Shown here: positions 1 to 32,000 of the stretch, piece by piece | Layout of the letters: each line of letters starts with the position of its first letter | How positions within the stretch are numbered: the stretch's first letter is position 1 | Assembly: GCF_000025925.1 (NCBI RefSeq) | Contig: NC_014033.1 | Location: 660,001-692,000 of the forward strand | DNA length: 32,000 nt | Source: Xylanibacter ruminicola 23 | Lineage (GTDB): Bacteria; Bacteroidota; Bacteroidia; Bacteroidales; Bacteroidaceae | Direction of reading: 5' to 3' | Notes under the pieces: generated by a model | What the model saw: only the letters and a program-made list of their open reading frames with translations | What the model was told of the DNA's origin: nothing | The model's database searches: none | Program-made: the position numbers and the translations under genes

Positions 1-236
1 TCGTCGAGGTCGTAGCTCTTACCTGTTGCCTTCAGAATCTCAGCCTCAAAGAAAGAGAGGGTAGAGTAGTCCCAGCACGTACCCGAACGGTTCTGGTCCT
101 TAATGCTAGTGATAGGGTTCTCCTTGATGGTTGTGAACACGGGTTTGTTCGCATCCTTTGCGGGCGCCTTTTTCTTGGCTGCCGAAGCACTCAAGGCCAT
201 GATAGCCACGAGTGCGAGTGTTGTCATTTTCTTCAT
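1..236 (-). CDS. C1-family cysteine peptidase (aminopeptidase C / bleomycin-hydrolase-like); N-terminal fragment running off the window
   Basis: ATG at 236 on the minus strand. My translation is MKKMTTLALVAIMALSASAAKKKAPAKDANKPVFTTIKENPITSIKDQNRSGTCWDYSTLSFFEAEILKATGKSYDLD. It shows a signal peptide, then the SGTCW catalytic-Cys motif of papain-like peptidases. It is open-ended, so it is absent from the ORF track. Confidence 0.7.
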   Translation of the reverse strand, partial: MKKMTTLALVAIMALSASAAKKKAPAKDANKPVFTTIKENPITSIKDQNRSGTCWDYSTLSFFEAEILKATGKSYDLD

Positions 237-255
237 TTTGTTTTTTATTTTTAAT

Positions 256-1656
256 TTATTGATTATTCATTGCCATAAACTCCTCAACATCCTTGGGGTG
301 ATAAGGAATTCTGTTTTTGCCCAGGAATCGGCAACCGTCCTTGGTAATCAGGATGTCGTCCTCGATACGGATACCACCAAAGTCCTTGTAGGTCTCGAGC
401 TTGTCGAAGTTCAGGAACTCCTTGCAGTGTCCGCTGGCTTTCCACTCGTCGATGAGCTGCGGAATAAAGTAGATGCCAGGCTCGTCGGTAATCACAAAGC
501 CCTCTTCAAGCTTGCGCCCCATACGCAGACAGTTGGTACCAAACTGCTCCAGGTTAGGACGTGTCTCTTCGTCAAAGCCTACGTAAATCTGGCCCAGTCC
601 TTCCATATCGTGTACATCCATACCCATCATGTGTCCCAGTCCGTGAGGTAGGAACATGGCATGGGCGCCGGCACGAACAGCCTCGTCGGTATCACCCTTC
701 ATCAGGCCGAGCTCCTTCAGGCGCTCAGTCATCAGTCGGCATACTGCAAAGTGTACATCCATATATTTTACGCCTGGTTTAGCCACCTCGATTGCATAAT
801 CGTGACAAGCCTCTACAATCGAGTAGATTTCCAGCTGGCGCTGATTGAACTTACCGTTAACAGGCATGGTGCGGGTGTGGTCCGAGCAATAGTCGTCCAG
901 TTCGCATCCTGCATCGCAAAGAGCCAGTCGGCCAGCTTCCAGTTTAGCATCCGATGGGTTGCCGTGCATAATCTCGCCATGCTGGCTGAAGATAGTTGCA
1001 AAGCTGGTACCCTGAGCCAGACTGCGGGCGATACCGTCCACCTGTCCGCCGATATAACGCTCGGTTACACCTGGACGAATCAGCTTCTGGGCTGTGGTAT
1101 GCATCATATAGCCCACCTCGCAGGCACGCTCAATAGCCTCAATCTCCTGTGGCTCCTTGGTGGCGCGCATTTTTACTACAGCCTTAATCAGCTGCTGCGA
1201 GGCCTGCTCCTTTTGCTGGTTGGGATGAATGCCCAGCAGGTCCATAATCTGTATCTTGGTATCGAAACGGTATGGGGGCAGGAAGTGATATTTGGTATTT
1301 GGTGAGAGGTGATGGATATATGTAGCCAGTTCCTTCATAGGAGCGGTCTTCTTTACACCAACCTCAGCAGCCAGATCGGCTACCGATGGTGTAAAGCCCA
1401 TCCATACGATATCCTCTACGTCGATATCGTCGCCAAAAATCATCTCTTCGTTGTTGTCGATATCAATCACACCTACCAGTCCGTCGCGGTGCTGTCCGAA
1501 GTAGTAAAGAAATGAAGAATCCTGTCGCATAGGAGCATAAGCGTTGGCCGGATAATTAACCGGTGCATCGTTGTTTCCAAACAGAATAACAACTCCTTCG
1601 CCTACGAGTTTCTTCAGTTCTTCGCGTCTCTTAATATAAGTATCTATACTAAACAT
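256..1656 (-). CDS. pepP: Xaa-Pro aminopeptidase (M24B family)
   Basis: 466-aa ORF with an N-terminal creatinase/AMP_N-like region. The C-terminal pita-bread fold carries metal-ligand motifs (DAGCE, HGLGHMMGMDVHD, ITDEPGIY, IRIEDD). Confidence 0.9.
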   Translation of the reverse strand: MFSIDTYIKRREELKKLVGEGVVILFGNNDAPVNYPANAYAPMRQDSSFLYYFGQHRDGLVGVIDIDNNEEMIFGDDIDVEDIVWMGFTPSVADLAAEVGVKKTAPMKELATYIHHLSPNTKYHFLPPYRFDTKIQIMDLLGIHPNQQKEQASQQLIKAVVKMRATKEPQEIEAIERACEVGYMMHTTAQKLIRPGVTERYIGGQVDGIARSLAQGTSFATIFSQHGEIMHGNPSDAKLEAGRLALCDAGCELDDYCSDHTRTMPVNGKFNQRQLEIYSIVEACHDYAIEVAKPGVKYMDVHFAVCRLMTERLKELGLMKGDTDEAVRAGAHAMFLPHGLGHMMGMDVHDMEGLGQIYVGFDEETRPNLEQFGTNCLRMGRKLEEGFVITDEPGIYFIPQLIDEWKASGHCKEFLNFDKLETYKDFGGIRIEDDILITKDGCRFLGKNRIPYHPKDVEEFMAMNNQ

Positions 1657-1692
1657 TTGTGGAAAATACGTTTAATTTTATCAATTTGTCGG

Positions 1693-1700
1693 CAAAGATA
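1693..1700 (-). promoter_or_regulatory. Bacteroidetes -7 box (TATCTTTG) for pepP
   Basis: The reverse complement of caaagata matches TAnnTTTG, 37 nt upstream of the pepP ATG. Confidence 0.5.
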
Positions 1701-1749
1701 CACATTATTTATCAAAAAGCCATCCCTTTACTCCTATTTTTTACAATAA

Positions 1750-2907
<1,158 letters not shown>

Positions 2908-2911
2908 CCCC

Positions 2912-2953
2912 AATAAGCTATCCCCGCCAACCAGCGGGGATAGCTTATTTTCT
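2912..2953. terminator. Bidirectional intrinsic terminator between convergent trpS and the radical SAM gene
   Basis: Perfect 16-bp stem aataagctatccccgc / gcggggatagcttatt (2912-2927 and 2934-2949) with loop caacca, followed by a T-run on the plus strand. It overlaps the stop codon of the minus-strand gene. Confidence 0.75.
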
Positions 2954-4450
2954 AATCTTCTTACGAAACTCCGGCACTTGCTCTGTGGGCATCATCAGCA
3001 GGCATTCTTTGATGCTTTTTCCACCGAGTGGATCGATGCCTTGTTCCATTTGTCGGCATAGCTCCATTCGGATTTTGGCTGTCTGGCATACGTCGCCTTG
3101 TATCTCTTTCAGCGTGAAGGTGCCGTCGGGCTTCTTTTCCAAAAACTCGCCTGCATAACAAGGTGTATTGCAGTACTGGCAATAGTCGTGCCTGCCACAT
3201 GCCGTAAACGTCCGTTTTTGGTCAGTTTGAAGCATCTGCATGCGCTGGGCACTCAGGATGGTCTCCTTGAGTGATGAGTGATGCAAATTGCCATACGTGA
3301 TAGGAATATTACTGCATCCTCTTACCACTCCACTAGGCGAAATAGTTATTAGTCTGTTGGCATTACAGGGGAATCCGCTAGCGCTGCCAAATGCATAACC
3401 GTCGGCCTTCCCATCTTTAGGGATATGATTTTTGGCCAGCGGGTCCATCAGGATGATGCGCAGGGCCTCAGGCCGTGTCTGCAGATGCTCAATCATCGAC
3501 ACATCACCATCGGCACCAGGATTTAGCGTACATGAAACCTCTATCTCAGCCCCCAGTTCATAAGCTATCTTGCGTACCCCGTAATAACTGCGGGTGTTCA
3601 GACGGAAAACGGGCGTTTTAATGTTCAGGGGTACAGGCCACGCTGAGAGTTCGCGAAGCACATTCATCGACTGTTCCCATGAGCCTCGCCTACGCGTAAT
3701 CTGGTCGTGTACCTCAGCATCAGTGCTATAGATCGACACGCTGAGTTGTAGCAGCCCCATGCGGGCTATTCGGCGTATCTTCTCTTTGGTGTTTATGGCT
3801 TGGGCGTTGGTAAACAGGTTTACCGCCAGGTTACACTTGTGCATATAGTCGAGAATATCCCAGCAGTGTGGGTAGCTGAACGGGTCGCCGCCAGTAACAG
3901 TTACTTCAGGTATCCCTAAATCTACGGCTTCATCAATGATACGTTTGTAGTCGTCCATTGTCAGCATATCAGGGCGCAAGCGGTGCTCCTCATGTAAGTC
4001 GCTGCGTGCAGCCCCTTCGTTGAAGCAGTGCAGGCATCGCTCACTGCAGGCATAGGTCAGTTCAAAGTTTATCGAAACCCGTTGTTCCTGGGGTAGTGTG
4101 TCCCAATAGTCGGCTGCTGGCTCACTGCCGTTATTACTGATACATGGTGGAAAGTCCTTGCGGTATTGCTGCCACTCATCGTCGCTCCACACATGGTCGT
4201 GCACCAGTCCGATAGGTAACAGCTGTTGGCAGCAGAACTCCTCTACTTGTTCCTCTTCAGTGCCTGTCACCCAAGCGATATGTGCTGTGTTGATGGGACT
4301 TTCTCTCTCGCCCGCCAGCACCTCTTTGATCAGCAGGGCCGACACGTCATCGAATGTATAGCAAGTGCCGCGGGCCGTGTTATACATCACTGCTCTCTGT
4401 GCATGGCGATTGAATGCGCCACAGGTATATAGCGGTCGGATAAAGGTCAT
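2945..4450 (-). CDS. Radical SAM / SPASM-domain enzyme with a PqqD-like (RRE-like) N-terminal extension; putative peptide maturase
   Basis: CxxxCxxC motif (ACSERCLHC). The C-terminal Cys-rich region has CNANRLITISPSGVVRGC (Gx4C) and CGRHDYCQYCNTPC, plus later Cys residues, typical of SPASM auxiliary clusters. The N-terminal ~130 aa resembles PqqD-like peptide-binding domains. The ORF track starts at 4522. I prefer the ATG at 4450, which forms an ATGA start/stop overlap with the upstream MATE gene. Confidence 0.85.
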   Translation of the reverse strand: MTFIRPLYTCGAFNRHAQRAVMYNTARGTCYTFDDVSALLIKEVLAGERESPINTAHIAWVTGTEEEQVEEFCCQQLLPIGLVHDHVWSDDEWQQYRKDFPPCISNNGSEPAADYWDTLPQEQRVSINFELTYACSERCLHCFNEGAARSDLHEEHRLRPDMLTMDDYKRIIDEAVDLGIPEVTVTGGDPFSYPHCWDILDYMHKCNLAVNLFTNAQAINTKEKIRRIARMGLLQLSVSIYSTDAEVHDQITRRRGSWEQSMNVLRELSAWPVPLNIKTPVFRLNTRSYYGVRKIAYELGAEIEVSCTLNPGADGDVSMIEHLQTRPEALRIILMDPLAKNHIPKDGKADGYAFGSASGFPCNANRLITISPSGVVRGCSNIPITYGNLHHSSLKETILSAQRMQMLQTDQKRTFTACGRHDYCQYCNTPCYAGEFLEKKPDGTFTLKEIQGDVCQTAKIRMELCRQMEQGIDPLGGKSIKECLLMMPTEQVPEFRKKIRK

Positions 4451-6210
4451 ACCTTGTTTCGTTGATAATTCAGATAGATACAGTTGATACCGTTCATGTA
4501 CTTGTGATTGAGATTCTTGCACAAGCGCGACAGAATGGCTCGTCGCAGGTTATTCTCATCTATATCTGCAACTTCTTCATCACTATATTTATAAATCGGA
4601 TTTCGCAGAGGACCTTTGCTCTTGACTACCGCTGTGAATTCCTTTTCCTTGTCGATGATGCGCACATCAAAGGTCTCATTCGTCTTGGAATTCTGGGGCT
4701 CATGGGTCTCCACAATCTCGTAAAGCAACTCCTCCAGGGCAATATCCACAGCCATACCGTCGGGCAGTTCGCAAGCCTCAATAAATGGACGTATCTTGCC
4801 CAGAAATGTCGCTACCCCCTCGTTGGTATAAGGTATAGAGAAGGTTACAGCCGGGTTGGATGGTACTGTGTTTTGCAATGTAGGCCAACTATACAAGGAG
4901 TTCTTGCGATGAACCACATAAGCCATGCCCAGGATTACCAGCAGCAGGAGCCAGGAGGTGGTGGGCAGGGTATACCATAGGAGCTGAGGGGTATAGAAGG
5001 CCATCAGGGCAATAATGCCGATGGTGCCCAGGTTGGTCACTATTTCTATCCATCTGCATAGTTTATGATGTCCCTGTACAAAATAAAGCACGCTGAGCGT
5101 CTCGGATATGGCATTAGGTAGAAATGCCAGACTCAGAAGTCGGAACGGGGTGCGACATTCTTCTATCAGCGTGTCGTCGGCTCCAAATATCCTGGCCAGC
5201 AAATCAGGGAAAAGGAATATCAGCAGGCTAACCGTCAGCATGACTCCTGTCAACAGGCGGAATATGCGCCGTGTGAGCATGCGGAAGCTGTCGAAGTCCT
5301 CTTCGCCCAGCAGGATGCCGCCGATATTGCTGATGGCTGTATTCGAGCCAGACAATGCCAGCATACAGATGGCATTAATCTGGAAGTAGATGGTAAAGAT
5401 ATACATGCCGTCGGCACCAAGTTTGTTCACTACCAGTGAGTTCATGGTAAAAGACATGGCAGGCATAAAGAGTGCTGATATCAGCATGGGCAGTCCAATA
5501 GAAAAGCACTCACGATACTGCTTGATGCTACATATCTTCGCAGGATGCCTGAGGCGGAATATCTTACTGTTTTTGCGCAGATAGCCTAACAGCGAGGTGA
5601 ATGCGAGCAAGTTACTGATACCTGTGGCCAACGAAGCACCTGCCATCCCCATATCAAACACACCGCACAGCAGTATGTCAAACCCTACATTGAGTATCTG
5701 TGAGATGATGATGCGTCGGGTGATGAGTCGCGGACTACCGTTTGTGATGACATAGGATAAAGGTACACCGAATACAGCTGCTACGAAGATGGCAAACATG
5801 TCGGCATGAATATATGGCCGCAGCATGGGTAGCAGACGCTGGTCGTCGGTAATCAAGCCTGCCACGATATCGAGGAAAGGCAACATGAGAACAATCACCA
5901 AAAGCGCGGAGGCGATAACATAGTACAGATGATTATTGAACACACGGTTCACCTGGTCGTAGTTTTGGGCACCAATGCCTCGAGCGCTCAGAAATCTGGC
6001 CCCGGCACTCATCATTCCTATAATGATGAACATACAACTCGCAATGGGTTGCCAGATACGTACAATTGACAGCGCATCAGGTGAAACGAGATGAGATACG
6101 ACAACAGAGTCGGTAAGTCCGCCAAGTTGTAGTATCAGGGACGACATGACGGTCGCCAGGAAAAACGAACCGAACATGTTCTTCAATACATATTCATTAC
6201 GCTGCATCAT
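4447..6210 (-). CDS. MATE/MOP-family efflux transporter with an extra ~140-aa C-terminal soluble domain
   Basis: The first ~440 aa are a polytopic hydrophobic MATE-like sequence. The C-terminal tail (WPTLQNTV...NYQRNKV) is hydrophilic and absent from ordinary ~450-aa MATE proteins. It overlaps the upstream gene by 14 nt. Confidence 0.8.
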   Translation of the reverse strand: MMQRNEYVLKNMFGSFFLATVMSSLILQLGGLTDSVVVSHLVSPDALSIVRIWQPIASCMFIIIGMMSAGARFLSARGIGAQNYDQVNRVFNNHLYYVIASALLVIVLMLPFLDIVAGLITDDQRLLPMLRPYIHADMFAIFVAAVFGVPLSYVITNGSPRLITRRIIISQILNVGFDILLCGVFDMGMAGASLATGISNLLAFTSLLGYLRKNSKIFRLRHPAKICSIKQYRECFSIGLPMLISALFMPAMSFTMNSLVVNKLGADGMYIFTIYFQINAICMLALSGSNTAISNIGGILLGEEDFDSFRMLTRRIFRLLTGVMLTVSLLIFLFPDLLARIFGADDTLIEECRTPFRLLSLAFLPNAISETLSVLYFVQGHHKLCRWIEIVTNLGTIGIIALMAFYTPQLLWYTLPTTSWLLLLVILGMAYVVHRKNSLYSWPTLQNTVPSNPAVTFSIPYTNEGVATFLGKIRPFIEACELPDGMAVDIALEELLYEIVETHEPQNSKTNETFDVRIIDKEKEFTAVVKSKGPLRNPIYKYSDEEVADIDENNLRRAILSRLCKNLNHKYMNGINCIYLNYQRNKV

Positions 6211-7576
6211 ATTTTAATCTATAAACTGCCACACCTATCATCGTGAACTTGTCCTTCATAAAAGTGTAGGCATCCGTGTTTGAAAGTTCTAATCTATTTC
6301 CTGTGGCATGGTAGAAGTGCAGCCTGCCGCTGATCCATTTGGCTATCAGCAGATGCTTAATCTCCACACCTCTTGCCCAGGTATGCTGATCACACACCAC
6401 TGCCATGATGTCGCCATCGCGAATCACGCCGAGCTCCGAATCCTGCGGCATGTTCAGCAGTTCACGGGGGATATAGGTAAAGCGCACGCGCTGCTGCTGG
6501 CGAAGGGCGATGGCCTTGTAGTTGTCTTCGTCGTCCATCTGTGGGCGGAACAGGTATTTGTTTCTGGTCATATAATTCAGTTGCAGGTCCATCAGTCCCG
6601 TAAAAGGAAAGGCGGGCTCGTCGGGGCTGATACGTTCCACGAATCCCTCTTTGATGGCCGACTGCATGATCCAGGTAAAGTAATGATTGCGGGTGGCAAA
6701 CGATACGACGCCGTCCTGATAATGCATGCGCCGGTAGTAATCCTTCAGGTCTGCCAGCGTGGTGCGCCCGTCTCTGTAGCACAGTGCCAGTGCCAGTACA
6801 TCTTCTATCACGGTGGTACAATCCACATGACTAAGGCTCACCATCAGATGTTCTTCTTCCATCGGCTGAGTGAATTCTGTTGCAACGCCCTCCATCAGTT
6901 GTTGGAAGAAGTATTCAGTCGGCGGCAACGATTGATCCACGTTTTTCATCGCACGTTGCAGTATCTGCTCGTTTTGCGCGTCAAACTGCTGCTCGTTGCG
7001 TCGCAGGCGGCGGAGTAGTCTGTTATGGAAAAAACTTGTTGAGATACGGCTGAGAGGCGTCCTGATACAGAACACCAACCATAACGAGCGCAGCGCTGCC
7101 AACTGTTCGCGCCAGTAATAGGGGTTGCTCTTCACCTTCTCATAGTCGCTGATGTCAATGCCCCAGGCATCATAACCCAGCCATCGGGCAATGCGCACCG
7201 AACGGGCGATATGAAAGCTGCTGGTCAGGATGTAGAATCGGGTTTGCTTGAAAAACAAATTCATATCCCATAATGAGCGGAAGGTGTTATAGCCACAGGA
7301 GTCGAGCACAAAGCGCTCTTCAGGAATATGATATTCCTCTACCAGCGTGCGGTAGATGACGGTAGTGTCAGCACGACAACCGGAGATGTAGAACAGCCAG
7401 TCGGGATAGGTATTGGCCAGGATGCTCACCAGCCTCACCCGCAACTGCAGGATAGGCGACAGCGAGTTGTCGGGACGCAGTTTGGCACCTAACACCAGGC
7501 AGACTTTTACGCCTTCAGGCACCTGTTTGCCCTTCAGCCCCTGCAACCTGTCATGATGTAGTTTAACATACCGCAT
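6197..7576 (-). CDS. Two-domain protein: N-terminal DUF218 (YdcF/SanA/ElyC-like) fused to a C-terminal DUF1460-like (amidase/papain-like fold) domain
   Basis: The N-terminus (KVCLVLGAKLRPDNSLSP...ILTSSFHIARS) resembles DUF218. The C-terminal half (SLSHVDCTTVIEDVLALA...HLLIAKW) resembles DUF1460. Assignment is from memory of these families and is not searched. Confidence 0.65.
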   Translation of the reverse strand: MRYVKLHHDRLQGLKGKQVPEGVKVCLVLGAKLRPDNSLSPILQLRVRLVSILANTYPDWLFYISGCRADTTVIYRTLVEEYHIPEERFVLDSCGYNTFRSLWDMNLFFKQTRFYILTSSFHIARSVRIARWLGYDAWGIDISDYEKVKSNPYYWREQLAALRSLWLVFCIRTPLSRISTSFFHNRLLRRLRRNEQQFDAQNEQILQRAMKNVDQSLPPTEYFFQQLMEGVATEFTQPMEEEHLMVSLSHVDCTTVIEDVLALALCYRDGRTTLADLKDYYRRMHYQDGVVSFATRNHYFTWIMQSAIKEGFVERISPDEPAFPFTGLMDLQLNYMTRNKYLFRPQMDDEDNYKAIALRQQQRVRFTYIPRELLNMPQDSELGVIRDGDIMAVVCDQHTWARGVEIKHLLIAKWISGRLHFYHATGNRLELSNTDAYTFMKDKFTMIGVAVYRLKYDAA

Positions 7577-8093
7577 GGTCCGATTTATGTATTTTTTCTT
7601 CTATCTCATGAAGAAGAATGATCTGTTCTCTGACACTGGCAGCAAACGCATCACTGTTTTCCAGAATGTAGGCCTTCAGTTCGGCGATGTCCTGACATTT
7701 CAGATGGTGTATCACCATGAAATGCAACCCACACCCCTCGGCATGATGACCGGCACCGTCGAAAAAGGTTACTCTGCCGTCAGTAATATCTGAGTTAGAG
7801 CGTGCCCACAAGTGGAATATCCTGTTAATCGCGTTCGTCAGCGGATTGTCGGAATGGCAATAGCAAACCAGTTCGCCTGGATGCTCTTCCAGATATTGTG
7901 TAATCACCGCCACAATCATGCGCCCCACTTCCTTGTCAGGCGCACCGCCACGCATCCCGTCGGCAAGCCTGAGCACAAAGTAGAGCACGCGATGACTGCC
8001 AATCTCTGCCACCTCAATAAAATGAAGCACATAAAGACGACTCGCGGCATTGTAAAACTCCACCGCCGAATCGCCTCTTTTCCTTAACACCAA
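7563..8093 (-). CDS. Hypothetical protein (176 aa); first long gene of the operon
   Basis: The ORF overlaps the next gene by 14 nt. The only upstream in-frame starts are TTG (8093) and GTG (8090), and the first ATG is 46 codons in, so the start is uncertain. I recognise no family. Confidence 0.55.
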   Translation of the reverse strand: MVLRKRGDSAVEFYNAASRLYVLHFIEVAEIGSHRVLYFVLRLADGMRGGAPDKEVGRMIVAVITQYLEEHPGELVCYCHSDNPLTNAINRIFHLWARSNSDITDGRVTFFDGAGHHAEGCGLHFMVIHHLKCQDIAELKAYILENSDAFAASVREQIILLHEIEEKIHKSDHAVC

Positions 8094-8168
8094 TTTGGAT
8101 ATGGTGTTAATCTTCGCTATTCCTTCTTCAGATAGAGAATTCGTTGTTCTTGACTATATAAATAATAC

Positions 8169-8315
8169 CTATTTCTTATTCGTTGTTGCACAAAAACTTA
8201 CACGATCTCCATCATCTAACGTTCTCTGCACATAGTCGTCGAGATTCAGCGCCTGAGCGGTAATAATACTAACAGGTGATTTTCTGATTGCAAATGGGTT
8301 GTTTTTCTTTTCCAT
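8169..8315 (-). CDS. Unannotated 48-aa ORF; candidate precursor peptide for the downstream radical SAM operon
   Basis: My translation is MEKKNNPFAIRKSPVSIITAQALNLDDYVQRTLDDGDRVSFCATTNKK, with stop TAG at 8171-8169. It lies 61 nt downstream of a consensus -7 box and 75 nt upstream of the 176-aa gene. It is below the ORF-track length cutoff. Confidence 0.4.
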   Translation of the reverse strand: MEKKNNPFAIRKSPVSIITAQALNLDDYVQRTLDDGDRVSFCATTNKK

Positions 8316-8375
8316 ATTCTTCAAATGTTTAAGTTAAATAATAATATTCAAAAGCTTGTGCTTTAATTATTTGGG

Positions 8376-8383
8376 CAAAGATA
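8376..8383 (-). promoter_or_regulatory. Bacteroidetes -7 box (TATCTTTG) heading the small ORF and five-gene operon
   Basis: The reverse complement of caaagata is an exact TAnnTTTG match. It is the only such box between trmD and the operon. Confidence 0.5.
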
Positions 8384-8430
8384 CGAATATTTTTATGATT
8401 CATCTCGATTTTTGCGTTAATTAACATAAG

Positions 8431-9111
8431 TTAATCGCTGTCAAGCAAGTCGGGACGGAGACGGCGTGTACGCTCCATGGCCTGTTCAAATTCCCATTCG
8501 CGTATTTTTGCTTCGTTACCGCTCAGCAGTATCTCGGGCACTTTCCAACCCTTGTAGTCAGCCGGACGGGTGTAGATAGGTGCTGCCAGAATATCATCCT
8601 GGAAGCAGTCGGAGAGTGCACTCTGCTCGTCGCCAATCACGCCAGGCACCACTCTCACGATGGCATCAGCAATCATGGCTGCCACCAGCTCACCCCCAGT
8701 CAGCACAAAGTCGCCAATCGAAATCTCCTTGGTAATCAGGTGTTCACGAATACGCTGGTCGATACCTTTATAGTGGCCGGCCAATATGATCAGGTTGCCC
8801 TTCATGGAGAGGTCGTTGGCCATGTGCTGGTCGAAACGCTCACCGTCGGGCGAGGTGAATATCACTTCATCATAGTCACGCTCGGCTTTCAAGGCTGTGA
8901 TACAACGGTCGATAGGCTCGCACTGCATCACCATGCCTGCGCTGCCGCCGTATGGGTAATCATCCACGCGGCGCCATTTGTCCAATGTGTAGTCTCTCAG
9001 GTTGTGCAAACGGATTTCAGCCAGTCCCTTCTTCTCTGCTCTTGCCAGAATCGACTCGTGAACAAAGCCTTCCAACATCTCTGGCAGTACGGTTATAATA
9101 TCTATTCTCAT
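8431..9111 (-). CDS. trmD: tRNA (guanine37-N1)-methyltransferase
   Basis: 226 aa starting [12 protein letters not shown], with the typical SPOUT/TrmD sequence throughout. Its ATG forms an ATGA overlap with the patatin gene stop. Confidence 0.95.
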
Positions 9112-9953
9112 CTAAAAAATGCTTTAATTCGTTCTATATATTTCATACCTGTTTGTCGGCCAATATCATACACACGCTGCATCTCGTCGGGATTGTGAGA
9201 TATATGTCCGATGGGTAGTTTTTCGTCGGGACGGATCACCAGTGCACGCCCCGTACTTTCTGCTTGATAAACATATGCCAACTGCTGGTTGTACATCAGG
9301 TGGCGCTGGTCCATCGCCTCTATCATCTTCGGATATTTTCTCAGCGCTATGCGCATCAGCGGCATCAGCTTGTTGTGCTCCTTCACGTAGCCATCGGGCT
9401 GGGTGAGTATCACCAGATTCTTTTCGTAGCCGATGCTTTCAAAATACTCTAGTGGTATCGAGTCGGCCACACCGCCATCCAGCACCTTCATGCCTTCCAA
9501 CTCAACCACCTTCGACACCAGTGGCATCGAGGCCGAGGCGCGAATCCAGTCGTAGGTGGTGGGTGTCACCTTCGGCAGACTCTTATATACCGCCTTACCC
9601 GTCTCGACATCCGTACAAACGGCGATGAACTCCATGGGGTTGGCATCGTAGGCCGCATTGTCAAACACGTCATATTTGGTAGGGATCACATGGTAGCCGA
9701 ACTCGGCATTGTAGAGATCGCCCGATTTCAACAATGACTGCCACGAACAGAACCGGCTGTCGTGGGCAAATGCCTTGTTGTAGCGTATGGCGCGCCCTAT
9801 CTGACGACTCTTGTAATTGCAGCCAAAGGCAGCACCAGCCGAAACGCCAATCAGACCATCGGGCTCAATCCTGGCTTCCATCATCACATCGATGATGCCT
9901 GCCGTAAACAGCCCGCGCATAGCGCCTCCTTCTAATACCAGTCCCTTTTTCAT
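9108..9953 (-). CDS. Patatin-like phospholipase
   Basis: Oxyanion motif GGAMRG, nucleophile elbow GVSAG (GxSxG) and the catalytic Asp context LDGGV. Confidence 0.85.
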
Positions 9954-9958
9954 GGGTG

Positions 9959-9966
9959 CAAAGATA
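9959..9966 (-). promoter_or_regulatory. -7 box (TATCTTTG) for the patatin-trmD operon
   Basis: The box ends 5 nt before the ATG at 9953, which implies a leaderless or near-leaderless mRNA. Confidence 0.45.
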
Positions 9967-10050
9967 ATTATTTTAATTAAGAATTAAGAAATAAGAATTA
10001 AGAAATAACAAAAATTATGTTGATTATTTGGCGATTTCGCTTTTTCTACT

Positions 10051-10058
10051 TATTTTTG
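10051..10058 (+). promoter_or_regulatory. -7 box (TATTTTTG) for the secreted-protein gene
   Basis: TAnnTTTG match 8 nt upstream of the ATG at 10067. It lies inside the TTG-initiated ORF-track model, which argues for the later start. Confidence 0.45.
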
Positions 10059-10066
10059 CAGCAGTT

Positions 10067-13089
<3,023 letters not shown>

Positions 13090-13106
13090 TCATCTATTTT
13101 TGTTTG

Positions 13107-13114
13107 CAAAAATA
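13107..13114 (-). promoter_or_regulatory. -7 box (TATTTTTG) for ligA
   Basis: The reverse complement of caaaaata lies 20 nt upstream of the ligA ATG. Confidence 0.45.
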
Positions 13115-13141
13115 CAAAAAAACTCGAAATCGGAAAAATTT

Positions 13142-13169
13142 TCAATTATCAATTTTCAATTTTCAATTA
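13142..13169. repeat. 4 x 7-bp tandem heptads TCAATTW
   Basis: tcaatta tcaattt tcaattt tcaatta, read directly. It sits just upstream of the -7 box at 13176. Confidence 0.8.
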
Positions 13170-13175
13170 ATTTGC

Positions 13176-13183
13176 TACCTTTG
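13176..13183 (+). promoter_or_regulatory. -7 box (TACCTTTG) for the HExxH-protein / EamA genes
   Basis: TAnnTTTG match ending 8 nt before the ATG at 13192. Confidence 0.45.
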
Positions 13184-13191
13184 TAGCCATT

Positions 13192-13650
13192 ATGTGGATG
13201 ATGTTTCGTGTGGTGCCCATCATGTGGCATGCTGTTCGTCCCAGTAGGGTGGTTGATATGCCTGCTGTGGTAAACTCTTTCTGGATGCGGAAAGGGTTCG
13301 AGGGGCTCACGTTCTTTGGGAATATCCTTACCCCGTCGCAAGCTGAGGCCGATCTATTTGGTCATCATCAAGAGATGAAGAACCACGAGATGATTCATCT
13401 GCGCCAAGCCCAGTCGTGTGGCGATTCGTGGTGGCGCTTCTACCTATTATATATATGGTACTGGCTCAAGGCCTTGCCTGCCAATCGGCAGCTAAAGCAT
13501 GGCGCTTACCTGGTGAATCCCTTCGAGCTGGAGGCCTATCGCCACATGAACGATCTTACTTATCTGGCGAATGGCAAGGCCACTGAATGGCGCCAATACG
13601 CCAAAATGTCAATCAAAGAGCGAATAGAATTATATAATCGACAAAAATAA
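13192..13650 (+). CDS. Small hypothetical protein with an HExxH motif (putative metallopeptidase-like)
   Basis: 152-aa ORF with the motif HEMIH followed by hydrophobic W/Y-rich helices. The family is not recognised. Confidence 0.55.
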   Translation: MWMMFRVVPIMWHAVRPSRVVDMPAVVNSFWMRKGFEGLTFFGNILTPSQAEADLFGHHQEMKNHEMIHLRQAQSCGDSWWRFYLLYIWYWLKALPANRQLKHGAYLVNPFELEAYRHMNDLTYLANGKATEWRQYAKMSIKERIELYNRQK

Positions 13651-13656
13651 AGTTCA

Positions 13657-14568
13657 ATGTTCAAAGTTCAAAACTCCAAGTTACAAGCGCATAGCGCTAT
13701 CTTTTTAGCCAACACCATCTTCGGATTAGGTGTTCCTGTAACCAAACTGTTGCTCGATGAGTGGGTTACCCCTATGGGCTATATGGCCTCTCGTTCTTTG
13801 GGAGCTTGTATCGTGTTTTGGGCGATTGCGGCTTTTTTACCGAAGGAGAAAGTTGAACGTAAGGACTTGATAACCATATTGTTAGGTGGCTTGCTTGGAT
13901 TTGTAGTTTCACAAACCCTTACTGCCTGGTCGCTCGATTATACCAGCCCGGTTTACTTCTCGCTTATAGCCACACTTACCCCTGTTGCGGTAATGCTTTG
14001 TGCGGCCCTCACCATTGGCGAGAAGATTACGCCTATGAAATCTATAGGTGTGTTGTTGGGTATAGCAGGTGCTGTGTTGATGGTGTTAATGAGTCAGTCG
14101 ATGGGGTCGGGTAAGAACGATCTTATTGGTATCGTACTTGCCATTCTGAGTGTACTTACCTGGGCCATCTATCTCATTATCACCCGCAATGTGGCCTCCA
14201 AGTATTCACCCGTTACCCAGCTGAAGTATGTGTTCCTTATTTCAGCCATCGTTACCGTGCCCATCGCTTGGCCAGAACTCTCTGCTAATGCCCTCTATAC
14301 CCCAGAGTGGGGATGGGATGGTGTAGCCGAGATGGCCTTTATTGTGATTGGTGCCACAGCCTTAGGTTTCTTCCTCATTCCCTTTGCCATGAAGTATCTG
14401 CAGGCCACAACGGTAAGTATCTATACCAACCTGCAACCCGTTATCGCCTCGTTTGTGGCCATCCTTCTGGGACAGGATGTCATAACCTGGGATAAGCCCG
14501 TAGCTGGCGCCTTGGTGCTCATTAGTGCCTACATCGTCACCGTTGTTACCGAAAAGAAAAATAGTTGA
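13657..14568 (+). CDS. DMT-superfamily (EamA-like) transporter
   Basis: 303 aa with about 10 predicted TM helices in two EamA-like halves. Confidence 0.85.
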   Translation: MFKVQNSKLQAHSAIFLANTIFGLGVPVTKLLLDEWVTPMGYMASRSLGACIVFWAIAAFLPKEKVERKDLITILLGGLLGFVVSQTLTAWSLDYTSPVYFSLIATLTPVAVMLCAALTIGEKITPMKSIGVLLGIAGAVLMVLMSQSMGSGKNDLIGIVLAILSVLTWAIYLIITRNVASKYSPVTQLKYVFLISAIVTVPIAWPELSANALYTPEWGWDGVAEMAFIVIGATALGFFLIPFAMKYLQATTVSIYTNLQPVIASFVAILLGQDVITWDKPVAGALVLISAYIVTVVTEKKNS

Positions 14569-14604
14569 CAATTCCTACTTCGCTTATAAACTCCTTTTGT
14601 GCGT

Positions 14605-14660
14605 TGAATTAATTCAAAAAGGGTATTGAATTAATTCACGAGGGGTTTTGAATTAACTCA
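14605..14660. repeat. Three direct copies, exactly 22 bp apart, of the 12-bp palindrome TGAATTAATTCA (third copy TGAATTAACTCA)
   Basis: Copies at 14605-14616, 14627-14638 and 14649-14660, read directly. They lie in the intergenic space between the convergent EamA and XRE genes. Confidence 0.85.
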
Positions 14661-14821
14661 GGTGACATACTGTATTCTAAGTTCATGCAAAAACGTTTTT
14701 ACGTTTTTTACCTTACAGGCATTTGATGATGCTTGTTACTATGCCGATTATTGTGGTGAGGGCTAAATGAATGGCCCAGAGGATAATTGGGTGTAGCATA
14801 CTTGTTAAATTAAAATTGTGA

Positions 14822-15031
14822 TTATTCGTCTCTATATTCAAGGATGTCGCCTGGCTGACAGCCCAGCTCACGGCAGATGGCTTCGAGTGTGCTGAAGCGG
14901 ATGGCTTTGGCCTTGCCAGTTTTCAGTATCGAGAGGTTGGCAAGCGTCAATCCTACACGCTCAGCCAGTTCGCTGAGCGACATTTTTCGTTTGGCCATCT
15001 CAACGTCTAAGTTTACTACTATTTGTCCCAT
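14822..15031 (-). CDS. XRE-family (YozG-like) helix-turn-helix transcriptional regulator
   Basis: 69 aa. MSLSELAERVGLTLANLSILKTGKAKAIRFSTLEAICRELGCQPGDILEY is a classic Cro/C1 HTH, in the known pairing with a DUF2975 membrane protein. Confidence 0.85.
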   Translation of the reverse strand: MGQIVVNLDVEMAKRKMSLSELAERVGLTLANLSILKTGKAKAIRFSTLEAICRELGCQPGDILEYRDE

Positions 15032-15035
15032 AGGC

Positions 15036-15500
15036 TTAAATCGTTAAATCCTGTTCCTCTTTCAATTTCAATCCGATGGCAAAGGCTTCGGCCATAATAA
15101 GGATAAAAATACCCTCGGCTGCGATAGTAATACAACTTCCCCAGGTTTCAATCAGATTATCTGTTTCTGGCGTCATCACTGCAGCTAATACAGTAGGCAC
15201 AATAATGCTGCACCAACCTGCAATGCGTAGTAGCGATACATTATCCCATGTAAACACTTCGCCTTGATTCACACAAAGAATAAAACGGATAAAGCAGGCG
15301 ATGGCGTATAAACCAACCAAAAAGCATATGAGTACTGTAAACATACACAATATGCCATAGCCGCCCATAGGTTCGTGGTTGTTTGCACCTTCCTCCCAGC
15401 CTCGGTGGAAATCGTCTGCACCAGCTACACAACTTAATACAAAGCTGGCAATCATCAGCACCAGCAACAAAATACAGAAGCAATTCAGTTTCTTTTTCAT
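15036..15500 (-). CDS. DUF2975-like small membrane protein
   Basis: 154 aa with 4 TM segments, immediately upstream of the YozG-like regulator (4-nt gap). Confidence 0.65.
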   Translation of the reverse strand: MKKKLNCFCILLLVLMIASFVLSCVAGADDFHRGWEEGANNHEPMGGYGILCMFTVLICFLVGLYAIACFIRFILCVNQGEVFTWDNVSLLRIAGWCSIIVPTVLAAVMTPETDNLIETWGSCITIAAEGIFILIMAEAFAIGLKLKEEQDLTI

Positions 15501-15504
15501 AACA

Positions 15505-15610
15505 TTTATCGTTTTAATTTGTTTATTTATCGTTTATCGATATGCAAAAGTAGAAATTAAATCAATACCAACCAAATAAAAACGATAAAAACTTATCGAA
15601 AAACGATAAA
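15505..15610. promoter_or_regulatory. Candidate operator set: TTTATCGTT x2 and the inverted AACGATAAA x2 flanking the -7 box (15545-15552, TACTTTTG on the minus strand)
   Basis: TTTATCGTT at 15505 and 15526. AACGATAAA at 15581 and 15602. Each pair is spaced 21 bp, and extra half-sites TTATCGA occur at 15534 and 15593. Confidence 0.45.
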
Positions 15611-15625
15611 TTTAACTTTCTATAA

Positions 15626-16489
15626 CTAAATATTCCCCAAATACACATGCTTGATGCCTTCTTCTTCGGCTATCTGCTTGGCAGCATATAGTGTCTGACG
15701 AGGGGTAGGTGGGGTATCTTGCATTTTATAGCGAGGGAAGAATCGGCTAAAGTGCAATGGTGCTTCGGATAAGCCATTATCTTTCATCCATTTGCACATT
15801 TCTTTAATCATCTGTATATCGTCGTTGATGCCTGGAATCACCAGGTTGGTTATCTCTAACCAAACGCCAGCATCACGCATAGCCAGAATGGTGTCGAGTA
15901 CAGGTTGCAGATGGCCGCCACTCACACGCTGGTATATACTTTCGCTAAACGATTTTAAATCTACGTTGGCGGCATCAAGATAAGGTAGCAGATGGCTCAG
16001 TGGTTCCTGGCAAACATAGCCAGCTGTAACCAATATGTTCCAGAGTCCGGCTTCGTGGGCTTTTCGGGCTATATCTGTAATGTATTCGATATAGGTGAGC
16101 GGCTCGGTGTAAGTATAGGCGATGCCTGGACAATGGTGCTTTTGGCATAGTGCTACCACTTCGCTAGGTTGTAGCTCATAGTAGTTCACATCTTGTGATG
16201 AAACCTGCGATATCTCGTGATTCTGACAGTTTAAGCAACGGAAGTTACATCCTGTACAAGCTATGGAGAGACATGTAGTGCCTGGATGAAAATGGTAAAG
16301 CGGCTTCTTCTCTATCGGATCGATGGCCAGCGAACAAGGCTTGGCATACACCTCGCTCACCAGCGTGCCGCCATGATTCCGTCTACTGCGGCAGATACCC
16401 GTTTGGCCATCGCTTATCTTACAGTGATGCGGACATAGTTCGCATTCCACTCGTCCATCCTCCAATCGATGATAATATCTGCACTCCAT
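15626..16489 (-). CDS. amrS: AmmeMemoRadiSam system radical SAM enzyme
   Basis: MECRYYHRLEDGRVECELCPHHC N-terminus and the radical SAM motif CNFRCLNC. The start is moved from 16543 to the ATG at 16489, which overlaps the upstream stop (TGATG). Confidence 0.85.
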   Translation of the reverse strand: MECRYYHRLEDGRVECELCPHHCKISDGQTGICRSRRNHGGTLVSEVYAKPCSLAIDPIEKKPLYHFHPGTTCLSIACTGCNFRCLNCQNHEISQVSSQDVNYYELQPSEVVALCQKHHCPGIAYTYTEPLTYIEYITDIARKAHEAGLWNILVTAGYVCQEPLSHLLPYLDAANVDLKSFSESIYQRVSGGHLQPVLDTILAMRDAGVWLEITNLVIPGINDDIQMIKEMCKWMKDNGLSEAPLHFSRFFPRYKMQDTPPTPRQTLYAAKQIAEEEGIKHVYLGNI

Positions 16490-17883
16490 CAGAAAACTAT
16501 TGCTTCGTAAACATACAATTCTGCATCGCGCCATCCATCCCAACCTATGCCAGCCTTATCTTGTGCACAATGCCCTATGAATTCTTCTTTAGTCCAGTTC
16601 ACCTCATCGGCTACTTGTGGAAGGAAAGTGCCGCTACGATAACCTTTCTTAATATAGATGCCATGATGATGCAATTCAAACTCGTCGATATTCTGTATGC
16701 GGCGCATAGGTGTGAGCACAGAAATCTCGATGTCGATATCAGTAAGTTCATCACTGGTTACAGGCATAAATCGTGGGTCTTCGAATGCTGCAGCACGAGC
16801 CATCTTGGCCACAATCTCATGTAGAGCAAAATCCTCGCCAAAGTGCCCTATACAACCACGCAATCGTCCATGTTTGTGCAGCGATACAAAGGCTCCGCAT
16901 TTCGAATTGAGAATGGATGAGCGGATTGGTTGCTGTGCGATAGGCTTACCGTCAAGGGTATCTTTAATGCTTTGAAAAGCGATGTCCTTCAGCGCTTTCT
17001 TGTCGTCATCAGAAAGAGCGAAACTTGTGTTGTTACGCAGGATGGCGAACGAATGATAGCCCACCACACGACTAAGGTCGCGATTGTCGATATCGCCAGA
17101 GTTCTGATACATCAGGTGCTTAACGTCGTATCTACTATCTATCATCAGCATTAACGTAACGATGGCAAATTCACCGCATGCACTCGTTGCCAGATTGCGC
17201 TTGCCGCTATTTGCATTGGCTTCGATGGCGGCAATAAACTCCTCTACATCGCCTGTTTCGATGGCTTTGCCTGTTTTTGCATCCACCTCGTAGGCATCTT
17301 GGTACGATGGATAATGCGAAAAATCACTGCTGATTACAAACAGATTCTCGTCAGTAAAATACGGTTTCAGCACATCGGCCATCCGTTTAAGTTTGTAATA
17401 GTCGTTGGTCGAAATGATGATAGGTACTATTGGGGGCACTTCGCCCAGTTTGCGCTGCAGAAATGGCAGTTGCACCTCCAGACAATGCTCTTGCGCATGA
17501 GCCGAACGGTGATAGGCGAAAATGCTATCAGCCTTAGTCAGTTCGATAGCTGTTTCGTGGTCCACTTTTACATTGCCAAGTGGTGTGGCGTAATAGTCGG
17601 CCTCGGTGTTTACCGATGCACCATTAAGCCATTCGTGATGGCTGGGACCTAACAAGAAAATGCGTTTGTATTCTTTCTTGGCATCAATCGTCATATAGGC
17701 CGATGCTGCCACATTTCCAGAGAAATAGTAGCCAGCATGGGGTACAATGAGTGCTGCCAGATTATCGTAAACCTGACTGTTGTGCTGTTTTAGTAGGCTA
17801 TCCACCTCATTCTCAAGCTCTTCTGCATCGCCCGTGTAAAAGCGGTTGGCCTGTGTGGCTGGTCTTACTTGTCCTAATTTCAT
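16489..17883 (-). CDS. Fusion of AmmeMemoRadiSam protein B (MEMO1-like) and protein A (AMMECR1 domain)
   Basis: The N-terminal ~280 aa are Memo-like (VPHAGYYFSG, FVISSDFSHY). The C-terminal ~180 aa are AMMECR1-like (GAFVSLHKHGRLRGCIG, ISVLTP). Confidence 0.85.
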   Translation of the reverse strand: MKLGQVRPATQANRFYTGDAEELENEVDSLLKQHNSQVYDNLAALIVPHAGYYFSGNVAASAYMTIDAKKEYKRIFLLGPSHHEWLNGASVNTEADYYATPLGNVKVDHETAIELTKADSIFAYHRSAHAQEHCLEVQLPFLQRKLGEVPPIVPIIISTNDYYKLKRMADVLKPYFTDENLFVISSDFSHYPSYQDAYEVDAKTGKAIETGDVEEFIAAIEANANSGKRNLATSACGEFAIVTLMLMIDSRYDVKHLMYQNSGDIDNRDLSRVVGYHSFAILRNNTSFALSDDDKKALKDIAFQSIKDTLDGKPIAQQPIRSSILNSKCGAFVSLHKHGRLRGCIGHFGEDFALHEIVAKMARAAAFEDPRFMPVTSDELTDIDIEISVLTPMRRIQNIDEFELHHHGIYIKKGYRSGTFLPQVADEVNWTKEEFIGHCAQDKAGIGWDGWRDAELYVYEAIVF

Positions 17884-17887
17884 GTCG

Positions 17888-17895
17888 CAAAGATA
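17888..17895 (-). promoter_or_regulatory. -7 box (TATCTTTG) for the AmmeMemoRadiSam operon
   Basis: The box ends 4 nt before the ATG at 17883, giving a leaderless-type arrangement. Confidence 0.45.
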
Positions 17896-18019
17896 GCAAT
17901 AATCTCCATATCATCCTAATATTTTCGCCATAAAGTTTTGAACTTCCTACTTTTTTATTTTCTTTTGTCGGTGAACTTGTCTCAGTCTTCTTAAGAGATG
18001 ACTGCAGTCCTGATACTAA

Positions 18020-18055
18020 ATGACTCGAGTCCTTCCTAAGGAGGACTCGAGTCAT
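18020..18055 (-). terminator. 36-nt near-perfect palindrome (14-bp perfect stem); possible terminator of the 143-aa gene
   Basis: atgactcgagtcct ... aggactcgagtcat. There is only a weak T-run after it on the minus strand. Confidence 0.4.
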
Positions 18056-18079
18056 CAATAAGGAGGACTGGAGCGGGGA

Positions 18080-18511
18080 TTAATCGTTCCAGTTCAGTTT
18101 CTCTACATAAGCATCAAACTTTAGCTCTTCGTGGCCGATGGCTTTAAGGGCATCTTCAATTTGCTTGATATCGCTGGGTGAACAGAGTTGGGCACCCTTG
18201 CGACGTTCGAAGTAAGGATTACGACCAAACTTGCCCTGCAGTCGATACATAAACGTCTGGTACTCATCGGGTAGCATCTTCTTCTGCATGTTCTTAAAGC
18301 CTTTTCCATAAACCTGAGGCTTATCATCGCGATAGTATTCGCAACCTTCGCCAGTTTGGGTTAGCTGTGGATTCAGAATTGTTACTGCTGTCAGGTTGCT
18401 AGGCAAGTTCTGCATAGCCAACTGGCGCAAACAGTGGTCAGCCATCTTGCAATCTGCCTTGATGCAATGCAGATAGCAGCCAGGAACTTCATCGTAATTA
18501 ATCTTGCTCAT
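18080..18511 (-). CDS. Cys-rich hypothetical protein of Bacteroidales mobile elements
   Basis: The start is moved to the ATG giving MSKINYDEVPGCYLHCIKADCKMADHC (a cluster of 4 Cys). The track's GTG start at 18544 lies inside a repeat motif. The protein is adjacent to the VirE-like gene. Confidence 0.6.
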   Translation of the reverse strand: MSKINYDEVPGCYLHCIKADCKMADHCLRQLAMQNLPSNLTAVTILNPQLTQTGEGCEYYRDDKPQVYGKGFKNMQKKMLPDEYQTFMYRLQGKFGRNPYFERRKGAQLCSPSDIKQIEDALKAIGHEELKFDAYVEKLNWND

Positions 18512-18533
18512 AAATAGTTTTGTTATTTTTGTT

Positions 18534-18635
18534 AAACCTCTCACTCAAATACACTGAAAGTCGCATCTGTAAAGGAGTTGAGGCTTATGAGAGGTTTGTG
18601 TAACCTCTCACTATACCTCTCACTCAACCTCTCAC
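18534..18635. repeat. Left array of the GTGAGAGGTT motif (5 copies, including one hairpin pair)
   Basis: AACCTCTCAC at 18534, 18602 and 18626. ACCTCTCAC at 18615. The opposite-orientation TGAGAGGTT at 18588 forms a 9-bp stem with the 18602 copy. Confidence 0.85.
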
Positions 18636-18646
18636 TTTTTTCATCG

Positions 18647-19858
18647 TCATGCTGCATCAACAGGCACCACATTGTAGTATTTTACATGTCCGCGCTCAGT
18701 ATGCTCAAAGCCCAGATCTTTCATCGCCAATCCCAGATGCACCTTGGTGCTAACGGTCTTTTTAAGCGAAGGATACTCCTTGCTAATCAACTCCAGCATC
18801 TGCGTGCAGTTCATTGCTTTTACCTTCTCGCCTTCGTTAGGTTTGCGGAAACATGCCTCAATAATCTCTGTAATGTCCTTTTCGTCGGTATAGTTCTGGT
18901 TCAGCTCCTGAATACGTGCCACCTGCTCGTTGGTAAACCAGTAAGGTGCCTTCAACTCGTTCACCTCATACACCAACTGAGCATATAGCTGCTCGTAATC
19001 AATCTCACCAGCATTGTCGATATACTGCCCATCAGGAATCTCAATACAGATGAATCGACGACTACCTGTTACATCCGACAAGGGATGGGGATTGTTGGTA
19101 GTGGCCACGAACGATGCATAACGAGGGCGATCCTGCTGCGAACTGCCATAAATAGTACGTCCGTTAACCTTGATTTTCGAGAGCGTCTGCTTCAAGGCCG
19201 CCTGCTGACTGGGGCGGATGGCATCCAACTCGTCTAGGTTCACCAGCAGGTTGTTAGTCAAGGCCATCTCCTTATCGAACTTGTTTGATAGGTTCAGATG
19301 GTCGAGATAATACTCCTGTAGTTCAGGAGGCAGCAAGCGCGCTATGAAGGTTGATTTGCCACAGCCCTGTGAACCAATCAACGTGGGCACACTCTCGTTG
19401 GCGTGCAGCTTATCCTTCTGCAACCAATGCGCCACAGCCGAGCGGAACCAGATAATCAGGAAGTCCAACTGCTCGCTGCTAATGCCAGGCAAGCGGCTGA
19501 ACAACTTGGCCAGATGATTCTGCCCGTCCCATTTGGGCAGTTGCGATAGAAACTCGCTGATAGGATTGTACACGGGCGTTGCATCCGAGTAGATTACCTC
19601 CTGGATATCAGTCTTAGGACTGTTTTTGGTAATCTGCTCCTGCTTAGCCTTGCGAACGATGCTGTTCAGGGCTTCAGGTGTTAGCGTTCGCCAAACAGAC
19701 TGATTATCAGTCTGTTTGGTAGTCAAGATTAGATACTCTACCTTACCGTTGAGAATGTTTCGACGGAACAGGTAATTGTCAGTAAGGAACTGCTCAACCG
19801 CGAGCGAGTTCTGCAGAGAGGCTCCTAGAGACTCTCCGTTAATTGTCATTTTATTCAT
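18647..19858 (-). CDS. VirE/VapE-family P-loop NTPase (primase/helicase-associated protein of mobile elements)
   Basis: 403 aa with Walker A GSQGCGKST and Walker B LLVNLDELD. The overall resemblance is to Bacteroidales virulence-associated-E / DUF3874-type proteins. Confidence 0.75.
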   Translation of the reverse strand: MNKMTINGESLGASLQNSLAVEQFLTDNYLFRRNILNGKVEYLILTTKQTDNQSVWRTLTPEALNSIVRKAKQEQITKNSPKTDIQEVIYSDATPVYNPISEFLSQLPKWDGQNHLAKLFSRLPGISSEQLDFLIIWFRSAVAHWLQKDKLHANESVPTLIGSQGCGKSTFIARLLPPELQEYYLDHLNLSNKFDKEMALTNNLLVNLDELDAIRPSQQAALKQTLSKIKVNGRTIYGSSQQDRPRYASFVATTNNPHPLSDVTGSRRFICIEIPDGQYIDNAGEIDYEQLYAQLVYEVNELKAPYWFTNEQVARIQELNQNYTDEKDITEIIEACFRKPNEGEKVKAMNCTQMLELISKEYPSLKKTVSTKVHLGLAMKDLGFEHTERGHVKYYNVVPVDAA

Positions 19859-19950
19859 AAGTTGTTATCAGTTTATAATTAATAATTTCTGTTATGTGCA
19901 CTTTTCATACTCACGTATGTCTTTGTGTACGGTTTTTGCTATTGCGCTGG

Positions 19951-19958
19951 CAAAGGTA
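19951..19958 (-). promoter_or_regulatory. -7 box (TACCTTTG) for the VirE-like gene
   Basis: Reverse complement of caaaggta, about 90 nt upstream of the ATG. Confidence 0.45.
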
Positions 19959-20038
19959 CAAAATTTAAAAGGCGGTTTCAAGTCTTTTGTGTTAAATTTT
20001 TGTTAAATTACCCAATTGTTAAAATCGAGTGAGAGGTT

Positions 20039-20139
20039 GAGTGAGAGGTTAGGTGAGAGGTTTGCCCAACCTCTCATGTCTCAAAATCCCAGTGTTTATG
20101 CACCTTTCGCCGCATTTGAGTGAGAGGTTGATATCTTGC
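20039..20139. repeat. Right array of the GTGAGAGGTT motif (5 copies); mirror image of 18534-18635
   Basis: GTGAGAGGTT at 20039, 20051, 20063 and 20130. The inverted AACCTCTCA at 20078 forms a hairpin with the 20063 copy. Confidence 0.85.
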
Positions 20140-20222
20140 CATTAAATGTGCGTGTGTTTCTGTAATGTTCTCCATAAAATCAAGTTTTCTGTCTAAAGTT
20201 TGGAACTTTCGGCTTTTTTATT

Positions 20223-20230
20223 TACTTTTG
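20223..20230 (+). promoter_or_regulatory. -7 box (TACTTTTG) for the MNT/HEPN pair
   Basis: TAnnTTTG match 21 nt upstream of the ATG at 20252. Confidence 0.45.
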
Positions 20231-20251
20231 CAAGCGAAATACATATTTGAT

Positions 20252-20545
20252 ATGGGAAAGGATGAATGTATCAAACTGCTGAAGAAGTATATGACTATAC
20301 TTAAAGAAAAGTATGGTATAACTTCTTTGTCTCTGTTTGGTTCTACTGCACGTGGAGAGCAAACGGAGCAGAGTGATATAGATCTGTTTGTAGATACGCA
20401 AACACCAAATCCTTTCTTGCTGCAGGATGCTAAAGAGTTCTTGGAAAAAGAAACAGGAACCTCCGTTGATATTATCCGCAATCATCAAAACCTTAACCCA
20501 CGATTAAAAAAACGTATCTTAAAAGATGGAATCTTTATCTTCTGA
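20252..20545 (+). CDS. Nucleotidyltransferase-domain antitoxin (MNT / MntA-like)
   Basis: The GSTARGEQTEQSDIDLFV motif (GSxxRG...DxD). The start is moved to the ATG at 20252, downstream of the promoter box. Confidence 0.85.
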   Translation: MGKDECIKLLKKYMTILKEKYGITSLSLFGSTARGEQTEQSDIDLFVDTQTPNPFLLQDAKEFLEKETGTSVDIIRNHQNLNPRLKKRILKDGIFIF

Positions 20546-20915
20546 AAGCAAGGGAATAGCATTAGATATTCTTGAAGACATTCTTTCGGCTATCGAGAGG
20601 CTTGAAGATCGTACAAAGGATGTGCAAACTATAGATGATTTTCTATGTTCGTCTTCTGGTATGGTATTGCTTGATGCTACATGTATGCTGCTGATAGCAA
20701 TAGGCGAGAGTCTTAAGAATCTTGATAAGACTACAGACGGTAAACTTCTTCCTACATATCCTTCTATTCCTTGGAAAAACGTGAAAGGTATGAGGGATAT
20801 TATTGCTCATCATTATTTCGATGTTGATGCATCCCAAATCCTATGGATAATCAAGAATGAGATTGCTCCATTAAAGACCGCTATCCAGTTCTTTATTGAT
20901 GAGTTGAAGAAATAA
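20526..20915 (+). CDS. HEPN-domain toxin (DUF86 / HepT-like)
   Basis: The GMRDIIAHHY motif (Rx4H), a 20-nt overlap with the MNT gene, and 129 aa. Confidence 0.85.
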   Translation: MESLSSESKGIALDILEDILSAIERLEDRTKDVQTIDDFLCSSSGMVLLDATCMLLIAIGESLKNLDKTTDGKLLPTYPSIPWKNVKGMRDIIAHHYFDVDASQILWIIKNEIAPLKTAIQFFIDELKK

Positions 20916-21143
20916 CTTTGGAACCAAATTCCTTCCGCCGAAATGGTAGAGTAGCACCGTAATCGGTTTAGCAAATCATTTCTGCGTTTTTTTTGAGACG
21001 TTTATCCTGTATCATTATCGCAAAGCTGTCACTTTATTTTTGGATGAGGCTAGATAATCAACTTTAAAACTCTTTTTTATTAAAAACAATATATATTCGA
21101 AAATAGCGTTATTTTACAAAATATAAAACAAGTAAAAATGTAA

Positions 21144-22784
21144 CTAAACTTCTTTAGATAGTAATTCTTTGGTCAGAATTTCATCAATTCGGTCTAAGTC
21201 CCAATATGGAATTTCAATAAGTCGAATGTCGTTGTCTTTGCTGTATTTACGTAGATAACGGTCGCGATGTTGTTGAACGGTGAAGTTACGGATACGACCT
21301 TTATAATAAAAGTCAATGTCTTCATAATGCTGCTCACCGTGAAATTCTATTATAATATTATGGCCATTGTAGCTTGGCAACCAAAAGTCGGCAGAGAGAT
21401 ACTGCAATGGCAGCGTGGGGTCGTTATTGGGGATAGGCTGTTCTTGGATGAATTCGATAATGTCGTGTTTCTGCAACCAACGACGTACCTCTGCTTCGCC
21501 CATAGACTCTTTAAACTCTGCAGCACAAAGGGGGCATGAACCATTGACGGTTCGTAAATTGTTGTCAGGAGTAGTTTGAAACCAATGGTCATGTATGCAG
21601 CATCGAATCCAAATTAGGCTGTCATTGTTCACATAATCCTCATGGGCACGACAATAATCATAGCGATTTTTTCCGTACTTTGCTTCGCATTGGGCAATCC
21701 ACTCATCGCATCGTTGTAATGGCGGTTTTTTGTTGGGATAGTTGGCGCACTTGGGACATCCACATCCTTGACTTACATGGACGTCATAGCGCTGTTTCTG
21801 TAGTCCATGCTCCTTACAGATATAGTGTATGTAGTCTGCCTTCGTTCTTGGCGGGACACCTACGTATTGGAATTTGTCGCCATGAACTGCTTGCGCATTC
21901 TTTATCCAGTCGGCAGGCCAGAATTTTCCATTGCAGTAGTCGCAACCCTTACCATCGAGCCACCATTTTGCATCATGTATTATCTTACCGTGCTTGGCAC
22001 AAGTGACGCTTATCTTAGTATGCACAGAAACTTTACGCTTACGTTCAAAGGAGAAATCATTATTTCGATATATGATGTTTACACGTCGATAGAATTCTTT
22101 GGCGGTTAGTTTTGGATTATCCTTGGGGGCGGGTATTCCACAGCATTTCCAGCAACCGTGAGGAGGTCGTTTATAGTCTCCTTTGCTTATACCAACAAGG
22201 AGTATTCTTGGTTTTATCTCAAAAATGCCATGGTCTCGACAAATCAAAGTCACATTTTTATCGTTGCCTTGATAGTCGACGAGTGAGGTATCTAACTGGT
22301 CTCCATACATGTTATGTACGCGCTCTATAAAGCGGGCTTCCTCAAAGCTCTTACCATGCCAATGTTGTAGGTAGGCTTCTTTTTCTCGTTTTTTAGCTTC
22401 TTTTGCAGCTTTTTCTGCGGCAATTTGCATTGGAGTCTTTGCTTTCCTAGATGATATGGCTTGTATTCTCCCTACACGACTATTCTTTTCACATAACTTG
22501 AGATATTTATTCCAATCTTTGCCGTAGTCTGTTTTGTGAGTTATCTCAGCCCTACATATAGGACAGCCTGTTGGCGTAAATGTACCATGTGGCTTCATTA
22601 TATGGTTTTGCGCCATAGCTACACGAAAATGATAGTCATGTTTGGGACAATATATGATTATCGGTTTTTTTCCGCCATCATATACACTCTCTGAATAGTC
22701 ATATCGGTTCCCCCATATCTCATGAGCCTGCTCAATATAACGAGCTAGAGACTTTGTGTTGTCTGGAATATTGCTATTTTTCAT
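21144..22784 (-). CDS. Protein with five tandem zinc-ribbon modules and a C-terminal Vsr-like / PD-(D/E)xK endonuclease domain (homing-endonuclease-like)
   Basis: Five repeats of the pattern (Y/H)G..(Y/F)DY...x...C..HG.x(10-25).GC..C. The C-terminus (EAEVRRWLQKHDI...ADFWLP...IIIEFHGEQHY...RLIEIPYWD) matches the phage/bacterial nuclease family with the IEYDGxQH core. Confidence 0.7.
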   Translation of the reverse strand: MKNSNIPDNTKSLARYIEQAHEIWGNRYDYSESVYDGGKKPIIIYCPKHDYHFRVAMAQNHIMKPHGTFTPTGCPICRAEITHKTDYGKDWNKYLKLCEKNSRVGRIQAISSRKAKTPMQIAAEKAAKEAKKREKEAYLQHWHGKSFEEARFIERVHNMYGDQLDTSLVDYQGNDKNVTLICRDHGIFEIKPRILLVGISKGDYKRPPHGCWKCCGIPAPKDNPKLTAKEFYRRVNIIYRNNDFSFERKRKVSVHTKISVTCAKHGKIIHDAKWWLDGKGCDYCNGKFWPADWIKNAQAVHGDKFQYVGVPPRTKADYIHYICKEHGLQKQRYDVHVSQGCGCPKCANYPNKKPPLQRCDEWIAQCEAKYGKNRYDYCRAHEDYVNNDSLIWIRCCIHDHWFQTTPDNNLRTVNGSCPLCAAEFKESMGEAEVRRWLQKHDIIEFIQEQPIPNNDPTLPLQYLSADFWLPSYNGHNIIIEFHGEQHYEDIDFYYKGRIRNFTVQQHRDRYLRKYSKDNDIRLIEIPYWDLDRIDEILTKELLSKEV

Positions 22785-22895
22785 ATCGACCTAGTCAGTG
22801 ATCATTATTTATTCATATAGCATCATCAAATAATTATCAGAATAATCCCTTGTTATTTCTCTAAACTTTAATTAGGCATAACCCAGTATTTTCTG

Positions 22896-22903
22896 CAAAT
22901 ATA
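22896..22903 (-). promoter_or_regulatory. -7 box (TATATTTG) for the 546-aa nuclease-like gene
   Basis: Reverse complement of caaatata, about 110 nt upstream of the ATG at 22784. Confidence 0.45.
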
Positions 22904-22975
22904 CGAATAATAATCGAATCTGCAAAATCTGCTGATATTTTTGGATAGATATTTGTAAATTTCAAAACAATTTTG

Positions 22976-22983
22976 TACTTTTG
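22976..22983 (+). promoter_or_regulatory. -7 box (TACTTTTG) with an upstream TTTG at 22952-22955; divergent promoter for the 139-aa gene
   Basis: TAnnTTTG plus a -33-like TTTG with a 20-nt spacer. It leaves a ~110-nt leader before the ATG at 23100. Confidence 0.5.
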
Positions 22984-23099
22984 CGCCCAGAATAAGCATC
23001 AAGAGTGGCATAATGCACACCAACCGGCCTACACAGAATCGTTGGCAGCGGTGGTAAAAGGATGCGAGTGAATGTTTAATCCACTAAAGATAAACGATT

Positions 23100-23519
23100 A
23101 TGGAAATCAAGAAGATTGAAAAGAGTGACTTTGTAATGTATCCACGTATGCAACATCGTGGGTTGGAGTTCAGGCATGTAGAACGTGATGCGTTTAAGGC
23201 AGAGTTGCGCCATGTTGAGGAACATGGTGACTATTGGCTGATTCATCAGCAGTCGAAGCCTCATGTTGTGGCCCACGTCCAATTACCCAAGACGGAAGCA
23301 GAGTTTGATAATATCCTTGGCTGGTGTTTGGGACAAAACCATTGGTGCGAGTACATTGAGGGGGATTTCTCTTTCCTCTGTGTTATAGCAGGCTTCAATG
23401 CTGCAGAACTCACTCCTAAATACCCAGACTTTATCAGCGAACGTGTTTATGCTCTTGGTGATGCTACTCGCTGGTGGTATGAGTATGGAAAGGATGTTCT
23501 GATACAAAAGACAACATAA
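23100..23519 (+). CDS. Hypothetical protein (139 aa)
   Basis: ORF with an ATG start behind its own promoter. No family is recognised. Confidence 0.55.
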   Translation: MEIKKIEKSDFVMYPRMQHRGLEFRHVERDAFKAELRHVEEHGDYWLIHQQSKPHVVAHVQLPKTEAEFDNILGWCLGQNHWCEYIEGDFSFLCVIAGFNAAELTPKYPDFISERVYALGDATRWWYEYGKDVLIQKTT

Positions 23520-23566
23520 GGATATCAGATTATTCTTTGAAAATGGCTATGATAAGATTTTTTTCG

Positions 23567-23574
23567 TATATTTG
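23567..23574 (+). promoter_or_regulatory. -7 box (TATATTTG) for the DUF4041/T5orf172 gene
   Basis: TAnnTTTG match 25 nt upstream of the ATG at 23600. Confidence 0.45.
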
Positions 23575-23599
23575 CAGCATCATTTAAAAGATTCTGATT

Positions 23600-25288
23600 A
23601 TGGCAATATTTGATTTTCTAAAATCCCACGAAGAAAAAGTAAACGAGAGAAAAGCAGAAATAGCAGCTTTGCAGCAACAAGTTGTTTCTTTACGTGACGA
23701 GGTGGCTTCTGAGGAGAAAGAAAAAGAAGAGTTAAGAAGTCAGATTGTTGAATTGAAGAATCTTGTTGTGGCTCAAAAGAATGAACTATATGATTTGCAA
23801 CAGGACAAAGAAAAAACAAAGAAGCAAGTTGATAGCCTTCATGAAAGATATGAAAAGTTGCATGCTTTGTTAACGAGATCAACCAGAAAATTAAATTGTA
23901 TGGAATCTTCTGATGAATTCTTGTTATTTGACGTTGGATCTCCATATTTGGTTGCGTTGGATGAAGTAGATTATGAAGAATTGTGTAAATATCACAATCT
24001 TAGAGAAGAAAATCATTCTTATTATGATAAGAAGAAGCAAAGAGAGGATGAATTACATGCCATAGAGCTGAAAATTGAAGATGCAAACAAAGAACTAACC
24101 AATCTTCGAGAGGAATTGGTAAAACAGCGTGATATTAATTATGCCTATGAAATAAACAATATTAAAGAACAAACTAGTGAATATATTCATGAATTGAATG
24201 ACATAAAAGCAGATATTAATAGTTATCTGAAAAATCATAAAGACAAGATTCGCTTAGAGGTAATACATGAAATATACCAAAGAGCAAATCTTTGTGAAGA
24301 TGAGGCTTTGAGAAATTTGCGAGAAACTATTGACGGTGTTAATATTGACCAGATACAACTTGCTTTGGATTTAAAGAAAATGTTGTTGAAACCTCCATAT
24401 AAAGTTAATCCACAGGAATGGACTTTTGCTGAAATATATTTGTGTAATTTGTTAAATGAATTTGCACAACTCAATATTGTTAAAATCATAAAAGAAATGA
24501 AAAACTCAGATTGGGATACGATTAAAGTCAAAATAGGTTCTCTTGTTAATATTTTAGAATTGCGTATGATTGGAACGGGATTTCGAATAGATCCATCATA
24601 TGGAAAGAATCTATTCAATTATATGGAAGCAAAGTATTTATATATACAAAAGCAACAGATTGAACGAGAAAAGGAGCGAGAAGAACGTGAGGCACAACGT
24701 GAATATGAGCGTGCTATAAAAAAGGCTCTAAAAGATGAAGAAAAGGCACAAGAGGCTCTTGAAAAGAAGAAAAGAGAAATGGCAGAAGCGCAGACTCAGG
24801 AAAAGATACAGAAATTGCAGGAACAGATAAAGGGACTGGAGAATGCTCTTGTTGAAGCTCGTGAACTAAGAGAGAGAGCAATGAGTATGGCACAACAAAC
24901 TAAGATAGGCTATGTTTATGTTATCTCTAATATAGGTTCTTTTGGAAAAGATGTCTATAAGATTGGAATGACTCGTCGATTAGACCCGATGGAGCGTATT
25001 ATGGAATTAAGTAACGCTAGCGTTCCATTCCCATTTGACGTACACACCTTTATATATAGTGAGGATGCACCAGCATTGGAGGCAGACTTACATAGAAGAT
25101 TCGATGCCAAGAAGGTTAACTCTATAAACTATCGCAAAGAATATTTCAATGTGACGTTAGATGAAATAAAAGCGGCATTGAAAGAGAAAGGAGTTGATGC
25201 AAACTTTGTAGACGAACCTGATGCATTCCAATACAGAGAAAGCCTTATGAAAAATCGCGATGGTATTCTCTCTACAATACAGCAGTGA
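23600..25288 (+). CDS. Coiled-coil DUF4041-type protein with a C-terminal T5orf172 / MUG113 (GIY-YIG-superfamily) domain
   Basis: The N-terminal and central regions are long E/K-rich heptad coiled coil. The C-terminus (GYVYVISNIGSFGKDVYKIGMTRRLDPMERIMELSNASVPFPFDVH...YFNVTLDEI) is the T5orf172 signature. Confidence 0.8.
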   Translation: MAIFDFLKSHEEKVNERKAEIAALQQQVVSLRDEVASEEKEKEELRSQIVELKNLVVAQKNELYDLQQDKEKTKKQVDSLHERYEKLHALLTRSTRKLNCMESSDEFLLFDVGSPYLVALDEVDYEELCKYHNLREENHSYYDKKKQREDELHAIELKIEDANKELTNLREELVKQRDINYAYEINNIKEQTSEYIHELNDIKADINSYLKNHKDKIRLEVIHEIYQRANLCEDEALRNLRETIDGVNIDQIQLALDLKKMLLKPPYKVNPQEWTFAEIYLCNLLNEFAQLNIVKIIKEMKNSDWDTIKVKIGSLVNILELRMIGTGFRIDPSYGKNLFNYMEAKYLYIQKQQIEREKEREEREAQREYERAIKKALKDEEKAQEALEKKKREMAEAQTQEKIQKLQEQIKGLENALVEARELRERAMSMAQQTKIGYVYVISNIGSFGKDVYKIGMTRRLDPMERIMELSNASVPFPFDVHTFIYSEDAPALEADLHRRFDAKKVNSINYRKEYFNVTLDEIKAALKEKGVDANFVDEPDAFQYRESLMKNRDGILSTIQQ

Positions 25289-25470
25289 AAAGTATAGATA
25301 TTAGTAGATGGCTATAGTTGGGTGAAGTTGATAGGGGATTTTCTTTGGACCTGGTGGCGGAAAGATTGTAATTATCGATAACGTCGTATATGGGAGTGCT
25401 GTAAATAAAGAATTGCTTGAAGCCAAATGGTTGACTGGTAGATACATTGAGAATTTCCCACAAGTTGTGG

Positions 25471-25492
25471 AAAAATGTGAGAATTAACTCAC
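25471..25492 (-). terminator. Weak hairpin plus U-run downstream of xpt
   Basis: On the minus strand: gtgag ttaatt ctcac, followed by attttt. The stem is only 5 bp. Confidence 0.3.
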
Positions 25493-25509
25493 GTCGCTTA
25501 CTATACCGT

Positions 25510-26088
25510 CTATTCTCGAAACTTGATGGTTTGGGTTTCGTAGTTCATCTCTTCGATGATGGCGAGGGATTCCAGGTGGTAGCCTTCTTCACGAAGTATG
25601 CGACCGCCATTCTGGTTGCCCTTTTCTACGGCGATACCAATGCCTGTTATTGTGGCACCTGCCTGGCGGGCGATGTCGATAAGGGCGTGAACAGCTTCGC
25701 CTTCGGCAAGGAAATCATCTACTATCAGCAGATGGTCAGAAGCTGAGAGATAGGGGGCTGAAACAAACACCATGTTCTGCTTCTTATGGGTAAAAGAATA
25801 GGCGTGCGACATGTATTTGTCGTCGCTGCTATTGAGTGTCTGGCTCTTCTTAGCAAACACTACGGGCACATCAAGACTGTTGCCAAGCATAGTGGCAATG
25901 GCTATGCCGCTGGCTTCGATGGTGAGAATCTTGGTAATCTTGGTGTCTGCAAACCTTCTCTTGAACTCCAGGGTAATAAACCGCATCACGTCCATCTGAA
26001 TCTGATGATTGAGAAAACTGTCAATCTTCAGAATATTACCAGGTCTGACCTCACACTCTTGAAGGATTTTCTGTTCTAGATAGTTCAT
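25510..26088 (-). CDS. xpt: Xanthine phosphoribosyltransferase
   Basis: 192 aa starting MNYLEQKILQE...ILKIDSFLNHQ, with the PRPP-binding loop LLIVDDFLAEGEA. Confidence 0.9.
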   Translation of the reverse strand: MNYLEQKILQECEVRPGNILKIDSFLNHQIQMDVMRFITLEFKRRFADTKITKILTIEASGIAIATMLGNSLDVPVVFAKKSQTLNSSDDKYMSHAYSFTHKKQNMVFVSAPYLSASDHLLIVDDFLAEGEAVHALIDIARQAGATITGIGIAVEKGNQNGGRILREEGYHLESLAIIEEMNYETQTIKFRE

Positions 26089-26089
26089 A

Positions 26090-26125
26090 AAAACACAAAA
26101 AGCCCCACCTTAGCGGTGAGGCTTT
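26090..26125 (-). terminator. Intrinsic terminator after pheS
   Basis: On the minus strand: gcctcacc gctaa ggtggggc (8-bp stem, one mismatch), followed by tttttgtgttttt. Confidence 0.5.
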
Positions 26126-26135
26126 AATTATTATT

Positions 26136-27194
26136 TTAGTTTGCTGATTCGAATTCTTCGAGGAATCGGGTGTCGTTCTCAGAGAACATACGGAGGTCGC
26201 TGACACGGTACTTGAGGTTGGTGATACGCTCAACACCCATACCGAAGGCATAACCGGTGTACTCCTTTGAGTCGATGCCGCAGAGCTCGAGCACGTTAGG
26301 ATCAACCATACCGCAACCCAGAATCTCTACCCAGCCGGTGTGCTTACAGAAGCCGCAGCCCTCGCCACCACAGATAAAGCAAGAGATATCCATCTCGGCA
26401 CTGGGCTCGGTGAATGGGAAGTAAGATGGGCGCAGACGAATCTTGGTGTCGGCACCAAACATCTCCTTAGCGAACGAAAGCAGAACCTGCTTCAGGTCGG
26501 TAAACGATACGTTCTTATCGATATACAAACCTTCTACCTGATGGAAGAAGCAGTGTGCACGGGCGGTGATGGCCTCGTTACGATATACACGACCTGGACA
26601 GATAACGCGGATAGGAGCAGTAAGCTTGCCGTTCTCGTCGTGCATGTGCTCCATCACACGAGCCTGAACACTTGATGTGTGCGAACGCAACAGGATATTC
26701 TTGGTAACATCGTTAGGATGCTGCGATACAAAGAAGGTATCCTGCATATCGCGTGCGGGGTGATCGGCTGCAAAGTTCATCTTGGTAAAGATGTGGTTAT
26801 CATCCTCAACCTCAGGACCATCGGCGAGCACAAAGCCCATACGCGAGAAAATATCGATAATCTCGTTGGTTACGATTGTAAGTGGATGGCGTGTACCCAG
26901 CTCAATGGGGTAGGGTGTGCGGGTAAGGTCGAGAGCCTCTTCGCCTCCCTCCTGGGTTTCGCACTCCTCGCGCAACTGATTGATGCGCTCGGTGGCCAGT
27001 GTTTTCAGTTCGTTAATCTTCATGCCGACAGTTTTTTTCTGATCGGCAGCAACCTCGCGGAAGTCGTTCATCAGGGCTGTAATCTCACCCTTCTTGCTCA
27101 GATATTTCAGTCGGAGCTGCTCAACTTCCTCTGCGTTTTTGGCGCTCAAATTCTGTACTTCTTTCAGAAGTTCGTCTATCTTATCAAGTATCAT
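26136..27194 (-). CDS. pheS: Phenylalanine--tRNA ligase alpha subunit
   Basis: 352 aa with an N-terminal coiled coil and class II motifs (HPARDMQDTFF, FRNEA-like YRNEAI, GFAFGMGVERI-like GYAFGMGVERI). Confidence 0.95.
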   Translation of the reverse strand: MILDKIDELLKEVQNLSAKNAEEVEQLRLKYLSKKGEITALMNDFREVAADQKKTVGMKINELKTLATERINQLREECETQEGGEEALDLTRTPYPIELGTRHPLTIVTNEIIDIFSRMGFVLADGPEVEDDNHIFTKMNFAADHPARDMQDTFFVSQHPNDVTKNILLRSHTSSVQARVMEHMHDENGKLTAPIRVICPGRVYRNEAITARAHCFFHQVEGLYIDKNVSFTDLKQVLLSFAKEMFGADTKIRLRPSYFPFTEPSAEMDISCFICGGEGCGFCKHTGWVEILGCGMVDPNVLELCGIDSKEYTGYAFGMGVERITNLKYRVSDLRMFSENDTRFLEEFESAN

Positions 27195-27221
27195 AAACTA
27201 TAAAAATTGCAATTTTGCGTG

Positions 27222-27229
27222 CAAAGGTA
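27222..27229 (-). promoter_or_regulatory. -7 box (TACCTTTG) for pheS
   Basis: Reverse complement of caaaggta, 27 nt upstream of the ATG. Confidence 0.45.
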
Positions 27230-27304
27230 CTTATTTTTTGGGATAAAAAGAACAAAAGAACAGAAAAAAGTTTGTTCTTGTGTACTTATATCTAAAAAAA
27301 TGTG

Positions 27305-27312
27305 TATCTTTG
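27305..27312 (+). promoter_or_regulatory. -7 box (TATCTTTG) for the lipoprotein-murB-MBL operon
   Basis: TAnnTTTG match 48 nt upstream of the ATG at 27361. Confidence 0.45.
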
Positions 27313-27360
27313 CCGAAATTTTGAGAGAAATTAGAAAGATTAGGGTACTACATTAAGTAG

Positions 27361-28200
27361 ATGAAAAGGTTTTTTATCGCGATTTTCGCAACGGTACTGA
27401 TCATGTTCTCATGCACAGGGAACAAAGCCAATCAGACAGAAGAGGTGCCAGCCGATAGTGTGGCTGACTCTATTGACACCACGGATGTTGACTCGATGGA
27501 GATGCTGATTACAGAAACTCCAATGCCAAGAGCTGCTGATGCCATGTTCGACGATTTCTTGTTTAACTTCCTGGCTAACAAGAAATTACAGAAGGAACGC
27601 ATTGTTTTTCCACTCAGAGTAACGGAAAACGGCAAAACCACCACAGTTGAGAAAGCTAACTGGAAGATGGAACACCTGTTTATGCGTCAGGGGTACTATA
27701 CCTTATTATTTAACGACGACAAGCAGATGCAGCTGATGAAGGATACGGCCGTGAGCGAGGCTGTAGTAGAAAAAATTCTGCTTTCGAAGAATCAGGTAAA
27801 GAACTACGTGTTCCAGCGTATCAAAGGCGCATGGCTGTTGCTCGAAATCAGAGTTACGCCACTGCAGGCTGATGCTAACTCATCGTTCTTGAGTTTTTAT
27901 CGCCGATTTGTAACGGATAGTGCTTTCCAGGTAAAGAGCCTGAGCGAAACGGTGGATTTTGTGGGGCCTGATCCCGACGACGACTTTAACATGATGGAAG
28001 GTGTGATTACACCTGATACATGGGAGGCTTTTGCACCAACTCTGCCTCATAAAACCCTGTACAACATTATTTATGGTAAGCCACAGCCAGAGGGTAAACA
28101 GAAGATTTATCTGCTGCGGGGGGTAGCTAACGGACTCGAAATGGAGTTGCGCTTTAGAAAAGAAGGTGGCAAATGGCTGCTGAAGAAAATGATGACGTGA
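27361..28200 (+). CDS. Putative lipoprotein (possibly DUF4348-like)
   Basis: Lipobox-type signal MKRFFIAIFATVLIMFSC. The family name is from memory only. Confidence 0.65.
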   Translation: MKRFFIAIFATVLIMFSCTGNKANQTEEVPADSVADSIDTTDVDSMEMLITETPMPRAADAMFDDFLFNFLANKKLQKERIVFPLRVTENGKTTTVEKANWKMEHLFMRQGYYTLLFNDDKQMQLMKDTAVSEAVVEKILLSKNQVKNYVFQRIKGAWLLLEIRVTPLQADANSSFLSFYRRFVTDSAFQVKSLSETVDFVGPDPDDDFNMMEGVITPDTWEAFAPTLPHKTLYNIIYGKPQPEGKQKIYLLRGVANGLEMELRFRKEGGKWLLKKMMT

Positions 28201-28204
28201 GTTT

Positions 28205-28238
28205 AGTTGAGAGTTGAAAGTTGATAGTTGAAAGTGAG
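28205..28238. repeat. 5 x 7-bp tandem heptads AGTTGAN spanning the murB start region
   Basis: AGTTGA at 28205, 28212, 28219 and 28226, then AGTGAG at 28233. The period is exactly 7. Confidence 0.8.
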
Positions 28239-29235
28239 AATAGAGAAGGATTATAGTCTGAAGCAACATAACACATTTGGTATTGAGGCTAAGTGTGCAC
28301 AGTTTGTGGAGTATAGCAGCGAGGCTGAAGCCAAAGAGGTGGCTGAGTTGCTGCGTAACACGCGCGTACCTTATATTATAATAGGTGGTGGCAGTAATCT
28401 GCTGTTAACTCGCGATTACGAGGGTATCGTGGTTCACTCTGCCTGCAAGGGTATTGAGCGCCATGGCAACCGCTTGGTGTGTGGTAGCGGCGAGGTGTTC
28501 GACGATGTAGTGGCCCAGAGTATTGAAATGGGACTTTATGGGGCCGAGAACCTGTCGTTGATTCCTGGCGATGTGGGTGCGAGCGCTGTTCAGAACATCG
28601 GTGCTTATGGTGCTGAGGCTAAGGACTTGATTCGTAGCATTCGTGCTGTTGAGATTGCCACAGGAAATGTGTGCGTGATTGAGAATGCTGAGTGCGAATA
28701 TGGTTATCGTCAGAGCAAGTTTAAGCACGATTGGAAGAATCAGTTCCTGATACTGAGCGTAGAGTACGAATTTGCAGCTACGTTCGAGCCCCGATTAGAC
28801 TATGGTAATATACGTGCCGAGCTGGTGAAGGAGGGCATCAGCCTGCCTACTGCCCAGCAGTTACGCAATACGATTATCCGCATACGTGAGGCCAAGTTGC
28901 CCGATCCCAAGGTGCTGGGCAATGCAGGCAGCTTTTTTATGAACCCCATTGTGGGGCGCCAGAAATACGAGGCGTTAGCTACCCAGTACGAAGGTATGCC
29001 GCATTACGATATCGATGCCGATCATGTAAAGATACCTGCTGGCTGGATGATTGACCAGTGTGGTTGGAAAGGCAAATCGATGGGTAGGGCAGGCGTACAC
29101 GACAAGCAGGCTTTGGTGCTGGTAAATCGTGGTGGCGCAACAGGTCAAGAAGTAGTGGCACTTTGCCAGCAGATTCAGGCCGACGTGAAGCAGAAATTTG
29201 GTATCGATATCTATCCGGAGGTGAACGTGATATGA
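28228..29235 (+). CDS. murB: UDP-N-acetylenolpyruvoylglucosamine reductase
   Basis: FAD-binding GGGSNLL and a typical MurB C-terminal domain. The start is uncertain: TTG at 28228 or GTG at 28234, with no ATG nearby. Confidence 0.9.
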   Translation: MKVRIEKDYSLKQHNTFGIEAKCAQFVEYSSEAEAKEVAELLRNTRVPYIIIGGGSNLLLTRDYEGIVVHSACKGIERHGNRLVCGSGEVFDDVVAQSIEMGLYGAENLSLIPGDVGASAVQNIGAYGAEAKDLIRSIRAVEIATGNVCVIENAECEYGYRQSKFKHDWKNQFLILSVEYEFAATFEPRLDYGNIRAELVKEGISLPTAQQLRNTIIRIREAKLPDPKVLGNAGSFFMNPIVGRQKYEALATQYEGMPHYDIDADHVKIPAGWMIDQCGWKGKSMGRAGVHDKQALVLVNRGGATGQEVVALCQQIQADVKQKFGIDIYPEVNVI

Positions 29236-29993
29236 AGCTGACTTTCTTAGGTACAGGAACCTCGTGTGGCGTGCCCGTTATCGGGTGCCAGTGTAAGGTG
29301 TGTAAAAGTACCGATCCTAAGGATAAGCGTACACGCTGTTCGGCATTGGTTGAAACAGATAATACGCGTATATTGATAGATTGCGGACCTGATTTTCGTG
29401 CGCAGATATTGCCACAGCCATTCCGCAAGATTGATGGTATACTGATTACCCACTCGCATTACGACCATATGGGAGGTATGGATGATATCCGTCCGTATTG
29501 TCAGTTTGGCGCTATCAATGTGTATGCCAATAAGCTGGCCAAGCAGTCGATGCTGGAGATGCTGCCTTATTGCTTTGCAGAGAACCGCTATCCGGGTGTG
29601 CCCGCCATCGGACTTCATGAAATCGAACCTCATGTGCCTTTGCAGATTGGCAATCTGGAAGTGCTGCCTATCCAGGTGATGCATGGTAAGTTGCCTATCC
29701 TTGGATATAAGATTGGTAAGCTGACGTATATCACGGATATGAAGACCATTGATGATGGCGAGCTGACATATCTGGAAGGTACTGAGTTGCTGGTGGTTAA
29801 TGCCCTGCGTTTCGACAAGCCGCACCACTCGCACCAGCTGATGGACGATGCCATTGCTTTTGCCCGTAAGGTGGGAGCCAAGCAAACGCTAATCATCCAC
29901 GTATGCCACGATGTGGGTTTGCACGAAGAGGTAAATAAATTGCTGCCAGAAGGTATTGATCTGGCTTATGATGGACAAGAAATATATCTGTAA
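29232..29993 (+). CDS. MBL-fold metallo-hydrolase
   Basis: MKLTFLGTGTSCGVP N-terminus and the HSHYDHMGG (HxHxDH) motif. The start is moved to 29232, which forms an ATGA overlap with the murB stop. Confidence 0.85.
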   Translation: MKLTFLGTGTSCGVPVIGCQCKVCKSTDPKDKRTRCSALVETDNTRILIDCGPDFRAQILPQPFRKIDGILITHSHYDHMGGMDDIRPYCQFGAINVYANKLAKQSMLEMLPYCFAENRYPGVPAIGLHEIEPHVPLQIGNLEVLPIQVMHGKLPILGYKIGKLTYITDMKTIDDGELTYLEGTELLVVNALRFDKPHHSHQLMDDAIAFARKVGAKQTLIIHVCHDVGLHEEVNKLLPEGIDLAYDGQEIYL

Positions 29994-30095
29994 TTATGTA
30001 AAATATGTTGCTGGTTTCTTTAAAATAAGTTAATTAATAATCATATTTTAGGGGAATTTTTTGCAGGTGTCGAAAATAGTCGTATCTTTGCACCG

Positions 30096-30161
30096 TGTGT
30101 TTTTCATAGTATTAGATTTAAGGTTAACAAAGGTTAGGGTCACAGCGGTGACCCTTTTTTT
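30096..30161 (+). ncRNA. Candidate ~65-nt small RNA (orphan promoter plus intrinsic terminator, no ORF)
   Basis: -33 TTTG (30060-30063), a 19-nt spacer, then -7 TATCTTTG (30083-30090). There is no ATG before the hairpin gggtcac agcg gtgaccc (30137-30154) and its T7 run. The 5' end is estimated, not observed. Confidence 0.3.
30137..30161 (+). terminator. Intrinsic terminator (7-bp GC-rich stem plus T7)
   Basis: gggtcac / gtgaccc stem, loop agcg, then ttttttt. It could also terminate the MBL hydrolase transcript. Confidence 0.7.
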
Positions 30162-30444
30162 ATATCCATCTTCTGCGTTTGCCCTTATCTTTGCCAAACA
30201 GCGAGCTGTAGCCTTTCATGAGTTTGCGTACCAGTAGAATAGCATCTACAGCCATAAAACCATTGCTTACCAGGCTGGCAATATAGTCGCCCTTCGACAC
30301 CTCGTCGCGCTTCAGGAATGTCTGGTTCCAAAGCGACGAAACCTTGTCCTTATCTTTCTGGATCTCGTCAAGCAAAGCATCCTTGCGCTCGCGAATCTCT
30401 TCGAGCGTGCAAAAATCGGTGGTTGTTTTCTTGTTGTACGGCAT
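30160..30444 (-). CDS. Hypothetical protein (94 aa); third gene of the YtxH trio
   Basis: ORF 5 nt downstream of the holin-like gene. No family is recognised. Confidence 0.55.
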   Translation of the reverse strand: MPYNKKTTTDFCTLEEIRERKDALLDEIQKDKDKVSSLWNQTFLKRDEVSKGDYIASLVSNGFMAVDAILLVRKLMKGYSSLFGKDKGKRRRWI

Positions 30445-30449
30445 AGTGC

Positions 30450-30800
30450 TTATTTACTGAGTAGCAAACCTGCCAAGAACCTAACCAGAGGTTTCTCGAT
30501 CCAAGGTTTGCGGAAGATGATAAATAGAATGAACAGCAGCAGATAGAGTAGCGATATGATGAGGAAAGCCAGAGCCGTACCAGTATATGTTGCCAACCAG
30601 AAGGCGAGGGCAAACGACAGGTAGGTAAGGCAAGCCGCTATCACCAGTATAAACACGATAGCCAAGGCGGCAGCCGTAACCAGACGTACCACCTTGTCTA
30701 TCATATCGAGCTTAACGTATTCCGTTTGTAGCCCGAGATAGTGTTTCAGCACCTCTATCAGCTGTGCTATATTCTCAACGTTCTTATCGCTCGACAGCAT
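30450..30800 (-). CDS. Small membrane protein (phage-holin-family / DUF1469-like)
   Basis: 116 aa with two long TM helices, in the conserved position after a YtxH gene in Bacteroidetes. Confidence 0.6.
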   Translation of the reverse strand: MLSSDKNVENIAQLIEVLKHYLGLQTEYVKLDMIDKVVRLVTAAALAIVFILVIAACLTYLSFALAFWLATYTGTALAFLIISLLYLLLFILFIIFRKPWIEKPLVRFLAGLLLSK

Positions 30801-30803
30801 GGG

Positions 30804-31019
30804 TTACTCCTCCTCGGTTGCTGCGTCCTGAATGTCGTCAACGAGATCAACTACCTCTTTACGGCTCAGTTTGATGTTGTGCTTCTTCAGGAAGTCCTCT
30901 ACAGCATCAGTGATACGAACGCGAGTGTCCTGTCCCTTTTCGGGGGCTACCAGAATACCAAGAGCTGCGCCAGCAATGGCACCGCCAAGAAATGCGCCAA
31001 TGTAACCTAAACTTTTCAT
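30804..31019 (-). CDS. YtxH-domain protein
   Basis: The N-terminus IGAFLGGAIAGAALGILVAPEKGQDTR is the YtxH signature. Confidence 0.8.
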   Translation of the reverse strand: MKSLGYIGAFLGGAIAGAALGILVAPEKGQDTRVRITDAVEDFLKKHNIKLSRKEVVDLVDDIQDAATEEE

Positions 31020-31068
31020 AATCTTACTGCTTTTAAAATTAATACTTAATACTTAGACTATTTGTCTG

Positions 31069-31076
31069 CAAATATA
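31069..31076 (-). promoter_or_regulatory. -7 box (TATATTTG) for the YtxH trio
   Basis: Reverse complement of caaatata, 49 nt upstream of the ATG. Confidence 0.45.
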
Positions 31077-31249
31077 CGAAAGTTTTCGGTTGTTATGCAA
31101 AAATCAGCCAATTTTTTAATAAAAAAGTTGTGTTTTGCCCGATTTAACAAACTTTATGTGGTGTTTTGGCTCGCTTTTGCGCAATAATTAGTAATTTCGC
31201 ACACAAAAATAGAATCAAATAAGTAATTAAAAAATAAAAATTAGGAAAA

Positions 31250-31744
31250 ATGAAAAAGTACACTGTATTATGCGCAGGTTTGTGCATGGCATTGGCAATG
31301 ACAAGTTGTAAGACTAACGAGAGTGCCTATAAGAAGGCTTACGAGAAGGCTAAGCAGTACGATACAGCTCAGCAGCAGGCTGCTCCTGTTGTTGAAACAG
31401 CCCCCGTTGTAGCTCCTGTAGAGGCTAAGCCAGCTACTGAGACTCAGGTAGTAGACAATCTCGACAACGTATCAGTACGCCAGGAGAGTGTATCGCTGAT
31501 TAGTGGTAGTGGTTTGAAAGCATTCAGCGTAGTTGTTGGCTCGTTTGGTGTTCGCGCCAATGCCGAGGGCTTGATGCAGCGCCTGAAGAATGCTGGTTAC
31601 GATGCCCAGGTGGTTAAGAACGATGATAAGAATATGTATCGCGTTGTCGCCTCTACCTTCTCTGATAAGGCTGCAGCAGCTGCTAGCCGCGATCAGATTC
31701 GTGCGTCATATCCCGATGCTTGGTTGCTGTATAACGCTCGTTAA
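31250..31744 (+). CDS. SPOR-domain lipoprotein
   Basis: Lipobox LAMTSC. The C-terminal SPOR domain reads FSVVVGSFGVRANAEGLMQRLKNAGYDAQVV...YRVVASTF. Confidence 0.85.
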   Translation: MKKYTVLCAGLCMALAMTSCKTNESAYKKAYEKAKQYDTAQQQAAPVVETAPVVAPVEAKPATETQVVDNLDNVSVRQESVSLISGSGLKAFSVVVGSFGVRANAEGLMQRLKNAGYDAQVVKNDDKNMYRVVASTFSDKAAAAASRDQIRASYPDAWLLYNAR

Positions 31745-31753
31745 TTAGCAACA

Positions 31754-32000
31754 TTGGCTCGAATATTATCAATAGATTACGGTAAGAAACGTACCGGACT
31801 GGCAGTCACCGATCCTCTACAGATTATAGCTGGAGGATTGGCGACTGTTGCTACATCCGAACTCTTCGACTTCCTGAAGGCTTATATTGCCCGTGAACAG
31901 GTAGAGATGATAGTGATTGGCGAACCACGTCAGCCTAATGGCGAACCTAGTGAGAACCTGGCACGTGTGCAGCAGTTTGTGAACCGTTGGCGCAAGGCTG
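31754..32000 (+). CDS. ruvX: Holliday junction resolvase-like protein RuvX (YqgF); 5' part, runs off the window
   Basis: My translation from the TTG at 31754 is (M)ARILSIDYGKKRTGLAVTDPLQIIAGGLATV...IVIGEPRQPNGEPSE. This matches the YqgF/RuvX N-terminal consensus. It is open-ended, so it is absent from the ORF track. Confidence 0.8.
   Translation, partial: MARILSIDYGKKRTGLAVTDPLQIIAGGLATVATSELFDFLKAYIAREQVEMIVIGEPRQPNGEPSENLARVQQFVNRWRKA

Follow-up and report, generated by a model that had tools for sequence, protein, structure and literature searches.

What does a short peptide have to do with a radical SAM (rSAM) enzyme, a MATE transporter, an amidase-like fusion protein and a protein of no known family, all encoded by adjacent genes? 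The question is raised by a locus in the 32,000-nucleotide stretch of Xylanibacter ruminicola 23 DNA analysed here (the window), which a preliminary description read as an operon for peptide modification and export, with action on an envelope glycopolymer as the competing hypothesis. Sequence comparisons and structural models make it very likely that the operon serves to build, modify and export a small peptide of the ribosomally made, post-translationally modified class (RiPP).

Layout and linkage of the operon

A consensus match to the Bacteroidetes-type -7 box and a hairpin bracket five co-directional genes on the minus strand (Table 1). The box, TATCTTTG (8383..8376), stands 61 nt ahead of the precursor ATG and is the single minus-strand match to TAnnTTTG between 2945 and 8430; strain ne3005 has an equivalent box, TACATTTG, at the same place. 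By our estimate, a match in the right orientation has about a 4% chance of turning up in the 115-nt gap between the genes; as the consensus is short and occurs 37 times in the whole window against 22.8 expected, the box by itself is weak evidence. Downstream, the 176-aa and 459-aa ORFs overlap by 14 nt (7563-7576), as do the 459-aa and 587-aa ORFs (6197-6210), while the MATE stop codon and the rSAM ATG share 4 nt (4447-4450) in the form ATGA. The hairpin, read from 2949 to 2912, has 8 G-C pairs among its 17, and a T-rich run comes after it on either strand; shared by the rSAM and trpS genes, which converge on it, it is probably a bidirectional intrinsic terminator. The box, the gene order, the overlaps indicative of translational coupling and the closing hairpin had all been described before, and each was recovered where it had been placed. 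Alternative starts exist for three of the genes: the ORF lister began the small ORF at a TTG (8324, 51 aa) and the rSAM at an upstream GTG (525 aa), and the uncertain start of the 176-aa ORF leaves room for a coding region reaching upstream to about 8153.

Table 1. Positions of the operon's features in the window
Feature	Position	Strand	Basis
-7 promoter box, Bacteroidetes-type, candidate	8376..8383	-	TAnnTTTG consensus match only
Precursor gene, 48 aa from ATG	8169..8315	-	ORF
Proposed leader, aa 1-31	8315..8223	-	end of conservation
Proposed core, aa 32-48	8222..8172	-	end of conservation
Codon of invariant Cys42	8192..8190	-	
176-aa ORF, TTG start	7563..8093	-	ORF
459-aa DUF218/AmiA-like fusion	6197..7576	-	ORF + HMM
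587-aa MATE transporter	4447..6210	-	ORF + HMM
Soluble C-terminal extension of MATE, ~159 aa	~4450..4926	-	
rSAM, 501 aa from ATG	2945..4450	-	ORF + HMM
RRE-like domain of rSAM, aa 1-~80	~4211..4450	-	AlphaFold2 model
Hairpin, probable bidirectional intrinsic terminator	2912..2949	both	17 pairs, loop 4

In the genomes compared, the system is confined to a narrow set of rumen Prevotella. There the genes for the peptide, the 176-aa protein, the MATE transporter and the rSAM belong to one linked set, usually including the DUF218/AmiA-like fusion; the four remain linked through at least four gene orders. In two loci (L002 and L003) a tandem duplication brings the count to two MATE genes and three peptides, and a third (L018) keeps the MATE-rSAM adjacency with the fusion gene absent from the neighborhood. 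At the same trmD/trpS site ne3005 retains the peptide at the head of the operon, the 176-aa protein, the fusion and the MATE gene, with an intact rSAM elsewhere in its genome; in L020 the rSAM likewise does not adjoin the operon. Thus, not every part is obligatory or linked.

The probable precursor peptide and its radical SAM maturase

That the 48-aa gene is truly protein-coding is shown by its conservation: the product has a conserved leader of 31 aa and a short, Cys-bearing core. In the window these are MEKKNNPFAIRKSPVSIITAQALNLDDYVQR and TLDDGDRVSFCATTNKK, the proposed boundary being placed where conservation ends. The near-invariant leader (NPFxIRKSPxxIIxAQAxxLDDYVxR) is under purifying selection (pN/pS 0.27; 1607 differences at third codon positions versus 574 and 626 at the others), and conservation of the precursor extends to 15 related loci plus L080. 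Four genomes (L002, L003, L004 and L017) encode two to three paralogues each with quite different cores, and TLDDGDRVSFCATTNKK, GSWESGCVKSGVCPSSAKK, GEFGTDFHCRSGVLDGTSKK and LIPICA-type cores, unrelated to each other, stand behind the common leader. Among 112 type-A cores Cys11 and Thr13 are found in 100% and Asp4 in 97%; no core type is without Cys, and most cores have a single one, in a count that treats related sequences as independent. The family comprises 241 clusters in a collection of 5.8 billion proteins, all of them unnamed, and the precursor matched nothing in Pfam or NCBIfam. As noted previously, it has no Gly-Gly motif, and its leader is unrelated to the GG-leader type.

Sequence motifs and an AlphaFold2 model (pLDDT 90.3 overall) show that the last gene of the operon encodes a radical SAM/SPASM protein of the peptide-maturase type, whose N-terminus forms a leader-binding (RRE-like) domain. 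Profile searches bore out the earlier domain calls for Radical_SAM (PF04055, 75.2 bits), MatE, DUF218 and the AmiA-like domain (DUF1460), whereas SPASM stayed below its cut-off (17.7 versus 21.5 bits) and PqqD gave no HMM match in the window protein. The core motif CX3CX2C (C135-x3-C139-x2-C142) is followed by seven cysteines in the C-terminal auxiliary-cluster region (C362, C379, C418, C424, C427, C431 and C455), and the cysteines are invariant across the window clade and a distant sister clade. The RRE assignment draws on predicted structure and weak profile matches: the modelled N-terminal domain (pLDDT 93-98) has three strands followed by three helices, the RRE/PqqD topology, in keeping with the PqqD-like extension of the preliminary description; the model of the whole protein can be aligned with SuiB and CteB, both RRE-bearing, over 430-517 columns, and these two together with SkfB are its top Foldseek matches, all peptide maturases; the N-terminal profile weakly matches the lasso-peptide RRE TbiB1 (E 0.025); and two distant family members match Pfam PqqD (2.8e-6).

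The closest solved sequences are those of PqqE (6e-15) and SkfB (1.6e-12). Named relatives among the best 25 NCBIfam matches include MftC (85 bits versus a cut-off of 265), AlbA (66.9 versus 850), PqqE (64 versus 381), SkfB (42.9 versus 300) and WgkB (49 versus 650); the SCIFF maturase model and TIGR04148 are absent from these 25. With scores this far below the cut-offs and no sulfatase near the operon, the enzyme does not fall inside a characterised non-peptide clade. The rSAM enzymes of the sister clade, at 30-37% identity, occur in 56 loci across Bacteroidales; at least 45 of these have a different conserved peptide of 34 aa with two Cys, encoded 62-268 nt downstream of the rSAM, and the clade is an independent replicate of the rSAM-peptide pairing. 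The earlier RiPP reading is supported on all three counts, namely the conserved small ORF, the N-terminal fold and the clade of the rSAM, none of which speaks against it.

Accessory proteins

The 176-aa protein, with no family in Pfam, NCBIfam or PADLOC and no hydrophobic segment, is by its sequence relationships a member of an orphan family specific to RiPP clusters. There are 36 matches to it in 1.84 billion representative proteins, and the remote relatives always have as neighbors an rSAM maturase (or its C-terminal end), a GG-leader peptide, or both. In two loci (L081 and L084) the C-terminal region of the rSAM itself resembles this protein (hhalign probability 75%, E 2.5e-5, with L081 scored alone). 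Its AlphaFold2 model (pLDDT 83) gave no Foldseek match at E<=1e-3 and no convincing fold, the weak GNAT acetyltransferase matches having TM 0.38-0.41.

The 459-aa protein joins an N-terminal DUF218 domain (aa 25-137; PF02698, 35.5 bits) to a C-terminal AmiA-like domain, formerly DUF1460 (aa 237-441; PF07313, 70.8 bits versus a cut-off of 27). Alignments with PDB entries 2P1G (E 3e-21) and 4H4J/4Q5K make the C-terminal half a clear member of the AmiA/DUF1460 NlpC/P60 amidases of Bacteroides, from which the protein differs in its added DUF218 domain, in having no export signal and in its place in an rSAM-peptide operon. Cys253, His408 and His423 are kept in 14 of 14 full-length orthologues; DUF1460 amidases use a Cys-His-His triad (PMC10318531). 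We found no hydrophobic segment, signal peptide or membrane anchor, and the protein is therefore predicted to be cytoplasmic. Given that the cysteine amidase domain sits in an rSAM-peptide operon, its substrate may be something other than a muropeptide, and we consider it a candidate leader peptidase.

The 587-aa protein is a candidate exporter. It matches MatE (PF01554, 103.7 bits) and no other transporter family at E<=0.1, Wzx and MurJ included, and reaches 126 bits against a cut-off of 147 with TIGR00797. Hydrophobic segments extend only up to residue 428; the soluble extension beyond gave a weak HATPase_c_2 match alone (E 0.025), and the orthologues in all loci cover query residues 1-586. 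Since small molecules are what MATE pumps usually move, a cargo of 17 residues would be out of the ordinary.

Proposed pathway, rival readings and relatives

We propose that the leader docks on the RRE as a strand, whereupon the rSAM would take hydrogen from the core and then cross-link it. Our best guess at the product is a thioether that joins the invariant Cys at core position 11 to another residue of the core, for instance an Asp of the DDxD stretch or the invariant Thr13. Such chemistry would resemble that of sactipeptide and ranthipeptide maturases, for instance PapB, for which PMC9413430 describes a Cys-to-Asp or Cys-to-Glu link. LIPICA-type cores have no Asp, Glu or Thr acceptor, so one common cross-link chemistry is not obvious. 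The 176-aa protein could act as a partner of the rSAM or as a second-step domain, because in related clusters a similar C-terminal region seems to be part of the rSAM itself. The cytoplasmic amidase domain might then cut the leader off, possibly after the conserved basic residue at position 31, and the MATE pump would export a product of about 1.8 kDa or smaller.

It is improbable, though the best of the rival readings, that the peptide gives rise to a small molecule or cofactor as in the PQQ and mycofactocin pathways; the rSAM would cross-link the core, peptidases would excise a small fragment around the Cys and the MATE protein would export it. PqqE and MftC are among the nearest relatives of known function, the strongly conserved type-A core would suit a cofactor precursor and small molecules are the typical MATE cargo; furthermore, an amidase is present in the operon and an M42 aminopeptidase in 10 sister-clade loci. 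Against this, paralogous precursors with unrelated cores behind one leader are typical of peptide natural products, the operon has no redox enzyme partners, the PqqE and MftC scores are far under their cut-offs, and confinement to one narrow set of rumen Prevotella does not follow a metabolic trait.

Still less credit is due to an envelope or peptidoglycan operon, in which a lipid-linked or muropeptide intermediate would be the substrate of DUF218, a MurNAc-L-Ala-amidase-like domain and a MOP flippase, the peptide and rSAM being mere neighbors or regulators. DUF1460/AmiA-like domains are described as NlpC/P60 amidases in PMC10318531, which cites Xu et al. 2014, the DUF218 part weakly matches SanA in NCBIfam (E 0.0012), and ne3005 keeps the 176-aa, fusion and MATE genes together with no adjoining rSAM. 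Yet that very operon is still headed by the peptide gene, the MatE-only transporter matches no polysaccharide or lipid II flippase family at E<=0.1, the 176-aa family recurs in rSAM-peptide clusters only, and L018 keeps MATE and rSAM adjacent even without the fusion. SanA and ElyC have a signal peptide or membrane anchor, unlike the fusion protein. The competing hypothesis of the preliminary description is weakened accordingly. Least credible of all is that the small ORF arose by chance or serves as a regulatory leader (attenuator), with the rSAM acting on something else: it is short, lacks a database family and lies directly behind the candidate promoter, but its amino-acid-level conservation, the 241 clusters called independently by many pipelines, the paralogues at differing positions (on the opposite strand in L017) and the sister clade's own peptide beside its rSAM largely refute this.

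Returning to the RiPP reading, neither the precursor family nor the helper proteins are described in the curated databases or literature searched, and no operon protein reaches the curated family cut-offs of a named RiPP class. The earlier statement that the locus fits no named rSAM-RiPP class is borne out by NCBIfam (June 2026), Pfam and the literature searched. Sactipeptide (AlbA, SkfB) and ranthipeptide (CteB/SCIFF, PapB) maturases have the same build of RRE-like N-terminus, radical SAM domain and Cys-rich auxiliary-cluster domain, and two of them, SkfB and CteB, rank among the best structural matches; the cores of the window family have Cys along with plentiful Asp, and PapB joins Cys to Asp or Glu (PMC9413430). 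They differ in that the rSAM scores far below the AlbA and SkfB cut-offs, the precursor is neither SCIFF nor any other modelled peptide, most cores are single-Cys, and the accessories are the 176-aa family, the DUF218/AmiA-like fusion and a MATE instead of ABC/C39 transporters.

The tryglysin (WGK) RaS-RiPP system of streptococci (WgkA-D) has the same parts, i.e. a short precursor, an rSAM/SPASM maturase and a MATE exporter, and NCBIfam holds dedicated models for its maturase (WgkB) and its associated MATE (WgkD). The window rSAM falls far short of the former and the MATE scores 35.7 bits versus 510 with the latter, the precursor has no Trp-Gly-Lys motif, and the phylum is different; the tryglysin system is not known to have the extra MATE C-terminal domain or the two further accessory proteins. 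In sequence, the rSAM core has its closest solved or curated relatives in PqqE/PqqD and MftC/MftB, which use PqqD-type leader recognition, but the window system has a fused RRE, low scores, multiple divergent cores and an exporter. PqqA has a Glu/Tyr motif and MftA a C-terminal Val-Tyr, and the window precursor has neither. GG-Bacteroidales rSAM clusters belong to the same bacterial order, and remote homologues of the 176-aa protein occur in clusters with ...DDLKNVxGG leaders, the rSAM of L081 and L084 ending similarly; the window precursor differs in its unrelated leader, and its rSAM is of a different lineage, the best matches of the L081 rSAM being TIGR04463, FlmE and CefB-type maturases.

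The precursor peptide and its linked genes

Searches of 79 related genomic loci reveal that the ORF for the 48-aa precursor peptide is present wherever the remaining cluster is on the contig, and that 4 loci carry two or three copies of it. The precursors share a common leader, NPFxIRKSPxxIIxAQAxxLDDYVx(R/K), with conservation of 78-100% at most positions, after which a short tail (the core) varies sharply between paralogues; the tails include TLDDGDRVSFCATTNKK, GSWESGCVKSGVCPSSAKK, GEFGTDFHCRSGVLDGTSKK, LIPICA and AGNPGRACPSSDRD, among others. Every tail contains at least one Cys, in sequences that are related and hence not independent observations. In the commonest core, type A (112 members; consensus T-L-D-D-x-D-R-V-S-F-C-A-T-T-N), Cys11 and Thr13 never vary, and conservation of Asp4 stands at 97%. 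Over a 24-codon leader block (19 distinct alleles) pN/pS is 0.27 and differences at third positions (1607) exceed those at first (574) and second positions (626), which indicates that the ORF is translated and under selection. This leader/core pattern is the standard signature of the precursor of a RiPP (a ribosomally made, post-translationally modified peptide), and the locus has the arrangement expected of RiPP gene clusters in general, with a short precursor gene of this build next to the gene for the modifying enzyme. No Pfam or NCBIfam model matches the precursor, and its 241 clusters in a public protein collection are labeled solely as 'hypothetical protein', with no functional names.

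The preliminary description, which proposed a RiPP-like operon here, had asked for the small ORF to be followed through syntenic loci, and its conservation there as a leader with variable cores under a low pN/pS bears the proposal out. The ORF listing likewise reproduces the five co-directional ORFs and their overlaps of 14, 14 and 4 nt that had been described. A motif scan of 2945-8430 recovers the -7 box as the sole minus-strand match to TAnnTTTG; since this motif is short and has 37 matches in the window against 22.8 expected, the box is only suggestive as a promoter. An Rfam scan detected no RNA family within the operon.

Features of the operon (window positions)
Feature	Position	Strand	Remark
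-7 box candidate TATCTTTG	8383..8376	minus	in the intergenic gap from trmD to the peptide
48-aa ORF (precursor)	8315..8169	minus	ORF listing
176-aa ORF	8093..7563	minus	ORF listing
459-aa ORF (DUF218/AmiA-like fusion)	7576..6197	minus	ORF listing
587-aa ORF (MATE)	6210..4447	minus	ORF listing
MATE soluble C-terminal extension, ~159 aa	4450-4926	minus	conserved in all orthologues
501-aa ORF (radical SAM)	4450..2945	minus	start is an ATG overlapping the preceding stop as ATGA
17-bp hairpin	2949..2912		T-rich flanks; between radical SAM gene and convergent trpS

When all five proteins were mapped on loci of the close clade, the order peptide, 176-aa protein, fusion, MATE and radical SAM (rSAM) enzyme turned up in the window and eight other loci; the nearest genome is that of Prevotella sp. 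MA2016, whose rSAM enzyme is 98% identical. Other loci preserve the set in rearranged form. In Prevotella sp. ne3005 the peptide, 176-aa, fusion and MATE genes occupy the same site between trmD and trpS, and an intact rSAM gene adjoins mutY on another contig. One locus (L017) has the fusion, rSAM and MATE genes on one strand and the 176-aa gene with two peptides on the other, and another (L018) has peptide, 176-aa, rSAM and MATE genes with the fusion absent nearby, the fusion protein being the least constant member of the set. In two loci (L002 and L003) the system is duplicated in tandem, with peptide-MATE-rSAM preceding peptide-peptide-176-fusion-MATE; a simple reordering with rSAM first, considered for L002-L004, was ruled out by the full mapping. 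That the set persists through these rearrangements speaks for the five genes being one functional unit. Within the duplication (L002, 7612-10004; L003, 26-2412) a 94-aa ORF right after trmD is what is left of a MATE C-terminal domain, and of the 176-aa gene a stretch of 25 codons survives; these remnants point to recent recombination within the locus.

The radical SAM enzyme and its relation to known maturases

The rSAM enzyme matches PF04055 with 75.2 bits (cut-off 29.5), and its C135-x3-C139-x2-C142 motif is invariant in 41 members of the family, down to 21% identity. Equally invariant in these 41 sequences are the C-terminal C362, C379 (together with its G-x4-C379 context), C418, C427 and C431; C424 and C455 are kept in at least 90%, and all seven C-terminal cysteines are invariant in a 20-sequence set. 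HMM scans placed the Radical_SAM, MatE, DUF218 and AmiA-like (formerly DUF1460) domains named in the preliminary description above their gathering scores, whereas its SPASM and PqqD-like calls were not recovered at this level: SPASM (PF13186) scores 17.7 bits on the window rSAM, below the cut-off of 21.5, and the Pfam scan gave no direct PqqD match on this protein. Several family members carry a precomputed PF13186 match, and the structures that Foldseek ranks highest for the rSAM model are those of SPASM enzymes.

Examination of the AlphaFold2 model of the enzyme (mean pLDDT 90.3) reveals that its N-terminus consists of three strands (residues 9-14, 19-24 and 29-34) followed by three helices (35-46, 55-62 and 66-77), modeled at pLDDT 93-98; three strands and then three helices within residues 9-77 is the arrangement of the PqqD-like RiPP recognition element (RRE). 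Foldseek ranks SkfB, SuiB and CteB first, and the alignments to SuiB and CteB extend over 430-517 columns, and therefore cover the N-terminal RRE domains of those enzymes. With a profile of the N-terminal domain, TbiB1 (E 0.025) and TfuB1 (E 0.67), both RREs of lasso peptides, were weakly matched, and 2 distant members of the rSAM family match Pfam PqqD at 2.8e-6. A predicted N-terminal RRE-like domain is thus well supported. The RRE fold that the preliminary description wanted sought in this extension is displayed by the predicted structure, and not by the sequence. The Cys10 of an N-terminal RPxxTCG motif is conserved in at least 90% of the 41 family members; in the orphan rSAM of ne3005 (L012, 9986-11503, adjoining mutY) it is replaced by Phe.

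Comparison with characterized systems was made chiefly through NCBIfam, where the named matches of the rSAM are mostly peptide maturases (such as MftC, AlbA, PqqE, SkfB, WgkB and StsB), judged among the 25 best matches, every one of which lies far below its own cut-off; the best PDB sequence matches are PqqE and SkfB. The enzyme falls short of the mycofactocin and PQQ families (MftC 85.1 against 265 bits, PqqE 64.4 against 381), of the sactipeptide maturases (AlbA 66.9 against 850, StsB 49.5 against 625, SkfB 42.9 against 300) and of the tryglysin (WGK) maturase (WgkB 49.2 against 650); the MATE protein likewise falls short of the tryglysin MATE model (WgkD 35.7 against 510). The tryglysin cluster also combines a precursor with an rSAM and a MATE protein, but the protein families are not shared. 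As for ranthipeptides (SCIFF), the precursor matches no NCBIfam model, the six-Cys TIGR03973 included, and the ScfB-type TIGR03974 is not among the 25 best matches of the rSAM. The same holds for TIGR04148 of the GG-Bacteroidales system, and GG is absent from every leader, in line with the earlier remark that the precursor has no Gly-Gly motif.

Membership in the clade of anaerobic sulfatase-maturating enzymes (anSME), which had been named as an outcome that would speak against a peptide substrate, was not found: the 25 best NCBIfam matches do not include the family, anSMEcpe appears only at Foldseek rank 19, and neither the genes on either side of the operon nor those called in the syntenic locus of ne3005 were seen to include a sulfatase. 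The window rSAM has the predicted N-terminal RRE-like domain. A defense-system reading was dropped, as PADLOC returned generic viperin-like rSAM matches and nothing for the other three proteins. The claim that the locus belongs to no named rSAM-RiPP class therefore stands for SCIFF/ranthipeptides, sactipeptides, GG-Bacteroidales, mycofactocin, PQQ, tryglysin and anSME, none of whose cut-offs is reached. A literature search (including PMC10352776, PMC10288494, PMC13289728, PMC12710340 and PMC9576775) found no description of the peptide, the operon or the 176-aa family, and the motif strings of this peptide and of the sister-clade peptide discussed below had no literature match. We rate the locus as an rSAM-RiPP cluster whose precursor family and accessory set are undescribed; it is not categorically new, because its overall logic is the familiar RiPP one.

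Accessory proteins

The 459-aa fusion combines DUF218 (PF02698; residues 25-137, 35.5 bits, cut-off 27.6) with an AmiA-like region (PF07313; 70.8 bits, cut-off 27). Its C-terminal half aligns to PDB 2P1G (E 3e-21) and 4H4J and, on these sequence matches, is clearly assignable as an AmiA-like NlpC/P60 amidase domain. Cys253, His408 and His423 are kept in 14/14 orthologues. A Cys-His-His triad has been described in DUF1460 amidases (PMC10318531), and the three residues, mapped by alignment, appear to fit it. The fusion, the 176-aa protein and the rSAM enzyme contain no hydrophobic segment and are therefore predicted to be cytoplasmic.

The MATE protein matches PF01554 in two stretches (103.7 bits, cut-off 24.9) and no other family, reaches 126 bits against TIGR00797, below the cut-off of 147, and has at least nine strongly hydrophobic segments within residues 12-428. 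The extra domain earlier claimed for it corresponds to the soluble C-terminal extension, for which a weak HATPase_c_2 (anti-sigma/GHKL-like) match was obtained (E 0.025), with no Pfam or NCBIfam family reached.

The 176-aa protein has no Pfam match and belongs to a tiny family: a search of 1.84 billion representative proteins gave 36 matches. From the most distant of its full-length members four were looked up, and each lies beside GG-leader peptides with Cys-rich cores (for example MSKEELKVKPVNQELANDDLKNVHGG / YQNDECPSGVSDGNGGFKKVKICYSNS) and/or an rSAM maturase. These metagenomic GG-leader clusters (L081, 1164-3521, and L082-L084) all (4/4) encode a free-standing copy of the protein. The accompanying enzymes are a 656-aa rSAM/SPASM-type protein in L081, an end-cut 594-aa protein in L084 and apparently only the C-terminal end of an rSAM in L083. 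Furthermore, the C-terminal ~150 residues of the L081 and L084 enzymes resemble the 176-aa protein, the likeness being scored by hhalign on the L081 enzyme (probability 75%, E 2.5e-5). Given these neighbors of the remote members and this C-terminal likeness, the family is a recurrent accessory of rSAM peptide maturases. Foldseek matches of the 176-aa model to AAC(6') have probabilities of 0.92-0.97, but TM scores of 0.38-0.41 and none at E<=1e-3, and we did not adopt an acetyltransferase identity on such weak GNAT-like matches. Ahead of the TTG at which the 176-aa gene starts lie 19 codons (8094-8153, minus strand) for ...SEEGIAKINTISK, a sequence that matches the N-terminal extension (MNTVSEEGIAKINT.SK) found in longer homologues; the position of the homologues' ATG is ACG in the window and in ne3005, and no canonical start precedes the TTG at 8093. 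Either a non-canonical start is in use or the extension has recently been lost.

A sister clade, the proposed pathway and the genomic setting

A sister clade of rSAM enzymes (30-37% identity, same N-terminal domain) was recovered from 56 loci (L024-L079) across many Bacteroidales families, and these loci lack the other four genes of the window. They encode instead, 62-268 nt downstream of the rSAM, a 34-aa ORF with two cysteines (MKVDLxVSxxSxV..CPKxxExxCGIMYR), found by strict pattern in 45/56 loci and by eye in nearly all; among the families in which it occurs are Prevotellaceae, Bacteroidaceae, Rikenellaceae and Muribaculaceae. Downstream of it there is often a gene for a 283-aa protein (in 32 loci), for a Ser/Thr-kinase-like protein (in 15) or for an M42 aminopeptidase (in 10). 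Neither the peptide nor its 283-aa partner matches a Pfam or NCBIfam family; in the scans of both peptide families, of this partner and of the MATE extension, the one match besides HATPase_c_2 was to an SSH motif, at chance level (E 0.008, below cut-off). Kinship of the 283-aa protein with the 176-aa family was rejected (hhalign probability 0.2). The 34-aa peptide is an apparently undescribed second peptide family paired with an rSAM. Two loci (L046 and L055) are labeled Faecalibacterium prausnitzii and Butyricicoccaceae, all others being Bacteroidales; these labels likely reflect mis-binned contigs.

Together the above observations establish a translated leader/core peptide, an rSAM of the peptide-maturase type that carries an RRE-like domain, and a set of genes whose linkage is conserved. 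In the pathway we envisage, the leader would dock on the RRE of the rSAM, which, by analogy with SkfB, CteB and PapB, might cross-link the core, most likely via its invariant Cys, perhaps in cooperation with the 176-aa protein; the amidase domain would then take off the leader and the MATE pump export the product. PapB joins Cys to Asp or Glu (PMC9413430); cores such as LIPICA contain no acidic or hydroxyl acceptors. The boldest reading, which we offer tentatively and think somewhat more apt to fail than to hold when its four parts are taken jointly, is that the operon represents a new RiPP class abundant in rumen Prevotella, with an uncatalogued rSAM cross-link on a single-Cys, Asp-rich core of 15-17 residues; that the 176-aa protein is a new rSAM-partner domain, free-standing here and apparently within the rSAM in GG-leader clusters; that a cytoplasmic NlpC/P60 amidase fused to DUF218 removes the leader; and that the sister clade, together with the 34-aa peptides that bear CPKxxExxCGIMYR, is a second new class, spread across animal-gut Bacteroidales. 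We know of no RiPP pathway that uses a protease of the NlpC/P60 amidase-DUF218 type.

Bacteroidales are the dominant Gram-negative bacteria of gut and rumen, and to our knowledge only a handful of modified peptides have been described in this order. The locus offers a concrete, culturable entry point in Prevotella sp. MA2016, ne3005 and tc2-28 (L001, L012 and L019), which we take to be Hungate1000 isolates. It opens up a peptide family whose variants in rumen metagenomes number in the hundreds, an accessory protein family that had gone unnoticed and recurs with rSAM maturases, and a sister system across gut Bacteroidales. It may also show how abundant rumen Prevotella compete or signal, and, if its chemistry or leader protease is new, could add enzymes to the peptide-engineering toolbox. 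Surveys with BAGEL4 (PMC10352776) and with antiSMASH rules (PMC13289728) found few RiPP types in Bacteroidales beyond generic rSAM matches; in the latter, on Hungate1000 rumen genomes, ranthipeptides are nearly absent from Bacteroidota and the present system is unmentioned.

Elsewhere in the window, and unrelated to the operon, Rfam detects a SAM-I/IV riboswitch (22991-23101, plus strand, 54.5 bits) upstream of a 562-aa ORF (23600..25288) and the Bacteroidetes sRNA FopS (30097-30164, plus strand, 79.2 bits). The region 20000-25000 has a G+C content of 0.33-0.41 against ~0.45-0.52 elsewhere, with a strong positive GC skew at 23-25 kb, and may be a horizontally acquired segment.

Follow-up and report, generated by a model that had tools for sequence, protein, structure and literature searches.

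Our analysis indicates that a 48-codon ORF in the window, the whole stretch of 32,000 nucleotides analysed here, is the structural gene for a RiPP precursor of rumen Prevotella that is matured by a radical SAM pathway. We put the probability of this reading at roughly 0.7. The gene lies on the minus strand, which the preliminary description had left unstated, at 8169..8315, with its ATG at 8315-8313 and its stop codon TAG at 8171-8169, and was recognised by translation and by comparison with relatives. Its 48-aa product contains C42 as the only Cys and lacks both Trp and a GG motif; the sequence given in the preliminary description, with its ATG start, was reproduced exactly. The predicted leader comprises approximately residues 1-31 (NPFAIRKSPVSIITAQALNLDDYVQR) and the predicted core approximately residues 32-48 (TLDDGDRVSFCATTNKK), with an invariant Cys42 and a near-invariant Thr44.

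Coding evidence and promoter of the probable precursor gene

The length of the ORF alone is no proof of a gene, because 12 kb of the window are overlapped by 127 ORFs of at least 30 aa; the earlier caution that 48 codons can arise by chance was well placed. Scans of the peptide against Pfam, NCBIfam and PADLOC gave no match. A search of 5.8 billion proteins found 241 homologues at E<=10, all of them from rumen Prevotella/Prevotellaceae, and among the 120 matches listed the lengths were 44-77 aa, mostly 46-48 aa, with E values from 1e-15 to 1e-23. When a profile was run against 1.84 billion cluster representatives (50% identity), the family formed about 30 peptide clusters. With one genome per species, the gene is present in 19 GTDB species representatives, and all 19 species are rumen Prevotella/Prevotellaceae or unclassified Bacteroidales. 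The carriers include the isolates Prevotella sp. MA2016, tc2-28 and ne3005. Some NCBI/JGI records label the homologues 'hypothetical protein'. The window differs little from MA2016, with identities of 100% for TrmD, 97.5% for the radical SAM enzyme and 92% for the peptide. One match to the core, from the repetitive 1033-aa protein P0122, came through 'DGDRASICATV' repeats and was rejected as spurious.

The preliminary description had proposed that conservation of the ORF, and synonymous versus nonsynonymous change within it, be checked in related genomes, and on both points the comparison favours a gene. Pooled dN/dS was 0.13 over 25 leader codons, which indicates purifying selection. When the leader of the window was compared with those of the distant loci L028, L029 and L030, pS was 0.81-0.93 (saturated) and pN 0.12-0.28. 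Variable columns in the 25 leader codons fall at 11 first, 7 second and 25 third codon positions, and the reading frame and the position of the stop codon are kept across the 19 species. Synonymous divergence of the leader is slightly lower than that of the neighbouring gene p176, a comparison with too few sites for interpretation. Because of the low dN/dS, the synonymous saturation, the distribution of variable columns and the 241 homologues, the ORF is almost certainly a real, conserved coding gene. A chance ORF, or a conserved element that is a non-coding RNA or regulatory region, draws on the mere 48 codons and on a window rich in short ORFs, but it is refuted by the substitution pattern, in which distant relatives keep the amino acids at saturated synonymous sites and vary at all third positions in a preserved frame, and its probability is negligible. 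A non-coding RNA is also disfavoured by an Rfam scan of 7900-8600, which gave no match, and by the fold of the peptide 3' end and the downstream spacer to p176, the sole stretch folded, which was not significant (z = -1.0). No terminator was placed in this spacer by a terminator scan. For these last two reasons we do not claim an attenuator.

A scan for sigma-70 promoters is uninformative for Bacteroidetes, and the TAnnTTTG box was used instead. This consensus is an established feature of Bacteroides promoters. A Bacteroidetes-type -7 box of this form, TATCTTTG, lies at 8376..8383 (minus strand), 68 nt upstream of the ATG, and a TAnnTTTG-type box was found 46-81 nt before the peptide ATG in 16 of 16 loci at several chromosomal sites. 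This bears out the earlier statement that the peptide gene is the first ORF after the promoter. Further upstream, a perfect 10-bp palindrome, GTTAATTAAC, occupies 8416..8425 with a further ATTAAC half-site beside it at 8430-8435. The palindrome region is about 40 nt upstream of the -7 box and overlaps the trmD stop. Other loci have TTAAC half-sites in the equivalent place, for example as TTAACACAAATTAAC in L017 and L021 and as GTTAATTAAC in L001, L010 and L014. Palindrome and half-site together are possibly an operator.

Constant leader and hypervariable core

About 31 N-terminal residues of the peptide are nearly invariant, and the tail is hypervariable. In an alignment of 40 peptides, N6, P7, F8, I10, R11, K12, S13, P14, I18, Q21, A22, D26, Y28 and C42 are invariant. 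With the most distant members included, the leader follows the motif NPF-x-I-[RK]-K-SP..II.AQA..LDDY[VL]. The tails after DDYV-x-[RK] are unrelated between classes (about 30 clusters at 50% identity), as illustrated by TLDDGDRVSFCATTNKK in the window and by GEFGTDFHCRSGVLDGTSKK, GSWESGCVKSGVCPSSAKK, FIGRSCQGDYLPCITGE and GEKEGGPSTICNGTLL elsewhere. Cys is present in 127 of 129 unique tails, and the two Cys-less tails look frameshifted or truncated. All 30 divergent cores have their last Cys at a distance of 3-11 residues from the C-terminus. Ser or Thr occupies position +2 of this Cys in 67% and position +3 in 33% of these cores; 26 of the 30 have it at one position or the other, compared with 7.9 expected from composition, and none of 20,000 permutations reached the observed count (p<5e-5). 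Besides the Cys, Ser/Thr at +2/+3 is the sole feature kept across the core classes.

The leader/core organisation that had been read from this one ORF therefore holds for the whole family, with its constant leader, hypervariable tail and invariant Cys. The boundary had been placed after ...LDDGD, and the comparison moves it to after DDYVQR, at about residue 31; the stretch TLDDGDRVS already differs between classes. The Asp, Thr and Asn residues that flank the Cys had all been named as acceptor types. Thr44 stands up as a candidate, as the Ser/Thr at +2/+3 is kept across classes, but the Asp and Asn are not conserved outside the core class of the window.

A constant leader joined to a hypervariable core is a textbook hallmark of RiPP precursor families. 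The substitution rates fit this pattern, with the conserved leader set against a variable core: core codons 32-44 have a dN/dS of about 1.5 among orthologues of the window's class, a value from few sites. Tandem paralogues, two or three in number, share a common leader and carry different cores in L001, L003, L010, L014-L016 and L030. On this comparative evidence the 48-aa peptide is most likely a RiPP precursor. An orphan member of the family occurs at L039 8001-8156, with the core LDLDASIKCTSAKGPIIEK. A PfkB kinase gene comes after it, and its contig has no p176, radical SAM or MATE gene.

Operon partners and their arrangement across loci

The gene order on the minus strand is peptide, p176, DUF218/AmiA-like fusion, MATE and radical SAM/SPASM enzyme. 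The overlaps are 14 nt between p176 and the fusion, 14 nt between the fusion and MATE, and 4 nt (ATGA) between MATE and the radical SAM gene; since successive genes overlap in this way, we regard them as one operon. The length, position and composition of the ORF had been judged to fit a precursor, and the RRE-bearing radical SAM/SPASM enzyme encoded in the operon agrees with that judgement.

The predicted radical SAM/SPASM maturase is encoded at 2945..4450 (minus strand) and was assigned from Pfam, a structure model and homologues. Its start is taken as the ATG at 4450, giving 501 aa, because homologues show that start. In the model (pLDDT 90), residues 9-77 form an N-terminal beta3-alpha3 domain with RRE architecture. 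The enzyme carries the signature of a radical SAM/SPASM maturase, a CxxxCxxC motif and a C-terminal seven-Cys SPASM. The motif (C135/C139/C142) and the SPASM residues C362, C379, C418, C424, C427, C431 and C455 do not vary across 35 sequences, which reach down to 30% identity. The Pfam Radical_SAM domain was found at E 1e-20; SPASM, at E 0.005, is under the gathering score here and is called in homologues. Among the best 25 of 45 matches the enzyme reaches no NCBIfam cut-off, the best being TIGR04053 with 97 bits against 395. Its structural neighbours in the PDB are SkfB (top, E 1.9e-12), SuiB including its SuiA complex, CteB, TigE, EpeE and anSME, and SkfB is also the second-best sequence match in the PDB. 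The modelled fold does not fix the reaction: its neighbours include the C-C crosslinking SuiB, TigE, the epimerase EpeE and anSME. Radical SAM/SPASM homologues with 30-39% identity occur in other Bacteroidales (Muribaculaceae and others), at L031 3864-6515 and L033 7001-9653, where they pair with a conserved uncharacterised protein of 287-289 aa; L031 also has a 49-aa Cys-rich ORF. These loci seem to form a RiPP-like cluster type of their own, likewise undescribed, and the homologues were rejected as informants on the present system.

The gene for p176 (7563..8093, minus strand) has a TTG start and encodes an orphan protein of 176 aa. It comes next after the precursor gene or genes in every complete cluster, and its 99 clusters of homologues are all from the same organisms as the peptide. 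Comparison with Pfam, NCBIfam and PADLOC gave no family, and sequence and profile searches of the PDB gave nothing meaningful. His34, His124, Cys133 and a G-K-R-G-G loop are invariant, and Cys77, His80 and His94 are nearly so. The structure model (pLDDT 81) gave weak, recurrent matches to GNAT-like folds in Foldseek (4qc6, E 3e-3, TM 0.36; BFVD N-acetyltransferases, TM 0.44-0.47). With TM values of 0.36-0.47 and no sequence-family match, membership in GNAT was not accepted. Weak matches to DUF6169 in 10 of 30 homologues (best E 0.0011) were also set aside and say nothing on function. At 8094-8150 (minus strand), the 17-19 codons before the TTG still encode the extension, conserved at the N-terminus, of the 193-aa homologues (SEEGIAKINTISK). 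The start codon of this longer form is ACG in the window and TTG in the homologues; the extension is either untranslated in this strain or begun at a non-canonical codon.

The third gene (6197..7576, minus strand) encodes a fusion of 459 aa, in which Pfam places DUF218 at residues 25-137 and an AmiA-like/DUF1460 NlpC-P60 amidase at 237-457; the PF07313 match is 70.8 bits against a cut-off of 27. Alignment with 2p1g and 4h4j shows that VDCTT, the His of 'IKHLLIA' and the His of 'FYHAT' are kept, which corresponds to the Cys-His-His triad defined for DUF1460 NlpC/P60 amidases (PMC10318531). No signal peptide was found in the fusion. It may be a leader peptidase; the distant clusters L030 and L037 lack it, so it cannot be the universal one. 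The MATE-family exporter (4447..6210, minus strand; Pfam) has an extra C-terminal domain of about 135 aa. This domain, residues ~455-587 at 4450-4850 of the window (minus strand), is presumably cytoplasmic. It has a weak match to HATPase_c_2, which is anti-sigma-factor kinase-like (E 0.014), is conserved in all cluster MATEs, and persists as a fusion in decayed clusters.

Peptide, p176 and MATE are found in every complete cluster, and the position of the radical SAM gene differs between loci. It is downstream of MATE in the window and in L005-L009, L019, L020, L023, L025 and L026, and upstream of the peptide in L010, L013, L014 and L016. Among the deeply divergent clusters, L030 and L037/38 have the order peptide(s)-p176-radical SAM-MATE without an amidase, and L036 has all five genes in another order. 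An RRE-bearing maturase is thus co-located with the precursor in most loci, not all. A remnant of the radical SAM gene, only 56 residues, is left in L003, L004 and L012. No radical SAM gene is nearby in L001/L002, L015, L017 and L021, which have an intact peptide with its Cys, p176, the fusion and MATE. L021 is the isolate Prevotella sp. ne3005; it has the trmD-trpS site of the window, and its MATE-trpS gap is just 42 nt. The contigs of P0133 and P0148 are too short to show gene context.

L035 and P0146 are decayed clusters. At L035 8198-8837 a deletion joins p176 residues 1-76 to the MATE C-terminal domain, with an intact precursor upstream, and in P0146 a deletion joins the leader peptide to the same MATE domain. 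In L010 (6245-9819 and 10001-13999) and L016 (340-8111), two sub-clusters stand in tandem after trmD, in the order peptide3-MATE-radical SAM / peptide1-peptide2-p176-amidase-MATE. The first has a two-Cys precursor (GSWESGCVKSGVCPSSAKK), a 25-residue remnant of p176, MATE and the radical SAM gene; the second brings two further precursors together with p176, the amidase fusion and another MATE. A single radical SAM enzyme apparently acts on three different cores in this arrangement. At L037 320-723 and L038 1391-1794, two GG-motif Bacteroidetes peptides lie just upstream of a distant cluster member, with leaders ending ...LGQVTGG and ...LDQVTGG and with Cys-containing cores. They may be a second precursor type at that locus.

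The loci that lack the enzyme bear directly on its role. The radical SAM gene belongs to the ancestral state of the system, because the three deeply divergent clusters (L030, L036 and L037/38) all have it, and its loss or decay is confined to the clade of the window, where the peptide leader and Cys stay intact. Its absence from intact loci means that the enzyme acts in trans or that the peptide works without it, with p176 and MATE alone. Since the leader is conserved in loci without a radical SAM gene, the comparison suggests that something besides the RRE of the enzyme, perhaps p176, also reads the leader. A different explanation of the system is that the peptide is a secreted signal or bacteriocin for which p176 and MATE are essential, with the radical SAM enzyme contributing optional tailoring or nothing at all. 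The C-x-S/T could then be modified as a lanthionine-like ring, by acylation through a GNAT-like p176, or as a disulfide-linked dimer. The presence of p176 and MATE in every complete cluster and the intact peptides of all loci in which the radical SAM gene is missing or decayed are consistent with this, and so are the invariant or near-invariant His and Cys residues and Gly-rich loop of p176 and its recurrent, weak GNAT-like matches. However, those fold matches have low TM values, a dehydratase is absent, and the radical SAM gene belongs to the ancestral set. The loci without it come from a single clade in which some clusters are decaying (L035, P0146), and the radical SAM gene of L010 and L016, placed between two peptide sub-clusters, shows that the enzyme can serve non-adjacent peptides. 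We consider this explanation unlikely, roughly one chance in five or six, and prefer a precursor matured by the radical SAM enzyme.

Predicted maturation and relation to known systems

For the preferred radical SAM pathway we propose the following order of events. The RRE of the radical SAM/SPASM enzyme would bind the leader through NPF-x-IRKSP and the helix II.AQA..LDDYV, and the enzyme would modify the core at the invariant Cys42. That it acts on the 48-aa peptide is probable. The likeliest product would be an intramolecular thioether to Thr44, the Ser/Thr at +2/+3, which would close a very small C-terminal ring. This bond is proposed because Cys thioethers are known products of SkfB, AlbA, CteB, Tte1186, PapB and QhpD, and CteB and Tte1186 use Thr as the acceptor (PMC10352776). 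By this analogy, a Cys-to-Ser/Thr thioether specifically is a tentative assignment, a little short of even odds. The leader would then be removed, in the clade of the window perhaps by the amidase domain of the DUF218 fusion, with its NlpC/P60-type Cys-His-His triad, and MATE would export the product across the inner membrane. p176 would join the maturation by leader binding or by a second modification. It is the most interesting component of the system, because it is the most constant partner.

A bolder reading is a new RiPP class of rumen Prevotella, in which the defining step would not be a classical sacti- or ranthi-thioether. p176, which lacks a family and a clear relative by fold, would be a new maturation enzyme that depends on the leader and works on a minimal C-x-S/T close to the C-terminus, and the radical SAM step would come second and be dispensable. 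The DUF218/NlpC-P60 fusion, cytoplasmic and similar to muropeptide amidases, might then tie the peptide to cell-wall fragments or be a new leader peptidase. We think such a class improbable, slightly more so than the secreted peptide discussed above. Less probable again, at well under one chance in ten, is a small protein that is not exported and serves as an intracellular regulatory, adaptor or antitoxin-like subunit for p176 or for the MATE C-terminal domain. The peptide is always tightly paired with p176, the extra cytoplasmic domain of MATE resembles, weakly, an anti-sigma-factor kinase, and a recognisable cleavage motif such as GG is lacking. Such a subunit does not account for a constant N-terminus with hypervariable, possibly diversifying tails, for tandem paralogues with one leader and different cores, or for the presence of a radical SAM/SPASM enzyme with an RRE among the ancestral genes, all of which agree with a RiPP precursor.

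The predicted RiPP pathway can be compared with several known systems. SCIFF and other ranthipeptides (CteB, Tte1186; also PapB, QhpD and NxxC-type) likewise combine a short precursor with an RRE-radical SAM-SPASM enzyme and have a conserved Cys near a Thr/Ser acceptor candidate, and CteB is among the best structural neighbours of the enzyme. Maturases of the CteB and Tte1186 type make thioethers from Cys to the gamma-carbon of Thr. Unlike SCIFF, which has six Cys in about 45 residues, the core here has one Cys and rarely two, a Cys-to-Ser/Thr spacing of +2/+3 and an unrelated leader; the hosts are Bacteroidota instead of Clostridia, and the partners are p176, the DUF218/NlpC-P60 fusion and MATE. 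The peptide matches neither TIGR03973 nor another precursor model, and no SCIFF maturase is found in the best 25 of 45 matches of the enzyme. The sactipeptide maturases SkfB and AlbA share with the enzyme an RRE, a radical SAM core and auxiliary clusters, and they build a thioether from a single Cys, to which the bond proposed here would be a putative counterpart. SkfB has a Twitch domain whereas the enzyme has a full SPASM, and with the AlbA model, whose cut-off is 850, the enzyme reaches 66.7 bits. The precursors of the SkfB and AlbA systems are unrelated, and their export and protease sets are different.

The streptococcal RaS-RiPPs (streptide/SuiB; tryglysin WgkABCD) also have a small precursor gene first, an RRE-radical SAM-SPASM enzyme and a dedicated exporter, and SuiB is among the best structural neighbours. 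The tryglysin MATE exporter WgkD matches the MATE of the window weakly, at 35.7 bits against a cut-off of 510, and WgkB scores 49 bits against 650; both values are far below those expected of tryglysin members. Unlike in streptide and tryglysin, the core lacks Lys/Trp or a WGK motif, there is no adjacent shp/rgg-type regulator, and the host is Gram-negative. GG-motif Bacteroidetes peptides with radical SAM/SPASM enzymes, which we take to be of the TIGR04149 type, show a similar RiPP-like pairing in Bacteroidales. In contrast to that family, the peptide has no GG, no match to an NCBIfam precursor model and a wholly different leader. As judged from its genes, the system functions as radical SAM RiPP pathways do, and it falls outside the SCIFF, sactipeptide, tryglysin and GG-Bacteroidetes sequence models.

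The family is not described in the mining of Bacteroidales or in that of the Hungate1000 collection, which includes isolates carrying the peptide gene (PMC10352776, PMC13289728). What is gained is a family of precursors in which a conserved leader is combined with dozens of natural cores around a minimal C-x-S/T, together with a dedicated radical SAM enzyme, the orphan p176 and carriers in culture (MA2016, tc2-28 and ne3005). The natural variants without a radical SAM gene offer a ready genetic comparison. Prevotella, dominant in the rumen and abundant in many guts, have to our knowledge yielded hardly any small modified peptides. Characterisation of this system could give a new crosslink or enzyme, or a peptide whose signalling or antagonistic role matters for the ecology of the rumen.

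Follow-up and report, generated by a model that had tools for sequence, protein, structure and literature searches.

The window analysed here, a stretch of 32,000 nt from Xylanibacter ruminicola 23, carries seven genes in the interval that runs from the promoter side of the Memo-AMMECR1/AmrS operon to the 3′ end of xpt (Table 1). They encode a DUF6078 protein and a VapE-like NTPase, an MntA/HepT pair, a homing-endonuclease-like protein, a 139-aa protein preceded by a SAM-I/IV riboswitch, and a PD-Lambda-1-type defence protein. Comparison by blastn with six relatives shows that positions 17968-25507 (7,540 bp) are accessory. Homology with four related genomes (L001, L002, L004, L005) ends at 17967 and restarts at 25508 in MA2016 and D31d, the two that keep xpt there; at the same site, the island is absent from MA2016, D31d, RUG14568 and RUG126. 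Slot cargo differs in every close relative examined: a peptidase C1 in MA2016, an 88-codon ORF in D31d, and, in P6B1, the VapE module with AbiEii/DUF6922 and two helicases, one Schlafen-like and one SF1. An earlier note, made from the sequence alone, had placed an accessory island between the AmmeMemoRadiSam operon and xpt. These junctions confirm it, with bounds (17950-25490) within 20 bp of those derived by comparison. All seven genes that it listed exist, and its reading of them as defence and selfish cargo is borne out by the gene identities. It had also said that conservation with the same composition in all relatives would speak against an accessory origin; four relatives lack the segment at this site. 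The assembly GCA_019973335.1 is 100% identical to the window over 11144-32000.

Table 1. Features of the island and its borders (positions in the window).
Feature	Position	Strand	Evidence	Remarks
Left copy of 46-bp direct repeat (box 1)	17922..17967	+	Repeat search	Degenerate Bacteroidetes promoter box
DUF6078 Cys-rich protein, 143 aa from ATG	18080..18511	-	Pfam PF19555, E 3.2e-31	
AACCTCTCAC(T) unit array	18535..18636			Left arm of 50-nt inverted repeat around VapE ORF, iteron-like
VapE-like P-loop NTPase (SF3 helicase-type)	18647..19858	-	Pfam	DUF3874 C-terminus
GAGTGAGAGGTT unit array	20027..20131		Repeat search	Right arm of inverted repeat, upstream of VapE
Right copy of 46-bp direct repeat (box 2)	20185..20230	+		Intact promoter box TTTG-N20-TACTTTTG
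MntA-like nucleotidyltransferase antitoxin, 97 aa	20252..20545	+	Pfam NTP_transf_2, 1.4e-14; Polbeta	
HepT-like HEPN RNase toxin	20526..20915	+	Pfam PF01934, 2e-19	20-nt overlap with antitoxin gene
Free-standing homing-endonuclease-like protein, 546 aa	21144..22784	-	PHROG; PF05265	
Promoter -7 box TACTTTTG of riboswitch transcript	22976..22983	+	Motif search	
SAM-I/IV riboswitch aptamer	22991..23101	+	Rfam RF01725, 54.5 bits (gathering score 41.1)	
139-aa protein	23100..23519	+	Homologues; codon signal	Narrow rumen Prevotellaceae family
PD-Lambda-1-type defence protein	23600..25288	+	PADLOC PD-Lambda-1, 3.9e-90 and 3e-88	
Right junction	25508..25510		blastn	At xpt stop codon; xpt at 25510-26088 (-)

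Contrary to what had been supposed, base composition is not uniform across the island. Its left 2.2 kb (17968-20184, DUF6078 and VapE) has a GC content of 0.456 and is not AT-rich, while 20185-25507 has 0.374, with a minimum of 0.29 at 24001-24500; by module, VapE stands at 0.487 versus 0.342 for PD-Lambda-1. The flanks have 0.481 (1-17967) and 0.466 (25508-32000). None of the 139 flank windows of the same size (5,323 bp) falls below 0.457 (mean 0.484, sd 0.012), which puts 20185-25507 about 9 sd under them. The drop noted earlier at 20.2-25.3 kb is thus real, but the "one third" given for it was slightly overstated. Further short GC dips (1501-2000, 8001-8500, 27001-27500 and 31001-31500) might suggest mere compositional noise, or oddly composed core genes, instead of an island; given the size of the deviation and the site lacking the segment in four relatives (blastn), we consider this reading refuted, its probability being close to nil. 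A Bacteroidetes-type -7 box (TAnnTTTG) lies upstream of five of the seven island genes, and the other two, DUF6078 and HepT, are each preceded by a further gene of an apparent operon, in agreement with the claim of one promoter box per transcription unit; the adjoining Memo-AMMECR1 operon has such a box as well. As also reported before, there is no tRNA in the 32-kb window, and a domain search of the island found neither an integrase nor a transposase.

The DUF6078 and VapE genes are bracketed by an imperfect 46-bp direct repeat (80% identity between copies), so that the earlier statement that flanking direct repeats are missing was wrong for this left module. Box 1 comprises the final bases common to genomes without the island, whereas box 2 is read as the promoter driving the MntA/HepT pair. 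The 33-bp repeat core pattern matches twice in the window with zero matches expected, and the empty site of D31d has a single box copy, which matches box 2 (97% over 36 nt). Most likely, the module would have entered by recombination at the promoter box; alternatively, the second copy could reflect promoter reuse and not a recombination scar, the box being a promoter as well. The public gene call for the DUF6078 protein is likewise 143 aa. The VapE-like protein matches PF05272 (4.9e-36), PF19263 and PF12990 (DUF5906/DUF3874) in Pfam and DNA helicase/primase families in PHROG (best E 4.6e-47), and its translation contains a Walker A motif, GSQGCGKST. Iteron-like units of 11-12 nt form inverted arrays on either side of its ORF, an architecture found again in L006 with the unit altered to AGTGAGGTGTT.

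Next to box 2, the MntA-like translation has the GSxxRG...SDID motif and matches PADLOC PDC-S09 (1.7e-22) as well as NCBIfam MntA (2e-12, under the equivalog cut-off); the HepT-like one has the Rx4H motif (RDIIAH). The 546-aa protein combines repeated treble-clef zinc ribbons (DUF723) with a C-terminal Vsr-like/PD-(D/E)XK nuclease domain. It matches PHROG 559 (5e-64), 681 (1.1e-35) and 9084, "homing endonuclease" (2.5e-17), and precomputed PF05265 annotation is present in 120 of 120 homologues among the matches listed. The model of its C-terminal domain (pLDDT 84) finds I-Bth0305I, Vsr and NGO0050 as best small-domain fold matches, all weak (E > 0.001). The claim of no visible integration machinery therefore stands for integrases and transposases, but this gene, going by its homing-endonuclease-like matches, is a possible mobility agent. 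At the right end, the DUF4041/T5orf172 gene is no mere candidate: it belongs to the published PD-Lambda-1 system. The protein has an N-terminal coiled coil and a C-terminal T5orf172/MUG113 (GIY-YIG-like) domain and matches PF13455 (1e-18), PF10544 (9.6e-17) and PHROG 1847 (3.3e-91), and Pfam DUF4041 was not detected in it at E ≤ 0.01. A promoter box of its own lies at 23567, so that the gene may escape riboswitch control.

The earlier note was right to single out the 139-aa unknown as interesting but missed its SAM riboswitch leader. A conserved block shared with other loci begins at the -7 box of the riboswitch transcript (about 22938-22996), and the 3′ end of the riboswitch falls on the start codon of the gene. 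The tail AACGATT (23090-23096), directly 5′ of the ATG, is complementary to the P3-loop sequence AATCGTT, a putative pseudoknot; the complementarity is retained in 94.5% of alignment cells. The Rfam riboswitch was also found in all seven other loci tested and its sequence motif in at least 78 of 83. In the alignment, 96.3% of cells are paired compared to 29-52% in slid controls, with five pairs changed on both sides; this covariation is modest because the copies are closely related and most pairs invariant. In about one third of the copies, the P3 loop carries an additional hairpin of about 33 nt. Between aptamer and ATG there is no hairpin with a U-run that resembles a terminator. Judged by Rfam class only, the ligand would be SAM; riboswitch classes are reviewed in PMC5473149, and SAM-I aptamer variants that are associated with unusual genes can respond to a different ligand, e.g., spermidine (PMC10853860). 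With 284 homologues (112 representatives at 50% clustering), 72% of substitutions at codon position 3 and an AF2 pLDDT of 88.3, the ORF encodes a real protein, as the codon bias and the model confidence indicate. Pfam, NCBIfam, PHROG and PADLOC gave no hit for it, a search of 50,697 phage records and 72,556 plasmid records found no match, nor did a structure search of the model find a similar fold, and the searched literature contained no description of such a riboswitch-controlled, defence-associated gene.

The riboswitch and the 139-aa gene occur together in about 90 rumen contigs and one bona fide prophage, where the pair nearly always borders variable defence cargo on the cargo's 5′ side (RM types I-IV, BREX, Ssp, Cas6, PD-Lambda-1). 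Among 76 loci with downstream sequence, the next ORF is on the same strand in 58, at a median gap of 99 nt, and the first downstream proteins fall into 50 different clusters. Those annotated include SspB/SspC, BrxP, an HKD-Snf2/DrmD-like protein, type IIG and MmeI-like enzymes, Dcm and N6 methyltransferases, a type III-like set of ResIII, methyltransferase and GmrSD, MutH with Dcm, a type IV restriction enzyme, AAA_15/21 ATPases, Schlafen-like helicases, Cas6 and PD-Lambda-1. The gene immediately 5′ of the riboswitch is a GIY-YIG gene in ten loci, a DUF723 gene in five and in this window, and an HNH_3-domain (HNH-type) gene in two. Many of the contigs also have the backbone clusters c10, c4 and c1 in common, without Pfam or PHROG match; these could be an unrecognised mobile element, which would explain the linkage trivially.

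We favour, with a probability of about 0.7, a mosaic defence hotspot with cargo exchanged by recombination, an OFF riboswitch and an adaptor-type 139-aa protein. It holds at least five modules: (A) DUF6078 and VapE; (B) MntA/HepT; (C) the homing-endonuclease-like gene; (D) the riboswitch with the 139-aa gene; and (E) PD-Lambda-1. P6B1 has only 15623-20243 in common with the window (blastn); the metagenome copies L091 and L092 lack 20132-20801 and are otherwise 97% identical; L143 has D and E adjoining xpt and a GIY-YIG gene in place of C. The modules are thus inherited independently, and between the decayed element and the hotspot offered by the earlier note, the latter fits better; overall, its interpretation is partly supported. 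A single integrative element (satellite/PICI-like, integrative mobilisable element or prophage) that lost its integrase but kept its VapE-type replication protein, its iterons and its repeat-flanked ends seems unlikely to us. It would fit the phage replication families matched by the helicase-primase, the arrays and the direct repeat around VapE, the recurrence of VapE-like genes close to the riboswitch gene elsewhere (contigs L084-L087, L088, L126) and the 139-aa homologue in a prophage. However, the repeats enclose 17968-20184 and leave out the AT-rich half, GC is unequal between the halves, which are also inherited separately, the VapE module lies on the other side of the operon in RUG295, and no integrase, excisionase, capsid or transfer gene was found within the 32-kb window region examined. 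In the hotspot, cargo would be swapped by homologous recombination via conserved flanks (core genes, promoter box, riboswitch gene), and double-strand breaks made by neighbouring homing-type nucleases may help this exchange, which would account for the absence of an integrase.

For the riboswitch, we propose a translational OFF switch: bound SAM would let the 7-nt pseudoknot between the P3 loop and the nucleotides before the AUG mask the start region, so that the 139-aa protein would be made only upon a fall in SAM. The protein itself would serve defence islands as an accessory of the binding or adaptor type and would not be a metabolic enzyme. It could instead be a guard, the module sensing attacks on SAM: a phage SAM lyase or a methylation failure would lower SAM and open the riboswitch, and the protein, as abortive-infection effector, SAM lyase inhibitor or brake on restriction, would protect SAM-dependent neighbours (RM, BREX). 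Phage T3 SAM lyase, which overcomes RM and BREX by SAM depletion (PMC7877911; PMC11580459), is a precedent. The riboswitch is tied to the 139-aa gene in nearly all copies, the cargo is rich in SAM-dependent methyltransferase systems (Dcm, N6, type IIG, MmeI-like, type III-like, BrxP/BREX), and the prophage copy resembles a superinfection-exclusion moron. Still, we hold this role to be improbable: the idea is purely inferential, ordinary methionine starvation also lowers SAM, the protein has neither a toxin- or enzyme-like signature nor a fold match, and, in the material examined, no Prevotella phage is known to encode a SAM lyase. PD-Lambda-1 (the neighbour in this window), type IV restriction and Ssp are not known to need SAM. 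SAM riboswitches classically control methionine/SAM metabolism genes, and the 139-aa gene might accordingly be a SAM-homeostasis or sulfur accessory, or else an anti-restriction gene of a mobile element, hitch-hiking in a neighbourhood that says nothing of its function. The shared c10-c4-c1 backbone and the 18 of 76 loci with the next gene on the opposite strand agree with this, but we give it a low probability too, since no SAM/methionine metabolism gene is among the annotated neighbours, the protein is unlike known metabolic families, its family is narrow and mobile-element-linked, and the phage and plasmid records hold no match.

Several modules resemble known systems in part. The MntA/HepT pair shares overlapping adjacent genes and both catalytic motifs with type VII toxin-antitoxins but scores under the NCBIfam equivalog cut-offs, and two island copies that are otherwise 97% identical have lost the cassette. 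Like phage free-standing homing endonucleases, the 546-aa protein matches PHROG homing/HNH/intron-encoded nuclease families, its gene adjoins highly conserved sequence, and unrelated nucleases (GIY-YIG, HNH) take the same position in other genomes; unlike them, it is chromosomal and outside any intron or intein. With the Vsr-like "EDxHD" family (I-Bth0305I, PDB 3r3p) it shares a C-terminal Vsr-like fold and multiple zinc-ribbon DNA-binding repeats, although the structural match is below significance. The PD-Lambda-1 gene agrees with the published system in being a single gene with a strong PADLOC match, a coiled-coil N-terminus and a T5orf172/MUG113 C-terminus; it differs in that the match spans residues 296-553 only and that the host, in which defence activity is predicted, is a Prevotellaceae and not E. 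coli.

BrxR/CapW-type regulators sit upstream of many different defence systems, and the 139-aa gene is likewise small, conserved and recurrent as first gene before unrelated systems; in contrast, its product has no WYL/HTH domain or detectable homology and is controlled by a metabolite-sensing RNA, and a regulatory role is only a guess. The RNA agrees with SAM-I/IV (RF01725; Weinberg et al. 2010, PMC2864571) in scoring above the gathering threshold, in keeping nearly all strongly conserved consensus positions and in having P1-P3, a 3′ hairpin ("P5" here) and a 3′ tail positioned on the start codon. Unlike classical SAM riboswitches, it controls a mobile, defence-island-associated protein, with one copy in a prophage. 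Finally, as in the core defence hotspots of Pseudomonas aeruginosa (PMC10250203), a fixed core-gene slot of low GC and without dedicated integrase holds strain-specific defence and selfish cargo; here, however, the slot is small, one side is delimited by a reusable 46-bp promoter box, and the riboswitch with the 139-aa gene forms a conserved mobile "edge" beside at least 50 different cargoes. The mosaic defence hotspot is of a known kind, and its riboswitch-controlled, defence-associated gene appears new against the searched literature.

The island is accessory. A scan with the Memo-AMMECR1 protein, one genome per species, returned 80 loci, and the window was then compared by blastn with the six closest of them. 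Homology with MA2016, D31d, RUG14568 and RUG126 ends at position 17967 and is back at 25508 in MA2016 and D31d, which places the island at 17968–25507 (7,540 bp). The segment is missing at the same site in all four relatives, as expected of the accessory stretch that the earlier note took it to be. A longer part of the window, 11144–32000, is 100% identical in contig BPTT01000001.1 of GCA_019973335.1, and the 546-aa protein has an identical counterpart in X. ruminicola. The slot between the Memo-AMMECR1/amrS operon and xpt holds a peptidase C1 gene in MA2016 and an 88-codon ORF with no Pfam match in D31d. Prevotella sp. P6B1 also has the DUF6078-VapE module (window 15623–20243, 92% identical), and beyond it lies wholly different cargo: AbiEii/DUF6922, a Schlafen-type helicase and an SF1 helicase. 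The VapE module of RUG295 is inverted and sits on the opposite side of the operon. Two rumen metagenome contigs carry the island at 97% identity, but with 59 bp instead of 20132–20801 (L091 6293–6353, L092 4022–4082); the promoter box and MNT are gone, and HepT has lost its first two thirds, with a 3′ remnant left. L143, a more distant genome, has both the riboswitch gene and a homologue of PD-Lambda-1 beside xpt, and there a GIY-YIG gene replaces the 546-aa gene. The island is therefore a mosaic in a hotspot and not one unit: of the two alternatives offered earlier, a decayed element or a place where cargo accumulates, the latter fits better.

Features of the window and their positions (genes by product; strand where given)
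Feature	Position	Strand
Second variable segment	2908–8443	
amrS	15626–16543	−
Memo-AMMECR1 fusion	16489–17883	−
46-bp box, copy 1	17922–17967	
Two tandem 22-nt units, CTCGAG-centred palindrome	18022–18065	
DUF6078	18080–18511	−
Iteron-like array, first	18535–18636	
VapE-like	18647–19858	−
Iteron-like array, second	20027–20131	
46-bp box, copy 2	20185–20230	
MNT	20252–20545	+
HepT	20526–20915	+
546-aa protein	21144–22784	−
SAM-I/IV aptamer (RF01725)	22991–23101	
139-aa protein	23100–23519	+
T5orf172 protein (562 aa)	23600–25288	+
xpt	25510–26088	−
pheS	26136–27194	−
Full TTTG-N19-TAnnTTTG promoter pattern	30060–30090	
FopS sRNA family (RF04319)	30097–30164	+

The island is not uniform in base composition. 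GC is 0.48 and 0.47 in the flanks versus 0.374 over 20185–25507, where it falls as low as 0.29, and no flank window of the same size lies below 0.457. The drop seen by eye across 20.2–25.3 kb is thus real, but the left 2.2 kb of the interval given in the earlier note has a GC of 0.456 and is not AT-rich. ARAGORN found no tRNA or tmRNA in the whole window, and no integrase, transposase or recombinase Pfam domain is present among the seven island proteins, in agreement with the first reading. Consensus promoter boxes had been assigned to every transcription unit; TAnnTTTG is indeed found 5′ of VapE, MNT, the 546-aa gene, the riboswitch and the T5orf172 gene, but not of DUF6078 and HepT, which appear to be second genes of operons. 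An integron-like attC system was ruled out, as there is neither a recombinase nor a repeat at cassette borders. Elsewhere in the window, D31d aligns at 940–2907 and 8444–17967 and skips the intervening 5.5 kb, a second variable segment, near which GC dips to 0.386 (1501–2000, about 0.9 kb left of its left edge) and 0.374 (8001–8500, at its right edge). To the right of the island, the Bacteroidetes sRNA family FopS is matched in Rfam (79.2 bits, threshold 56), with a full promoter pattern directly 5′ of it.

Module A, the DUF6078 and VapE-like genes, is the only part of the island with an imperfect 46-bp direct repeat (the box) on both sides. Flanking direct repeats had been reported as absent, which fails for this module; no repeat pair was found at the island ends, 17968 and 25507. 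The 33-bp core pattern of the box has two sites in the window, which are the two copies, against a chance expectation of none. We considered that the box might be merely a generic Bacteroidetes promoter, and rejected this because the core occurs only twice in 32 kb and the generic TTTG-N19-TAnnTTTG at three other sites. The empty site of D31d has a single copy, with the left flank of copy 1 and the core of copy 2 (97% over 36 nt). As a promoter box (TTTG-N20-TACTTTTG), copy 2, ahead of MNT, is intact; in copy 1 the TA of the −7 element is gone, and there is no gene for it to drive. Three copies were located in P6B1 with blastn-short (7647–7694, 9929–9953 and 13710–13746), where xpt has been relocated to the far side of the amrS operon and adjoins the third copy; breakpoints of rearrangement thus fall at the box.

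Within the module, the VapE ORF lies between 50-nt inverted repeats of GAGTGAGAGGTT units (11–12 nt). RUG295 keeps the array architecture (12985–13047 and 14428–14495 of that locus) with all units reading AGTGAGGTGTT. Iterons that evolve in step with the protein bound to them would be expected to change in all copies together in this way. Walker A and B motifs are present in VapE, which has its matches in phage helicase-primase families, and module A could be read as a small cassette for a replication protein, mobile in origin. Two tandem 22-nt units with a CTCGAG-centred palindrome are found at the DUF6078-distal end of the VapE module; the tandem arrangement is retained in RUG295 (12390–12433), with different sequence around CTCGAG.

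The DUF4041/T5orf172 gene of the earlier note was identified by PADLOC as PD-Lambda-1 (PDLC03977, 3.9e-90; PDLC03976, 3e-88). The model matches span residues 296–553 of 562, and the C-terminal part is a nuclease-like T5orf172/MUG113 domain (PF10544, 9.6e-17; PF13455, 1e-18); there is no Pfam DUF4041 match at E ≤ 0.01, and weak coiled-coil-type matches (HAP1_N, ATG16, JetC) cover residues 7–224. The other recognised defence genes in the island are MNT, which matches the candidate system PDC-S09 (1.7e-22, PADLOC), and the HepT-like toxin. These two genes overlap by 20 nt, match PF01909 and PF01934, and in translation show the catalytic motifs GSxxRG..SDxD and Rx4H. Against the NCBIfam equivalog models they score 46.9 and 25.2 bits, under cut-offs of 60, and the pair is a predicted family-level relative of the MntA/HepT type VII toxin–antitoxin system, not an equivalog.

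The 546-aa protein gave no significant Pfam match in the profile scan, and its homologues have precomputed PF05265 (DUF723) in 120/120 cases among the matches listed. It matches the PHROG families phrog_559 (5e-64), phrog_681 (1.1e-35), phrog_9084 (2.5e-17) and phrog_7140 (7.7e-11), which are annotated as HNH, homing or intron-encoded nucleases. Its last 147 residues were modelled with a pLDDT of 84, and the best compact fold matches, all at E > 0.001, are the I-Bth0305I catalytic domain (probability 0.96, TM 0.48/0.69), Vsr (0.45/0.48) and the DUF559-like NGO0050 (0.43/0.63). With these three as the best matches, all under the significance line, the earlier description of the nuclease as Vsr-like is plausible. 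A group I intron around the endonuclease gene was ruled out, as Rfam gave no match to one in 17800–25700.

The 139-aa ORF is preceded by about 110 nt that are better conserved than the ORF itself in the DNA alignment of loci. This leader, missed in the first reading, is a SAM-I/IV riboswitch aptamer (54.5 bits versus a gathering score of 41.1) and agrees with nearly all strongly conserved positions of the RF01725 consensus. The same family was matched in 7/7 further loci tested, one of them a prophage (48.7–60.1 bits), and the aptamer core motif is present in at least 78 of the 83 loci having enough upstream sequence. In a pairing test of 63 distinct aligned leaders, using five helices that we specified and slid controls, the helices were paired in 96.3% of cells versus 29–52% for the controls. 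Changes on both sides were seen at five pairs; most pairs are invariant, so the covariation support is modest.

AACGATT, the seven nucleotides that adjoin the ATG on its 5′ side, can pair with AATCGTT of the P3 loop, a complementarity retained in 94.5% of cells. A transcription-terminator expression platform was rejected, there being no U-run hairpin between aptamer and ATG. From the complementarity of tail and loop and the lack of a terminator-like hairpin, we infer a translational OFF switch that would act through a putative loop–tail pseudoknot, as in the SAM-IV and SAM-I/IV classes. The predicted ligand is SAM; ligands other than SAM can be bound by SAM-I variants whose gene associations are unusual (PMC10853860). 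About one third of copies have an extra GC-rich hairpin of ~33 nt (GGCGCTTCGC...GTCGAAGAACC) in the P3 loop (alignment columns 47–93, e.g., L084 7852–8006 and L100 4511–4658) and nevertheless pass the Rfam threshold (48.7 bits in L084). In two loci the 139-aa gene is retained, and the riboswitch has lost its 5′ half (L125, ~70–199) or nearly all of its sequence (L161, ~1040–1172); these would be natural "constitutive" variants.

The encoded protein is real, since 72% of substitutions among 85 homologues of the ORF fall at codon position 3 and the AlphaFold model has a pLDDT of 88.3. A large database holds 284 homologues, 70–93% identical and none annotated, and the family is narrow (112 representatives at 50% clustering, ~18 of them full-length distant members). 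No match was found in Pfam, NCBIfam, PHROGs or PADLOC, in PDB sequences by profile search, or by tblastn in 50,697 phage and 72,556 plasmid records; Foldseek against PDB and BFVD gave no fold match either (best TM < 0.4, E > 0.04). The only conserved residues are P15, R16, G21, G43, P54, F69, D70, L73, Y85, F92, G98 and W125/W126, a pattern that would suit a binding protein better than an enzyme.

The riboswitch and the 139-aa gene are linked to defence cargo. In three unrelated contexts, the gene was the first one ahead of different restriction or defence clusters, and the neighbourhood set comprises the homologues' contigs plus 80 more loci, mostly rumen, from a metagenome scan. Downstream sequence of 600 bp or more was available for 76 loci; in 58 of them the next ORF has the same orientation (median gap 99 nt), and the next ORFs fall into 50 different protein clusters. 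PD-Lambda-1 follows in eight loci and in the window. Other annotated examples are type IIG and MmeI-like enzymes, Dcm and N6 methyltransferases, MutH with Dcm, a type IV restriction enzyme, SspB (DUF4007) with SspC, BrxP, an HKD-Snf2/DrmD-like protein, Cas6, ResIII with a methyltransferase and GmrSD, AAA_15/21 ATPases, Schlafen-type helicases, and NOV_C with SLFN. DNA homology between loci begins at ~22938–22996 and stops at ~23490–23500, shortly before the ORF ends. The riboswitch gene thus forms a separate conserved block that borders variable cargo at its 5′ edge.

On the other side, genes for endonuclease-like proteins lie directly upstream, often divergent: GIY-YIG in 10 loci, DUF723 plus nuclease in two loci and the window, short DUF723 proteins in three loci and HNH_3-domain (HNH-type) proteins in two. 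This amounts to a presence/absence polymorphism 5′ of the riboswitch, with four endonuclease types over 17 other loci and none in further loci. A single-protein scan of viral contigs returned one prophage copy (IMG/VR UViG 2561511222_000002; L171, 9891–10411), moron-like between an amidase and a 1,347-aa tape-measure protein, with an integrase present. We also observed a recurring minus-strand gene set upstream, composed of protein clusters c10 (~394 aa), c4 (~310 aa) and c1 (~210 aa), in L085 (1–7400, with a PLD/Rep_3 protein), L093, L097, L105, L106, L111, L123 and L126. The recurrent upstream clusters c10, c4, c1, c36, c11 and c45 had no informative Pfam or PHROG match, and the c10/c4/c1 set may be the backbone of an undescribed mobile element. 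HIRAN-domain proteins of three different clusters are convergent just 3′ of the riboswitch gene in six loci (L098 5221–6978, L101 3474–4430, L111, L112 5381–6898, L126 and L148).

We hypothesize that cassettes are swapped by homologous recombination through conserved sequences, namely the core genes, the promoter box and the riboswitch gene. The breaks could plausibly come from the neighbouring predicted homing-type nucleases, in which case no integrase would be needed; the 46-bp promoter box and the riboswitch gene would illustrate how an island can be rebuilt without integrases.

As for the riboswitch itself, the 139-aa protein would be produced only at low SAM. Phage SAM lyases beat restriction–modification and BREX through SAM depletion (PMC7877911; PMC11580459). 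An attractive idea is that the module may sense SAM-lyase attack or, more generally, methylation failure. We tentatively propose, at roughly one chance in five, that riboswitch and protein form a mobile immune sensor–effector: the cellular SAM level would stand in for phage SAM-lyase attack or failing methylation, a drop in SAM would release the small protein to guard or tune its largely SAM-dependent defence neighbours, and the extreme sequence conservation of the module would also make it the landing pad for cassette swaps by homing nucleases and recombination. Two other explanations are equally possible. The module might serve in anti-restriction or self-protection, or it might be a hitch-hiker with a mundane metabolic role; no methionine or SAM metabolism genes were seen among the annotated neighbours. 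Even if its function is more mundane than an immune sensor–effector, the module offers a practical marker by which to find defence cargo in Prevotella metagenomes.

Defence islands are the chief hunting ground for new immune systems. The present one is ordinary as such, and most of its genes can be named (PD-Lambda-1, MntA/HepT, a homing-type nuclease, VapE/DUF6078); the island, PD-Lambda-1, MntA/HepT and homing-type nucleases are all of already known kinds. We found no description of a native SAM riboswitch in a defence context in the literature searched in full text, which proves no absence, nor of a riboswitch-controlled, defence-associated 139-aa family, which has no annotation in any library used. 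What is out of the ordinary is a metabolite-sensing RNA tied to a small protein without fold match, in rumen Prevotellaceae, the pair travelling with dozens of different defence systems, prophages and homing nucleases. If the riboswitch does report SAM depletion, it would be a native riboswitch wired into anti-phage immunity and would directly oppose the SAM lyase, which phages are known to use as a counter-defence.

Follow-up and report, generated by a model that had tools for sequence, protein, structure and literature searches.

The window, the whole stretch of DNA that we analysed, comprises 32,000 nucleotides from Xylanibacter ruminicola 23. It carries a gene for a VapE-family SF3 ATPase that is bracketed by two arrays of a short repeated motif. 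A DUF6078 gene and a set of long stem-loops follow. The core of this module is 1.6 kb in length; the optional DUF6078 gene and the probable terminator extend it to ~2.15 kb. Copies of the repeat are called iterons below. The features are listed here, with coordinates counted from the first base of the window.

17983 to 18070, minus strand: long stem-loops forming the module's 3′ boundary (folding energy −46.7 kcal/mol, z = −5.9)
18080 to 18511, minus strand: DUF6078 gene, 143 aa (Pfam PF19555)
18535 to 18635, minus strand: left (downstream) iteron array, mirror image of the upstream array
18535 to 18544: outer copy of the left array (array read on the minus strand), 24 nt before the DUF6078 start codon
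18587 to 18596: inverted copy of the left array (array read on the minus strand)
18626 to 18635, 18614 to 18623 and 18602 to 18611: direct copies of the left array, read on the minus strand
18647 to 19858, minus strand: VapE-family SF3 ATPase gene, 403 aa (Pfam PF05272, PF19263 and PF12990)
18650 to 18853, minus strand: putative iteron-specificity region, residues 336–403 (AF2 model H-E-H-H-E-E, pLDDT 75–88)
19951 to 20028, minus strand: AT-rich tract by composition (74% AT), containing ATTTTTGTTAAA
19951 to 19958, minus strand: Bacteroidetes-type −7 box TACCTTTG, of the form TAnnTTTG
20029 to 20129, plus strand: right (upstream) iteron array; homology to other loci begins exactly at its outer copy
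20029 to 20038, 20041 to 20050 and 20053 to 20062: direct copies of the right array, read on the plus strand
20068 to 20077: inverted copy of the right array (array read on the plus strand)
20078 to 20119, plus strand: conserved 42-nt spacer of the right array
20120 to 20129, plus strand: outer copy of the right array, the 5′ boundary of the conserved module

With up to one mismatch allowed, GTGAGAGGTT occurs 11 times in the whole window compared with an expectation of 1.53. None of 100 shuffles of the window gave as many matches. Ten of the 11 fall in two clusters, and these are the arrays mirrored around the VapE-like gene. Both arrays have the same geometry: direct copies at offsets 0, 12 and 24, an inverted copy at 39 and an outer copy at 91. 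The opposed site is 5 bp from the third direct site in each case. Considered as inverted repeats, the arrays are 86% complementary over 50 nt and lie 1.39 kb apart. The left array starts 12 nt past the VapE stop codon. A sequence-only reading of this DNA had described mirrored motif arrays on either side of a VirE-like gene, and the match count and identical mirrored geometry confirm that description. The right array had been placed at 20039–20139, which is off by 10. An outer 16-bp match between the arrays was correctly reported (18535–18550 and 20114–20129). The inner stretch is identical in the two arrays as claimed, but extends for 22 nt rather than 21 nt.

In each array 42 nt separate the inverted 10-mer from the outer one, and not the ~37 nt first proposed. 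Nor are the two spacers unrelated, as had been supposed. The outer halves of the spacers match with 81% complementarity over 32 nt, and both spacers fit a family-wide consensus, ..CC.cAA.CCCTtTGTacAT.GGc.TTTcAG, that is invariant across motif classes. The conserved spacer includes CCCTTTGTACATCGG. The spacers are 55–60% AT, compared with 51% for coding sequence, and AT-rich tracts (74–87% AT) adjoin the arrays rather than lying inside them. These tracts fall on promoter and translation-start regions, where a high AT content is usual in any case. AT-rich spacers are present in some other clades, for example at L026 and L039.

The module was compared across 80 related loci from rumen Prevotellaceae, which together with the window make 81. 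Arrays were scored as clear when there were at least two sites on each side of the gene and at least six in total. Clear arrays lie on both sides of the gene at 60 of the 81 loci, window included, and are mirrored at 59 of those 60. Conversely, none of 74 shuffled flank pairs, and none of 53 regions displaced by 2 kb, had clear arrays. Neighbouring copies repeat every 11 bp in 82 cases and every 12 bp in 92. The layout stays the same, but the motif itself differs among lineages and falls into at least 19 classes. Clustering by complete linkage gave 19, of which a few merges are doubtful, so nearest-neighbour comparison of classes is noisy; single linkage over-merged. Several classes can co-occur within one genome, and copies with the same motif share a genome at L002 and L003, at L015 and L024, and at L011 and L012. 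The array lies directly after the stop codon at L081. The same mirrored layout, with another motif, flanks a distant primase-VapE-DUF3874 gene at L083. Between pairs of loci with dS of 0.6–0.9, iteron positions are 88–100% conserved, compared with 60–82% for other array positions. This difference, and a geometry that stays constant while the motif changes between lineages, support the earlier suggestion that the arrays are protein-binding sites rather than a recent duplication. The literature searched on DUF3874, DUF6078, BT4734 and VapE in combination with iterons did not describe these arrays.

In the VapE protein, an N-terminal domain precedes a Walker A/B core, and DUF3874 forms the C-terminal domain. 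A Pfam search found no PF08800 primase domain in the 403-aa protein; this domain is present at L083. Residues G162, G165, G167, K168, T170, D209, E210, T254, N255, N256, R267 and R268, which cover Walker A, Walker B and an arginine pair, are invariant in alignments of 60 and 82 sequences. The dN/dS ratio of 0.06–0.15 indicates that the ATPase gene is under strong purifying selection. The sole PDB sequence match is 7PDS, the SaPI1 Rep (phmmer, E = 5.2e-11, residues 64–276). The same structure is the best fold match to the VapE model (Foldseek, probability 1.0, E = 1.6e-7), and the Foldseek list also includes 8TCH, the SaPIbov1 Rep. SaPI Reps are self-loading SF3 helicase-initiators (PMC9371898). 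Neither PADLOC nor NCBIfam has a model for VapE or DUF6078. More than 7,000 VapE/BT4734-type relatives were scored in gut and rumen Bacteroidales.

Residues 347–399 are modelled by AF2 as beta-helix-helix-beta-beta with pLDDT 75–88; confidence is low for the modelled ATPase core. The predicted C-terminal region shows a winged-helix-like arrangement, and its local Foldseek matches to winged-helix proteins are weak (E near 1). Loci L009–L012, encoding proteins 78–82% identical to the window protein, retain GTGAGAGGTT. Loci L004–L008 encode proteins that are 84–88% identical yet use GTGAGGTGTT. The columns that split the two groups are 351, 352, 355, 359, 367, 369, 373 and 400, so all eight are within residues 351–400. 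Over residues 351–373, the pattern CT..L...S.......K.V...V of one class contrasts with TK..I...R.......S.Q...I in the other. In a sliding-window comparison, the correlation between motif similarity and sequence similarity, which is not fully phylogeny-corrected, peaks at residues 376–400 (rho 0.45–0.49) and does not exceed 0.26 on the N-terminal side of residue 336. Motif class is predicted in 64% of cases from the last 68 residues and in 53% from residues 1–335, a noisy comparison that is likewise not fully corrected for phylogeny. Judging from this covariation, iteron specificity appears to be determined by the C-terminal DUF3874 region.

Iterons served by the VirE/VapE-like NTPase were among the interpretations first offered for the arrays, and we favour this one because the motif covaries with the C-terminal domain and the protein is homologous to the SaPI Rep helicase. 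The arrays are probably iterons to which the DUF3874 domain of VapE would bind, and the whole is probably a self-contained module of the Rep-plus-origin type.

Another candidate for the DNA-binding partner is the adjacent 4-Cys DUF6078 protein, or an unlinked host factor. The downstream array covers the region upstream of the DUF6078 gene, and DUF6078 is repeatedly linked to VapE/DUF3874 genes; even at the distant L083 locus a family member is paired with a full-length BT4734-type gene. The class-invariant spacer consensus could also be a host-factor site. Cysteines Cys16, Cys21, Cys27 and Cys57 of DUF6078 are invariant, and its structure model has no significant PDB match (best E = 0.5). However, VapE is found at 81 of 81 loci, DUF6078 at 31 of 81 and no other gene recurs; DUF6078 is an optional accessory of the module. 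The arrays are kept without it at 34 of the 60 clear-array loci. Furthermore, only four DUF6078 columns discriminate motif class. These are scattered, rather than forming a clustered specificity signature, and two are start-codon artefacts. A single host factor does not fit motif classes that vary within one genome. The proposal that the arrays are operators for the 4-Cys protein is not supported, and either partner is very unlikely.

The arrays could instead be regulatory operators only. In this case the VapE winged helix would control its own gene, DUF6078 and maybe neighbours, possibly with looping between arrays, and there would be no replication. The AT-rich tract and −7 box are likely the VapE promoter, judging from their sequence, and TAnnTTTG is found 75–125 nt ahead of the start codon at 71 of 77 loci. 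The upstream array starts ~70 bp upstream of this conserved box and the outer site of the downstream array is close ahead of the DUF6078 start codon. Such positions would suit operators, as would the stable chromosomal residence of the module outside any mobile-element context. Iteron-binding Rep proteins commonly autoregulate, which also agrees with an operator role. Conversely, neither array overlaps the core promoter, the closest characterised homologue is a helicase-initiator, and a simple repressor would not need an ATPase with invariant motifs under strong purifying selection. Regulation without replication is possible but rather unlikely. The operator and origin readings are compatible and do not exclude each other. 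The stem-loops after DUF6078 are most likely a transcription terminator. Close relatives have compensatory CTCGAG/CTGGAG/CTGTAG changes in the stem-loops, and distant loci have canonical terminators at this position. RNAalifold found no family-wide structure downstream of DUF6078, and the hairpin is conserved within the close clade only.

The genomic context of the module bears on whether it moves. It occurs in many unrelated chromosomal contexts, with several copies per genome. At L003 it is placed between an amylase gene and a GH53 gene, and in this strain the outer iteron abuts a defence island (PD-Lambda-1, an HNH-like nuclease and MNT/HepT). Conserved sequence stops exactly at the outer sites, at L010 on both sides, and neighbour indels terminate at the outer iteron. 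In a near-identical strain (L088), a different module is present at the same locus in inverted orientation. These properties would be expected if the arrays were terminal inverted repeats of a small mobile element, with multi-site ends read by VapE or by a protein acting in trans. However, domain searches found no transposase, integrase or nuclease domain in VapE or DUF6078. The 141 neighbour proteins represent 116 Pfam families, and there is no integrase or transposase among the 25 most frequent, each of which accounts for at most five neighbours. No target-site duplication was seen at the module junctions. An identical VapE protein (P0093) is found in 19 contigs and has one context throughout the 10 places shown; different loci are occupied by diverged copies only. 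Orthologous positions are retained across species (L003, L012 and L024), and homologous recombination in conserved flanks could account for the L088 replacement. A mobile element is therefore an improbable account of the arrays. No clean empty site was found for the window locus; related metagenome loci carry a module or a rearranged gene order.

The mirrored arrays might alternatively recombine with each other and flip the VapE gene as an invertible switch. Their complementarity and spacing are those of inverted repeats, but the orientation of VapE relative to DUF6078 is the same at all 28 loci with DUF6078 downstream, and no recombinase is nearby among the 25 most frequent neighbour families. 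Since the segment contains the likely VapE promoter, inverting it would leave expression unswitched. The L088 inversion spans the whole module, including DUF6078 and the terminator, and that module is only 79% identical; this is not an array-to-array flip. An invertible switch is thus extremely unlikely. Taken together, the constant orientation, the single locus of the identical VapE protein and the lack of a recurrent recombinase or transposase neighbour argue against the invertible or mobile 1.6-kb cassette that had been put forward.

We also searched for the module outside chromosomes. Three short metagenome contigs (1.3–2.5 kb) were inspected as potential excised or repeated units; they end at arbitrary points, indicating ordinary assembly fragmentation. 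The best matches in a plasmid database were at most 35% identical. The apparent plasmid carrier pCACC737_3 has gltX, rpsU and priA and is therefore a chromosomal fragment. Across plasmid and phage databases the only relatives were at most 40% identical and belonged without exception to the 700-aa BT4734 type. Those in "phage" records are on unverified virome scaffolds bearing ordinary bacterial genes. The family profile detected no relative in IMG/VR.

Returning to the favoured origin-type module, homology to SaPI1 Rep suggests that VapE would assemble on the iterons, melt the adjacent DNA and then load itself as a hexameric helicase. Each array may be an origin-like unit because it has three phased direct sites, an opposed site 5 bp away, a 42-bp spacer, a further site and an adjoining AT-rich tract. 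As the arrays are mirror images, helicases loaded on them would face opposite directions. Alternatively, one array may be the origin and the other a pairing or control site. Occupied arrays may in addition exert feedback on VapE and DUF6078 transcription. The origin reading is supported by the start of an array 12 nt after the stop codon, much as SaPI iterons adjoin rep, by the invariant ATPase motifs and low dN/dS, by the persistence of arrays at 34 loci that have no DUF6078 gene, and by the mirrored layout shared with the primase-VapE-DUF3874 gene of L083. Several observations count against it. The module has no primase or integrase, and the plasmid, phage and IMG/VR searches returned no close relatives. 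Identical copies are stable at one chromosomal locus. The spacers, at 55–60% AT, differ from the AT-rich centre of the SaPI origin, and SaPIs have a single origin downstream of rep rather than two flanking arrays. Copies with the same motif in one genome would be awkward for independent replicons.

A variant of the origin reading is that the module is a domesticated chromosomal origin, fired in situ, and not the remnant of a mobile element. When induced, it would over-replicate flanking DNA. The mirrored arrays would load outward-facing helicases and, in this strain, over-replicate the adjacent defence island. Each genome would then have several devices for gene amplification or replication restart, and a separate motif would address each one. 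We regard this variant as unlikely.

If VapE reads the arrays, DUF3874 gains a testable function as the iteron-reading domain of VapE/BT4734-type helicases, which are abundant yet have no assigned role. The family would provide a natural library of at least 19 matched pairs of protein and 10-bp site on a nearly constant scaffold. Such a library suits the derivation of a winged-helix recognition code and of orthogonal DNA-binding or replicon parts for Bacteroidales. Genetic tools for Bacteroidales are scarce. Stand-alone chromosomal Rep-plus-iteron units under purifying selection, lacking integrase, primase and any plasmid or phage context, would sit poorly with the usual view that mobile elements are where these modules belong. 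A new chromosomal function could emerge from learning what they replicate or regulate.

The closest known systems are the Rep-ori modules of SaPIs and PICIs. The SaPI Rep C-terminal winged helix binds iterons immediately downstream of rep in opposite orientations (PMC9371898). The module described here resembles these systems in its VapE-family SF3 ATPase, matched by sequence and fold, and in its C-terminal winged-helix-type specificity domain, here predicted. Iterons right after the rep stop codon, opposed orientations and element-specific Rep/iteron pairs are also shared. SaPI iterons are 5–6 bp and surround the AT-rich centre of a single origin, whereas those described here are 10 bp, phased at 11–12 bp and arranged in two mirrored arrays, and their 42-bp spacer is conserved across the family without being AT-rich. 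The SaPI module is part of an island of ~15 kb that also has genes for an integrase, regulators, a primase and packaging. Conversely, the Bacteroidota module has no island genes and is stably chromosomal, without plasmid or phage context. The BT4734/BF3469 family of Bacteroidales combines an AEP primase, VirE/VapE and DUF3874 (PMC11724360, PMC5862659). The VapE and DUF3874 domains are the same (30–40% identity) and the L083 member is paired with DUF6078 and flanked by mirrored arrays, as L081 is followed by an array after its stop codon, but the window protein has no N-terminal AEP primase and is 403 aa rather than ~700 aa. Iterons for this family were not described in the literature searched.

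The alpha protein of satellite phage P4 has an SF3-type helicase, a primase domain and a C-terminal winged-helix origin-binding domain. One short iteron is recognised by this protein at two separate sites, ori and crr, that flank its gene region. P4 requires both, and looping between ori and crr has been reported. An SF3 helicase with a winged-helix domain, predicted in the module described here, and one iteron at two cis sites around the gene, are common to both systems. P4 differs in its primase domain, in sites that are ~4.5 kb apart and not mirror copies of one composite element, and in being an autonomous replicon and satellite. In the iteron plasmids P1 (incC/repA/incA) and F (ori2/repE/incC), two arrays of binding sites for the Rep protein, phased at about one helical turn, enclose the rep gene; one array is the origin and the other controls copy number by pairing. 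The placement of the gene between arrays with such phasing is similar here. However, these are true plasmids with a small winged-helix Rep that lacks a helicase and depends on DnaA/DnaB, and their arrays are not mirrored. The ends of Tn7 and Mu have several copies of a short binding site, inverted between the two ends. Repeated short sites likewise lie inverted at both ends of a discrete unit here, but with no transposase (VapE, DUF6078 and the 25 most frequent neighbour families), target duplication or sign of recent movement.

In the 32-kb window, the motif GTGAGAGGTT has 11 matches with at most one mismatch; 1.5 were expected and no shuffled sequence attained 11. Ten of the 11 copies, hereafter called iterons after their proposed role, are grouped into two arrays bracketing the gene for VapE, a 403-aa SF3 ATPase. 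The features of this module are as follows.

17983–18070, − strand: highly stable compound hairpin 3′ of the DUF6078 gene (ΔG −46.7 kcal/mol, z = −5.9)
18080–18511, − strand: DUF6078 gene (143 aa), next after VapE on the same strand
18535–18544, read on − strand: left array, outer copy
18545–18586: left array, spacer
18587–18596: left array, inverted copy (array read on − strand)
18626–18635, 18614–18623 and 18602–18611, read on − strand: left array, direct copies
18647–19858, − strand: VapE gene (403 aa; Pfam VapE-like, DUF5906 and DUF3874), between the arrays
19951–19958: −7 box
Starts at 20029, 20041 and 20053, read on + strand: right array, direct copies
20068–20077: right array, inverted copy (array read on + strand)
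20078–20119: right array, spacer
20120–20129, read on + strand: right array, outer copy

The left array begins 12 nt past the VapE stop codon. Copies in both arrays have identical offsets (0, 12, 24, inverted 39 and outer 91). The arrays are therefore true mirror images, as the sequence-only reading had proposed. Its coordinates for the right array were off by 10 nt (the array is 20029–20129). The spacers, which it took to be unrelated, match at 81% in their outer halves and both fit a family-wide consensus.

That reading also suggested seeking arrays around related virE-type genes. The window VapE has more than 7000 scored relatives, the closest of which (96–100% identity) belong to Xylanibacter ruminicola and rumen Prevotella. 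Species-representative genomes were scanned and yielded 80 loci with 63–97% identity, often with two or three copies per genome. Arrays of GTGAGAGGTT with the same geometry were present at nine of these (L001–L003, L009–L012, L015 and L024). Unbiased motif discovery, run on the flanks of all loci, revealed two-sided arrays at most of the remaining ones too, composed of another 8–12-mer; examples are GTGAGGTGTT, GGGGTGAGTG, AAGTGAGGTA, GGTTAGGTGT, ATGTTAAGTC, GGGAGGTCTT, ATGAGGTTT, AGGTAGGTGT and TGTTATATGT. Counting only loci with at least two sites per side and at least six in total, arrays flank both sides at 60 of 81 loci, and 59 of these 60 are mirrored. The same rule found none in 74 shuffled flank pairs or in 53 regions displaced by 2 kb. 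The spacing of direct copies is 11 bp in 82 cases and 12 bp in 92, and complete-linkage clustering gave ~19 motif classes. Among loci of the window's class, identity is 88–100% at iteron positions, compared with 60–82% at other array positions; synonymous divergence of the gene in the same locus pairs is 0.6–0.9.

The only PDB sequence match of VapE is 7PDS (E = 5e-11), the Rep1 helicase of the staphylococcal pathogenicity island SaPI1. Chains of 7PDS are also the best fold matches of the AlphaFold model (probability 1.0); next come further D5/SF3 primase-helicases and SaPIbov1 Rep. As helicases of the SF3 type, SaPI Reps load themselves, and a C-terminal winged helix lets them serve as initiators as well (PMC9371898). 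Residues 347–399 of VapE are modelled as a strand, two helices and a β-hairpin (pLDDT 75–88), a predicted winged-helix-like topology. The AEP primase domain of the 700-aa BT4734/BF3469 proteins is absent from the window protein. With no variation in the Walker A, Walker B or arginine motifs and a dN/dS of 0.06–0.15, VapE is most likely an active ATPase and more than a DNA binder.

VapE is the sole constant partner of the arrays. DUF6078 is encoded at only 31 of 81 loci and is missing from 34 of the 60 with clear arrays. Four loci (L009–L012) encode more distant VapE proteins (78–82% identity to the window protein) yet keep GTGAGAGGTT; five others (L004–L008) are closer (84–88%) but use GTGAGGTGTT. 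Eight alignment columns separate the two types, and all are C-terminal (residues 351, 352, 355, 359, 367, 369, 373 and 400). In the model, the discriminating residues map to the two helices and beside the wing. The same test with DUF6078 gave four scattered columns, two being start-codon artefacts. Over 59 loci, motif similarity correlates best with sliding-window sequence identity at residues 376–400 (rho 0.45–0.49); rho is ~0.3 at residues 336–375 and does not exceed 0.26 before residue 336. This pattern holds when the rest of the protein is controlled for. Prediction of motif class succeeds in 64% of cases with the last 68 residues and in 53% with the other 335, a noisy comparison. What the analysis shows is that the mirrored arrays are non-random and conserved, that motif and protein covary, and that VapE resembles SaPI Rep in sequence and fold. 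In the best explanation, the arrays are iterons that are read by the winged-helix-like DUF3874 domain of a helicase-initiator akin to SaPI Rep, and the unit is a module of the Rep-plus-origin type. The DUF3874 domain would bind the iterons, the helicase would load and replication would start.

The main rival is that the arrays are purely regulatory, with no role in replication. A Bacteroidetes −7 box (TAnnTTTG) is found ~100 nt before the VapE start at 71 of 77 loci; the upstream array therefore lies upstream of the core promoter, not on it. Tracts of 74–87% AT containing ATTTTTGTTAAA adjoin both arrays and coincide with promoter and translation-start regions. The AT-rich 12-mer itself (18525–18536 and 19996–20007) is a direct repeat, not mirrored, and each copy is on the array side facing the next gene start. 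A regulatory role is compatible with binding of the arrays by VapE. The 42-nt spacer between inverted and outer copies has, from the window and 80 spacers of related loci, the consensus ..CC.cAA.CCCTtTGTacAT.GGc.TTTcAG, which is independent of motif class and includes an imperfect dyad around TGTACA. Either a conserved part of VapE or a host factor could bind here, making the spacer a second site; alternatively, it may be an outward promoter.

DUF6078 has four invariant cysteines (C16, C21, C27 and C57), and comparison of its predicted fold with the PDB gave no significant match. Such genes are repeatedly linked to VapE/DUF3874 genes. The hairpin that follows holds GACTNNAGTC palindromes, with compensatory changes in close relatives. 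Ordinary terminators occupy this position at distant loci, so the hairpin is probably a terminator too. On the + strand, a 136-aa antisense ORF (18578–18988) overlaps the VapE 3′ end and the array and is open at 78 of 81 loci. Because it shares the codon partition of VapE (in-register antisense frame), this is probably not a gene but a shadow ORF.

The outer site of the upstream array is the exact start of conserved DNA. The conserved stretch extends past the DUF6078 terminator, except in L010, where it stops at the downstream array's outer site. The surroundings of the module are unrelated from one context to another; L003, L012 and L024 have it by itself, with an amylase gene on one side and a GH53 gene on the other. 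Same-motif pairs occupy different loci of one genome in Prevotella sp. P6B1 (L002/L003), RUG10713 (L015/L024) and UBA2809 (L011/L012). If these were independent iteron replicons, cross-talk or incompatibility would be predicted.

The other genes of the window are ordinary chromosomal ones (ligA, trmD, pheS, murB, trpS and others), except in the following region.

20140–25500: low-GC, strain-specific defence island adjoining the outer iteron; includes a 139-aa ORF
20165–20915: MNT (PADLOC PDC-S09) and HepT
21144–22784, − strand: HNH/homing-endonuclease-like gene (546 aa)
23600–25288: PD-Lambda-1 (T5orf172/MUG113) defence protein

A mobile or invertible cassette had also been considered. Among 141 neighbouring proteins (116 Pfam families), the 25 most frequent families listed include no integrase or transposase and are each matched by at most five neighbours, so no family of either kind is recurrent. 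Module junctions show no target duplication, searches of plasmid, phage and IMG/VR collections found no close relative, and the orientation of VapE relative to downstream DUF6078 is unchanged at 28 of 28 loci. One VapE protein near-identical to the window's (P0093) is carried identically by 19 contigs, at the same locus in the 10 places listed. There, and in L001, a phosphoribosyltransferase gene abuts the array, as in many strains; the 5.3-kb island, inserted at this junction in the window strain, is missing. L002 carries an AbiEii/DUF6922 pair at the island position. MNT/HepT is missing from L089 and L090, where the breakpoint coincides with the outer iteron. In L088 (JAEEGG010035590.1, 1275–5336) the flanks are 96–97% identical to the window. 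The module is 79% identical, of the GTGAGGTGTT class and inverted whole, DUF6078 and terminator included, between the same two genes. An AAA-type ATPase gene also lies between them. The L088 module and neighbouring indels thus mark the locus as a replacement hotspot, and recombination between homologous flanks would suffice to explain the exchange.

A full-length 698-aa BT4734-type primase-VapE-DUF3874 gene on a human-gut scaffold (L083; MT838091.1, 1927–5055) is bracketed, jointly with a divergently oriented DUF6078 gene, by mirrored ATCTGCAAC arrays. At L081, ATCGACACC repeats with 12-bp phasing directly follow the stop codon. This architecture therefore predates the short family, and the iteron layout seems general for VapE/DUF3874 genes of Bacteroidales. 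A BT4734/BF3469 gene also adjoins an HU-family gene on the ‘plasmid’ pCACC737_3 (L168; NZ_CP059409.1), which is probably a chromosomal fragment because it carries gltX, rpsU and priA.

The module differs from SaPI and P4 in several respects. It has two mirror arrays of 10-bp iterons, with a conserved spacer that is not AT-rich. It is without primase and integrase. Finally, it is a stable chromosomal resident with more than one copy in a genome, and some of these copies have the same motif.

Follow-up and report, generated by a model that had tools for sequence, protein, structure and literature searches.

The open reading frame at positions 21144-22784 on the minus strand of the window (the whole 32,000-nt stretch of DNA analysed here) encodes five C-x2-H...C-x2-C modules followed by a C-terminal domain that is predicted to be a Vsr-fold nuclease. 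On balance, and with somewhat better than even confidence, the product is read here as a homing-endonuclease-type DNA endonuclease of phage ancestry that has been maintained and that most likely acts in trans on foreign DNA, in exclusion or defence. The gene is a fresh member of a very common and already known architecture. The gene and the features of its product, with the evidence for each, are as follows:

21144..22784, minus strand: nuclease gene, complete ORF of 546 aa plus stop with an ATG start (ORF list, translation)
22896..22926, minus strand: candidate Bacteroidetes-type promoter motif, TTTG-N19-TAtaTTTG (consensus match only)
22539..22751, minus strand: zinc module 1, aa 12-82; putative ligands C46, H49, C74, C77 (module HMM, conservation, BLASTP)
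22347..22538, minus strand: 64-aa insert between modules 1 and 2, aa 83-146 (AF2, HMM, dN/dS)
22128..22346, minus strand: zinc module 2, aa 147-219; putative ligands C182, H185, C211, C214 (module HMM, conservation, BLASTP)
21921..22106, minus strand: zinc module 3, aa 227-288; putative ligands C262, H265, C281, C284 (module HMM, conservation)
21732..21920, minus strand: zinc module 4, aa 289-351; putative ligands C323, H326, C343, C346 (module HMM, conservation)
21513..21722, minus strand: zinc module 5, aa 355-424; putative ligands C395, H398, C417, C420 (module HMM, conservation)
21147..21512, minus strand: predicted Vsr-fold PD-(D/E)xK nuclease domain, aa 425-546 (AF2, Foldseek, profile alignment to 3r3p, invariance)

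The encoded protein is identical in sequence to PRMUPPPA20_10910, a hypothetical protein of Xylanibacter (Prevotella) ruminicola. The promoter motif, of the -33/-7 type, sits 112-142 nt 5' of the ATG and would give a leader of about 100 nt; the window holds eight matches to this Bacteroidetes-type motif versus 0.38 expected by chance. No intron RNA was detected anywhere in the window. The original prediction of a free-standing gene with its own promoter, a leader of ~110 nt and no intron context agrees with these results. Searched at full length, the protein had zero matches in NCBIfam and sub-threshold matches only in Pfam (DUF723 at 12.9 bits against a cutoff of 20.9), and a ribosomal protein match in a PDB sequence search was set aside as chance.

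The five cysteine- and histidine-bearing motifs described earlier are all present, with ligand pairs mapped for each module, as are the aromatic segments said to precede them: a helix and an aromatic segment stand ahead of every module (WGNRYDY, YGDQLDT, YRNNDFSF, HGDKFQY and YGKNRYDY). Pairwise BLASTP between modules (modules 1 and 2, 7e-8; modules 1 and 5, 1.5e-6; modules 2 and 4, 5e-4; module 3 weak) marks the five as evidently diverged copies of one unit, and the duplications would be old, since there is no module-length DNA-level repeat within the gene. A module HMM matches the protein exactly five times (i-E 1e-22 to 1e-25), a count that is partly circular because the family's copies of these modules went into building the HMM. 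The same HMM also picks out modules in unrelated proteins, ones that exceed the thresholds Pfam itself sets for DUF723, DUF4379 or CapR, and distant relatives linked through it do so as well. All 20 putative zinc ligands are retained in at least 98 of 108 homologues (41-82% identity), a degree of retention far beyond chance.

Close relatives that exceed the Pfam thresholds include P0060 (DUF4379 28.2, DUF723 22.9) and P0082 (CapR 33.9), and PF05265 is listed for all 120 homologues in a precomputed table. On the strength of such matches, the modules are assigned to the CapR/DUF723/DUF4379 class of treble-clef zinc fingers. They had been labelled zinc ribbons, a term that finds no support here: the Pfam entry of the matching family, DUF4379, describes a probable treble clef, and modules 1 and 5 are treble-clef-like in the AF2 model, each with a hairpin C-x2-H knuckle and a C-x2-C that opens a helix (in module 1, a helix at 13-24, a hairpin at 42-55 and the C-x2-C opening a helix at 75-83). 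Modules 2-4 are modelled without such a helix at the C-x2-C. The insert at aa 83-146 has the length of one module, and a degenerate sixth module was therefore considered there and rejected, as the module HMM had no match in it even with filters off. AF2 models this insert as a small hairpin and then, at aa 118-142, a long helix rich in Lys and Glu; it is kept in the Prevotella/phage clade, is missing from relatives whose modules are evenly spaced at ~63-70 aa, and contains the gene's only DNA tandem repeat (21 nt x 1.9).

At the C-terminus, the motifs DFWLP, IIIEFHGEQHY and LIEIPYWD are all found at aa 466-528. A Foldseek search of the full-length model against the PDB, with Mediator and polo-box proteins as top matches, was uninformative because the model is multi-domain (pTM 0.40); the nuclease domain was therefore modelled alone, from an alignment built without phage sequences, with pLDDT 92.9 and pTM 0.86. 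Foldseek matches to this domain model, with E-values of 3e-3 to 0.17 across them, included I-Bth0305I (3r3p_B; probability 0.99, TM 0.57/0.69, TMt 0.69), Vsr (1vsr; 0.87), the endonuclease-like protein 3hrl (0.90) and two Toxoplasma mitoribosome proteins (1.0). Presumably, 3hrl is of DUF559 type, and we take the Toxoplasma matches to be RAP-domain proteins. The best-fitting small-domain matches (TM at least 0.5) were Vsr-like without exception. Against the PDB, a close-family nuclease profile (A2) gave chance matches only, and a broader profile (A4) gave 3r3p as its best match, a weak one (E=0.11). The profile alignment to I-Bth0305I places D466 on D196(A), H482 on N208 and D508 on D222. In Pfam the nuclease domain of the window protein had no match at E<=0.1; PHROG matches were 'HNH endonuclease' (5e-64), 'endonuclease' (1e-35) and 'homing endonuclease' (PHROG 9084, aa 425-531; 2.5e-17). 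Given the weak Foldseek and profile E-values, the call of a Vsr-like fold, made on a high-confidence model with weak fold matches, rests on the agreement of several weak lines and on the congruence of the catalytic residues.

The EDxHD motif of I-Bth0305I consists of E170, D196, N208, H213 and D222, and its x position corresponds to H64 in Vsr (PMC3239194). Equivalent residues here are E430, D466, H482 (at x), H486 and D508. All 108 homologues keep E430, D466, E480, H486, D508 and E524, and the first five are invariant across phyla as well. The x position is occupied by N in 66, H in 41 and Q in one member of the close family (n=108) and by D, N, Q or H in the wider family. Thus, the histidine of IEFHG, flagged earlier as a possible active-site variation, falls on the variable x of the motif, where I-Bth0305I has N208 and Vsr has H64, and is no anomaly of the active site. 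The spacing from x to H is 4 (IEFHGEQH) versus 5 in I-Bth0305I (IEVNGVYWH) and Vsr, and resembles the DUF559-type 'E.DG..H' pattern in the 3hrl alignment. There is no cysteine in aa 425-546, and Vsr's own zinc site is therefore absent. With the Foldseek matches to 3r3p, 1vsr and 3hrl and the catalytic residues intact on alignment, the earlier proposal of a Vsr-like C-terminal nuclease in a homing-endonuclease-like layout is upheld.

The same cannot be said of the suggestion that the protein is unusually expanded, since five modules are common among its relatives. An exhaustive search returned 23,009 related cluster representatives, and proteins with the same nuclease domain carry from 0 to 14 modules. 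The commonest count is 5-7 in the genome-contig and exhaustive-search samples, and phage relatives have 3-7. At 80 bacterial and archaeal genome loci, five modules were counted in 21 proteins, six in 16, seven in 5 and eight in 1; on viral contigs, three were counted in 23, four in 32, five in 21 and seven in 1; among the top matches of the exhaustive search, five were counted in 26, six in 29, seven in 24 and 8-14 in 27 more. Five is a typical count and not an unusual expansion. Five-repeat homologues therefore turn out to be common, the outcome named beforehand as counting against the expanded reading, and as a class they are annotated and partly described. Members had also been thought to carry one or two such modules, a view that finds no support: in I-Bth0305I, the N-terminal pair consists of NUMOD/HTH motifs instead of zinc modules (PMC3239194).

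Phage-like contigs of 45-137 kb, roughly 100 kb, that encode a tape-measure protein carry the nearest relatives of the gene, at 40-75% identity and in a syntenic position. On these contigs the gene is no less conserved than the tape-measure gene (40-75% versus 32-42% identity; one 153-aa fragment stands at 57%), in a sample that was chosen by presence of the gene and in which gene-less phages are invisible. In one Staphylococcus phage and one Bacillus phage, a relative lies within terL, which is split. The 'Hef-like homing endonuclease' of a Klebsiella phage combines three of these zinc modules with an IEFNGLYWH nuclease, a domain that the narrow nuclease HMM did not detect in this protein. 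Pseudaeromonas phage KLEP7 gp11 has six modules and a T5orf172-like C-terminus (recognised by eye).

The gene sits in a strain-variable hotspot of defence genes, with PD-Lambda-1 and MNT/HepT in the window and AbiE at the same site in Prevotella sp. khp1. The variable segment and its other elements are:

20244..25379, no strand assigned: low-GC strain-variable cassette, 5.1 kb (comparison with Prevotella sp. khp1)
20252-20545, plus strand: MNT, cassette gene
20526-20915, plus strand: HepT, cassette gene
22991-23101, plus strand: SAM-I/IV riboswitch, cassette element
23100-23519, plus strand: 139-aa ORF after the SAM riboswitch, cassette gene
23600-25288, plus strand: PD-Lambda-1 (match 3.9e-90)

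Strain khp1 has no nuclease gene; a 0.9-kb AbiEii/DUF6922 segment replaces the cassette between flanks that are 97.5% identical, such that the difference is a five-gene cassette swap and not a clean insertion. A mobile island comprising VapE/DUF6078 and the nuclease was considered and rejected: VapE/DUF6078 are at the same chromosomal place in khp1, and only 20244-25379 varies. In the strains compared, the cargo beside the nuclease gene varies and the nuclease gene is constant. PADLOC gave a sole match for the nuclease protein, a marginal one (E=0.003, 15 bits) of its nuclease domain to PDC-S69, and the T5orf172 domain belongs to the neighbouring PD-Lambda-1 gene. No methyltransferase gene was found in or beside the cassette.

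Estimates from one sequence pair (dS 0.75) give the nuclease gene a dN/dS of 0.125, similar in that pair to its neighbours VapE (0.114) and DUF6078 (0.136). Within the protein, again for the one pair, dN/dS is at or below 0.2 for each module and for the nuclease domain (0.13), and the highest value, 0.20, is that of the insert at aa 83-146. These ratios point to purifying selection and to a maintained nuclease gene instead of a decaying selfish remnant.

By homology, each ~65-aa module would hold a single zinc ion with a C-H-C-C set of ligands, and the five together would form a flexible, beads-on-a-string array reading an extended and probably degenerate DNA site. The array would deliver the C-terminal nuclease, which is expected to cut beside the bound site. 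As in Vsr and I-Bth0305I, the Mg2+ ligands would be D466 and E480 and the general base H486, with support from E430, H482 and D508; a monomer could nick its target, or a dimer could make a double-strand break in the manner of I-Bth0305I. Zinc binding, DNA binding, cleavage and the target are in this sense predictions from sequence; what the analysis shows is the anatomy, the fold, the retention of ligands and catalytic residues, the size of the family, the phage setting of the nearest relatives, the cassette around the gene and the purifying selection. The least certain step is the role: the enzyme would act on foreign DNA on its entry, from phages or otherwise, that is related to the homologue-carrying phages. 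Exclusion or defence fits the location of the gene in a defence-gene hotspot, and to that extent the suggested role is guilt by association. In a more specific form, put forward tentatively, a captured phage homing-type nuclease under purifying selection would either be a stand-alone anti-phage or exclusion nuclease with a long modular site in Prevotella phages that carry homologues, or drive a homing-like exchange of defence cassettes between strains.

Classical self-propagating homing is the main alternative to a defence or exclusion role, and we regard it as possible and rather unlikely. A purely selfish, free-standing homing endonuclease gene (HEG) would cut the gene-less allele of the hotspot locus and spread by repair-mediated gene conversion, and might co-convert flanking defence genes. 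The architecture and relatives of the phage HEG type, intron-borne ones included, and the presence/absence polymorphism at one chromosomal site of near-identical genomes are in keeping with such a gene, and its constancy amid strain-variable cargo recalls 'nuclease genes at boundaries of genetic exchange' (PMC10448857). However, the polymorphism is that of a 5.1-kb five-gene cassette exchanged for a different one of 0.9 kb. Further, both chromosomal copies have diverged in step with the genes beside them (dS 0.75), with strong purifying selection on all parts, which counts against a selfish gene because a fixed HEG with rare homing opportunities is expected to decay, and the phage-contig copies are syntenic and conserved no less than the tape-measure gene.

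Two other explanations are considerably weaker. A domesticated DNA-binding regulator whose nuclease no longer cuts has a precedent in CapR of PLE, the same module class domesticated as a repressor (PMC8096241, PMC10448857), but it is very improbable here: CapR has no nuclease domain, whereas E430, D466, E480, H486 and D508 are invariant in all 108 homologues and across phyla, and the dN/dS of the nuclease domain is 0.13. More improbable still is a housekeeping enzyme of the Vsr or restriction type, acting in mismatch repair linked with a cytosine methyltransferase or as a classical restriction endonuclease. The Vsr-like fold would suit it, and viral relatives bear automatic names such as 'Restriction enzyme'. 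Against it stand the lack of a methyltransferase in or beside the cassette, a nuclease domain without cysteine and hence without the Vsr zinc site, the absence of the gene from a 97.5%-identical strain and the phage-borne nature of its nearest relatives.

Among known systems, the Hef-like or EDxHD homing endonucleases (I-Bth0305I, 3R3P; phage U5 Hef) share with the window protein a C-terminal Vsr-fold E...D...x...H...D nuclease and N-terminal modular DNA-binding units. In phages such genes are free-standing, like the 'Hef-like' ones of T4-like and other phages, or intron-borne, and the window copy is free-standing; Hef-like endonucleases are phage-borne, whereas the window copy is chromosomal. 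I-Bth0305I has two NUMOD/HTH motifs where the window protein has five zinc modules (PMC3239194), its x-to-H spacing is 5 and not 4, and sequence similarity to 3r3p is marginal (E=0.11). The same class of zinc module occurs in tandem in GIY-YIG-like T5orf172 HEGs of phages, which carry repeated CapR/DUF723/DUF4379 zinc-finger arrays, DNA-binding arrays having been shuffled onto nuclease domains (PMC10448857); six repeat units are labelled in the HEG of phage Helene (Barth et al. 2023, PMC10448857). The nuclease of those HEGs is T5orf172/MUG113, in contrast to the Vsr-fold PD-(D/E)xK domain predicted here, and the Pfam scan gave no T5orf172 match. CapR of the Vibrio cholerae PLE is a homologous module that passed from phage HEGs to a chromosomal element of phage conflict; experiments have established that its zinc finger binds DNA sequence-specifically, and Cys-to-Ser mutants lose this binding (Netter et al. 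2021, PMC8096241). CapR has one module with C-x2-C...C-x-C ligands and is a repressor without a nuclease, whereas the window protein has five C-x2-H...C-x2-C modules and an intact nuclease. With E. coli Vsr (1VSR) the window protein has in common the core fold, the catalytic Asp/His constellation and a His at x (H64); Vsr consists of one domain, which holds a zinc site of its own, and is specific for T:G mismatches and linked to dcm, features that the window protein lacks. Among related nuclease domains, Pfam matches are most often to DUF2726 (14 of 36, best 5e-7), with DUF559 in 3 of 36, and the 3hrl sequence has the E-x-[D/H/N/Q]-G-x-x-H spacing of the window protein. To the best of our knowledge, the DUF2726 and DUF559 families are themselves uncharacterised.

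The architecture itself carries little weight, given tens of thousands of proteins that combine zinc modules with a nuclease and the routine occurrence of arrays of 5-10. We know of no target site, DNA-bound structure or recognition code for a multi-module array on a Vsr-fold nuclease, and a modular reader built from zinc fingers in this way might appeal to genome engineers. A chromosomal copy in a swap-prone hotspot, together with maintained phage relatives, makes a convenient case in which to ask whether homing endonucleases, once captured, work as nucleases of defence or exclusion.

The 139-aa ORF upstream of the nuclease gene showed no homology to the neighbours of the gene on phage contigs, which gives no sign that the two travel together in phages. 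Controlled by the SAM riboswitch next door, this ORF is a separate lead.

The gene under study encodes a protein with an identical database entry, annotated as hypothetical and encoded on 3.6-Mb contigs of Xylanibacter (Prevotella) ruminicola.

21144..22784, minus strand: nuclease gene, 546 aa, ATG start (ORF listing)

Its translation contains five C-x2-H...C-x2-C pairs, at 46/74, 182/211, 262/281, 323/343, and 395/417, and every module is preceded by a helix with an aromatic (W/Y/H)G..(Y/F)(D/Q)(Y/T/F) segment. All 20 putative zinc ligands are conserved in at least 98 of 108 aligned homologs (41-82% identity), a pattern that goes far beyond chance. Both the five-fold array and the aromatic segments of the original prediction are thus borne out. 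The modules are 22-32% identical among themselves; three of the pairs give BLASTP E-values of 7e-8, 1.5e-6, and 5e-4, whereas similarity for module 3 is weak, and no module-length repeat was found in the gene at the DNA level. They are ancient copies that have diverged.

In an AlphaFold2 model of the full-length protein on the 108-homolog alignment (mean pLDDT 86.7, pTM 0.40), the single domains are confident and their mutual arrangement is undefined, which suggests a beads-on-a-string organization. The modeled modules consist of a helix, a beta-hairpin with C-x2-H in its turn, and then C-x2-C, which in modules 1 and 5 lies at a helix start. Against Pfam DUF723 the window protein scored 12.9 bits, under the threshold of 20.9 bits, and close family members and distant relatives exceed the Pfam thresholds for DUF723, DUF4379, and the CapR homology domain. 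DUF4379 is described in Pfam as a "probable treble clef zinc finger", and sequence-specific DNA binding by the CapR domain has been proven by experiment, with Cys-to-Ser mutants failing to bind (PMC8096241). In phage T5orf172 homing endonucleases, DNA is usually bound by these three related zinc-finger domains, often in repeated form, one phage having six labelled repeat units (Barth et al. 2023, PMC10448857). Given the relatives' Pfam matches and these published domains, the label "zinc ribbon" should be replaced by "treble-clef-type CapR/DUF723/DUF4379 module". A conserved insert of 64 aa, one module long and present in this clade only, lies between modules 1 and 2 (22347-22538, minus strand; aa 83-146). 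AlphaFold2 gives it a long helix rich in Lys and Glu as well as a small hairpin, and it evolves fastest within the protein (dN/dS 0.20). The module HMM detected no module in it; the insert could be a spacer or a sixth module that has degenerated.

The nuclease domain modeled alone (aa 424-546) gave a pLDDT of 92.9 and a pTM of 0.86, and its best-fitting PDB matches in Foldseek (TM >= 0.5) are Vsr-like throughout. Matches, with modest E-values of 3e-3 to 0.17, were obtained to I-Bth0305I (3r3p; probability 0.99, TM 0.57/0.69), to E. coli Vsr (0.87), to the endonuclease-like protein 3hrl (0.90), which we take to be of the DUF559 type, and to two Toxoplasma mitoribosome proteins (1.0), which presumably contain RAP domains, themselves Vsr-like. 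Among PDB sequences, 3r3p was the top match (E=0.11) to a profile built from 36 diverse nuclease domains. The composite catalytic motif EDxHD, in which x is variable, comprises E170, D196, x=N208 (Vsr H64), H213, and D222 according to the I-Bth0305I paper, and the alignment to 3r3p pairs D466 with the D196A position, H482 with N208, and D508 with D222. E430, D466, H486, and D508, as well as E480 and E524, are unchanged in 108 of 108 homologs, which together with the Foldseek matches upholds the proposed Vsr-like nuclease. At x, 66 homologs have N, 41 have H, and 1 has Q, and the wider family has D, N, Q, or H; the "IEFHG" that had been read as a possible active-site variation is therefore not an altered active site, its H being the ordinary variable x. 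What does differ is the spacing from x to H, which is 4 here and in the DUF559-type "E.DG..H" pattern of the 3hrl alignment but 5 in Vsr, I-Bth0305I, and a Klebsiella-phage "Hef-like" enzyme (IEFNGLYWH). This spacing is of the DUF2726/DUF559 type, and DUF2726 is the commonest Pfam match among related nuclease domains (14 of 36). The defining features of the Vsr-fold EDxHD group that are testable by analysis, fold and motif, were both found, and the protein would resemble Hef-like/EDxHD enzymes in its working; its array is of the kind carried by T5orf172 homing endonuclease genes with zinc-finger arrays, but is joined to a Vsr-fold nuclease.

When 1.84 billion cluster representatives were searched exhaustively with phmmer, 23,009 proteins passed E<=1e-3, and 10,042 of them passed E<=1e-10.

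Module number in proteins bearing the window protein's nuclease domain, counted by module HMM (modules: proteins)
80 bacterial and archaeal genome loci, many phyla: 0:6, 1:8, 2:8, 3:6, 4:9, 5:21, 6:16, 7:5, 8:1
84 ORFs of IMG/VR viral contigs: 3:23, 4:32, 5:21, 7:1; further seven at 0-2
124 of the exhaustive search's best new representatives: 5:26, 6:29, 7:24, 8:10, 9:6, 10:8, 11:2, 14:1; further 18 at 0-4

Even though all three samples are biased to long arrays, being ranked by likeness to a five-module query, five is an ordinary count (21 of 80 genome loci, 21 of 84 viral ORFs, and 26 of 124 representatives), and the array is not unusually expanded as had been thought. Nor does a norm of one or two such modules hold, since the "two modules" of I-Bth0305I are, per the I-Bth0305I paper, NUMOD/HTH motifs, other than the zinc modules. 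The claimed surprise, a five-fold expansion with an odd active site, is thus gone on inspection. Among related proteins, P0363 (1046 aa) has 14 modules with the nuclease domain mid-protein, P0372 (893 aa) has 11 modules and the nuclease domain, and P0419 (1014 aa) has 15 modules without a window-type nuclease domain. An archaeal Methanobacteriaceae MAG (L008, L073) encodes the window protein's architecture in two copies on one contig. BFVD holds 256 viral proteins of similar structure at E<=1e-3, under names that include "Homing endonuclease", "CapR homology domain-containing", and "Treble clef zinc finger domain-containing"; giant-virus proteins are among them, with multi-module examples in Klosneuvirus, Mimivirus, Marseillevirus, and Orpheovirus, giant viruses of eukaryotes.

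Matches to the window protein were found by tblastn in 742 phage records. The protein of Staphylococcus phage VL10 (L001; four modules and nuclease) and that of Bacillus phage LY2 (L002; two modules in the annotated ORF, three in a longer reading frame) are both encoded between fragments of a large-terminase gene that the annotation lists as several distinct "terminase large subunit" CDSs. This is where an intron endonuclease sits, and the breaks in the terminase probably correspond to group I introns that lack annotation. Of two further phage proteins, one from a Vibrio phage has four modules and IEFHGKQH, and one from a Pseudaeromonas phage has six modules joined to a C-terminus recognized by eye as T5orf172-like. 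The five-module clade nearest the window protein (40-75% identity among members) is of phage origin: it is encoded on contigs of 45-137 kb that also carry numerous small unknown ORFs and a tape-measure gene, and its gene is syntenic, a few kb downstream of the latter and adjoining a divergent HTH gene. Conservation of the clade's nuclease equals or exceeds that of the tape-measure protein (mostly 32-42% identical).

The window gene itself lies in a strain-variable cassette. GC content is 33-40% between 20 and 25.4 kb of the window versus about 45-50% elsewhere, and Prevotella sp. khp1 matches the window at 97.5% identity on both flanks, as far as 20243 and from 25380 onward. In the interval khp1 carries 0.9 kb with AbiEii and DUF6922 (L181 7733-8628), whereas the window carries 5.1 kb of low GC (20244-25379). 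The slot is flanked by VapE-like and DUF6078 genes on one side and by a phosphoribosyltransferase gene and pheS on the other.

18647-19858 and 18080-18544, minus strand: VapE-like and DUF6078 gene pair
Within 20244-25379: MNT and HepT, a toxin-antitoxin pair
22991-23101, plus strand: SAM-I/IV riboswitch RF01725, well formed (54.5 bits versus a threshold of 41.1)
23100-23519, plus strand: 139-aa ORF of unknown family, at whose start codon the riboswitch ends
23600-25288, plus strand: PD-Lambda-1 single-gene defense protein, 562 aa (PADLOC 3.9e-90; PHROG 1847 3e-91)

In the PD-Lambda-1 protein the N-terminus is a coiled coil and the C-terminus is of the T5orf172/MUG113 type. The 139-aa ORF had no match in Pfam, PHROG, or PADLOC, and its family of 135-150-aa proteins is abundant in ENA-deposited metagenome assemblies (284 clusters, 70-93% identical, some with >1,800 members); it would be a SAM-controlled gene in a defense-gene cassette. 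The VapE-like protein (primase/helicase-type) has >7,000 homologs at E<=1e-50, the best 120 all 96-100% identical. The VapE-like/DUF6078 pair is extremely widespread and nearly invariant in rumen Prevotella and is fixed at the same chromosomal site in khp1.

At the closest relative's locus, in a more distant strain (L099), the nuclease is 82% identical and adjoins the same VapE/DUF6078 genes, MNT is lost, and HepT is reduced to a 3' remnant of 37 codons. Because an extra 411-aa ORF (L099 241-1594), unmatched in Pfam and PADLOC, is inserted there downstream of the promoter motif and ahead of the nuclease start codon (window equivalent 22877/22862), it is probably in an operon with the nuclease. 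Comparison of the two chromosomal copies, a single pair, shows purifying selection on the nuclease (dN/dS 0.125, dS 0.75) and on its neighbors VapE (0.114, dS 0.65) and DUF6078 (0.136, dS 1.12), and dN/dS is <=0.2 for every module and the nuclease domain.

The window protein is most likely a homing-endonuclease-type DNA nuclease. By homology, which is the basis for zinc and DNA binding, the chemistry of cleavage, and the oligomeric state, the flexible five-module zinc array would read a long, probably degenerate DNA site and would tether the Vsr-fold nuclease, resulting in a cut near the bound site; I-Bth0305I works as a dimer on a pseudopalindromic site, according to the I-Bth0305I paper. The biological role of the window protein is the weak step. 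A maintained conflict function, namely exclusion of or defense against related phages, is favored because the gene has co-diverged with its neighbors under purifying selection, is syntenic in the phage group, and sits among defense genes in a swap-prone slot, and the same three points speak against a selfish element in decay. A serious rival to such a conflict function is classical homing, which might carry the cassette with it. A CapR-like regulator or a Vsr/restriction housekeeping enzyme is unlikely, since the catalytic residues are invariant, a methyltransferase is absent, and presence varies by strain.

As originally predicted, the window gene has a putative promoter of its own, a Bacteroidetes -33/-7 motif matching the consensus 112-142 nt upstream of the ATG, and lacks an intron context, an Rfam search of the window having returned no intron. 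Eight such promoter motifs occur in the window versus 0.38 expected by chance. One at 30060-30090 lies just upstream of a small RNA.

30097-30164, plus strand: FopS small RNA of Bacteroidetes, RF04319 (79 bits)

Follow-up and report, generated by a model that had tools for sequence, protein, structure and literature searches.

Two separate units probably lie side by side in this Prevotella defence island: a SNIPE-like nuclease gene, and a portable cassette composed of a riboswitch and a gene for a 139-aa protein. The window, that is, the whole 32,000-nucleotide stretch of DNA analysed here, carries two open reading frames in this region, both of them real, at 23100-23519 (139 aa) and 23600-25288 (562 aa). 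They are co-directional, separated by a gap of 80 nt and divergent from a nuclease-like 546-aa gene at 21144-22784, as an earlier reading of the letters without database searches had described (hereafter the sequence-only reading). The AT-rich island noticed in that reading is confirmed by a GC content of 0.33-0.40 across 20-25 kb as compared to 0.45-0.55 elsewhere, and its placement of the locus in a defence island also agrees with our data. The riboswitch and the separate -7 promoter box in the gap, however, were absent from its account of the region. We consider the presence of a SAM riboswitch before a strongly conserved orphan protein a weightier result than the new branch of the SNIPE family. 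The features discussed below are as follows.

22976-22983, + strand: Bacteroidetes-type -7 promoter box, TACTTTTG = TAnnTTTG, driving the riboswitch/139-aa transcript; left edge of the conserved module
22991-23101, + strand: SAM-I/IV riboswitch aptamer (RF01725), from cmscan and covariation
23100-23519, + strand: 139-aa orphan protein, conserved 'leader' gene of defence cassettes, from homologues, dN/dS and AF2
23494-23500, no strand: right-hand recombination junction of the ~500-bp module, within the last 8 codons of the small ORF
23567-23574, + strand: second -7 promoter box, TATATTTG, in the 80-nt spacer, for the SNIPE-like gene
23600-25288, + strand: 562-aa SNIPE/PD-lambda-1 homologue without TM anchor, from PADLOC, BLASTP, hhalign, AF2 and Foldseek
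23603-24289: N-terminal long helices of the 562-aa protein (aa 2-94 and 122-230)
24392-24604: its central helical unit (aa 265-335)
24599-24901: its linker helices (aa 334-434)
24908-25186: its GIY-YIG/T5orf172 nuclease (aa 437-529)
25079-25081, + strand: codon of E494, counterpart of the SNIPE catalytic E414 (alignment; codon checked)

Family membership of the 562-aa protein

Judged from its sequence, the 562-aa protein is an anchor-less relative of the single-gene phage-defence nuclease SNIPE. The PADLOC PD-Lambda-1 model matches it (3.9e-90, aa 296-553), the alignment beginning at aa 296, which corresponds to profile position 209. Using BLASTP, 53% identity to E. coli SNIPE was observed over aa 356-549, a range that covers the linker helix and the GIY-YIG domain, and hhalign gave a probability of 100 over the same range. 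Both alignments begin at aa 356-358, corresponding to SNIPE 277-279. The SNIPE reference was the protein from phage PhiR26_1, which agrees with 9/9 published SNIPE residues. The long helix between the central unit and the nuclease is homologous to that of SNIPE and appears in the AF2 model as helices 334-396 and 402-434. The C-terminal T5orf172/MUG113 domain already named in the sequence-only reading was recovered with Pfam (E 1e-17 and 1e-18, aa 437-529). Foldseek of the model matched T5orf172/GIY-YIG proteins with rmsd of 2-4 Å, and a PDB sequence search with the protein returned nothing. Alignment of the catalytic residues also bears out the nuclease effector proposed earlier. E494 aligns with SNIPE E414, the catalytic glutamate, and no variation was seen among 38 family members at this residue or at G437, Y440, Y453, K454, I455, G456, R459, R460, N507 and N510. 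These features support a nuclease-type defence effector in which the GIY-YIG catalytic residues are intact.

In the AF2 secondary structure, helices 2-94, 122-204 and 334-434 flank the small central unit (265-335). The two blocks of coiled coil described previously coincide with these long helices; their extent of about 420 aa was an overestimate, the helical total being ~280-300 aa. The DUF4041 label was not confirmed. Pfam PF13250 gave no match in the 562-aa protein even at E<=10 and was found in 0/120 of its closest homologues, whereas E. coli SNIPE matches at 1.2e-19. In the central region, the hhalign alignment to SNIPE stops short of DUF4041, and the best BFVD match aligns over 381 columns. 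No TM anchor was found either, with a maximal 19-residue Kyte-Doolittle mean of 1.15 as compared to 3.37 for SNIPE aa 6-24. This does not exclude the protein from the SNIPE family, because 34% of the recognised SNIPE homologues are also TM-less; N-termini are hypervariable in the family (PMC13190303). Among close relatives of the 562-aa protein, the N-terminal 225 aa are 32% identical and the C-terminal part 65-69% identical.

The sequence-only reading knew of no experimentally defined function for such an architecture. PD-lambda-1/SNIPE has the same architecture and has been characterised as a phage-defence nuclease (PMC9519451, Vassallo 2022; PMC13190303, Saxton 2026), one gene being sufficient for anti-phage defence (PMC13190303). 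By analogy with SNIPE, the 562-aa nuclease would cut incoming phage DNA. It would do so as a stand-alone enzyme expressed from its own promoter, with the C-terminal GIY-YIG domain joined by the long helix to the small central unit. The variable N-terminal coiled coil would take the place of the transmembrane anchor of E. coli SNIPE, and this swappable region may set the site of action or the phages targeted. With the TM anchor missing and the central domain not assignable to DUF4041, the mechanism of SNIPE, membrane-localised cleavage during injection, may not transfer unchanged. Removal of the TM anchor makes SNIPE toxic in E. coli (PMC13190303), and anchor-less forms raise the question of how cutting of host DNA is avoided. 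Overall, the SNIPE family gains with the large gene a branch from the Bacteroidota that is anchor-less and headed by a coiled coil.

A SAM-I/IV riboswitch upstream of the 139-aa gene

The leader of the small gene was matched by cmscan to RF01725 at 22991-23101 with 54.5 bits, as compared to a gathering score of 41.1 (E 4.8e-8). The aptamer abuts the start of the gene, ending at its ATG (23100). At nine other loci the RF01725 scores were 48.7-59.2 bits; with the window copy, 10/10 of those scanned pass the gathering score. P1 is formed by 22996-23000 paired with 23061-23065, P2 by 23005-23018, P3 by 23019-23055 and P4 by 23067-23085, with a G.A mismatch in P2 at position 23017 of the window's own aptamer. 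In addition, a PK-2-like pseudoknot pairs 23037-23043 (AAUCGUU) with 23093-23099 (AACGAUU), just before the AUG at 23100. This topology agrees with PK-2 as described in PMC6890682. Covariation supports the fold: 94.3% of the cells are paired as compared to 29-50% with slid partners, six pairs show double-sided changes, and 0/500 shuffles were as good. The pseudoknot is 91% paired, with two compensatory pairs. Folding the leader as a single strand by MFE gave no information (z = -1.06), since a pseudoknot is part of the real fold. In almost every locus a -7 box is located 8-12 nt upstream of the conserved GCATCAAGAG. The riboswitch precedes 56 of the 59 evaluable genes of the 139-aa family and is retained before a relative only 35% identical to the 139-aa protein, itself upstream of a Type III restriction-modification (R-M) system.

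From the family assignment and the position of the pseudoknot over nucleotides -7 to -1, we infer that SAM is the ligand and that the switch is of the OFF type. With SAM bound, the aptamer fold would include the pseudoknot and thereby pair the seven nucleotides immediately upstream of the AUG. The 139-aa protein would then not be translated at normal SAM levels, and its translation would be switched on once SAM drops.

Boundaries of the riboswitch cassette

Promoter, riboswitch and small gene together make up a cassette of ~500 bp (22976-23519). On the left, DNA homology between loci begins at 22987-22996. On the right, homology to ~20 loci with different cargo ends at 23485-23507. Both flanks of the small-gene loci are hypervariable, and tail sub-families are common to loci with different cargo. 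One locus, L052, retains a window-type tail, the spacer and the SNIPE-like gene from ~23494 on, with neither riboswitch nor small gene. The orientation of the small gene relative to the cargo and the spacing of 70-130 nt are consistent, and in 12/14 loci with co-directional cargo a -7 box is found 37-58 nt past the stop codon of the small gene. No terminator-like site was detected in the 80-nt spacer of the window, so that some read-through, and hence coupling of the small gene and the 562-aa gene, is possible. A conserved mobile-element backbone was considered and rejected, a VapE-like primase being present upstream only in the window and one cluster; no integrase or tRNA is adjacent to the cassette. 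Such a sharply bounded cassette provides a handle for finding new Prevotella defence genes downstream of it.

The 139-aa protein and its neighbours

Homologues of the 139-aa protein number 284, none of them with a Pfam domain, and 24 species-level Prevotella(ceae) genome loci carry one. The median dN/dS of 0.08 indicates strong purifying selection and the AF2 model is confident (pLDDT 81.7), which together show that the small protein is real. Its pI is 5.7, it has no TM segment, and conservation across the wider family falls mostly on hydrophobic or aromatic residues. Scans with Pfam, NCBIfam and PADLOC gave no match. A profile search of 1.8 billion representative proteins returned only the same small family, with many fragments. 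The most distant family members are on ~650-nt contigs that carry no gene context. Foldseek gave no significant match in PDB (best E 0.14) or BFVD (0.022), with TM ~0.3; resemblances of the model to a kinase N-lobe or a T3SS chaperone were rejected as weak. A phage or plasmid origin is rejected by our searches: tblastn gave 0 matches in 50,697 phage and 72,556 plasmid records, and a 21-mer of the riboswitch was absent from IMG/VR. Kinship with the UpxY/UpxZ-like leader genes of Bacteroides capsule loci was likewise discarded in view of the lack of any NusG or UpxZ Pfam match. Two copies of the small gene occur per MAG in RUG10713, Tb.RUG.396 and RGIG4329, and truncated copies were seen at L021, L023 and L024.

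In rumen Prevotella, more than ten unrelated kinds of defence cassette begin with the small gene. A SNIPE-like gene is downstream at 3/24 of the genome loci and other cargo at the remaining 21. Restriction cargo comprises Type II REases, Type III R-M, IIG, Type IV, Eco57I-like, GmrSD and Dcm+HATPase+Z1; other kinds include AbiH, AbiL, DUF4007+STAND NTPase and a UvrD-like helicase. SAM-dependent R-M enzymes account for most of the cargo, which does not prove a SAM-specific link because R-M is in any case the most frequent type of defence system; cargo that does not depend on SAM (SNIPE-like, AbiH, AbiL) is also seen. Some of the R-M operons behind the small gene also carry HTH controller-like genes, and the R-M association is still seen where the small protein is only 35% identical. 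Some copies neighbour non-defence genes (GH43, glycosyltransferases, IS200 transposase, RadC), and a methionine or SAM metabolism gene was never adjacent at the loci examined. The cassette is a recurrent element, often in several copies per genome, directly before many unrelated defence cargos.

Are the two genes one system?

The 139-aa protein is very probably not a dedicated partner, sensor or antitoxin of the SNIPE-like nuclease. The sequence-only reading had proposed a two-gene defence module, with the small protein as a sensor, an inhibitor or an antitoxin, and we found no specific support for any of these roles. Co-occurrence argues against the module in both directions. In the forward direction, only the 3/24 loci given above combine the two genes. 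In the reverse direction, the module lies upstream of close SNIPE-like relatives at 8 metagenome loci, and 3-5 evaluable close relatives lack it (SNIPE-like cassettes without the small gene are found at L047, L052 and L053), and the small gene was upstream of 0 distant SNIPE relatives. The reference system SNIPE, moreover, works as a single gene (PMC13190303). A true two-gene system, in which the 139-aa protein would restrain the TM-less nuclease, for example by shielding host DNA, is therefore very unlikely. The co-directional arrangement, the short spacer without terminator and the 8 metagenome loci would fit it, and so would the toxicity of TM-less SNIPE, which implies that an anchor-less homologue needs some other restraint. 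However, the SNIPE-like gene has its own promoter, other cargo dominates behind the small gene, and if the small protein were an inhibitor produced only when SAM is low, the nuclease would not be held in check during normal growth. A looser functional link with the SNIPE-like cargo may exist, given that about half of the evaluable close relatives have the module upstream (8 with, 3-5 without).

Possible roles of the riboswitch and the 139-aa protein

Every function given to the 139-aa protein is one that we infer. In our reading it is an accessory of defence islands that acts in trans and is induced when SAM is low. Its most likely role would be to provide back-up or protection once SAM-dependent restriction has been disabled, as could happen through a phage SAM lyase or starvation. 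More specifically, and with considerable doubt, we suggest that riboswitch and protein may form a metabolite-sensing immune module that backs up SAM-dependent restriction and is carried as a portable 500-bp cassette. The trigger would be a drop in SAM, brought about by phage SAM lyases or lost methylation capacity, and it would switch on a small effector or regulator. To our knowledge, the roles of riboswitches described to date lie in metabolism and transport, and no precedent for a link between a riboswitch and defence was found in the literature. If true, this would be the first riboswitch-gated anti-phage function. A SAM-gated gene travelling with restriction systems also suggests a direct coupling of cofactor status and immunity.

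Several accounts of the unit can be weighed against each other. In one, tentative and doubtful, the riboswitch senses the SAM collapse caused by phage SAM lyases that disarm restriction, and the 139-aa protein acts as a second-line effector or trigger. A phage SAM lyase is described as defeating Type I R-M and BREX (10.1101/2023.02.27.530186). The OFF-type pseudoknot over the start region is consistent with this account, as are the predominance of cargo enzymes for which SAM is required in methylation or cleavage (Type III, Type IIG/ISP-like, Dcm-linked) and a small gene that is multi-copy and under strong purifying selection. The mostly hydrophobic or aromatic conserved residues, with no toxin-like or enzymatic motif, argue against it, as does the SAM-independent cargo, and SAM lyase was not shown here in Prevotella phages. 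The same OFF-type logic could serve restriction alleviation, which we consider unlikely: scarce SAM would leave host DNA under-methylated, and the small protein would damp nearby nucleases and prevent self-restriction. Its place at the head of R-M operons, some with HTH controller-like genes, and a conservation pattern resembling that of a binder would suit such a role. But the cargo nucleases are structurally unrelated, so that one inhibitor for all of them is difficult to conceive, cleavage by Type III and many Type IIG enzymes already depends on SAM, and a pI of 5.7 is not acidic enough for a DNA mimic.

Finally, the unit may have no link to defence, being either a gene of the SAM regulon or a selfish, recombination-prone repeat that builds up in variable regions; its ~500 bp of conserved sequence would do no more than provide a portable homology arm for the exchange of cassettes. 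The sharp homology edges on both sides, the tail sub-families shared across different cargo, the truncated copies, the L052 remnant and the non-defence neighbours all point in this direction. We nevertheless judge it quite improbable: the dN/dS shows selection on the protein itself, genes of methionine or SAM metabolism are never adjacent, the orientation and spacing relative to the cargo are consistent, and the R-M association outlasts divergence to 35% protein identity.

Comparison with known systems

The 562-aa protein, a putative defence nuclease, resembles SNIPE in its C-terminal GIY-YIG/T5orf172 nuclease and preceding long helix (53% identical), in the preserved catalytic Glu and GIY/YIG/Arg motifs, in the elongated helical build with a small central unit, and in the strong PADLOC family match. 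Its N-terminal 'adapter' region varies, which has also been reported for the family. It differs from SNIPE in lacking the transmembrane helix (aa 6-24 in SNIPE) and the Pfam DUF4041 match, in an N-terminus of ~230 aa of coiled coil, and in being 62 aa longer. Its host is a member of the Bacteroidota, and in some strains a riboswitch module stands upstream.

The leader resembles RF01725 (SAM clan CL00012) in scoring above the gathering threshold, in having P1-P4 and an L3-to-3'-tail pseudoknot supported by covariation, and in lying within a 5' leader that extends to the start codon. In contrast to that family, the window copy precedes an orphan 139-aa gene heading defence cassettes and not a methionine/SAM metabolism gene. 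Its pseudoknot spans -7 to -1 of a Shine-Dalgarno-less Bacteroidetes start site, and some copies of this leader have a hairpin insertion in L3.

Small conserved genes upstream of diverse defence operons, often in defence islands, are likewise known among the BrxR/CapW WYL-type repressors, RptR (PMC12255303) and the R-M controller C proteins. Unlike these regulators, the 139-aa protein has neither an HTH nor a WYL domain and shows no sign of DNA binding. Its gene is probably gated by a metabolite riboswitch, and the cargo has its own promoters.

Guard-type systems fire when a defence is disarmed: PARIS senses Ocr, PrrC guards EcoprrI and retrons guard RecBCD. If the 139-aa unit does respond to SAM collapse as a second line, it would resemble them as a back-up beside the protected system, triggered by phage counter-defence. 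The trigger would differ, being a metabolite level read by RNA instead of a protein-protein interaction.

The locus and its island

The sequence-only reading had proposed a two-gene defence module formed by a 139-residue protein and a 562-residue coiled-coil protein. The features of the locus are as follows.

21144-22784, minus strand: 546-residue ORF, divergent from the 139/562-residue pair
22976-22983: Bacteroidetes -7 box (TAnnTTTG) of the small-gene module, at the edge of conservation
23100-23519, plus strand: 139-residue ORF (small gene), from ORF calling
23567-23574: TAnnTTTG box ahead of the 562-residue (SNIPE-like) gene, in the spacer
23600-25288, plus strand: 562-residue ORF, from ORF calling

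Coordinates and base composition agree with the description of two co-directional, AT-rich ORFs, 80 nt apart and divergent from the 546-residue gene. GC content is 0.33-0.40 over 20-25 kb as compared to 0.45-0.55 in the rest of the window. Because of this low GC content and of the presence of an MntA/HepT toxin-antitoxin pair and a VapE-like gene in the region, the island setting is real. The closest relatives of the locus were found in Prevotella(ceae) assemblies from rumen and gut.

Several neighbours were annotated. An MntA-like nucleotidyltransferase (126 aa) and a HepT-like RNase (129 aa), overlapping at 20165-20915 (+), form a type VII toxin-antitoxin pair just upstream of the locus, within the AT-rich island. 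Two proteins of the kind commonly seen in Bacteroidales mobile elements are encoded at 18080-19858 (-), one VapE-like/DUF5906/DUF3874 (403 aa), the other DUF6078. The P0059 cluster, one of the groups of loci compared with the window, also has a VapE-like gene, there a longer one, on the upstream side of its module, though this is not a general feature of the loci. The 546-residue protein has no Pfam match. Five CxxC units are spaced along it (around residues 74, 211, 281, 343 and 417), its C-terminal region weakly resembles PADLOC PDC-S69, and its upstream counterpart at locus L003 contains seven DUF4379 treble-clef zinc fingers and an MTES_1575 REase domain. It is probably a zinc-finger-repeat nuclease. 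A Bacteroidetes FopS small RNA (RF04319) was detected at 30097-30164 (+), with an Rfam score of 79.2 bits (gathering score 56).

The small gene and its association with the SNIPE-like gene

The 139-residue family comprises 284 close homologues, none with a Pfam domain, and a profile search of 1.8 billion proteins returned only 134 representatives. The gene is absent from sequenced phages, plasmids and IMG/VR. Over 98 pairs, dN/dS has a median of 0.08 (dS is saturated, at about 1.5), which marks the protein as a genuine product of the gene. The AF2 model is confident (pLDDT 81.7) and shows a beta-meander followed by a long C-terminal helix, a fold without match in PDB or BFVD. The protein has a pI of 5.7 and no detected TM segment. 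The residues that the wider family conserves (P15, R16, G21, F32, P54, F69, L73, Y85, G98, W125, W126) are for the most part hydrophobic or aromatic, a pattern weakly suggestive of a binding protein rather than an enzyme.

With one genome counted per species, GTDB contigs contain 24 loci with a homologue, all from Prevotella or Prevotellaceae. A 562-like gene follows the small gene in only three of them (L002, L007, L015). Neighbour clustering showed that both flanks are hypervariable, the small gene being the sole constant. In the reverse test, performed on 19 metagenome loci with SNIPE-like relatives, the small gene was upstream in eight, two of which are the window's own strain. It was missing upstream in L047, L052, L053 and every distant relative; L044 and L046, cut at a contig edge, fall outside this evaluation. 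The SNIPE-like gene is one among many cargos, and a dedicated two-gene module is therefore unsupported.

A conserved 289-290-residue protein without Pfam or PADLOC match was also observed (L015 3925-4794, L011 10493-11365, L044, L046). It lies between the module and the SNIPE-like gene in L015, L044 and L046, and ahead of a 748-residue unknown protein in L011. Its gene may be one more uncharacterised component of defence islands.

A SAM-I/IV riboswitch in the leader

The leader (22991-23101) corresponds to a SAM-I/IV riboswitch aptamer (RF01725), with an Rfam score of 54.5 bits (gathering score 41.1). Nine more loci score 48.7-59.2 bits, including one that encodes a protein only 35% identical. 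Covariation was evaluated on 20 distinct leaders, using the Rfam structure and a pseudoknot that we propose. Paired cells amounted to 94.3%, as compared to 29-50% with slid partners; six pairs have changed on both sides, and 500 shuffles yielded no result as good. The pseudoknot joins AAUCGUU (23037-23043, 3′ end of the P3 loop) to AACGAUU (23093-23099, the heptamer that directly precedes the AUG). Pairing within it amounts to 91% and includes compensatory changes such as AUCGUA/UACGAU in L016; by eye, it reaches into the AUG in several loci. This corresponds to the PK-2 topology known from the SAM-IV and SAM-I/IV classes (PMC6890682). Among all the fetched loci, the riboswitch core accompanies 56 of the 59 family genes that could be evaluated; it is missing from one recombinant, L030, and from the two members of the family that are most distant. 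At position 23017, the window has an A, giving a G.A mismatch in P2, where 18 of the 20 leaders have C, the canonical base, which is also that of the closest relative, L007.

From the family assignment and the pseudoknot, we infer that the leader binds SAM and switches at low SAM: the SAM-bound RNA would mask the start region, so that the 139-residue protein would be made when SAM is low.

A bounded cassette ahead of varied defence cargos

The other loci resemble the window at the DNA level over a sharply delimited stretch, which begins at 22987-22996 and ends near 23494, eight codons short of the small-gene stop. Within it, conservation is higher in the 105-nt leader than in the coding sequence; the leader contains long blocks without any variation, as well as a hairpin insertion that varies. 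This bounded module around the small gene had escaped the sequence-only reading. Genes after the small gene are co-directional, typically 70-130 nt away, and elsewhere are defence cargos of many kinds:

L004, L010, P0059 cluster, L060: Type III R-M
L013: Dcm, HATPase_c_3 and Z1
L019: GmrSD and D12 methylase
L009, L023, P0035, P0056 and P0048 clusters: Eco57I-like Type IIG/ISP-like enzymes
L021: Type II endonucleases
L005: AbiH
L006: AbiL
L020: DUF4007 and STAND NTPase
L018: UvrD-like helicase
P0032: HIRAN proteins

In three MAGs the small gene is present twice, with a different cargo at each copy. Upstream neighbours include Cas9, zinc-finger/REase proteins and also ordinary metabolic genes. 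The Cas9 gene (L001 4884-9113; 1409 aa; HNH_4, RuvC_III, Cas9_a) is located about 0.9 kb upstream of the module.

Of 14 loci in which the cargo is co-directional, 12 show a separate TAnnTTTG box for it, 37-58 nt past the small-gene stop; we estimate the chance expectation at roughly 0.05 per spacer. No terminator was found between small gene and cargo. The separate boxes indicate the arrangement [promoter-riboswitch-small gene][promoter-cargo]; read-through into the cargo is possible, though not required.

At L052 (1790-1936), what remains of the window type is the small ORF's final ~25 nt and the spacer, followed by a SNIPE-like gene of 90% identity; an unrelated ORF occupies the site of the module. 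Since tail, spacer and gene occur there without the module, the site at 23494-23500, which falls within the final eight small-ORF codons, acts as a sharp junction for recombination. Loci with different cargo have tail sub-families in common (LLLNNV*, ISIK*). The small gene is 5′-truncated in L021 (641-883), L023 (2877-3122) and L024 (193-466), and L030 (upstream of 1710) has a full copy with the riboswitch replaced by unrelated sequence. These copies are signs of continuing module decay and recombination.

The 562-residue protein belongs to the SNIPE family

PADLOC matched the 562-residue protein to PD-Lambda-1 (3.9e-90; residues 296-553, profile positions 209-473 of 496), since characterised as the single-gene system SNIPE, whose DUF4041 binds DNA and tape-measure proteins (PMC13190303). 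The earlier view that this architecture had no defined function is therefore out of date. As reference, we used the copy of Escherichia phage PhiR26_1, annotated 'PD-lambda-1', in which all nine residues named in that paper are in place (E223, N250, L253, W257, E264, K305, I308, T319, E414). Identity is 53% over residues 356-549 (SNIPE 277-470), which cover the linker helix and nuclease, and family-profile alignment gave a probability of 100 over the same range. E494 aligns with E414, and 38 relatives show no variation at the GIY (GYVYV), YIG (YKIGMT), Arg and Asn positions. Foldseek recovered T5orf172/GIY-YIG folds, and the predicted C-terminal domain was borne out by Pfam, which places MUG113 and T5orf172, and nothing else, at residues 437-529.

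The DUF4041 label could not be confirmed: Pfam gave no match even at E≤10, as compared to 1.2e-19 for SNIPE itself. No TM helix was found (maximum Kyte-Doolittle 19-mer mean 1.15, versus 3.37 in SNIPE). In the AF2 model, the N-terminal ~230 residues form two long helices, H2-94 and H122-204. Among close relatives, the first 225 residues are 32% identical, versus 65-69% for the C-terminal part; likewise, 34% of SNIPE homologues are reported to lack a TM helix and their N-terminal region is hypervariable (Saxton et al., PMC13190303). Given the SNIPE homology, the missing TM helix and the variable N-terminus, the protein is, by homology, a new anchor-less member of this experimentally defined family. 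Between close strains (window 23600-24290 versus L007, L049, L050 and L058), the N-terminal ~225 residues are swapped, and DNA from 24663 onward is 93% identical. The adapter region thus evolves as a mosaic.

Interpretation

We favour the reading that the 562-residue nuclease acts alone as a SNIPE-type effector, and that the riboswitch module is an accessory of defence islands, portable and independent, whose expression is induced at low SAM. Most likely, the module would provide a back-up or protective response once SAM-dependent restriction is compromised. That it senses phage SAM-lyase attack is attractive, though unproven, because the Type III and Type IIG/ISP-like cargo enzymes need SAM and because Type I R-M and BREX are overcome by SAM lyases of phages (10.1101/2023.02.27.530186). 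Alternatively, the 139-residue protein could alleviate restriction at low SAM, or the module could be a mere recombination handle or an unrelated SAM-regulon gene. A dedicated partnership with the SNIPE-like nuclease is the least likely explanation.

No report of a riboswitch-linked defence locus was found in the searchable literature, the coverage of which is incomplete. Overall, the SNIPE family of the 562-residue gene and the SAM-I/IV class of the riboswitch are already known, and what is new is the orphan protein, the fact that it is the target of this riboswitch, and the recurrent place of the cassette ahead of defence systems of diverse kinds.
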